Assembly (NCBI GenBank): GCA_003990765.1
Contig: RBNJ01000213.1
Location: forward strand, 1-36,554
From: Jimgerdemannia flammicorona
Taxonomy: Eukaryota
Length of the DNA: 36,554 bases
Reading direction: 5' to 3'
In this document: piece by piece, positions 1-36,554 of the stretch
Layout: each line of letters starts with the position of its first letter
Position numbering within the stretch: the stretch's first letter is position 1
Made by a program: the position numbers and the translations under genes
Notes under the pieces: generated by a model
The model's database searches: none
What the model saw: only the letters and a program-made list of their open reading frames with translations
What the model was told of the DNA's origin: nothing

Positions 1-23
1 AAAAAAAAAAAAAAAAAAAAAAA
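1..23 (+). repeat. Poly(A) tract, probably the tail of a + strand retroposon lying left of the window
   Basis: 23 A at the window edge, abutting LINE-associated sequence; TSD not visible. Confidence 0.45.
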
Positions 24-1450
24 GAGAAGTTCCAACCCCTCACAGTTATACACTCATCTCCTTCTAAGTCAAGTCCAGCCCACACTCCACTACAACCTCC
101 CTCTCTATAGCCCCTCTTACATCTAGACCAGTCAAGATCTCAGTGATCATCTCATCATTCTCAGCCTCTATCTCCTCTTTATACTTCTTATATAACAAAT
201 AACAGTACTGTAAGCTATACTATTGCTTAAACTAGAATACAGCCCACTCCTCTACCACTGTTATCAACTCAGTCTCTCTCACCACATCAACCTCATAACT
301 CTACTCCTCTAAAAGATAGCTAGCACCCCAGCCTTCAGTTTCTCTACCAGACTATCTCCTCTCAGTACTTACTTACAATGCTTCTCACTGACAATCCTCT
401 CCTAGTTCCTCAGCACCAGACTATCAATCATCTTAATCATCTACTGCAGATTGTGCATATACTATCTATCAGAGATTATCAGCCTCTCTCTCTCTATATT
501 ACAATATAAGTACTAGTTCTCATGGACTTATCTCTCTCCATCTCTGGAAATTATGCAGCTTCTCCTCTATAACTCCAACCACCTGCTCCCCTTTTGCTAT
601 ATCTTGTACTTCAAATTGAACACTATACATACCTCTTATCTCTACATCCTCTACACTATTTTAGGTCTGAGCACCAGTCCTCACCTCTAGCCTCTTCTCT
701 TCCTTCCAGACTTTAAGTACTCTATCATCATAGAGCTACTGATCCCTAGCCTCCTGACTCTCTTCCACACTCTTCACCCTCTCTCTATTTTTATTCTCAG
801 CCCAAGTACTCACCTTCAATCCTCCTAAGCCCCCTCCCACTCCAGTCACAGGCCTTTACTTTAAGCTCATCAATAGGTCCTTCTGCCTCTTCCTCCTCTG
901 AGCCTTTTCCCATGATATCTTATTTATATATATTCTCTTTTCATTATCTATCTCTAAGTGTATTGATGCCTCATAAGTCCACCATACCACTGCCCTCTGC
1001 TCTACTACTCCACTGAGCTCCTCTAGGGTCTTCAACAGATCTTTCTCCTCCTTCTCACTCTTCTTTACCCTTGTCACCTTATAATCAAATACTCTCCACA
1101 TCTTCACTGAAGGCTAGTCACAAGTCTTCTCAGTAGTCTCTCACTCTATAAGTCTGATCTAGATATCTATATCTCATATGCTGAACATTATCCCCTCCCA
1201 GACTCAAGGAAACCAATATCTACTATATTGCAATACTCTATCTTTACCTCCTCCACCCTCTATCTTGTCTCAACAGCTATCTCTGGGGACACTCCTTTTA
1301 CCAGAAGCTGTACCACTCTGGGGTTCTACCTCAAACAGTACACCATTGATACCACTATCTCTCAAAGTATCAATCTAGTCTTCAAAGCCTCCTCTAGCAG
1401 CCCTGACTCCTCAAAGCCCACCTCAATCTCCCCTTATATTTAAAGGCCAC
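24..1450 (-). pseudogene. Degenerate coding-like region directly downstream of LINE ORF2 (extra ORF, or ORF1 of a tandem element)
   Basis: Same purine-rich minus strand and CpG loss as the adjacent LINE. Broken frames are E/K/R-rich (ORF 856-1107, EKEEKDLLKTLEELS). No poly(A) separates it from ORF2. Confidence 0.4.
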
Positions 1451-1451
1451 C

Positions 1452-3080
1452 TTACCATCTACTACCACAACTCTCCCCCCACTCTGCCCATAAATTTTCT
1501 CTACTAAACATTGCTAATAACCTCCCTGCAGACTCCATCCCAGCCACCAACTCATCAAAACATCCACCATCAATCCTTTCCACCTTGTCAGCTACTCTCC
1601 TAAACTCAAAAACCTCTCTTCCTCAAAAACAAACAACCAGTGTTCAGCTAACTCCATCCATATAGCTAAAACTCATTCAACAGTAAGCTACTCATTTCCA
1701 ACCCCCCCACCAATCTATCTCTCAAATCTTCCCATCACCCCCTCTCACTATTTCTCCTCCTCACAATATTCAATCTATTTCCAACTATTAACCAAAAGTC
1801 TCCAAGTACCTTACACTCCTCAAGCCAATGTTCTGGTATCTGTAAAAATCCCTCTTCCTGTCCTACATTATAACACTCCTCACAATCAAACTGTCTGCCC
1901 TCTACAAGATGGCCTGAACAAAAGTTGAGCATGATGTTTCCTCCTCAGCAAGCACCACCATACTACTCAGGACTTAGATGACAGCTATTGCTGTATATTA
2001 GTACTCTAGGTCCAAACTCTATTCCAGTTCCACCCTTCTCCAATACTCACCAACTGCTAGCCACTACTGTCTGAACCCTCTCTGGCACTCTACTCCATTA
2101 CTAACATTGAAATCAATCAGTAGAGTATCCCTCAACAATACTCAATCCCATCTCCACATTGCTAGACCTCATGGTATCTCTCCCTCAGCCCCCTGCTAGT
2201 GAAGACTAATGTGGTACACCCCATCAACTACTCTCTACCAGAAGCTCTTATATCTCATGCACCCATTGTTCCAAAACCCAACCAAAGATAGTAGATCCCC
2301 TGTGGAGCCTCTTAGTGCAAACCTCATCTCCCAGACCTTTTTTATCAGAGAAACCCAGCTACAACCTCTCAGTTCCACAGCTCTCTTCAGCCACCAAGCT
2401 CTCAGATAATATAGCCTCTTCAGAAAGTCAACCAGCCTAAGGTCTCTCCTATCTACTAGTAATGACAGAATTTCCCATCTAACCTGACTCTGTCTCTCAG
2501 CCCATATCCAATCTTTGGCTAGCTTCAATAGTCTCTTCACTACTCAGGCTAGAAAGTCCAGATAATAAGCTAAATATTATAGCTTTAGCAACCAGTAGAC
2601 ATTCAGAATTGAAACATGACCTGTTAAGGAGATTTGGTAGTCTCCCCATCTCTACAGAGCCTCCCCCCAGATAGTCACTCACTACTCTCATTAGGTTTTA
2701 GATAGGACTGACCCATAGACTAAAAGGTATATGTCTAAGTACTGTACAGCATCTCTAGTAGGGACAATTGTTCCAATAACATCCCCTCCCAGCAGATCAT
2801 TGTCCAATACCATTGTTTCACACTTATGCCAGTTGAGTTTTGCCCCAGAGTATATCTCATACTACTATACTGTTTTCTGAAGTTCTCCAATATCTACAAT
2901 GATCCAGACCAACTATTTTATTATCCACAAAGGCCCCAACTTTCCAGACAATTCCAAATACTGAGAGCCCTACTATCTTGCATCAAATCCAATTCATCAA
3001 TGGCTCTAAGGATAGAGCATACAAAATAGGAGACAGCAGGTCTCTCTGAGGAACACCTCTATTCAAAAAAAAAAGTCACC
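1452..3080 (-). mobile_element. 5'-truncated, degenerate L1/Tx1-like LINE (RT 3' half plus C-terminal region), inserted in Copia RT
   Basis: Minus-strand remnants RGVPQRDLLSPILY (GVPQGDPLSP motif), KVGAFVDN (F/YADD), QYLDI (YLG), WEILSLLVDRRDLRLVDF (LPxxxGGLGL). Collinear with the copy at 13122-15085. Confidence 0.9.
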
Positions 3081-5572
3081 CCCTTATCTGTTATCTTGAA
3101 TTTCTTATACAGAGCTTCTTTTAATCTATTAAGTATATTTTTTATTATAATGATAATTATACCATCCACCCATATGCCTATGAATATAACTCTATTGATA
3201 TAGTATTAAACATATATAGTTATTTACTTTATAGTATATAAAGCCATTATCAAAGAGATATTTATTAATTTTTCTATTTTACAAATGGACTACTTACTTG
3301 ATGCTATATAATCCTTTATATAGTTTATTTATGAGATTGTCATTCTGCACATATTCTTATAATTGACAAATATATAGCTCTATATCAATGTTGTCATTGA
3401 GAAATGTTATCTATATATCTATTTGGTAAATTTTTGAGTCATATATAAGCACTGATTGCAAGTAGTATTCTTAGTGAAATAAGCTTGAATATTGGCAAAA
3501 ATGTTCCATTATAGTCTATACTGAAATATTGTAAATAACTCTTAGCAATGAAATATAGTTTATACTATTTGATACTTTTATTACTTATTTGATTTTATAG
3601 ACCCAATGTGAACATATACATAGTCTGTTGATTGATCAGAAGGGATACTAGATCTTATATATCATTTTTAATATGCAAATTATACTCTTCATCTATTACT
3701 TACTTTTATCTCTTATTGTCAGAGAAAGTTATTACTTCATTATATATACTTGACTTATCAAAAGTTGTCATAAATATGTATTCATATATATATCTCAGTA
3801 TAGTTTATATAATCTTTATATTAAGAGGTTTTTGATATATTCCAATAATTTTCCAAATTAGAATGAGTCTCATTTCTGGACTTATGCTTTAGCTTTTCTT
3901 CATCCTTAAGACTCTTTATTATCAGAAGTCTAATTATCCTTAATCTCTATTATTCTTGACTCAGATAACTTTGGCTCAGATAAGTATAGTAGTTAAAAAT
4001 AATTTCAACTTTTCAGAGAGGTTGGTGCTGGTTGTTATATTTATATTGGCTGGGATATAGAAGTTATAATAGATATATTTATATAAATCTCCTTATTATT
4101 ATTATTTTTATTATACTATACATTATGCAATATTACTATATAATATTTGTATATATAGATCTCAGAGTTGATATGCCTTACTAGAATACTTAAGAAACAT
4201 ACTTACTGGCTTTCAGCTTAAACTTTGAGCAATTAGTATTACTCTTATTAAGGATGTATATGTATATATATTATATCTAAATATATATAAATACAATACA
4301 TCAGGCTTGGCTCTAGTCTATAATTCCTCAGAGATTAGATTATCATCTCTAGAATACTTATTACTATTATAAGATTCCTTACTTAATACTTAAAATATAT
4401 ACTAGTTATCTATATATACTACTATATTGATCATTATATATACTATCTCTATAGCTATATAGTTAAATTACACAGCCACACCATTCTCCTAAAGTATTTA
4501 TAGAGCTGTTATTTGATAGTACATACTGTGTTTCCTTAGATATCTTGAATGTCCTATTGATATATTTATATCTGTTATCTAAGTATATAATATATTTTCT
4601 ATATTCTGTTTCATTCTTTGAGCTTTTTGAATTTCTTCAAGGCCTTACATTTTACTATTAAGAAGTAAACATATATTTTAATATATAATTATTAATAAAT
4701 ATAATAAAATATCTCTTTCCCCTATAGAAAGTAATATATATCAGACTATATATATCTATATAGATTAAATTAAATATACAGAAATAAGTTTTATCCATAC
4801 TTTAAATGGATATTAGATTGTTATATTTTTCATATAGTCCTTACAGAAACTCTCAGAATGTATTATCAGTAATTTTCATATAGATCTATTTCTGATCATT
4901 CTTTCCAGACTCATATTGTCTAAATATCCTAAGCATTGATGCTATATATTAGATACATCAGATATAGTTGTCATACATATATGTAGAGACTTTTACTTTG
5001 TTTAATATACTATTGATCATATAAATATTGCCTTATTTCAATAGTATCATAATCTTCTTATCATTCTTTAAACTATATATAATTGCTTTCATTAGATATA
5101 TATATATTTCTTTATCACTGTGGGCCATTATTTTGCTAATTTAGAAGAGATTCTTATCTATCTTTGGAGAGTATAGTATGTTCTAAAATATATTAGCAGA
5201 CTCTATAATAGTCTCATAGAGATATATACTAACATTATCTCTTTCTTGAGCATATAAAATATTATTATTATCTAACTTGATTGGTATTAAATATTTGAAG
5301 AACTCATATATAGAAAACTATTTCTGGTAAACTATTATACATTCTATAGTATTAGAATCTATAAGATATAGATTATTATTACCGGTTATATTAGTGTATA
5401 CTTCACTAATAACATTATCACTTTTAGCTAACTCAAAAGTAAGTGGCTTTGATATATAGTGTCACATAGTGGTTGCCAAGTCCTTCAAATATGCCAGATT
5501 CTCTTCAAGGTGTATCTCTTAGACTAACTCAAGTTTGTTATAAGCAAGTTCTTATTGAAGTGTCTTCCCAAG

Positions 5573-6164
5573 TAGTGCTCCTAACGAGTCAATTTAATCC
5601 GGATTGGATTCGGATTGATTCGGATTGAATCCCATCCAGATGGATTCGAATCAACCATTGTTTTGATTTCCAAATTAGATAATTAAATGTTTACATCAAT
5701 AACTCAATGAATAATCATCCAAATTTGATGATCTTGGTGTCATTTGAAAGCCCTTAATATGGCCTATCTAATGATACCATGAACATTGAAATCCGATCAT
5801 GCGTTGCTGAGTTATGAAGGAAACCGTCTGAATCGCCGATTTTGGAAATTCTTCGATTTGCCGATTTTGGAAATTTCGTCAAATAGAACCTTTTCCTTAA
5901 TATCTCGGCAACGCGTAATCCGATTTTAATGTTCTTGATATCATTAGAAAGGCCCTATTAAGGGCTTTCAAATGACACTAAGATCATCAAATTTGGATAA
6001 TTATTCATCGAGTTATTGATGTAAACATTCAATTGTCCAATTTGGAAATCAAAACAATGGTTGATTCGAATCCATCCGGATGGGATTCGAATCCAATCCG
6101 AGTTGATCCGGATGGGATTCAAATCCATCCGAATCCCATCCGGATTGACTCGTTTGGAGCACTA
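5573..6164. mobile_element. 592-bp fold-back MITE, hAT-type
   Basis: TIR TAGTGCTCC(T/A)AACGAGTCAAT; inverted arms of ~250 bp; perfect 8-bp TSD TTCCCAAG (5565-5572, 6165-6172); subterminal CGGAT/GGATT repeats. Confidence 0.95.
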
Positions 6165-6399
6165 TTCCCAAGGTCTTATAGTCCTCAAACTTCTTATCTT
6201 TAACTATCTTGTTATCTCTTAGATTGCTTGCAAGGAAGTGTGTGTAAGTGAAACTAGAACTGACTTTATTTCAGAGGAAATAAGAGGGATATTTATACAA
6301 AATATAATTCAATGGTTGCTAAGATATGAAGCTAAATATAAATTCCAATAACTAAAACTACTAAGTTCCAGGGTCAGTACTGATGGTTGTACAGGTTCA

Positions 6400-6530
6400 A
6401 GATGCTGGTATAATTCAGTGTCACATCAGAATACCGGTACTGGCATTATTCAGTATTACCTCAAAATGCTGGTGCTGGAACAATTTCGCATCACCTCAGA
6501 ATGCCAGTGCTGGTATTATCCAGTGTAACA
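6400..6530. repeat. ~33-bp tandem repeat, about 4 copies, inside the solo LTR
   Basis: Unit approximately TCAGAATGCCGGTGCTGGTATTATTCAGTGTCACC. Confidence 0.8.
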
Positions 6531-6536
6531 AGGGAC

Positions 6537-7349
6537 TTAGAGCAGAATGTTCAAGACCATGGGGGCTTCATCCTCATCATCAGAGATCAGGATATCTTTG
6601 AAGGAGATGAGGTCTGCGAATTCATCATATAGGTCACGCATTTTGCATATGTCAAAGTCACACAGGATGACGTCATCATGTTCAGCGGTGGTGGGAACAA
6701 GGAGATCTGGAGCTCTCCAGTCTATGAGGTTCTCTTCCACAAAATAGGGGATAAATGTGGGGTCTTGGGGAGGTCTAACCTAGATGCTTGAGCCTTGGAA
6801 TACTGAGATCAATCTTTGCAGGAATTGGTCTGGGTTGTCCTGGAGGATGGGGTGCCAGAAGTCTTCTACTTCATCACTATTGAGGGTAATAGTGGACTGG
6901 GCTTCTGTAGCCACTCTGGCTTCTAGTGCATTGATATGGCAGGATGACAGATTTCTGAAGTCTGAGACTCTAACATACTCTAAGTTGGGGATTGACTATG
7001 GTGCATACCTGAAGATCTGATGGATCTTCTTAGCTGTTCTTGTCTCATGTATATCCATAGAAGTGGCATCTTGTAGCTCTTGAGGGCTGGCCTGTGAGAA
7101 CTCCTGGCAGAGGAGGTTTCTTATTTCATACTCCTACCATATTTGGAGGTATTTGGTAGCAATGGTGATCCTTGTTTCCATTTTACAGTGGTAGAGAATA
7201 TAATGATAGAGATCTGCAGTACCCAGGTCAACACTAGGAGTCCTTCTTGAGTGGGTCCTCATAGCTCTTCTGATATCTTGGAACATCTTTTCTTCAACTG
7301 AGGTGCCTTGGTGATTCCTTGACCTTGAGGTTTAGTGGGCAGTAGGCAT
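6537..7349 (-). pseudogene. 270-codon accessory ORF inside the solo LTR (probable ORF3 homologue)
   Basis: One frame from ATG 7349 to TAA 6537 with no frameshift. Four stops (7332-7334, 7134-7136, 6996-6998, 6780-6782) are all TAA/TAG, each one transition from CAA/CAG/TGG. Acidic C-terminus (ISDDEDE). Confidence 0.8.
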
Positions 7350-8383
7350 TTTATTTATAGTAAGTCTTTGAGCTATTTTGGGATTGGTGGGTCTTGTTGA
7401 TTGCTGCTACTGCAGTTCCTTGATTCTTCTTTTATATTCCTCAAGATACTCATACTGTGGTTATAATGACTCACAGTTGGTCATCATTGCTCATCTCGTA
7501 TGCCATATGATCTTCTTGTGCTCTGATCTGGTGGCTTATGAGGAAAGGCTGCCTCCTGTGCTGATGTCATCATTCTGAGGTCACCATTACAATAGATATA
7601 AATATCTTCTCTAGATACTCAGTATATATTACCTATATGTAAAATATGTCTCTATCTTAATTATTATCTATTTAGTAGTATTTTGCATTATATTGTACTT
7701 TGTTATTTCCTCAATTCTTTTCACCACTCCCATATTTCCAATACTGGCCTCTATACTTATTTTCATCATTCTTCTTATTCTTTCAATAGCAGTCATTCTA
7801 TATATATCCATACTTGTTATAGTAATAGCAGTTTTTTTCAAACTTAGATTTATATTTTGAACTTATTAGTACTACTTACCTTATTCACATAATCTATAGA
7901 ATACTATTTCATCATTATTGTCACTATTTTCTTAATATATCTCCTTATTTATGAGACTCATTATTATGTGAATATAGTCTGAAAGCTTACTGCTTTTGTA
8001 CATAGCAACCACTATTATATTATATACCTCAGAGAGGCTTCTTATTAAGACCAGGATCTTGTCTTCATCACCTATATACTTTACTGATATACTTAGAGAA
8101 TTCACTTAATTTACTAAATTATCAATATAATCAGTATATTCACAGATACTCTTCTTAAGCTTCATTTATAGATTGAATAGCTGAGACTTTAGATGGAATT
8201 GATTCAATATAAATGCTTTACATAATAATTATATAAAGTCTTTCATACTTTGTAAGCAGTTGTTGCATACATTATATACTTTATTTATGAATTTAAAAAT
8301 ATAAATATGATCTCACATAATGCTCAGCAATTATTTATAGTATTATAATCTTGAATCTATATCTATGGTTTCATATACTCTAT

Positions 8384-8519
8384 TAGGGATTTCAGATGGC
8401 TGGTCAGAGTGGCTCAGCTTTAAATTTAAGGCCAAGCCACTTGGCCAGTTGGCTATAAATTTAAGACTGAGCTACTCTGGCCAGCCATTGGCCATATGGC
8501 CAGCCATCTGGGATCCCTA
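8384..8519. mobile_element. 136-bp palindromic hAT-type MITE
   Basis: TIR TAGGGAT(TT/CC)CAGATGGCTGG(T/C)CA, starting like the Ac TIR (TAGGGAT); perfect 8-bp TSD TACTCTAT (8376-8383, 8520-8527). Confidence 0.92.
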
Positions 8520-8797
8520 TACTCTATCAAGTGACATTCTTCTAGAAGATTGCTTATATGGAATTCCTAAATGGTGTAATCCTTGCCATCAAAGATTGGG
8601 ATCATCCTCTTGGTTGTGTATATACTTGCTACAGAGACTGTGACCATCATCATACCCATTCTGAGAGTACCAATGCCTGCTGTGGCTGGCACACTTGTTC
8701 TGGCTCCTTACTTTATCTCTTGCAACATCTTGGCATAGAGTAGCATACAGTTTTAGAGAGGTGTTTATTAGGCACTAAGCAGGGCTCATAATCTTTT

Positions 8798-8958
8798 TGT
8801 GACTTTGTTGGGAATATGGAGTGAAGGGAAGAGCAGCAGCATTGTTCATTGATTGCTCATGTTTTTATGTGTTGAGTGACGTAGCTCAAAGATGTAGTTA
8901 CAAAGAATCACGTGTATAAGCCGCATTATCGAGATGCAAAATAATGAAAATTTCAATA
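8798..8958 (-). repeat. 5' LTR of Copia-A (~160 bp)
   Basis: Minus strand TATTGAAATT...AAGTCACA aligns with the Copia-B LTR (TGTTGAAATA...CTACATC...AACAATGCT); followed by the PBS. Confidence 0.7.
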
Positions 8959-10148
8959 AAAACGATTACTGGAGACCGGACCGAACGATACAAGCGATTA
9001 CCGACATACGAACCACGAAAGATTTTGACGACATATTGAATTAAGAGTGATCGCTTGATCAACGACACTAGCATCGACATACCGCTATCAAAAAAATCGA
9101 ACAGCAGCCCTTGCCAGAAACGGCTACCAGAATAGGTAAGCAAGCGATAAGACTTCTAAAAGTGGGAGGCTCATTGAGCCGTGCTTGAAGCAACAAGAAA
9201 TACAAATCGTACGCCACAATATATACTAATTACATTGCTGAAATTTAGCATGTTGCACAATTATAACAGGCCTCAGAAATTATTTAATTTTACCAATGTG
9301 CATCACCAAAACATAACGGCACATTAATTTCAAGCCCTCGCTTTTGTGCAGCTCCTGTGGCAAACTTCGCTCCCAAGAGTGCTTGTCATCTGGTGACCGT
9401 TATTTTCATTAGAAGGGCAGGATATTTTACAGAAATCGTGCATGTCGTTTGGAGCATTATATAGCTGCGCGACGTCTCATCGCGCTGAACCAGGAATGTT
9501 GACGATTGTGCGTTTTGAACATTAAAAACAGGAAGACTTCAGTGAGTAGACAAATTTTATTTATTAATAAATGGTAATTCCGAGAGTAAAATATGCAAAG
9601 CCATTAAACAGAGTAGAAAATTCCACAGTTAGGATTGCGGTGGGGTCTCTCCGTGGGAATAGCTCACAGGCTAATTTACTCTTTTCTGATGAAAGAGAAA
9701 AATAACTTAAGCAAGGCCAGTTTCTAAGTAAAATACAAGATGGGCAATTACATGCAGCCTTTCACTCTTATTCGAAGCGCCAATCAGAATGACCTCATGC
9801 CTCTCAAAAGTATGGAAAGATTGTAACTCATGCTAACCGGCAGCTTGTGCCACCAATATTCCAATGAAAATCAGACACAAAGTCGAATGCTCTCTATGGC
9901 ATATTACCTCGACATTCAGTTCGCTCAGCCACAGAAGGAACTGCCGTATATCGTTCACTATAATTTAATTTTATATTATACAGATATTCAAAAGTAGATT
10001 TCACTATTTATATATTACATAGAAAGAGTTTGTCTCATGCTATGTGTTTAACACATAAATTAATTCTTGTTAAATAATCATAGTTTTCTTCGAAATAGCC
10101 AGTACATAGAAGGTTGCTAAGTCTATATGTTTAAGATCAAAGGCCGAC

Positions 10149-10667
10149 TTACTTTTTCACGTTACAAAACTTTCCGAAGTGTTTACAACGTGCGCAGGGT
10201 ATCCCTCGACATCCTTTCTTGTCCTTTATGCATTCAAAGCACCGATTTCCCGGAGGATTCCGTTTTGTGGTCCTTTCGGTAGCATGAATACGACAACGCC
10301 TCTTCTTCTTCGAACAGTCTGGACATTCCTTGTACAGAATAGGCTTGGGGCCCAAAGTAGCCGTGGTTTCGGTGTGTGTCTTTGGCGGGTAATTCACCAC
10401 TGAACGAAGTGATACAGATGGTGTGCTAGAAGGAAACCGCCGAAAAATTGGCGCTGGCTTGGATGTTGCATCACCATTTGGGAGGTTGCCGGCACCGGCT
10501 TCCGAGTTGAAACTAAGTTGTATGGAACAAGGGACACTTTGAAAGCATTCATACAATTCAGTTGGAAGGATGCCCGTAGAGTCGGGAGTGCCTCCATTGG
10601 CATAGACGCCATTCGGTAATTTGTTGTCATAAAGTTTCGAAGTGACATTGTCTTGGAGATTATCCAT
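10149..10667 (-). CDS. 172-aa protein with a C-terminal Zn(II)2Cys6-like cluster, putative transcription factor
   Basis: CFECIKDKKGCRGIPCARCKHFGKFC = Cx2Cx6Cx4Cx2Cx6C, preceded by CPDCSKKKRRCRIH. N-terminus is P/S/T-rich. True start or a 5' exon is uncertain. Confidence 0.75.
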   Translation of the reverse strand: MDNLQDNVTSKLYDNKLPNGVYANGGTPDSTGILPTELYECFQSVPCSIQLSFNSEAGAGNLPNGDATSKPAPIFRRFPSSTPSVSLRSVVNYPPKTHTETTATLGPKPILYKECPDCSKKKRRCRIHATERTTKRNPPGNRCFECIKDKKGCRGIPCARCKHFGKFCNVKK

Positions 10668-10826
10668 GTTCCCTTCTTGGAAAATTGGATATCGGCATAG
10701 GTATCACCTTTTGAAGCAAGGAGTTATACTACACGGGCTTAGGTCGATGTCGTGGAGGAAGAGTATCGGTGCTTTGGACGAATGGGTTGGAATGTTATGG
10801 TATGTGAATCGGAGTACATGTTCTGC

Positions 10827-10835
10827 TTTTATATA
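10827..10835 (-). promoter_or_regulatory. Candidate TATA box of the Zn-cluster gene
   Basis: TATATAAAA on the minus strand ~160 bp upstream of ATG 10667. Confidence 0.4.
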
Positions 10836-12179
10836 ATTTAAGATGACCTGATTCCATTTTGTACTACGTAATTGTCTGTCCGGCTATTTTATATTGTTTA
10901 CGGTATGTTTAGAGGCGATCCGTGACGGAAAGTTTGACGATGTTATATAGAATTTGTGACCAAAAACAAATTCAAGGCGTTTCGCTGTAGAGGTTTGCTT
11001 CTAAAATATATGCAAACAGGGTGGTATGGTCATGGACGTGTTTATAACACGTCGGGACTGGTGTCCCTCTATTTAATTAGTACTGCGGTAAGTTATTTTG
11101 ACATGGCGATTGTAAGTACCCTCATCCCTCAAATCAAGGCTACAAAGATAATGCCAAATAAGGATTACTTACTTTAGGTATCTAACAGGATTCGCTATAG
11201 AAACATTCTCACGACAACTCGGTTACGATTGTTATCACCCAAATTCAATTTGGCGCCGCAGTGCTATATTAAAATTAGAATCATATGACAGATGTCTAAA
11301 CTTACCCAAAACCGGAATACAAGGTTCAAAACGACGCCGAAGCTAAATTATCGGCCGCATTTAATGTCGGTAATCTTTCTTAACAAATCAGTATCTCATG
11401 AACAAGTAAATAGCTCGCGTGGAATAAATCAAACGACGGTATTGCCGACGAAAGGATTGCCATCCATCACGGTTTTTGGTAAAATACATACAGTCTTACA
11501 ATATTTAGTAAAACTACAGGATACCATACAAATGATTGTGTTTAGAGATGGTAAAAGTCTTGTAATCTTAACATCTTCGATACCTAAATATTCATTAAAA
11601 CAATAAAAGCCTTGTAACCTTTGTGAAACCAAATATTTGCTTTCATTTTAAAGTTTTTCATGGGCCCATCCGGATAAATTTGTGGGTGGCGGGGCGGTGT
11701 GACAACGGATATTATTTCGGTCCATGTGACCTAATATCACTACACAAAGGGAAGTTCTCGATATTTGCATCGACCATTTCCGGTCTGTATATCATGCCTT
11801 GGGTTCTCATCGATCCTGCCACCCTTGGGTCATTTTCTGTATAACAATAGCAAATGAGAGAAATCTGTACAATTACTAAACGGATAATTGTGACGTGTTG
11901 ACGGGAACAGGGAATGATGGTACATGGAGTAAAAGCCTAGTAAGCATTATCCATATCGTTAACGTACTCGTGGTATACCAGAATTTTAAACGAAATACAA
12001 TCACAAAAGGTAAGGTAGTTAAACAACCCCCGGGCTAGAATTTGATCTGCTAACCCGGAATCATGCATAAATTAAATACTGCGCGAATCGTGGGAAAGCA
12101 GTCGATTCCGCGGATAGGCTGACAGGTAATATGTTTAAGGAACTTATAAATGCTTAAAAGAAAATAATGATATCCATTC

Positions 12180-15100
12180 TCACAGTAGTTGTAAATACCA
12201 TTAAATTTGGCTTGTTTTTAACCATATTTTTAATCTTGATAATCTTATTTACCACTGTACTCATATAAGATATAGGAGGCTTTTTTATTAATCTCTTTGA
12301 AACTATTTTCTTCATAGGTTTCTTTATTAAAAAGGCTTATAATGACATAGTTGTAGTCTATCAACTTACTGCATTCATACATATATTACCACTATTATTA
12401 TATTTATACTTTGAAAATATCTCAGGTAAGAGTCAACATAATGACCCTAGTTTCTTCAATATAAAGTAACTAATTCTGGATTATTCTGATGAGTTCAAGT
12501 AACTTATAGAGTTAATATAGATTTAAAAGTTTCTCAAAGAATTTCTCAGAGAAAATATTTTAAGCTTTATTTAAGAGAATAAAGAGAATATCTGTATAAA
12601 AATGAAAGAATAATCTGAAAGTATCTTAAATATTATAAGTAGACTCAGAGAGAGATCTTAGAAAAAAATAACAAAAGTAATTTTATAATATTTCAAAAGG
12701 ATTAATAACTAGCTGAGCTAAGAGAATTATACTAATAAAAGATAAAAAGATACTAGTGATATCTAAATATTAAGAGAAGATTTTTCAATATTTAAACCCT
12801 ACCAAAATATTATAAAATATTTTGAAAAGATAAGAAAACACTAAGTAAAAGATTTAAACTATTGTTTATCTCTCTTCTTAATTATTTATATATAATAGTT
12901 CTGGTTTCTTTAAGAGAAAACAACTAGATCTAGAAGGTTCTAGTGAGCCTAAAGTAGTTAAATATATACTAATAGATTTAAGTTATAATAAAACTATAAA
13001 CTAATAAAATTAATATTACAGATAATTAAAATAACTATCAGTCTCAAGTTCTGAATACATGTAAGAAAGCACTAAGTTCTATTATCTGTTGCAGCAGTAT
13101 AGTTCAAGTATTACTTTAAGGTTTTATTTTTTTTATTTTTTTTTTATAGTTATAAGGACTCCCTCTTTATTACCAAAACTATCTATTATATTCTAATATA
13201 TATAAACCCCTCACTCAATCTTACAGAGAGGCTCTTTCTCCTCCTCACTGTTTTTCCGAAATGCTGCCATCTCCTCTGTTATTCTAATTCTCCCCCCACT
13301 CTTCCTACAGATTGTCTCTACTAGTTGCCTCTGATATCTCTCACTAGCACCCTCTCCCCTCCACCATCCATTCAATATGTCCACCATCAGCCACTCTTAT
13401 CTAGCAACTCTCACCCCCAGCATCAGTCATTGACCTTCTTCAAAAACATATAACCAATGTCTGACAAGTCTGACTCAAATAGTTAGCACTCATTTCAATA
13501 TCAGCCATTCATCTTACAACTTCTCTACCAGCCTTCTCTAGAGGTTACTGCATCTCTCTCCCACCCCCAGCTCTGGAGGGTATACTCTCAGCTATATCTC
13601 AATTACTCTCCAAAAGTCACCCATCACCTTATACTCCCCTAGCCAATGTTCAGGTATTTGTACTACTTCCCCCTTCTGTCTAATGTTCAGACACTCCTCA
13701 TACTCCTAGGTATCTCCTTCTACCAAGTGACCTAACCAGTAGTTCAATATTATATTATACTATAGAAGTTTTCACCATATCACCAGAACTTAGAGAGAAC
13801 CCATCTTGTCATCTGCTTGCCCTATAACCAAATACTATTTCAATTTCACTCTTCTTCAATTCCTACCCTCTGTCATACCTTAGGCCACAGATCTCTCCCA
13901 TGCTCCCAAAGATACTCTATATCATCTGTCAAGCAGAAGTCATCCACTGGTGCTTCACCCAAAAGAGGCAGTCCCACCTCTATATCTGGGATCCCCAATT
14001 CTCCTCTCCCTCATCACCCCACCATCAGAGACCAATATGGTGAGCCCCATCTATCACTTCCTACCAGAATCTCCTAAAGTATATCCTCTGACTCTCCTCT
14101 AAAGCTATTAGAGATAGTAGGTCCCCAGTTATACCATGGGGGGAGAACTGGGCCTCCCACCCTCTCTGCATAAGGGGTACCCACTCTCTGCCCCTCAACT
14201 CACTAGCTCACTTCAGCCACCATATCTGTAAGTAATGAAAGTACTTGTAAAAATCCACCAGATCCAGGCCTCTCTGGTCTACTGATAAAGTAAACATCTC
14301 TCAGCCAATCTGACTCTGGTGTCCTGCCCATATCCAGGTCTTAGCCAACTTCAATAATCTCTTGACCACCCATGTCAGAAAGTCCAAGTGGTACCCTAGG
14401 TACCATAGCTTAGGCAACCAGTATATATTCAATACTGTTACTCTCTCAGCCAGAGATATATAGTGGCCACCCCACCCCAAGAGAGTACTCTTTAACTCAA
14501 CCAACCTCTGTTCTCACTATCCACAAGATAATAAGTAGCTATCAACAGAAAAGTAGATCTCCAGATATCAAACAGCCTCTTCTACAGAGATAATTGTTCC
14601 AATCACATCCTCTCCCACATTCCTCCTTTCAATACCAGAGTCTCACACTTATGCCAGTTGAGCTTAGCATCAGAGTACCCCTTATACTACTTCACTGCAC
14701 CTTTCAGTACTACTATATTCTCTGCTAACTTCAGCACAATCACTATATTATCAGTAAAGGCCCCCACCTTCCAATTAATTTCCAGAATGTCCAAATTCTC
14801 AACCTTTCTCTAAATTCTATTCAAAAGAGGCTCTAGAGCCAATATATACAGAATTAGTAACAGTGGATCCCATTGCAGCACTTTCCTGTCTAGAGGGAAT
14901 AAAACCTCCCTGTGTCCATTTACTATAATTGCAGTCTGACTCCCTCCAAGCAGACCAACCAAGACCTGCCAGACTCCAGAGAGGACTCCAATATGCTTTA
15001 GCACCCCTCCAACCACACTCACCAGACTTTGTCATAGGCCTTCTTCTGGTCTAAAAAGACCAGCTATCTACTGAGCAGCTGTACCTATAAAATAGGTGGT

Positions 15101-16968
15101 AACTTTCTCTACTTATGAGCTTACAGTTATATAGAGAACTTCATCTTATAGTTCTTATTATTATAGAGAGAACTATCTGAGTTATAATTGTTATTCTATT
15201 TATTAGTATGGTAATTAGTATCTATTTATTCTATAAATATTATTACTTAATCTGTTGGTCTTCAAATAGTATAAGTTGAAGGCCTTTTATGAGTTTGTTT
15301 ATTTAATACTGAGACAGAGGGCTTTGATAAGTATGATCACTTGGTCAGTGAGGGCTGCTATATTTTTGTCTACTGATATCATTCCACTATTATTATTACT
15401 TATATAATGAGATAATAGTAATCTTCCTTTAGATACTATTATCTTAAGAGTGGTGTGATATGTTTATAGTGGTTTCTTCTATAATATCACTTAGGTAGGT
15501 GAACTTGGTAATTAGTCTTTAGGTTAGTGATTTTGTTAAAGTTATTGCTAGATCTTCTATAGTAATTTTTGATAGACTTAGTATTTTTAATAGTGGAACT
15601 ATAGAAATACTGGGGCCACCAGTATTGGGTTTGGGTATTTCTTTAACTATTCTTCTGGATTGAGATGATATGGTAGAGACTTTGCTGGATCTAGTAGTTT
15701 GCAATCCTTACTATTGAATTATTCTTACTTATATATAAAGGACTTGGTGATAGAGATAAATTTTTTTTTTTTTTTTTTTTTTGATATAATATCTCTTTTA
15801 GTTCAAAAAGATCTTAGCTTTATAGTAGTAATTATTGGAGAGGAGATTCAAGAAATATTTATTTATAACTTTGATAAATTTGCTTATATATTTTTAATAA
15901 AAATAATTGTAAGTATGGGTGACTTCTTTATTAAAAATGATAAATATGTTAAATACTTCTTATATGATTTCATTATTGAGTTTATCAAATTCTCCTTAAC
16001 TAGTATAGTCTCAGTCTACTTAGTAATGATTCTATTGGCTTCTTTGACTTAGAAAATATTTTTTGATTATTACTAATGATATTAGTGATGCTGACTAAGT
16101 TGTCTATATTTATAATAAGTTCCTTAAGAGAAGTTGCTCATAGGTGAGAGTAACTTCTACTATTAATAAATTGTAATAAAAATATATATTGATAGAATTA
16201 ATATATTGTAAATAATCAAGATGACTATTTGGTTCTAAGTTCTGAGTACTTGTAATATGCTAAGTTTTAATTATCTATTATAATAATATAGTCTAAGTAT
16301 TACTTTCAGGTTCTTATAAAAGTACCATACTTATATCTTAAGTTAATTAGGCTCAGAATTATTAATAAGTCAGATCTGAGGGTTCTGTAATAAGAATACT
16401 GCTTTATTCTTATATTTGAAAAAACTGAAGCTAAGATTATAGTATACTCAGTAAAGGGAATATTTATATAAATTTGTAGTTATAATTAAATATAATATAC
16501 TAGATACATATATCTATATATATGTATACTATATTTAGTATCTATGACTATTTGTTAAAATATTCATTGAAATTTTTATAGAAATTTCTGATAGCTTATA
16601 TGTAATAATTTATTATATAAGTAGTTTGAAAGAATTTCTAAAAAAAATAAGCTATGTTTTATTCAAGCAGAAAAAGAGAATATTTGAATATAATCTGAAA
16701 GAAGGATCTGGAAGAATCTTAGAAAAGAAAGAAAAGTAAAGAAAATAGTTCTTGGCAAAGATAACTAATAGACTTCTACAATATTTCAAAAAGATCTATA
16801 ATAGCTATAATAAGATACTTAGTGCTAAAAAAAAAAGTGAAAATGTTATAGTAAAGTCTAGTATCAAGAGAGGATTTCTAAATATTTAGAAGATACTAGA
16901 ATATTAAAAAAGATAAGAACAGATTAGAGAAAAGATGTGAAAAATACTGGAACTAAGAAATTAATACA
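12180..16968 (-). mobile_element. Highly eroded LTR-retrotransposon remnant (LTR-like ~16386-16968 and ~12260-12860, gag-like ~15090-16100), interrupted by a LINE
   Basis: 12540-12880 and 16630-16985 are mutually similar, and each has a PPT-like TTAAG(A/G)AGAGAGATA on the minus strand. Very AT-rich and CpG-free. Boundaries are approximate. Confidence 0.5.
13122..15085 (-). mobile_element. 5'-truncated degenerate L1/Tx1-like LINE with poly(A) tail
   Basis: LVFLDQKKAYDKV, KVLQWDPLLLILYILALEPL, KVGAFTDN, LAERVTVLNIYWLPKLWY. AATAAA (plus-strand TTTATT ~13166) and T-tract 13122-13145. Confidence 0.92.
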
Positions 16969-18330
16969 TATCTCTCTCCTTAAGAATCAATATTCTTAAT
17001 GAGTTTTTAAGATTATATAAGAATAGTTATACTTAACAAAATATTCTCAAACTTGTATAGATACTATTACAGAGAGTTGGCCAACTTTATATAAGATAAA
17101 ACTTAAGACTTAGTAGTTGGAGATTTAAACTACTTAGATAAAAACTTTTATCATTTTGAGTAAGCTTACTATTGGTAACTACATCTATATATAAAAGTAT
17201 ATAAAGCTAGTAATTAGAGATAGAGATATATATTTTATCTCAAAGTCTTAAATAAGATCTTATATATTCTAAAAATTGATTAGTATTTTTTAGATAGTAT
17301 CATATTTAGAATAATCTATATATTTGACCAGATATTCTAGTTAGCAGTAGTAGATTCTTTTATCTAAGATTTTTTTAACCTTATACTCAATATGGCCTTC
17401 AATAATTATAGGGACAGATGGCTTGAAAATTTGCCCAGAGTAGAGTAGTGACTAGTTTCAAACCTTGAGGTAAGATATATAAAAGACTGGGTATATTTAT
17501 ATAGTTTCAAGTAACTTGAGATTATAGGATAATATAGAAACTTGCTCAATAATCTAAAAGGATTTAATATACTTAAATTGAAACTTATTTGATAGATAGT
17601 TGACTTAAGATTAAATCTTGAGATTCTTAATAATTAATAAAACTTAATCACTAATAGTATAAGTGATATTACAGTATTTCTTATCAGCATACTTTGCTTG
17701 ATACTATTGGGCCTTCTGAAGGTTTGTATTAGCAATCTTCAGTAGTTTGTCTATCTTGTCTATAAGGTTCTTAGAAGCAGATACTTATGTTTGACTACTT
17801 TTCTGAAAGAGAACTAAACTTGCAGAGGTCTCAGAATCTTGACTATAAAGTAGCTGGAAAAGGAAAAGACCAGTATATGATTAGACTATATTGTTATATA
17901 TAAATTCTATATAGGTCAGATAATAGTCTAAATTATCTTGCTTATAAGAAACATAGTTTCTGAGCATCTGTTCAAGAGTTCTATTTACACACTTAGTTTG
18001 TCAATCAGTTTGAGAGTGAAAGGTGGTAGATATGGCAATTTGAGCTCCCAGGGTCTGGAAGAGGGCTTGTCAAAAGTGATGCTAAACTAGGGGTCTGGAT
18101 CACTAACTATTGACTCATAGTAGACCATAATGTCAGAAGATTGACCTTGCAATCTCAGGGGCCATAGCATTGGTTGTAGTAGGTTTGGCAACCATGGTCT
18201 TGGTCAGGTAGTCAATGAATACAACTATGGCATCAGCACTAGACTTAGTTCAAGGAAGTTGTGTCACAAAATCCATTGTGACTTGCTCAAACTTCTTGAC
18301 AGGAATTGGCATAGCATAGAACCCATGGGA
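16969..18330 (-). mobile_element. Chromovirus (Ty3/Gypsy) fragment: integrase core, chromodomain and PPT
   Basis: FEQVTMDFVTQLP, IVVFIDYLTK, FHSQTD*QTKCVNRTLEQMLR; chromodomain EYKVKKILDKR...LEYLVKY (~17240-17395); PPT AAGGAGAGAGATA then TG at 16968. Confidence 0.9.
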
Positions 18331-19132
18331 TATGGTAATAGTCCAAAATACGTGCCAACGACGACAATACTTGACATCACAGAAGTGTAACCTGTAGTGC
18401 TTAACAGCAATCCAGCAGCCGCAAATGCTTCAGCACGGATTCTTCTCCCTGTAATCCGCAACATTGGCATTCCCGACTCCCGTTTTAGTTCTCGACGACG
18501 TCCTAAGCGTTTCAAAGGTTGTGAAAGTTACAATGTCAATGACTATGACTCAGACAAAGAGAACTGCCGAAGTATTAACTGTTCCCCGCCCGGCACACAC
18601 TAACCCAAGCGTCGGCGAACCATTCACTCGTACACGACGTCCGCCTTGTCGCCCTCGATTTCCACTAATCACAGAAGCACCATATACAACCCTGCCCCTC
18701 GGGTCACAACCAAACTTCATTATTTTGAAATGTCTTCCAATCTGACCAACATTACGTAGCTCGGCGGTACCCCCTGTTCTCTGGCATGTCACTGATACTC
18801 CCGCGGTCTCATGATTGCAACGCCGCCCATGCACTCGACGACAACGCAACGCAAAATTCCGTCACGGCATGTGGTGGCGAAATACGTGGTGCGCAAGCAG
18901 AGATTGATAAAGAATCATAAAGCAAGACACCTTAACCTTAAATAATTCCTCCGTCAACTAATTTGGGCTTGACCGTATTGGAAACAGCGGGACAAGTGGG
19001 CACGACAGTGATGGAAGTGGACATATCGTTGAAGGAGCTCGAGGTGCCGGGATATTTGCCGACTCCTGCGGCCGAGTAAGATTCAGATGAGAACGAACAC
19101 GACCAAGGACGATGATTCCTGCGACACAGGTT

Positions 19133-19563
19133 TCAAGTTAATTCCAATATTGAGGCCGACGCCGAAAACTCCTCAGGCCATTTCATTATCACTTTGGCCG
19201 CAAAGTACCTGACGTCGCGGGCTAGCTGTCCAAATTGCTTACTAACACGGCAAGCCGATGGGATCAAAGTTTTGCCCGTTCGTGTTGACCCAGCCAAATA
19301 CTTGTAGATTTTTATACTGCATTTTGACCGCAACAAATACATGTTTATGGTGATGTCGTTTGCCTCGGTTGTTGACGCAGATTTGAGAGCGCGCTGTGAC
19401 TTGGGGAACGACGTTTGGGCGTTTAACTTTGAGGAATATATATTGAAGGGATCTACGCCTACTTTGAGTTCTAATGTTCCCATTGAAATGATGAAAATAG
19501 GGTTGTGGTTTTTGATGTCAGGAAATTGTCAGCAATGACGGCATGGTGTGGACAGAAATACAT
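19133..19563 (-). pseudogene. Degenerate gene of unknown function, paralogous to 27200-27426
   Basis: GVDPFNIYSSKLNAQT..SQRAL..TIN versus GVDSSVIYCSKSDIQTPQSAL..TIN; the upstream DNA is also shared. Confidence 0.45.
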
Positions 19564-19859
19564 AGGAGGAAGAGAAGGAGGACGTGTGATGTGGAGAGCA
19601 AAAAAAATAAAAAGGCCCCAATTACAAAGCCCGGTTTGAAGCAATTGCTAATCTCTCATTTAACCCATTGTTACATAGTAGTTGGCCACAAGAATTTAAA
19701 CCTCCAAAAGAATGGTAACATACAACGCAAAGAAAGTAAATAAATGCGACATATTTATTATAACGCCCAGCAATTATTATAACACGGTGATCGGTAACCC
19801 TTACGATTGATGACGTGAAAGCCTGGTTGTGCTGGGGTTATGTGACATTGCCGAGGCGA

Positions 19860-20339
19860 AATTTTGTCCCCAGACCATTGGTAAAACAACTTCCCAGCGT
19901 GTCTGCTTGCGCGCAAAGCGATGCACGGATACTTGTACTGCTGCTGCGCGAATTTAATCGAATTATTAGGGTTTCGCCATTTTGCTGAATGCGCATTTTT
20001 CTCGTCGCATAGAAAATTGACTTTGACAAAACGGCACCATAAAAATATTAGTCCTGTTTATTGATGGAGCTAATGGAAGCGTCGGGTTTATTACGTCTGT
20101 GGGAGATGGGATTCCGACGTCCGAACCAGCAAACGCTAATACAATTGTGGAAGCCAATTTCTAAACACTCAATGTTGACAAAAAGGCGATGTCGAGCTCA
20201 CGCTACCGGCAGGAAAACAAACCGGAATTCTCCGCGAAAGGTGTGCGTTAAATGCAAATTGGATAAGATAGGATATCGAGGAAAGCACTGCACATGTTGT
20301 AAACCCTTGTGTATGATTTCCCGTGTAGACGCCAAGTAG
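19860..20339 (+). pseudogene. Degenerate paralogue of the Zn-cluster gene
   Basis: KRRCRAHATGRKTNRNSPRKVCVKCKLDKIGYRGKHCTCCKPLCMIS aligns with KRRCRIHATERTTKRNPPGNRCFECIKDKKGCRGIPCARCKHFGKFC. Cys3 and Cys6 are lost; stops and frameshifts upstream. Confidence 0.7.
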
Positions 20340-21764
20340 GGCAGTCTTAGATCTCAAACTTAGGTATTATCTCACAAACCTTTCACTAATCCGCTTTGTA
20401 GAAAATAATAATTACTTACTTGCATGTATTTATTTTTTTGATACAATAGTATGACATGTACCGATTATTAGGTGAAGTTCTTCAACTTAACATATGTAAG
20501 TCAAATCCATAGTGTTTGTATACCATTAGATTTAAATTGTTCATGGAAAATTTATGTATATCCTTCTTTAACTGAGCTAAGTGAATTCCGAATGACATAA
20601 AGGAATCTTATTTGATACGACGCAATCCAATTCCACCCGTAAGTAGCACTGATTGTACGCCAGGGTCTCACGGTTCCTCGCCCTGCTCCAAATCACACGA
20701 CGGACTTCGGGATGAATTGTGAGTGACTGCAGTGACTTACCTTGGGGGTAACCTCGTCCCTGACGTGTATCTCCCGTCCCTCTAACGCCTTACGTGCTTG
20801 ACCCACTCCGCCCACTCATACGGGTAATGATAGGAGGCTCGTGCGTCGGCCGAGCAAAGTATATTGAAGCGAGAAAGTGAATTTAGAGTAAAGTAAGAGA
20901 GCGGAGAAAAGATATAGAGCGGGAAGTGACGAGGAGACTGTCTCACAGAGCGAGAATCGTAATTTCTGTAGGGCAGAACGATAAGCGTAGATCGAATTGA
21001 GCGTATAGCCAAGTGCGCGTGGAGCGAAGAGCCGGACATGCATACATAAAGAAACAGCGCCAGTTTTGGGGGTAGGAAACTGTCGTAAAAATATTCGAAT
21101 AGTTAGAATCCTTATGCCTTTATTGAGCGTTGACACCTGATCTCGCGCGCGAGATCTCCCTAGAAATTTTTTGCTAATGCCTGTAGGCTGGAAAAGTGGG
21201 ATATATCCCATGCAAATTCGTTAAATGAATCTTTGAAACGAAACCTATCAAGCCTGAAAAATGATCCATTATTCACAGATTTTTCAGCTAGAGCTTTCTT
21301 GCCCGCATGCCCGGGTATTCTAGTTGTTCAAATCTGGCCTTTATTAATCTCGCCAACCATCCCTTATTTATTTTATTCATTTTTTTACTTATTTTGTTTT
21401 GTTTTTTGGCAGCCTTATATGACTAATACTATAAACCACCTAAAGGTTGACGCGTAAGCCTATGGAGGTTTTGAGGATATGCATAGAACCGTTCGGCTTG
21501 CATAGTACGATTTATAAGGACCTGAGGGATCCTGATAGGGATAGCGCTTTAGACACGTCGTCACTCGATTAGGCAATCATATTTTAATTAGCATACGTGC
21601 AATCCTTTACATTCACACCATTAAACACATTGTCTGCTCAAACTCCATTCCGCTGGTGTAGTCACAAATCACCAGCTCTGATTGGCGAACAGAAATTGAT
21701 AACGTGCACGTGAGACGGATTACGGAAGCGACTTTGGCTCTCCGCCACTGAACAAGCCTCAATG

Positions 21765-22140
21765 GAAATTTTGTCATCTCACCCAACGTCTCCCATTTTC
21801 GAGCGTTCGCAAAGCAATTTTATGTGCGATCAACATGTCTGCACGTAAATTTAGTAGCGCTGCTGCGGGAATTAAATCGGATTATTACGGAAGGGACGAC
21901 AATTTTAGTATTTTCTTCGTTGCATATCCATTGATATTAAAAAATAATTGAGATTGAACAAAACATGGGCATCGCAAAAACCTTCGCCCCGTTCCTTGAT
22001 GAATTCGATTTGTCCTAACGGAATCGTCGGATTTATTTCGGATGAGCAAGATGGAATTCCGATCTTTGAACCAATAAATAATAATAAACGGTGGGCGTCA
22101 ATTTCAAAATACCAAACAAACAGGTGCGGGAGCATTTGAC
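21765..22140 (+). pseudogene. Diverged duplicate of 19860-20170
   Basis: GCTGCTGCGGGAATTAAATCGGATTATTA versus GCTGCTGCGCGAATTTAATCGAATTATTA; NGIVGFISDEQDGIPIFEP..WASISK versus NGSVGFITSVGDGIPTSEP..WKPISK. Confidence 0.6.
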
Positions 22141-23129
22141 ACCGGTCGGCGCGTAGCACCGTATCCGGCAGACTGAAACGGTCTGCTGCGGCCATCGGGA
22201 TACGTCAATCGGCACGTCATGTCATGATGACAACTGTCATATCATGAGTCATTCCGTTACTTGACGACATCTTTCGGTTCAAGAAGTGCGAGCTGAAACG
22301 GGGACTTCTTGAAACAATCGCGACGACATAGCGGGTCCGAATAGCAAAGAATATGCGATCGCACAATGTGACGTGTGAGTCAGGGGTGAGGGCATTCTGC
22401 GAGAAACCAACGTGCATTGTTATTGCGTAATGATGTTCTCCATTAGAATTTGCTAGTACCGTTAGTGGTGCTCTAGATGTACTGCGGATTTTATCTCAAG
22501 AAATTTGTGTTATCCAATGATGGACTATTTTTTTTTTTTTTTTTTTTTTTTTGAGGCTATGTCAGGCACGAGTTCAACGAGCCTCATTTCATCAGCTGGT
22601 TCTATGAAACAATCTTTTTAAATTTAGAACGCACAAAAGATCTAGAAGGAAACTAAGTCGCTTCCGCAGATAAGCTGACACGTAAGCAAAGGCATATAGA
22701 AGGTAATTAGGGAGCCGAAATGGGAAAGTGCAGGTAAAGAAACCAGCCACGATGTCAACTATCTATGATGTGGCCGAAATTTACAGTATAGATTTAGGAT
22801 TACGTATAAAGCATAAAAAAATCCGAATGTGGCGAACCCTCACCATCACGTTGGTTCGTGACGTTATCTCTCTCACCCGGGTGTTCGGAATTTTCTCTGA
22901 CAGTTCTGTAGTACAATTGCATTAGAGCTTGAATGTCATCGCTCTTTCTCCCAATCATTCCCATGTGCAGAACAAGTTAGAGTGATAGTACAGGCTTGCC
23001 TCATTTTAGGTCTTACAAAATCTGTAATGGATTCAGACTCAGGATTTTAGAAGCTCGTTTCGTGTGTGATAGGGCCGTTGGATTCATTCTGGGCGTCCTC
23101 TTGACGTATTAGTTTGTTAAGAAAAATAG

Positions 23130-23982
23130 TGCGATGAGTGAACACTATAGCATAGCCAGATGAAATATAAAAGAATACTTAGCATAATTATCCCACATAG
23201 TTACCCATATGTGCCAAAATTTGTATAAATAACCAGATATACCAAATTGGGACAAACTATCCCCTAAGAGAACACTTGTTCCCTGAGGAACACTTGTCTC
23301 CTGAGAGAACACTCATCCCCTGAGAGAACACCTGTCCTCCAAGAGAACAAGTGAGCACACTATCTCTAAGTTAGCCTTACTGTACATTCTATAATTATCT
23401 GAATAGTAATCAGATAGCAACCAAACTTGTATAAAATACCCCAGAGATTTAAGTGAAAAAACCTCAGTCTAAAAAGTTAATGAAAAGCAAAAGCCAATTA
23501 TCTGATATATGTACTAAGAAAACAGATCTGCCAAAAGCCACTTGAACTAGAAAGAATTACAATACTTAGGAGATATGCCTGTTAATAGTCCCTGCTAAGA
23601 AGTTGTGAGCTTTATTTCTTTTCTACTCCAGTCTACTTCCCAATATAAAGAAGCCCACCAATTTGGGTCTGCTTATCAGATTAAGCTCAAAGAGAAGTCT
23701 GTTATATTTTAGTCTACTTACTAGATAAAGTCTGAGATTTACTACTAAGTTCAAGTAAAAAGCTTTATTACTATTTTAAGAAATTCACCAAATTTGTCAT
23801 ATTATATAGGATTTGTACTAATTAGGAAATCACTAAAATTATTTGTATTATATATCAATAAGAGAACTTCTACTTTTAGAAACTATATATTTGTTACTTT
23901 TCAATAAAGTAACTAGGGGCTCAAGTAAACTTATATAGCTATTCTATCTTATAATTTATCTCTATTGAGTCAGCACATTATA
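23130..23982 (+). repeat. 5' LTR (853 bp) with ~20-bp tandem repeats
   Basis: TG...TTATA (eroded TTACA); CCTGAGAGAACACTTGTC-type repeats at 23260-23350; TGTATAAAA at ~23428. Confidence 0.88.
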
Positions 23983-25734
23983 TTTGAGAACTTAACTCAA
24001 AATCTATATAACTTTTTAGATAACAGAACTCAATAGATAAACTGGATATATTTAATATAGTACTAATCTCTATCACTATAGAAGAATAAATTATCAGTAG
24101 TATTAGATAGGAAGAGAAGTAATTACCTTGAGATTAGACAACCATCAACTATTAGAAGAATTCTAAGAAAAAGCCAGTATTGTACAGAATCCTTTACTAT
24201 TAGTTCAATCACTAAGTTATAGCTCTTAAATATATCAGAAGCAGCAGCAGACCTATTACTATGAGATCTGACCTGATCAGACCAACTGAATAACATTGAC
24301 TACTTTACTCAGAATTTTGATAAACTTAGATTCAATTTCTCTTAAAATTATATCTATCTTACATATTTCCATCTAAACTAGCAAACTCTCTAAGCTTTAT
24401 ACTCTCAATAATATCAAGAATTGCACCAGTATTCCAAAGAGTAGTACCAATCTTTCAACTCTCAGTATCTTAACTGAGTTTAGTATAGATATAGAAACAG
24501 ACTCAGAAAATAAAAATGAATCAGAAACAGCAATAATAAAATAATAGCACTATTACTTACATTTACAGAATATCTAGAAGAAGATCTAAGAGAATTTCTA
24601 GATACTATTAAAGGAATTATAGCTCTGAAAGATCTTCACTCAGAAGACAAATTAGTATCTTTAAAGTATAGCTAAGAGAGCCAACTAAAGAAATCTTTAT
24701 CAGAATATCAAATTATCTAAACTCTGATCTAATATAAGTTTTAGTTATTGTAAATTACTATGCAGACCAATACAAATCCATTTTTTATCAGTTAATTAAG
24801 AAGTATACAGTAATAGAAAAGAAACTATTATAAAAATAAAGATAAATTCTAGAGAATCCCTATGAGTATTCTTTATAAGAATCTAGAAGAGAATGTATAT
24901 AGCTAGATTCAGTACTTCTAACTAAGATATCATCAGTCTAATAATCTTTATAAATAGATTCCTATCAACATTACTTAATATATCTATACTTCTAATATAA
25001 ACCTAATGAATGAGTAGATACTACTTAAGAATTCTTTGATGTAAACTAAGAAATCATCTAAAATGACAACAATAAGAAAGAAGACAAGGAGGACCTCTTG
25101 ATTGAGACTCTCTAAAGAATTCTTTAAAAAAATCTCAGGGAAAAAAAACCCACAAAAGAATAGAAAAAGGATAGTAGTAAAATCTCAGATTAGCTTAAAA
25201 CTAAACCAATTAGTTAGATAAATAGAAAGACTAGATATTCACTTTTGTAAAAATAGAAGTTACCTATCTTGGGATAAAACTCAAGTTCAATGCTATAACT
25301 GCAGATAGCTGGAACACTATATCACAGAATATAACAATAGAAAAACTGATCAATGGGACTTTAAACTTCAAAATCAGAAGAATATAATTCAATATAAGAA
25401 GACTGAAGCTCATTTTATCAAATATTGCATAATTAGTGATAATGAAGACTATAGTGATCTAGATTGATATTCTGCTAAGATTAATTCTAGAAAAACAATC
25501 TACTCTATAGAGAAAAGAGAGACAAATGAAGATAGATAAGTCAGAAGGTTCAAAAGAAGAATTGTTCAAAAAGAAGAGACTGAAGATCAGATTGATACAC
25601 TCTCTCATTCCCCTTCACTCTTTATTTCTAAAACTGATAAACTATTATCTAAATCCAAAAATAAAGAAATAGAATTAGAAGAACAGGAGTCAGTAATTCT
25701 GAAATTTAAAATGAAGTATATTTTAAAGAATATA

Positions 25735-26066
25735 GTCTGCAGATTTACTAACTATTGACTTATTATATTATTGGTAAACAACTACCTGCAGACAGAATCT
25801 ACACAATCTATAACAGAATGTCATAGCACTACTGTAGACCTAGTTCTCCTTAAACAATATATAAAGAATGAACCTAGTTATTTATCAAAGTATCATCAGT
25901 CATATTAAAGTCCTATTTTTAGAGAAAGAACTAAAACCATTAGAATTGAGTGATCCAGATATAGAGAAAGATAATAGCACAGGAGCAGATACTGAAGATA
26001 CTGCCTGTTAAAAAAAAAAAAAAAAAAGATACTGAAGCTACCTAGAGATATTAGAATAATGACTAA
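25735..26066 (+). pseudogene. 3' remnant of accessory ORF3
   Basis: TTPADRIYTIY...FSLNNI*RMNLVIYQSIISHIKVLFL..DNSTGADTE matches TTAADRLYTIY...FSLNDLQRMTLPTYLSIIHQVEILFL..DDGTGIDAE. Confidence 0.8.
25987..26037 (+). mobile_element. Minimal poly(A) retroposition scar
   Basis: AGATACTGAAG + ATACTGCCTGTT + poly(A) + AGATACTGAAG (11-bp TSD); absent from the homologous ORF3 copy. Confidence 0.8.
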
Positions 26067-26105
26067 AGGATAGTCAAGAATAGACTTATCTTTAGTGAGA
26101 ACTGA

Positions 26106-26938
26106 TGTAAAAAGTGAATACTATTTTATTGCTAGATAATATACAAAAGAATACATAATGTAGTTACTCTATATAGTTACTTATATATTATAATTTGTAT
26201 AAATAACTAGATATAGCAAATTAGAACAAACTGTCGACTGAGAGAATACTTATCTCTTGAGAGAATACTTATCTTCTGAGAAAATACTTACATATCTCCT
26301 AAGGGAACACCTGTCCTCCAAGACTTTAAGTAATTATACCATTTCTAAATTAGTCTTACTATATATTGTATAATTATCCAGATAGCAACCAGATAGCAAC
26401 CACATTTATATAAAATACTCCAGAGATTTAAGTGTATAAACCTCAGTCAGAAAAGTCAAAGAAAAGTAAAAGTCAATTGTCTGTTATACTTAGGAGAAAG
26501 GTCTGTCAAAAGCCACTTGATTTAGAAAGGATTACAATACTTCAGAGATATATATACCAATGACCCACTACTAAGAAGTTGAGAGCTTTATTTCTTTTCC
26601 ACTCTAGTCTACTTTTCAATATAGAAGTTAGCTGATTTTGGTCTACTTATCATATTAAGCCTAAAGAGAAGTCTGCTACATTTTGGTCTACTTGCCAGAT
26701 GAGGCCTGAAGATTCACTGCCAAGTTTAGGTGAAGAACTTAGTTGCTATTTTGAGAAATTCACTGTTATACAGAATCTGCACTAATTAGGAAATCACCAA
26801 AATTATCTACATTATGTGTTCAAGATAACTCACACTTTTGGAAACTGAACATTTGTCACTTTTTGACAAAGTAACTGGGGGCTAAAGCCAACTCACATAG
26901 CTGCCCACTTTGTAATTTTATTAAGCCAGCACATTACA
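26106..26938 (+). repeat. 3' LTR (833 bp)
   Basis: TGTAA...TTACA after the PPT-like TTTAGTGAGAACTGA; collinear with the 5' LTR. Confidence 0.88.
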
Positions 26939-27199
26939 ATAGATACATACTTCCCCATAGATTTATGTACCATCTATGTTATTTTCTGCATTATCTAGCT
27001 TCAGTTTTAAATCTAAATTTGCATGTTGGGTGTGGATATTTTCAGTCAATTTGCGAGCCATTCGTTTGTGTTCCCGACCGACTGGTGGGTTTCATTAAAT
27101 GATGGCAAACACCTGTAGATTGATGAGACGATGCTTTTTTGGCTGCCTCGCGATGGTCAGGTCAAACGTTTTGCGGGATGGTGTTAAGGCAGCTGAATA

Positions 27200-27600
27200 C
27201 TATAGAGACGCTTGCGCCATTTTTGACAGCGAAAAACGCGTGTTAATGGTTCTTTCGTTGTCACGTTGTTGACGCGTCTTTGAGAGCGCGCTTTGAGGGG
27301 TTTGGATGTCCGATTTTGAACAATATATTACGGAGGAATCTACACCTGATTTGGCGATGACGGAGATGGGTTTATGTTGCAATGTTGCTTTTTAAAACTT
27401 AATACCGAAAGTTTTCGGCAATACATTTTGTAGATGTGGAGAGTAAAAAATGGTAGGGGCCAAATCGCGTACAATCACAAGCCCTTTTTGAAACCGTTGT
27501 GAATCTCTCTACAAATAGGTTAAATTTAACCCCTTGTCAAAAAGTAGTTTGATATTAGGATTTAATCCACCAATTTTTTTTTGACATACAATACATAAAA
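27200..27600 (-). pseudogene. Degenerate paralogue of 19300-19740 (coding start plus upstream DNA)
   Basis: Shared blocks GATGTGGAGAG(C/T)AAAAAA, AAGCCC..TTTGAA, AATCTCTC, ATTTAACCC, ACATACAA in the same order, plus peptide similarity. Confidence 0.55.
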
Positions 27601-28597
27601 AACATAAAAATAGGAATAACACGCGTCGGTCTACGCATTGGATGCATCGGGAATGTCCTGCTCCTCGACGGTGCAGGTACCGTTGTTGTTGGCGACCTCG
27701 TCATCACTTTCATTTAGTAACATCTGCGCCTCTCCAATGTCTAGCCACACCCTCTGAGCACTTACGTACCATTATCCATCTCTTCCCTTTCAAGCAATGA
27801 GCATAGTACAAGCAACATCCCTAAGTTCTCATTTCCCAGCTCTTGCTCTTAAAATAAATACATCTCTTCTTCATCCACCACCTATGCTCGTCTTATTTAG
27901 TTCCTTCGCATCTCTGCTCGCCTCCACCTTCCACACTCCCTACCACCGTATCCCTCATGCAGCCCCGTATTTCACACATTCCACCCTCTCCAAAAAATTG
28001 ATTACTGTATCTCAAATACTCACTGTCTGTTGCATAACCAGCCTTCGCCTTTGCCTCTGGCAGGAATTTTGGCTCGGAAAGCTGCCACTGTTAGGAAGGT
28101 GTCGGAGTGACTGTACTCATTCCGCTGCTGTCGCTTCTGCGCCCATTCAGCTGTCGTTCCCACCATATCCTGGCTTTTTTCCTTCACGCCGTTGTCCACC
28201 TCGTCATGAGAACTGTGACCAAGTCCTCCGAGAATGTGTGCCCCTCCCCACAGACCGGATAATTTTACAGCGCTCACAAGAGGCTCGCAAATGTGCACTA
28301 AGGTGAGGTCGAGTATGGTGGTGATGAAGTAGGAGGAAAAATTTTTTATGAAATTTCCACAAAACCAATGAAAAAAGACATACCGTGACTGCAAGCTTCG
28401 CCCCCGCGACATAGTTGACGAGCGACCAGGGGGGAATGGATTTGTTCCTAGACGCATGCCAAACACAAGACCCCACCCGAGTGTTCTGAAATTCTGGCAT
28501 ATGTCAACCTTTATACTTCATGACTTTGTGGTATGTACAATAAAACGCATGGGGGATAGATTCTGCACATTGCCACATCATTTAAATACTTAGATAC

Positions 28598-28754
28598 TGT
28601 TGAAATATCTTAGTTATAGCAACTTGATAGGTGGTGGTGCAGCCTGACTACATCATCTCTGTAAACATCATTAGCACGCATAAAAGCACATAAGCTAGTA
28701 TCAATCAACAATGCTCTTTCTCTCTACCTGTCTTTTTCCAAGTATTCTACAACA
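28598..28754 (+). repeat. 5' LTR of Copia-B (157 bp)
   Basis: TGTTG...CAACA inverted termini. Confidence 0.9.
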
Positions 28755-28757
28755 AAA

Positions 28758-28769
28758 GGTTATGAGCCC
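28758..28769 (+). promoter_or_regulatory. Primer-binding site, internal (half) initiator tRNA-Met type
   Basis: GGTTATGAGCCC 3 nt after the LTR, the PBS type used by yeast Ty5 and Drosophila copia. Confidence 0.85.
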
Positions 28770-31700
28770 AACTTAGTGGATATCCACCTCTCTAACATAT
28801 ATACTACACTATATAAAGAAGATGTCAAACCTACCAGATATGTCAAACATGAGCCTGCCAAGTAGTACAAGTGGAACAGAACCCAGAATGAGTACCAGCA
28901 GTGTAAGCACACCTATTATAACAGTCACAACTACAACCAATTATGTAGTAGTACCAATAATAATAAAGAGGATGATTTCTGTCTTTGATAGTAAGGATTA
29001 TACTATACAGGAATACTATATGAAGAATCTCTTAGAAGAATGTGGTCTGGAGGACTACTGTAAGCCACAGAAACAAATAACAGGATATTATACTATAAAG
29101 GATTGAAGAGTGCTAAGGAAGATTACATTCATTCTTTCAAATATACAAAATAAAGTCATAATTAATACTATAATAGCAAATGAAGTCTGGGAGATCTTAT
29201 ACAATCACCACCAATAGGCATCTATGTCCAACAGATTTCACCTGAAAGTGCAACTGTTCAATCTCCAAATGAAGTCCAAGAAGAGTATCTGGGACTTCAC
29301 TAATCATATTAATAATCTGGTGAATCAAGTAAATTTATACTAGCAGATACTATCAAAGATGAAGACAAGGTCCTGGTCCTTATATATAGTTTTCCCAAGG
29401 TGTACAACATGGTTGTTGCCACTATAAGGAAATCCAGCAAACTATCAGACTATAAGTATGTTATTATAAGTCTTTTAAATGAGAAATTAAGACTGAGTAG
29501 CAATGATAATAAAGAAGAGGAGAAAGAATTTTATGGAGTATGTAGACAAGACAAAGGTAAGCTGAAAAAATGACAAAGCCAGCAGTACAATAGTCAGTAC
29601 AATAGTTAGTATATTACTCAACAAGCTAAATTTGATGATAAATGCTTTTACTGTAATAAGTATAGATACTATAAGCAGAAATATAACTATAAACAAAAGA
29701 AAAAAGATGAGCAATGTGAGCAGGTAAATGTTATAGATACTAACAATAATGGTAGTAGAGATCTATTCTTTACAGAGAGAGATATAGGAGGGAATTTAGA
29801 AAACATTTTTATACTGACAAAAAATGGTCCAACTCCTAGTTTCACTAGTTTTAGCACTAGCACCAATGTAAGCTATATGTCTAGCAGTACTAATATATAT
29901 AGTGAAGAGATCTGGCTTATAAATTCTAGTATAATACAATATATAATAGTATACTGTGAGTAGTTCTCTATATATGAGAAGTTTGAGTACCCTGTACCTA
30001 TCAAATTAGGCAATAATAATATCATCTATATATAATTTCAGTATATACCTATATGGGAATATTGATGAACCTTTAGGCATCTTTGTGGACATACTATATA
30101 TACTAGATATAAGTAAGAATCTCTTGATAGGCCAGATAATGGCTTGAGGAGATAAAGGAGTAAATATATATCTATATAAATGGTATAATAGTAATCTATC
30201 TAAAGAATAATAAAAAGTTAATATATATATCAAAAAGAGAAACCTATATGTAATTAATAGTATATACATAAAGTGATATAATATCTTTATATTCTGTAAC
30301 TATAAAGAGAGAATCTCTAGTGTATATAGTATAAATTCGTAGGACATATTGGTAAGATAAGCCTAGAATAGGTGATAAAGAGTAAATCTATATACAGATT
30401 ACTGAACTATATACTACTAGATTTTAGCTTTTGTAATAGATATTTTGCAAATAAGGCTTTCAAGTAACTTTTTCGGAAATAGATAAAGTAAGTAGCCAGT
30501 ATTCTTAATCTGATATATATGAATATCTGTAGTATGAGAACTTTAATATATTCTTGAAAGAGATACTATATTATCTTCATTGATGATTATACTTACATAG
30601 CCTATATATACTTCCTTATAGTAAAGAATGAGATATTTGAAAAATTCTAAAAATTCATGATAATTATAGAGAATGAAACAGGATATAAGATACAGACCCT
30701 ACACTTAGATAATAGTAAGAAATATATCAATAAAGCCTTCAGAGACTTTTTGAAGAAGTATGGTATCTAATATTTTATAATAGCTCTCTATATACCTGAA
30801 TAGAACAATGTGGCAGAATACTTTAATTAAACAATAGTAGAGATGGCTCAAATAATGATGAATATGGCCAGCTTACTATACTCCTTTTAGGTCAAAGTAG
30901 TGAATACAGCAGTATATATCCAAAATTATTGTATTTTTCAAGCTCTAAGTAAGGATTCTAGTAGATCTAGCAAATAATTAATAATTCAGAAATGATACTT
31001 ATCTCATCTCTGAAGAATTGTGGAGTGGATCCAAGCTTGACATTTTGCCCCTATTAATATTTGAAAGTAAGGCTTATATCTTGGATAAGGGTAGTAATAG
31101 AGGCAAATTTAAGCCTAAAATAAATAAGTATATATTTCTTAAATATAATAGAGCAGTATATAGATTACGAAATCTACAGAAATATTATATCATCATCTCT
31201 CATAATATTCAATTTAAGAAAAAGACCAAAGAGCAGGAAATTTACATAGAAATTCCTATCTCTATCAACTTGATGATATAGCCTAAGATATTCTGTTCAA
31301 ACAAAATTATATAAACTATACTGATATATACTTATGAATATGTCTATATAGCAATAACTGGTGAACCAGCAAACTATGATGAAGCCATATACTCAGATGA
31401 TAAAAAGGAGTGAAAAAAGACTATAGATGAGGAGTATAGTTCACTTAGCAAGAATGATACCTGAGATTTGATCTCTCTTCTGGCAGATAAGTAAGCTATA
31501 GGATCTCACTTAGTATATAAAATCAAACATAATAACCTTAGTGATATAGAGCAGTATAAGGTCTGATTTGTGGCAAAGGGGTATTTATAAAGATATGATA
31601 TAGACTATAATGAGACCTTCTTCCTGGTATTCAAGTTTATTTCACTTAGAATACTTCTTATAATCAGAGCCAAATATAACTATAAAATATATCAAATGGA

Positions 31701-31950
31701 TATTAAAACAGCCTTCTTGAACAGTAATATAGATATGGAGCTATATGTTCATCAATTATAAGAATATGAACTATATAATGATGAGCAAAAGGAGCTTATA
31801 TATAAGTGATATAAAGGTCTCTATAGCATCAAATAAGCAGTAAGACTGTGGAACCAAAAAATCAATAAATATCTCTTAGATAACAGATTTAAATATTGTA
31901 AGACTGACCTACATATATATATCTAGCATACATTTTCATAAATAATATAT

Positions 31951-33371
31951 TGTAATGTGCGTGGCTCAATAGAGGCAAATTACAAGGTTGGGGGTTGATG
32001 TAGTTTGGCTTGAGCCCCCAGTTACTTTGTCAAAAAGCAACAAAATGTTCTAAGATTCCTGAGGTCCTTGGTATTTAGTGGTATAATAGTCAAGCTGGAT
32101 ATCTGTGAGCGATTTGTATGTCGATTTCCTAATTGGGATGGTTCTCTGGGTGTAGCAGCGATTCGGGTGTATGTGTGTGTGTGAACAGGTTTCCTTCTTG
32201 GGTCAACTGGGAATGGTAGAATTTCGTGTGTAGCATGACGATCTCTGTATGTAACAGTCTAGCAATTTAGCGGTTCTCCTTCTTGGGTGGCAGGCAATTT
32301 CTGTGTAGCACGACGATCTTGTGTGGCAATTTAGCAGTTCTCCTTCTTGGGTGGTGGGCGATTTCTGTATAGCATGATGGGTTCCTTATGTGGGATGTTC
32401 TGATAATTTGGTGGATAACTCGATTTGGCTCACAGGGAATTGTACTGGCGGCGGATATCTTAATTACTCAGGCTCACTGGGAACAATGGATAACTTCGGA
32501 TAGTATGGATAATTCAGACAACTGGGAATACTACTTGAATGGTGTGAGTTCTTCCGAATCGGGTTCTTCTGGGAATACAATGGCGTGGATTCTTCCTGAA
32601 TCAGCAGCTTCAACTGGGAATATGGCAGTTAACTTGGAAATGGTAGATGATACAGATTCTCCTAAATCGGCAGCTTCAACTGGGAATTAACTAGGATTCT
32701 TGGCAAGTTATGTCAAAGACTGGCTTCATTTGTGCAAACAGGTCACTGCAAAGTTGTATCAGGAACTGGCTTGTGGCAAGAAAGGCGGGCTCTCTGGGAA
32801 TGCAGTGAAGTTCTTTCTTGAACTTGGCAGAAAACTGGGATTCTTCAGGCTTATCTGGCAAGCATACCAAAAATGATCTCATTCTTTATATTGGAAAGTG
32901 GACCGGAGTAGGGGAAATAAGCTCACAATCTCCTAACAGTAGCTGTAGAGTTCCTCTTGAAGTGTGTTAGGCAGACTTATCTTTTGCTTCAATTTCGGAC
33001 TGAGGTTTATTCACTCTTATCTCTGAGGTAATTTATACAAGTTGGTTACTATCTGGTTGCTATGTGGCTAACTATAGATTTACTACTTCTGGTAATGCTT
33101 GGGTGTGTCCTCTGGGTACAGGTGTGTCCACAGGACATCAGTGTGTCCACAGGACATAAGTGTGTCCGCAGGACATAAGTGTGTCTGCAGGACATGAGTG
33201 TGTCCTCAGGATACAGGTAAGCAATCCTGATCTGGTGTCTGGGCTAATTATAAGTGTGGTGGGCATGGGTAACTATGATACACTGGAAGTCACATCATGC
33301 TGAGTAAGTATGCTAATTGTTCACATCATCTGGCTAAGTTATAATTCAGGTAGCACGTTTGGTCTGTTACA
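31951..33371 (-). repeat. 3' LTR, 1421 bp, with several internal tandem repeats
   Basis: TGTAA/TTACA termini; PPT CAGTGGGGGCTGA at 33372-33384; ~19-bp repeats (GTGTGTCCACAGGACAT) at 33102-33217; ~60-bp repeats at 32190-32380. Homologous to the LTRs at 23130 and 26106. Confidence 0.93.
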
Positions 33372-33410
33372 TCAGCCCCCACTGAAGGGTAGTCTGTCCC
33401 AGACTATTCT

Positions 33411-33923
33411 TCAGTCATCATCCCAATAGGCATAAGCAGCTTCTGCATCTATACCTGTTCCATCATCATCATCTGAGCTACAGTCACTCCATTCTGGGGG
33501 TTCCTCTTCTTTCTTGAGAAATAGGATTTCAACTTGGTGAATGATACTGAGGTAGGTAGGCAGTGTCATCCTCTGGAGGTCATTCAGGGAGAACTGGGCC
33601 TGGATTAAGGCAGAGGGGTTTCATTTGTAGATTGTGTATAGTCTGTCTGCAGCAGTAGTATTCCTTCTGTTCAGGCCAGTAGTGTTACGGACATAGGCTA
33701 GGTCTGGGAGGGGAAGATTCTGCAGTTGTTCTCAAATTGCATAGTATGCCTGCAGCTGGTGGACCTAGAGTAGCCTCTCAGCCAAAGTGAGGTTCTCTTG
33801 ATGAACTCGGATTTTCTGAAGATATGTTCCATTGGATTCCCGGAACTGAGGCAGGGGAACTGGTAGGGCTTGGAGGGAACTGAGGTCAAGAGTTTGGAGG
33901 CAGTTGTCAATTCTCTGGTTCAT
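33411..33923 (-). pseudogene. 170-codon accessory ORF3 between integrase and PPT
   Basis: ATG 33923 overlaps the pol end by 17 nt. One frame MNQRIDNCLQ...EEEPPEWSDCSSDDDDGTGIDAEAAYAYWDDD* with three stops (TAG, TGA, TGA), each one C>T from CAG/CGA. Confidence 0.85.
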
Positions 33924-36326
33924 GGTGTGAGATGAGATATATCTTGAGGTGATTGATGTGTACTGGTGTTCTCAGAGCTCGTCCATCCATGCTTCTTAAA
34001 TAGATGCTGGTTCCTCTGATATTGTGTACAAGATAAGGTCCTTCCCATTTGGGCTCCAATTTGGTGGCAAAGTTTGTTTCAATCATGCTTCTCCAAACTA
34101 GTACTTGATCTCCAATCTTGATCTCCTGATCCTTCTGTCTTTGGTCATAGTACTTCTTTTGTCTTTCTTGGGCTTTGATAATCTGACCTTGGGCCTGATT
34201 ACATAAGTGTTCTGCCTTCTTGAGAAGATTCCCAAGGTTCTCATGGTCAGCAGTTCTTGTTTTCTTGGCAAACATCATTTCAAATGGCTTTTGTTTGGTT
34301 GAGGTAGCAGGGGTGTTCTGAATTTCCCATAGGATCTCAGGTAAGCAGAGGTCCCAATTGGTAGAATCGACTCAGACAAGTCCTTTCTTGATGGTCTGGT
34401 TCATCCTTTCTGTCATGCCATTGGTATGAGGATGGTATGATGTAGTCCGTTTGAGATATATCTTGTGAATTCGAGCATAACTTGTGATTATGTTGTTGAT
34501 GAATTCTGTGCCCCAGCCAGAGATGAGTTCTTCTGGGGGTCTATATCTGAGTGTGAGTCCATGGAGAAGGCCTACAATGGTTAGGGCATCTGTGATTTCC
34601 ATTGGGAAAGCCTCAGGCCACTTGGTCAGATGTTCTACAAATATAAGGACATTTTGTTTCTTCTTGGTGTAACTGGTAGAGGTCCAATTACATCTATTCC
34701 CCATCTTTGAAAGATGTGAGTGGGTGGGGGAATCAGTTGCAGAGGGGCTTGATAGTTCTTCTTTCCTTGGTACTTCTGGCAGGTGTCACATTTCTGAATG
34801 ATGTCTCGGACTTGTATTCTGAGGTGGGGCCAATGTTGATATTGTTTCCGAATCTTGTCTTCTATACTTGTCTGTCCTTGGTGGGCTTTCTGACATTCTT
34901 TTCGGATGAGATCTTCTTGTGCCTTGATAGTCTGAGGAGCTTCCTTTAGGGTATAGTTCCTTGGGACACCCTTCTTCTGATTTATTGGTGTTGGCAGGAA
35001 AGTATATCAACATTGTTGTGGGCTTTCCCTACTTTGTGGATGATGGTGATTTTGTAATCCTGAAGAATAAGGAACCAGCAGGCAAGGATTCCAGTGGGTT
35101 TCTTGTGGTTGAATAACCATTTGAGGGCTGCATGGTCTGTGATCAGGGTGAACCTTTTTCCAAAGAGATAATGCTTGAACAGGGTGACTGCCCATATGAC
35201 TGCAAGGCATTCCAGTTTGGTACTACCATAGTTCATCTGCTGTTGATTGGTAGCTCTGCTTGCATAAGCTATCACATGGTACTGTTGATTGGATCCTTCT
35301 TGGGCTAAAACTGCTCCGAGGCCATCTTTGGAGGTATCTGTATACAAGATGAATGGCTTCTGTAGATTGGGGTGTACAAGGATTGGTACTGTAGTCATGC
35401 AGTTTTTGAGTTCTTTGAAGGCTTCTCTTTGTGATTCTGTCCGTTTGAATGGCACTCCTTTCTTGAGAAGGATCCAGATAGGGGCAGCGATTTGAGCAAA
35501 GTTCTTGATAAACCTTCTGTAGTAGGATACTAGCATCAGAAATGATAGTGTCTCCTTCGGGGTTTTGGGTACTGGCCAATTGTTGATCTTCTCAGTTTTC
35601 TTTAGGTCTGCATGGGTTTCTTCTTTCAAGACTATGAATCCAAGGAATTCAAGTTTCTGTTTCCCAAAGTAGCATTTCTTTGCATTCAGTCTCAAGTGGT
35701 TTTTGCGGGTGAGCTTGAAGAATTCCTCCAGGTGGTGCAGGTATTCTTCGAAATTTACTAAATAGATGTTGGAATCATCCATGTATACAATCAGACAGTG
35801 GTGGATTAAGGGAGCATAGACTGAATTAATCATCCTCTGAAAAGTGGGGGGTGCATTGCAAAGTCCAAAGGGCATTCAGAGGTATTCAAACAATTTTCCT
35901 AGAGCAAGGAAGGCTGTCTTTTGAATGTCTTTGGGGTCCATGGGAATCTCATGGAATCCTGTGAAGAGGTCCATACTGCTGAAGTATCTGGCATCTTGTA
36001 ACTGGTCCAAAAGGACATTGATTCTGGGCAAAGGATAGGCATTCTTTTTGGTAACTGAATTGAGTTTCCTGTAATCCACACAGAGCCTCCATCCTCCTTT
36101 CTTTGGTACAATAAGTATAGGGCTAGCCCAGGGGCTAGTGGAGGGTCGGATGACTCCATTGTCTAAGAGTTCTTGAATGTGCTCCTTTTTGAATGTTTTC
36201 AAGTGATGGGGTATTCTATAGGGTTTCTGCCAGATGGGTGTTGCATTTCCTGTATTTATGCTGTGGTGGTATGATGGATTATATGGCAGGTTGCCATAAT
36301 CAGTGGTGAAGATATCTTGATATTTG
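33907..36326 (-). pseudogene. pol: Gypsy pol (RT, RNase H, integrase), disrupted
   Basis: ORF pieces 35876-36326, 34982-35875, 34372-34704, 33907-34278; in-frame TGA at 35876-35878. Confidence 0.95.
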
Positions 36327-36554
36327 TTTTTTTTTTTTTTTTTTTTTTTGTTGTATAGTCTCTTGGACTGCCCTTTATTAATGAAGTCTATAATGTAAAC
36401 AATACAATGTCCCCCTACCCTCAACCAATGCCCCGGGGGCCCAAACCCCCCCTCTCAACCTCCCTCTGCCTGAGCACCACCCCATTACCCACTACCCAAA
36501 CCCTCCCACCACTCTTCCGGGTGATACGCTGCACCAAACCCCTGTGGTACCCCC
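36327..36554 (-). mobile_element. 3' end of a LINE (poly(A) tail plus 3' UTR) inserted in Gypsy pol
   Basis: T23 tract, then ATAGT..GGACT.CCC.TTTATTA, as at the 3' end of the LINE at ~13146; C-rich plus strand like the other LINEs. Confidence 0.8.

Follow-up and report, generated by a model that had tools for sequence, protein, structure and literature searches.

A probable solo LTR of a Ty3/gypsy-type family with an accessory gene in its U3 in Jimgerdemannia flammicorona

LTRs are usually regarded as control regions without coding function, and a solo LTR is credited with promoter or enhancer activity at most. A few retroviruses have a whole gene in U3, but to our knowledge no retrotransposon does; a literature search found no U3-borne gene reported for LTR retrotransposons. 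The closest described case is sag of mouse mammary tumour virus (MMTV), a superantigen gene that lies wholly within the U3 of the viral LTR and is therefore copied into both LTRs, while on genomic RNA it is present only as the 3' copy. In the window analysed here (the whole stretch of 36,554 nucleotides), a minus-strand unit at 5460-7591 is probably a solo LTR of a Ty3/gypsy-type family with a complete accessory gene in its U3. As in MMTV, the gene would be complete, with about 300 codons, and would lie within U3, the LTR measuring about 1.3-1.5 kb. Unlike the unit's Ty3/gypsy-type relatives, in which no env was seen, MMTV is a betaretrovirus that is infectious and has env, and the product of the U3 gene has no sequence likeness to the superantigen (no Pfam hit), looking nuclear and acidic rather than like a membrane protein.

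Other systems share part of this layout. The accessory genes nef of HIV and bel2/bet of foamy viruses start internally and extend into U3. In these viruses, as here, the last gene and U3 have DNA in common and the purine tract is found inside or ahead of the coding sequence, but nef and bel2/bet only overlap U3, whereas in this family the whole gene and a 242-nt leader follow the purine tract. Cassandra TRIMs have LTRs bearing a 5S rRNA-like gene and so resemble the solo LTR in having a transcription unit of their own (putative in our case); Cassandra's, however, is about 120 nt long, is transcribed by pol III and encodes an RNA, not a protein.

Plant aORFs (PMC7264820), bdelloid ORF3s (PMC5408684) and the CERV gene of Cer1 (PMC10309623) are described, in the portions of those papers available to us, as lineage-specific genes past pol without a known family. 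An ORF3 of this sort is also present in two elements of the window, Gypsy-1 and Gypsy-2. As far as the same portions go, these genes are internal and upstream of the purine tract, whereas the U3 gene is downstream of it, within the LTR; the phrases "in", "within" and "inside the LTR" have no occurrence in the available text of the review PMC7264820. CERV is, in the available part of its source, a nuclear RNA-export factor, which makes it a possible functional model for the U3 gene (PMC10309623). In CRM and other chromoviruses, again from partial texts, the polyprotein frame extends into the 3' LTR (PMC3059260, PMC3605345). Coding crosses the LTR start in CRM, and the present unit has an uninterrupted frame of 35 codons that begins at LTR base 1 (7487-7591, minus strand), in phase, by eye, with the upstream sequence common to other copies. 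This frame may represent the end of an upstream reading frame, pol or other; a search for its relatives found none. As those texts describe it, the crossing frame of CRM is a pol tail, unlike the separate gene considered here.

Boundaries of the unit

The unit spans 2,132 bp, begins TGTAATGGTGACC and closes with CTATGTGACA. As an LTR it reads TGTAATGG...GTGACA and measures 1,532 bp once a nested MITE and one copy of the MITE's target duplication are subtracted. ATAG can be read from the sequence on both sides, at 5456-5459 and 7592-7595, and the TG...CA element with a 4-bp target-site duplication described in the initial annotation is thus found at these ends. By arithmetic from a GC content of 0.25-0.30, a 4-bp match in such AT-rich DNA has a chance of roughly 1 in 100. 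The same annotation saw no gag or pol, which agrees with our searches: the frame at 7349-6537, the only frame of the unit scanned, has no Pfam family, and BLASTN of the unit against the window's Gypsy sequence at 32-36.5 kb found no likeness. The host is Copia copy A (3229-8611, minus strand), a decayed, AT-rich element. Its sister, copy B (28966-31901, plus strand), is without about 2.1 kb at the place matching the solo LTR, a junction resolved to about ±60 bp only because the two copies are only about 65% alike; in this comparison copy A shows no loss at the site.

Further copies of the unit can be found in metagenome contigs, which do not come from the source genome. Contigs at least 80% alike to the unit region number 2155, 253, 443 and 172 in public runs X1-X4. 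Their cover is zero in bins 5104-5415 in all four runs, heavy from the bin at 5416 through that at 7496-7599, and 0, 0.29, 0 and 0 in the bin at 7600-7703; it begins and stops at 5460 and 7591. Junction-crossing contigs are short and reach 387 nt at most at 7591, and neither in them nor in the other collections searched did a full-length element with this LTR appear. Loose ends past 7591 form one common sequence (at least five, four, one and one contigs in X1-X4; agreement 0.81-1.0), which on the element strand ends CAGGAGGAAGA directly before TGTAATGG in all four runs. At least 11 contigs over the four runs have AGGAGGAAGA before TGTAATGG, and a 10-nt purine run directly abuts TGTAATGGTGAC at the LTR start. 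The variety of flanking sequences expected at 7591 from 5' and solo LTRs does not show among the loose ends listed. The polypurine tract that had been predicted there is therefore present next to TGTAAT at 7591 in other copies. Beyond 5460 a single contig of X3 reads ACT-TGGTGCCCATTGG, with TGG three bases past CA on the element strand, resembling a primer-binding site. In retroviral reverse transcription, U3 starts at the polypurine tract and U5 stops at the primer-binding site; the ends of cover and the purine tract at 7591 mark the unit as one LTR, and the site after 5460, in its one contig, would fit. Of the features expected of an LTR, the unit itself has TG...CA ends, a target-site duplication with an empty site, and promoter and poly(A) motifs in U3-R order, and other copies have the polypurine tract directly before the LTR start.

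The unit has no second LTR or pol beside it, as might be expected of a separate mobile element, for instance a non-autonomous DNA transposon with TGT...ACA ends, 4-bp duplications and one gene, and some integrase-related DNA transposons do combine TGT...ACA ends with a 4-bp duplication. This is the least probable account of the unit. Its terminal inverted repeat is no longer than 3-4 bases (TGTAAT at 7591 against TGTCAC, by eye), TATA and AATAAA stand in LTR order with a promoter block in common with a Gypsy LTR, and other copies join the purine tract and common sequence on one side and the TGG site on the other.

Nested in the solo LTR is a foldback MITE of 592 bp (5573-6164), with termini TAGTGCTCC and GGAGCACTA, which was absent from the earlier description of the unit. 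Its arms are 207 nt long and 89% alike, its terminal inverted repeat beginning TAGTGCTCC matches at 20 of 21 bases by eye, and two copies of an 8-bp target duplication, TTCCCAAG, were read at 5565-5572 and 6165-6172. The MITE was inserted after the LTR, and the length of the duplication suggests a hAT-like element; no transposase was seen in it. LTR copies in X1 and X4 are without the MITE, their joint from 5564 to 6165 skipping 600 nt with 8 shared letters.

Promoter order and the sister elements

Between gene and promoter lie about four degenerate units of about 35 nt (6385-6530, minus strand, by eye). The tandem repeats of the initial annotation stand in this form, with a 52-nt self-match (77%, 70-nt offset), but not as an array, since Tandem Repeats Finder reported none at 6340-6560 even at a score of 30. 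Other LTR copies differ in this zone by skips of 36, 66-74, 112 and 139 nt, which fit a varying number of repeat units among copies. The annotated TATA block downstream of the frame was recovered, with TATAAA at 6297-6292 followed by a putative AATAAA poly(A) signal at 6270-6265, about 22 nt past the TATA box. The core promoter block, recognised as a motif, runs from TTAGCAACCA to TGTATAAAT (6291-6322, minus strand; TGTATAAAT at 6299-6291). Contig L001 has the gene, TGTATAAAT and AATAAA in the order of the solo LTR. None of 300 shuffles reached the score of the block between the solo LTR and L001, or between L001 and the Gypsy-1 LTR; compared directly, the solo LTR and Gypsy-1 match only weakly (19 of 300). 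A candidate second promoter of the gene is GAATATAAAAG (7429-7439, minus strand), 80-90 nt before the ATG and identical in L001.

Gypsy-1 consists of a pol remnant with reverse transcriptase (RT), RNase H and integrase (33904-36454), an ORF3 of 170 codons with three in-frame stops (33411-33923), which overlaps the end of pol and stops 39 nt before the LTR, and a 3' LTR (31951-33371, TGTAACAG...CATTACA), all on the minus strand. The U3 of this LTR is without a gene; the LTR has a 19-bp array of 4.7 units at 33122-33211, TGTATAAAT at 33039 and AATAAA at 33011. Its ends were set by their homology with the paired LTRs of Gypsy-2. This short element of the ORF3 type (23135-26938, plus strand) is decayed; its LTRs (about 23135-23982 and 26106-26938) are 75% alike, and its ORF3 remnant (25737-26002) lies about 100 nt before the 3' LTR. 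For the Gypsy RT-RNase H, the nearest named clusters come from arthropods and chordates, which can be taken as a lead only. Fungal repeats mutated by RIP are recognised by a TpA/ApT index over about 0.89 combined with a (CpA+TpG)/(ApC+GpT) index under about 1.03. The second index is 1.15-1.52 in all segments, which is not RIP-like, and differences between the window LTR and other copies go in both transition directions.

The order in Gypsy-1 raises an alternative in which the gene is internal, like ORF3, and the LTR starts at the TGTTACA found 6 nt past the gene stop (6524-6530, minus strand). The LTR would then measure about 470 bp without the MITE, the copy would be 5'-truncated and ATAG would be a coincidence. 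In both elements the stop is followed by a few bases, TGT(T/A)ACA, repeats and TATA, and the LTR of Gypsy-1 begins at that motif; the terminal inverted repeat is also better from 6530 (TGTTACA against TGTCACA, by eye), and a common sequence past 7591 is equally expected from a truncated internal region. However, we consider an internal gene unlikely. No purine tract precedes 6530, but other copies have one abutting 7591, and it is the junction at 7591 that the Gypsy-1 junction, TTCAGTGGGGGCTGA followed by TGTAACAG, resembles, the LTR start there being set by the Gypsy-2 pair. A truncation would have to hit the exact TG beside the purine tract and recreate a 4-bp duplication, in a Copia copy that has lost nothing at the site. 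Loose ends at 6530 (at least two contigs in X2 and one in X4) read as further repeat units. Summed contig depth, a weak measure, shows no excess over 5460-6530 relative to the gene, and the gene itself is covered no less deeply than R-U5. The TGTTACA at 6530 may have been left from a former LTR start, or may be there by chance.

The U3 gene and its relatives

The gene (7349-6537, minus strand) comprises 270 codons and a stop and begins 242 nt past the LTR start. The long frame of the initial annotation does lie upstream of the repeats and TATA block, but it is not open: in-frame stops at codons 6, 72, 118 and 190, of which two had been marked, mean that this copy makes no protein. The pseudogene is 67.5% identical by tblastn to an intact relative, P0002, over all 271 residues. 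Six clusters of relatives were found at E≤0.01 among 297 candidates (P0001-P0006, E 1e-115 to 1e-36), and a profile search of 1.84 billion representatives gave five. Intact relatives have 247-342 aa, and full-length members include P0002 (271 aa), P0009 and P0011 (323 aa each) and P0023 (342 aa). Across 12 members, 27-80% identical to P0002, 9 columns are invariant and 21 nearly so, and the start codon context, core motifs and C-terminal LNF(L/R)L are kept. This is a real gene family lying inside the U3 of the LTR, and the window copy is dead. The proposal that a gene had moved into U3 holds up to this extent: LTR ends at 5460 and 7591 enclose the frame, and intact relatives reach 342 aa.

Orphan proteins of this kind could also arise from a chance open frame in repeat DNA, picked by gene callers in many metagenome contigs. 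The U3 gene product has no match in Pfam, PDB or Atlas families, its structure models are poor (pLDDT 40 and 47), and every relative comes from short contigs. Yet such an origin is very improbable, as frames of 271-342 codons stay open though the members are just 27-56% identical, the start and both sets of motifs are conserved, and the decayed copy in the window shows how fast stops accumulate in the absence of constraint.

The predicted product combines an N-terminus rich in arginine with a putatively helical core and a tail of acidic residues; acidic tails had been annotated at the ends of both this product and ORF3, and both are present. Its function can be judged from composition only, because no family or solved structure matches. 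By analogy with Tax/Tas or Rev/CERV, it might be a nuclear regulator of the element's promoter repeats or RNA, a tentative idea that we regard as rather doubtful.

A by-eye alignment had also linked the gene to ORF3. Its register was recovered by hhalign, but the match is not significant (E 0.096, then 0.024; probability 0.6-2%), and one of 200 column shuffles of the profiles reaches the real score. BLASTP gives an E of 0.23 in a different register, and the ORF3 family is not among the five matches of the profile search. Position differs too: in Gypsy-1 and Gypsy-2, ORF3 belongs to the internal region and lies a short way upstream of the LTR, and the U3 gene is 242 nt inside it. The order downstream is alike, with the stop followed by TGT(T/A)ACA, repeats, TGTATAAAT and AATAAA. 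The U3 gene may descend from the sister elements' internal ORF3, though we lean slightly against this.

Proposed history and significance

The favoured reading, a solo LTR with a gene in its U3, would have the LTR left inside the Copia element by LTR-LTR recombination and struck later by the MITE. On the minus strand it would read from the start at TGTAAT through the 242-nt leader, gene, 35-nt repeats, TATA and AATAAA to U5. By the rule of LTR synthesis described above, a full element would therefore have the gene in both LTRs, and its genomic RNA would bear only the 3' copy, as the last gene. Expression might proceed via a subgenomic or spliced RNA or, with somewhat less than even likelihood, from the gene's own promoter at GAATATAAAAG; the transcript would end at the LTR's own poly(A) signal. 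These elements can be joined in a speculative account that is improbable as a whole. Here the U3 gene would be the lineage's ORF3, captured when a copy of the purine tract, together with an LTR start, appeared on its upstream side, with TGTTACA as the relic of the old start. Each LTR would be self-contained, with its GAATATAAAAG TATA, gene and poly(A) signal, and the product would transactivate the repeats downstream. If this account were true, thousands of scattered solo LTRs could supply a trans-acting factor after the elements themselves have vanished.

A conserved protein gene in U3 would be doubled in every element, would remain when gag and pol are lost by LTR-LTR recombination, and would be spread to each insertion site with a promoter region and poly(A) signal adjoining. 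For annotation, this means that such genes would be lost under repeat masking and that gene callers would list them among orphan hypothetical proteins, which is what became of these relatives. The window also has sister elements with an accessory gene on the opposite side of the LTR boundary, and it therefore offers a natural case for the movement of an accessory gene relative to the purine tract. The family thus bears on how complex-retrovirus layouts, such as those of sag, nef and bet, arise.

Ends of the solo LTR and its insertion site

Read on the minus strand, the unit at 5460-7591 starts with TGTAATGGTGACC at 7591 and ends with ...CTATGTGACA at 5460, and ATAG adjoins it on either side (7592-7595 and 5456-5459). 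Both of its flanks are AT-rich (GC 0.23-0.30) and belong to a decayed Copia-type element, copy A, which runs on the minus strand from ~8611 to 3229 and is traced by the inverted repeats I2-I7 that it forms with a second such element. The latter, copy B (plus strand, 28966-31901), has Pfam matches to Copia gag and a retroviral SH3-like domain. The local alignment of the two copies reaches to 171 nt from the unit on one side and to 65 nt on the other, and copy A has 2,368 nt at the unit's site where copy B has only 178 nt, so about 2.1 kb has been inserted in copy A. This alignment, at 65% identity, does not by itself fix the insertion junction to the base. An LTR-internal-LTR structure within 5460-7591 was considered and rejected, as the sole internal direct repeats are the arms of a nested foldback element and short units. 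The first 21 bases of the LTR had no match in the viral and genome collections, and a scan for bacterial promoters and terminators, which is not relevant to a eukaryotic element, gave counts at shuffle level.

The ends can also be read from contigs of public sequencing runs. Six such runs share 0.05-0.18 of the stretch's words (five soil metagenomes and one labelled organism A), and the best four (X1-X4) were used, with contigs aligned to the window at 80% likeness. This gave 2155, 253, 443 and 172 contigs from X1 to X4, among which 324, 30, 60 and 28 were at least 99% alike. Cover is heavy between the bin with 5460 and the bin with 7591, zero over 5104-5415 in all four runs, and 0, 0.29, 0 and 0 over 7600-7703; since it starts and stops at these two bins, the unit is a high-copy repeat with exactly these ends. 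Among the loose ends listed beyond 7591, those of X1-X4 alike (5, 4, 1 and 1 contigs; the X4 one continues for 210 nt) carry one common sequence. It reads, on the element's strand, ...CAGGAGGAAGA and then TGTAATGG, with a 10-base purine run that abuts the TG; the polypurine tract that the initial annotation had predicted before the LTR start is thus present in contigs of four runs. Past 5460, again among the loose ends listed, one X3 contig continues from the CA through three bases into TGGTGCCCATTGG..., a sequence which in this single contig looks like a tRNA primer-binding site. Retroviral reverse transcription sets the start of U3 by the polypurine tract and the end of U5 by the primer-binding site. 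With a purine tract at 7591 and a site of primer-binding form at 5460, all of 7591 to 5460 would therefore be LTR. No contig in the four runs spans a whole element.

A later start, at the TGTTACA at 6530, would be an improbable reading of the same data. This motif lies 6 nt past the stop of the 270-codon frame at 7349-6537 (hereafter the U3 gene) and, by eye, gives the better terminal inverted repeat; however, the bases that precede it are pyrimidine-rich, and the three contigs with loose ends at 6530, among those listed, look like one further repeat unit. Such a start would also require that chance had truncated the window copy at a TG adjoining a purine tract and had recreated a 4-bp duplication, and the summed contig depth over the U3 gene, a poor measure, is no lower than over R-U5. 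With the start at 7591, the U3 part of the LTR includes the gene, which precedes the TATA box (6297-6292); AATAAA (6270-6265) comes ~22 nt after that box.

Nested in the solo LTR is a 592-bp foldback MITE (5573-6164), whose arms of 207 nt are 89% complementary and whose termini read TAGTGCTCC.../...GGAGCACTA. It is bordered by the 8-bp duplication TTCCCAAG at 5565-5572 and 6165-6172, which makes it probably hAT-like; no transposase was seen in it. Copies of the host sequence that are free of the MITE (one contig each in X1 and X4) pass directly from 5564 to 6165, with 600 bases skipped and 8 letters common, and the unit minus the MITE measures 1,532 bp. The MITE family is itself repeated in all four runs, where contig cover has a lower summed depth, and some contigs join the two arms on opposite strands.

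The U3 gene and its family

The frame at 7349-6537 belongs to a real gene family. When 5.8 billion proteins were searched by word index, 297 candidates included 6 clusters of relatives at E<=0.01 (E 1e-115 to 1e-36, 56-78% identical), and a profile search of 1.84 billion representatives found 5 clusters at E<=0.001, 3 of them new and more distant. Intact full-length members include P0002 (271 residues), P0009 and P0011 (323 each) and P0023 (342). The 12 aligned members, 27-80% identical to P0002, have in common an MPA... start, an arginine-rich N-terminus, an acidic tail and a C-terminal LNF(L/R)L, and their core holds 9 invariant and 21 nearly invariant columns. All relatives lie on short contigs (540-2375 nt; ENA, JGI) and are annotated at most as 'hypothetical protein'. 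The window copy is interrupted by in-frame stops at four codons (6, 72, 118 and 190), each in a column with sense codons in the intact relatives that cover it, and cannot make the protein.

Pfam scans, run on single frames and pieces of the window, gave no match at E<=0.01 for the U3 gene, for the 12 family members or for ORF3 (the gene between pol and LTR in the window's Gypsy elements); weak matches to ATG5_HBR (E 0.088) and GAE_BBS1 (E 0.23) were taken as chance. A PDB sequence profile search returned 0 matches at E<=1. In the Protein Atlas, the top result for P0009 (0.91) was a 61-member cluster that carries no family or name, and the rest, below 0.9, were unrelated domains. AlphaFold2 models were poor and mostly helical, with mean pLDDT of 40.2 from 9 sequences and 46.9 from 12. 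A profile search of viral and genome collections found no related locus, and a metagenome scan found two loci. One of these, L002, matches by chance over 15 residues, and its surroundings hold nothing related; the other, L001, is a true relative.

L001, a contig of 1,345 nt with an intact 323-codon frame, is the sole relative whose DNA was compared. It opens with GAATATAAAAG, 58 nt upstream of the ATG, and this 11-mer is also present in the window at 7439-7429. On the 3' side of the gene it reads ...TTAGCAAAA...CTGTATAAATACCCCTC...GTGAATAAACCTCAGTC. The last of these, a 17-mer around the poly(A) signal, is identical in L001 (1243-1259) and in the LTR of the element Gypsy-1 (33014-32998, minus strand). 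The 3' part of L001 scores 32 against the window's solo LTR and 40 against the Gypsy-1 LTR, each reached by 0 of 300 shuffles; compared directly, the two LTRs match weakly (19 of 300 shuffles). Judged by sequence, a putative core promoter and poly(A) block is common to the gene-bearing family and to the Gypsy elements of ORF3 type, and the matches through L001 indicate that they are probably one lineage. A DNA-level relationship between the unit and the whole of Gypsy-1 was rejected: BLASTN gave no match, and only short blocks correspond.

At the other end of the LTR, a frame is open for 35 codons from the first base (7487-7591, minus strand), in phase by eye with the common upstream sequence of other copies, ...QEDPYSGGR; the equivalent Gypsy-1 junction reads ...LPFSGG*CN. 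An upstream reading frame may thus end inside the LTR. When the LTR's first 40 codons (two stops as X) were compared with longer proteins, no candidate had three shared words.

ORF3-type elements and the relation of the U3 gene to ORF3

The two ORF3-type elements of the window provide an anchor for this comparison. On the minus strand, Gypsy-1 retains a remnant of pol (36454-33904) with RT, RNase H and the zinc finger and core of integrase, and it has ORF3 at 33923-33411; 39 nt past ORF3 it reads ...TTCAGTGGGGGCTGA and then TGTAACAG at 33371. Gypsy-2 (23135-26938, plus strand) is AT-rich, much decayed and internally short. Its direct repeats, the LTRs, lie at 23137-23980 and 26113-26936 and are 75% identical over 851 columns. 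The second is closely preceded by a remnant of ORF3 at 25737-26002, which the ORF3 query P0018 matches in tblastn at E 5e-12. Both repeats match Gypsy-1 at the promoter, the middle and the very end, and the sequence preceding the second matches Gypsy-1 33418-33367. In the ORF3-type family, therefore, the LTR runs from 33371 to 31951 and ORF3 is internal. By eye, the Gypsy-1 junction 'TTCAG, purines, GA/TGTAA' resembles that of the solo family.

Several further features of the window can be recorded here. Gypsy-2 has no clean target duplication, with an ATAG after its 3' LTR and another 4 nt before its 5' LTR; the ~35 nt ahead of the 5' LTR resemble the stretch ahead of the 3' LTR, a likeness by which the element may sit in a tandem or recombined array. 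At 32050-32808 (minus strand), between two matching blocks, the Gypsy-1 LTR exceeds the Gypsy-2 LTRs by ~650 bp (758 vs 107 nt); the surplus contains repeated 'ttcccagttgaagctgc' pieces and may be an insertion or expansion. Runs of A occur at 1-25 and at ~36400-36430, the latter beside the point where pol of Gypsy-1 is cut off on its upstream side, possibly by another insertion. For the Gypsy RT-RNase H, the nearest clusters with a name in the Protein Atlas come from arthropods and chordates, a lead only. RIP indices are not RIP-like, and differences from other copies in the contigs of X1-X4 are transitions in both directions. Related, strongly C-rich repeats (D2, D4) lie ~11.8 kb apart at 1-3100 and 13000-15100, with GC skew to -0.59. 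Their minus-strand translations contain, by eye, motifs like those of non-LTR reverse transcriptases; Pfam gave no match at E<=0.001 for 1900-3100 and 13700-15100. Between the AT-rich Copia remnants, 8600-12000, 18000-23000 and 27000-29000 are of ordinary GC (0.38-0.47), with several frames of 100-184 codons and a Pfam family in none.

ORF3 is itself a real family, with intact members of 171-172 aa; 163 candidates included 4 clusters at E<=0.01. The initial annotation had aligned the U3 gene with ORF3 by eye. BLASTP of the two window frames gives E 0.23 in a different register, and hhalign recovers the by-eye register, setting QEYEIG... with AHYAIG... and ...AKKIHQIFRHAP with ...AADRLYTLYKRNP. 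The register of that proposal is reproduced, but the match is not significant, with E 0.096 from 9 sequences and 0.024 from 12 (probability 0.6% and 2%). Under a lenient control, column shuffles of the ORF3 alignment score 13.7 +- 2.6 vs the real 21.8, which 1 of 200 reaches; the reversed ORF3 alignment scores 15.9. The position of the genes argues both ways. Each directly precedes TGT(T/A)ACA, repeats, TATA and AATAAA, yet one gene lies before and the other after a junction that looks homologous in its own right. Homology of the U3 gene to ORF3 is accordingly a tentative reading, to which we give slightly less than even weight. ORF3 could have been relocated, for example if a segment with the tract and the LTR start had been duplicated ahead of it, with the TGTTACA as a relic; alternatively, the U3 gene could have been captured independently into U3.

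Expression and role of a gene in U3

Full-text searches of the literature outside subscription journals turned up no LTR retrotransposon whose LTR encloses a protein gene. In the available text of a review of additional ORFs in plant elements, three phrasings that place an ORF in the LTR have 0 occurrences (PMC7264820). We rate the U3 gene as an accessory gene of a Ty3/gypsy lineage, in a position as in MMTV. It follows from the mechanism of reverse transcription that genomic RNA starts past the gene in the 5' LTR and ends past it in the 3' LTR, so the gene is the last on that RNA, as sag is in MMTV. With an arginine-rich start, a helical core and an acidic tail, its product may be a nuclear regulator, whose targets could be the repeats just downstream or the element's RNA.

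Expression from this position would need a spliced or subgenomic RNA, or a promoter of the gene's own, for which the conserved GAATATAAAAG is a candidate. If the gene does have its own promoter, any LTR, a solo LTR included, could express an intact copy by means of the LTR's own poly(A) signal.

Follow-up and report, generated by a model that had tools for sequence, protein, structure and literature searches.

Extra genes are rare in LTR retrotransposons and mostly unexplained. Foamy virus Tas and HTLV Tax are small regulatory proteins encoded 3' of pol, and in chromoviruses a chromodomain follows directly after the GPY/F module of integrase, to which it is fused in frame. The accessible text of PMC5408684 describes ORF3 products of the bdelloid rotifer Juno, Vesta and TelKA elements as env-like or transmembrane proteins, GDSL esterases or DEDDy exonucleases. 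In these lineages the third frame lies between integrase and the 3' LTR, as does errantivirus env, and the elements also have a dUTPase between protease and reverse transcriptase (RT), a GPY/F integrase and no chromodomain. A dUTPase between protease and RT is also reported for basidiomycete elements, in the accessible part of PMC2864245, and for planarian elements, and the same part of PMC2864245 mentions an "additional ORF with unknown function" in drawings of some full-length fungal elements (Novikova et al. 2010). For the Gypsy element Cer1 of C. elegans, the accessible text of PMC10309623 describes CERV, a nuclear protein of 517 aa. It has H, M and G domains and no homologues outside its host group, and its mRNA, spliced from 5 exons, has exons in common with gag.

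The window, which is the whole stretch of 36,554 nucleotides analysed here, contains a frame in this same position. With a probability of about 75%, we read positions 33923-33411 of the minus strand as a decayed copy of a genuine third gene of a Ty3/Gypsy clade, present as a separate cistron, whose product we infer to be a non-enzymatic nuclear adaptor. We call this gene ORF3. The element that carries it has the following features in the window:

34982..36454, minus strand: RT and RNase H, in two frames (Pfam RT_RNaseH 8.8e-37, RVT_1 1.4e-15 and 1.7e-09)
34372..35006, minus strand: Integrase_H2C2 and catalytic core pieces, in two frames (Pfam Integrase_H2C2 1.7e-07; rve and rve_3 below the cut-off)
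33907..34371, minus strand: C-terminal part of integrase (weak MLVIN_C; 84% identity to the intact integrase P0015)
33920..33923, minus strand: letters ATGA at the ORF3 start (junctions aligned side by side with relatives)
33923-33414, minus strand, with TGA stop at 33413-33411: ORF3 pseudogene, 170 codons from ATG, no frameshift
33767-33765, minus strand: in-frame stop of ORF3, codon 53, TAG
33734-33732, minus strand: in-frame stop of ORF3, codon 64, TGA
33623-33621, minus strand: in-frame stop of ORF3, codon 101, TGA
33372..33410, minus strand: spacer of 39 nt from the ORF3 stop to the LTR, with a G-rich purine run abutting the LTR edge
31945..33371, minus strand, left limit approximate: 3' LTR, placed by LTR-to-LTR mapping and by a metagenome contig whose match ends at 33371
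33122-33211: tandem repeat within the 3' LTR, 19 nt x 4.7

The plus strand of 33411-33923 is stop-rich throughout, and the coding peptide is on the minus strand. Read on that strand from 36454 to 33907, the Pfam matches follow the order RT - RNase H - integrase, as in Ty3/Gypsy elements (Metaviridae), and the gag-pol of relatives matches the window by tblastn at 36322-34997. The end of the window falls inside the RT of this element, and its 5' LTR is outside the window. The integrase part at 34371-33907 contains a KLEPKWEGPY module and ends with HINHLKIY, ten further residues and a stop (33909-33907), which the ORF3 ATG precedes by 17 nt. The original prediction had described a frameshift-free frame of 170 codons that overlaps the pol stop and ends about 40 nt before the LTR, and this is what was found, with a 17-nt overlap and a measured distance of 39 nt to the LTR edge at 33371. 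The G-rich purine run at the end of 33372-33410 is likely the polypurine tract. Just 5' of the ATGA, the window differs by 2 nt in length from two related metagenome loci (L002 and L003); because of this difference the window's pol is in another frame and continues to 33907. The window copy of ORF3 is a pseudogene within a frameshifted pol. Nine other long frames of the window were scanned and had no Pfam match.

Intact homologues of the window frame (P0002, P0007, P0003 and P0009) are 170-172 aa long and about 70% identical to it, with a shared start, M[TN]QRID, and a shared end, W[DN]DD. All of them have sense residues at the three positions of the window stops. Three C>T-type stops had been noted originally, with a test of their reversion in a family consensus proposed as the check: the three stops are present and do revert in these homologues, though one DNA copy keeps TGA at codon 101, but the C>T assignment held for codon 53 only. 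In two related DNA copies, codon 53 (TAG in the window) is CAG in both, a C>T change, and codon 64 (TGA) is GGA in both, a G>T change; at codon 101 (TGA) the two copies disagree, one having CAG and one TGA, which leaves the type of change ambiguous. Public protein homologues originate from ORF callers, which list open frames only, so selection was tested on DNA. A metagenome scan with P0015, the closest intact integrase, gave 80 loci. Three of these, L001-L003, are of the window's subfamily and have ORF3 immediately 3' of integrase; like the window copy, they are decayed members.

The DNA tests draw on few loci per subfamily, several of which have stops themselves. By the NG86 method, with CpG and CpA sites included, dN/dS was 0.09-0.41 in all 18 pairs with computable dS (31 pairs were tried), and not near 1, the value that the original prediction had set against a gene. 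For L002 and L003, dN/dS was 0.20, and the window ORF3 compared with either of them gave a pN of 0.23-0.26 at a pS of 0.76. Constraint was specific to the frame: all 15 pairs compared, from four subfamilies, had a pN/pS of 0.16-0.46 in the ORF3 frame, as opposed to 0.78-2.16 when the same alignments were read in either shifted frame. In DNA pairs of four subfamilies, differences within ORF3 concentrate at third codon positions. Fisher tests of selection on 7 pairs gave p values between 8e-10 and 4e-25. In the pol frame of subfamily d, the rate of synonymous codon differences is 0.25-0.45 along integrase and falls to 0.21, 0.13 and 0.05 within the ORF3 overlap, as expected because the segment is doubly coding. 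ORF3 is a protein-coding gene under purifying selection, of which the window copy is a decayed member.

Aligned by MAFFT, ORF3s share the motif series YY.IG, A.R.Y.LF and AI..L.gV....L. In hhalign comparisons, the window's subfamily matched subfamily b (E 6.5e-6) and subfamily b matched subfamily c in the same register (E 0.028), while matches of the window's subfamily to subfamilies c and d were not significant. With E values scaled to a database of 1e6 sequences, iterative profile searches joined 27 of 30 ORF3s into one family when started from either end; L009 (partial), L031 and L036 stayed unlinked. The best of 504 unrelated or reversed decoys from the same loci reached an E of 19 only, two much stronger "decoy" rows (L001 and L007) being ORF3 pieces omitted from the query set. 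The window's subfamily would be linked to subfamilies c and d transitively, by iterative searches of a kind that can drift.

Presence of ORF3 follows the integrase clade. Of 29 loci with an integrase sharing 36% identity or more with P0015, 26 have a match to the ORF3 family; none of 15 loci at a greater distance has one. The exceptions among the 29 are the broken L003, which scores 0.0019, and L012 and L036, which had no match. Full-length relatives have the order LTR - gag(CCHC) - protease - dUTPase - RT - RNase H - integrase - ORF3 - LTR. A zf-CCHC, a protease and a dUTPase were all found in L017, L019, L021, L022 and L028, the dUTPase also in L001 of the window's own subfamily, and both LTRs in L019. 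As predicted, there is no chromodomain by Pfam on the integrase tail, where pol stops 4-12 residues after KIY, or on ORF3, nor was one matched in clade relatives. In the place of the third frame, the dUTPase, the GPY/F integrase and the missing chromodomain, these elements resemble the bdelloid lineages as described in the accessible text of PMC5408684; compared with the ORF3s and env described there, however, the ORF3 of the window's family has no transmembrane segment or Pfam match and is far smaller than env. The "additional ORF" of fungal elements, known from a mention in the text of Novikova et al. (2010) without its sequence, may belong to the ORF3 family. No description of an ORF3 protein was found in a search of openly readable literature text. 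We class ORF3 as a new accessory-gene family in a known element class, the additional ORF of Novikova et al. (2010) being compared by description only.

The start of ORF3 was examined in 33 loci with DNA 3' of integrase. Close to the integrase K.Y motif, no more than a few codons away, 27 of these loci have an ATG from which a frame of 80-246 aa, different from that of pol, extends across the pol stop; L003 and L004 have the ATG with the frame broken soon after it (after 38 codons in L003). The conserved part of integrase ends exactly at this ATG, and the overlapped pol tail is non-conserved. ORF3 is in the +1 frame relative to pol in most subfamilies. In L002, L003, L008, L010 and L031, the pol stop and the ORF3 start overlap by 4 nt as ATGA, with ORF3 in the -1 frame. 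At the junction of L002 and L003, pol reads CCA TGA and ORF3 reads ATG ACT, and L001 has ATAA at the same site. The other 22 loci with an ORF3 of at least 80 aa have the ATG 17-407 nt upstream of the pol stop. Depending on the subfamily, the ORF3 ATG derives from different pol codons (TAT-G, CAT-G, or the last letter of a codon plus the TGA stop), which argues that the start codon itself is selected. Fusions of integrase and ORF3 were absent from the five representative matches of an exhaustive search, all of 65-157 aa, and from a search of longer proteins, which is weak evidence. The kept start codon and the lack of fusions in both searches mark ORF3 as a separate cistron, whose ATG coincides with the end of integrase.

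An ATGA overlap is the classic layout for termination-reinitiation, and stop-restart at AUGA or UAAUG is found in victorivirus CP/RdRp, influenza B M1/BM2 and the SART1 non-LTR element. The same start/stop overlap occurs in the five ATGA loci, and its letters survive in the window, unlike in the +1-frame subfamilies, where the ATG is well upstream of the pol stop. ORF3 could be expressed in the manner of retroviral env, from a spliced subgenomic RNA; loci with an ATGA overlap could use termination-reinitiation instead. Overlaps of 17-407 nt do not fit a simple stop-restart, and the longer +1 overlaps would agree better with a spliced subgenomic RNA of the kind used for retroviral env and Cer1 cerv. 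The junctions of ORF3, with an ATGA overlap or a long +1 overlap, represent two encodings of a downstream cistron within one family.

Across the clade, ORF3 proteins are 115-250 aa long. AlphaFold modelled P0007 as all-helical with a pLDDT of 89.0 and a pTM of 0.74 when given the 29-row family alignment; a shallow alignment of 14 rows gave an unusable model (pLDDT 43.7). The model has seven helices (2-18, 34-69, 72-82, 86-99, 103-108, 113-117 and 121-134) followed by a less ordered tail at 135-171 (pLDDT 64-70). A helical domain of about 135 residues is thus confidently predicted for the window's family, in agreement with the helical-looking core noted originally. The proposed comparison of such a model with known structures yielded the confident fold but no structural relative: the best Foldseek match in the PDB was TRPV1 at E 0.48, taken as noise, VIA-align against 48161 chains gave a best Z of 3.7, which is under the usual noise level for helical models, with none at 5 or above, and the best E in BFVD was 0.36. 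Phage DUF3102 rows in BFVD (probability 0.6-0.8, TM 0.32-0.39) are a lead only. The window read-through protein had no match in a PDB sequence search, a PDB profile search reached a best E of 1.8, and 0 of 16 ORF3s reached any Pfam cut-off, including those of env, GDSL esterase, DEDDy exonuclease and integrase domains. The fold, as modelled, matches no known structure in the PDB, BFVD or Pfam.

The strongly acidic tail with Trp and Tyr and the lack of a membrane segment, both claimed originally, were borne out. In the window ORF3, the last 30 residues include 12 D/E, 0 K/R and 4 W/F/Y. Over the last 30 residues, 14 of 28 complete members have 2-5 aromatics and a net charge no higher than -5, among them 4 of 4 in the window's subfamily; subfamily d has a mixed basic/acidic tail instead, and subfamilies c and d have K/R clusters that resemble nuclear localization signals. 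No hydrophobic segment was detected. The highest 19-residue Kyte-Doolittle mean was 0.97 in the window and no more than 1.46 in intact members, with no env match by Pfam, consistent with a protein that is not env-like. The usual threshold for a membrane segment in a 19-residue window is about 1.6. The sole higher value, 1.54, belongs to L011, the C-terminal part of which departs from its subfamily.

Based on composition and position, the ORF3 product is probably a nuclear adaptor or transactivator. The mechanism we prefer, a Tas/Tax-like transactivator of the LTR, is put forward tentatively and at odds well short of even; it is our first choice because the tail has the composition of an acidic activation domain, the LTR contains tandem repeats and two subfamilies have basic clusters. 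In this scheme the target of the helical core would be chromatin or the LTR of the element itself, while recruitment of host transcription machinery would fall to the acidic/aromatic tail. ORF3 is similar to Tas and Tax in its place 3' of pol, in the acidic, hydrophobic tail, like an activation domain, of half of its complete members, and in the short tandem repeats of its LTR, but differs in that no sequence or fold similarity to them was found (PDB profile, Foldseek, VIA-align and BFVD), and the same searches together with Pfam detected no known DNA-binding or other domain in ORF3. Somewhat less likely is that ORF3 tethers integration to particular sites or serves as an integrase cofactor, with its core binding integrase and its tail binding chromatin or a host factor. 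ORF3 would then be the separate-protein counterpart of the chromodomain, which occupies the same place directly after the GPY/F module but differs in its fold and in being an in-frame fusion. The exact coincidence of the ORF3 start with the end of conserved integrase and the composition of the tail are in keeping with a tether, as is the distribution of the two features, in that the clade lacks a chromodomain while distant relatives with a chromodomain or a long pol extension (L024, L005 and P0025) lack ORF3. This correlation, however, rests on very few chromodomain-bearing loci, and env and regulatory genes also sit 3' of pol. We regard as unlikely, by analogy, a factor that handles RNA, whether in the export of unspliced RNA (as Rev or CERV), in packaging or in reinitiation (as caulimovirus TAV). 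If the ORF3 RNA is spliced, the element needs a route for exporting unspliced RNA, and leucine- or aromatic-rich acidic tails could act as export signals, but no arginine-rich or known RNA-binding motif was found in ORF3 by Pfam. The accessible text of PMC10309623 provides a precedent in CERV, likewise a non-env accessory protein of a Gypsy element and one with an export role, yet with 517 aa, gag-shared exons and other domains it differs from the 115-250 aa ORF3 encoded wholly 3' of integrase. Compared by description only, CERV may at most be a functional analogue of ORF3.

Counter-defence proteins often evolve fast, and ORF3 diverges fast between subfamilies. A factor opposing host methylation or small-RNA silencing, analogous to VANC of the plant VANDAL elements, would also suit a host that evidently mutates or methylates repeats, as CpG depletion and C>T-hypermutated AT-rich copies indicate; the copies in the window were nonetheless silenced and mutated, Pfam gave no match for ORF3, and we think this role quite improbable. 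Still harder to defend is the view that ORF3 extends integrase at its C-terminus, with programmed frameshifting giving access to it or a mutation having split it off in decayed copies. In some copies, the ORF3 frame has no stop over 17 to more than 40 codons 5' of the ATG, and the window copy has an indel at the junction. However, subfamilies differ in the offset, mostly +1 but -1 in some, whereas the ATG stays at one position although different pol codons supply its letters; all retain the pol stop, and no fused protein appeared among the five representative matches or in the search of longer proteins. A frameshift fusion is unlikely because the offset varies while ATG and pol stop are kept and no fusion was found; nor does the ORF3 sequence match any known integrase domain in Pfam, whereas a known integrase C-terminal domain read through a frameshift was what the original prediction had named as fatal to a third gene. 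That the frame is open by chance and has no function might be argued from the stops of the window copy and the broken pol around it, but is scarcely credible given the intact homologues, the frame-specific selection, the clade distribution, the constraint on pol in the overlap and the confident predicted fold. The central inference of the original prediction, a real third gene in a Gypsy family, is supported at the family level by these homologues, by selection, by clade-wide presence and by the predicted fold, and the roles it suggested stay proposals.

ORF3 is cleanly definable by its fixed position, conserved start, selection, confident predicted fold and presence across one clade only. It offers a handle on self-regulation or targeting by a chromodomain-less retrotransposon and adds a protein family for annotation, in which frames of this type are currently called "hypothetical protein" or missed. 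A bolder combination, to which we would give rather poor odds, is an undescribed regulatory gene with a new helical fold that would act as a transactivator or chromatin tether and be translated in some lineages by AUGA stop-restart. If true, ORF3 would be restarted at AUGA after a gag-pol frame of about 1800 codons, and regulation in the style of complex retroviruses would be combined with victorivirus-style coupled translation in LTR retrotransposons of soil eukaryotes.

Relatives of ORF3 were found only among metagenome-derived records. Soil-metagenome runs of several studies and runs of "organism A" contributed 422, 45, 17 and 11 short contigs with 80-100% likeness, and the contigs from these four runs are too short and too few for the three stop positions to be read. 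A single joint among the short run contigs is weak (side 24, one contig). In the displayed run rows, which are a selection and were given no weight, 8 of 13 differences within ORF3 are at third codon positions. A metagenome scan with the ORF3 motif produced 228 pattern matches, 0 of which were confirmed. Searches of the ESM Atlas returned unrelated hypothetical clusters only, at 0.93, for P0007 and generic eukaryote clusters for RT-RNase H.

A second, shortened copy of the element is present on the plus strand of the window:

23137..23980, plus strand: 5' LTR of the second copy, 75.6% identical to 26113-26936 over 851 nt
25737..26066, plus strand: hypermutated ORF3 remnant (tblastn E 3e-11, 47% identity over 60 residues)
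26113..26936, plus strand: 3' LTR of the second copy, beginning about 47 nt 3' of the ORF3 remnant

Its internal part is only about 2.1 kb long. The original prediction had placed at about 25735-26066 a diverged copy of the peptide that kept it with conservative changes. The copy is recognisable, but it is not conservatively changed: the remnant at 25737-26066 is in two frames, residues 102-161 are interrupted by 3 stops, and about 25 residues are missing. Compared with the first copy, 119 of 280 differences are C>T or G>A. The observed/expected ratio of CpG is 0.00-0.28 in the transposon stretches and about 0.9-1.2 at 10001-12000 and 18001-24000. Classical RIP was considered as the sole cause of decay, and the AT-rich blocks fit it modestly (TA/AT 1.1-1.2). 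The C>T and G>A changes of the older AT-rich copies favour CpA, and the better-kept copies show loss of CpG and an excess of TpG/CpA instead of the classical RIP pattern. The CpG depletion and the C>T/G>A pattern fit a methylating or hypermutating host such as a fungus.

The pol frame of subfamily d, as represented by five metagenome loci of related elements (L016, L018, L020, L021, and L025), extends about 20 residues past the integrase ...K.YH motif, in a tail with the pattern ...PVVQVP..R.DDV. This pol tail is as conserved as the N-terminus of ORF3, which overlaps it in the other frame, and synonymous change is almost absent (0.05) in the overlapping stretch. By this sequence comparison, the overlap of pol tail and ORF3 in subfamily d is truly coding in both frames.

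L012, another related locus, lacks an overlapping ORF3 after its integrase. A separate acidic frame of 158 aa (L012:2095-2568) begins about 125 nt past the pol stop. In several rounds of the iterative search with the ORF3 family profile, this frame ranked first or second among the unrelated sequences, at E values of 46-100 that are not significant. This frame may be a very diverged ORF3, or its replacement.

Upstream in pol, a dUTPase domain lies between protease and RT in every related element with sufficient upstream DNA (Pfam E 1e-15 to 1e-33; 6 loci). The window stops short of this region.

Regions of related loci bearing a dUTPase domain, by Pfam
L001, 3-1379: dUTPase-bearing region
L017, 1105-4932: dUTPase-bearing region
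L019, 1183-6135: dUTPase-bearing region
L021, 2508-7949: dUTPase-bearing region
L022, 774-4616: dUTPase-bearing region
L028, 1486-5964: dUTPase-bearing region

Published accounts describe the protease-dUTPase-RT order in basidiomycete (PMC2864245), bdelloid rotifer (PMC5408684), and planarian elements.

In the L021 contig (1-8256), the first 481 nt recur at the contig end with 93% identity, and a gag-pol frame of 1814 aa has its start only about 500 nt from the ORF3 stop. The contig is a circularly permuted unit about 7775 nt long, which is what an assembly with collapsed LTRs, or with copies in tandem or circular form, would produce.

Counted in 2-kb bins across the window (1-36554), the observed/expected ratio of CpG stays at 0.00-0.28 over most of the transposon stretches but reaches about 0.9-1.2 at 10001-12000 and at 18001-24000. 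Base composition alternates too, between AT-rich blocks of 24-28% GC and others of 42-46% GC. This pattern suggests that CpG sites were methylated and deaminated, and that old copies also underwent a broader hypermutation of the C>T type. ORF3 codon 101 is TGA in the window copy and in L003 and CAG in L002, both loci of the window's own subfamily, and intact ORF3 proteins carry Arg, Trp, or Gln at this position. A mutable site that was hit separately in independent dead copies may account for the shared TGA. Inside the RT region, an A-rich run at 36321-36364, read in the pol frame as a string of lysines, matches further A-runs in the window and is probably a slippage expansion in the decayed copy.

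Other repeats were also observed in the window. Two C-rich stretches at 1-3000 and 13000-15000, with a GC skew between -0.36 and -0.59, have direct repeats of families D2 and D4 in common at 71-74% identity, spaced about 11.8 kb apart. A further element, present as two copies or through its LTRs, is the probable source of these stretches; a Pfam scan of their ORFs gave no match. Several inverted matches (72-75%) between 3229-5365 and 29916-31901 show two oppositely oriented copies of another AT-rich repeat family on either side of the window's central part. Finally, a 207-nt inverted repeat (5617-5823 and 5892-6098), its arms 89% complementary and 68 nt apart, is predicted to be a long structure able to form a hairpin.
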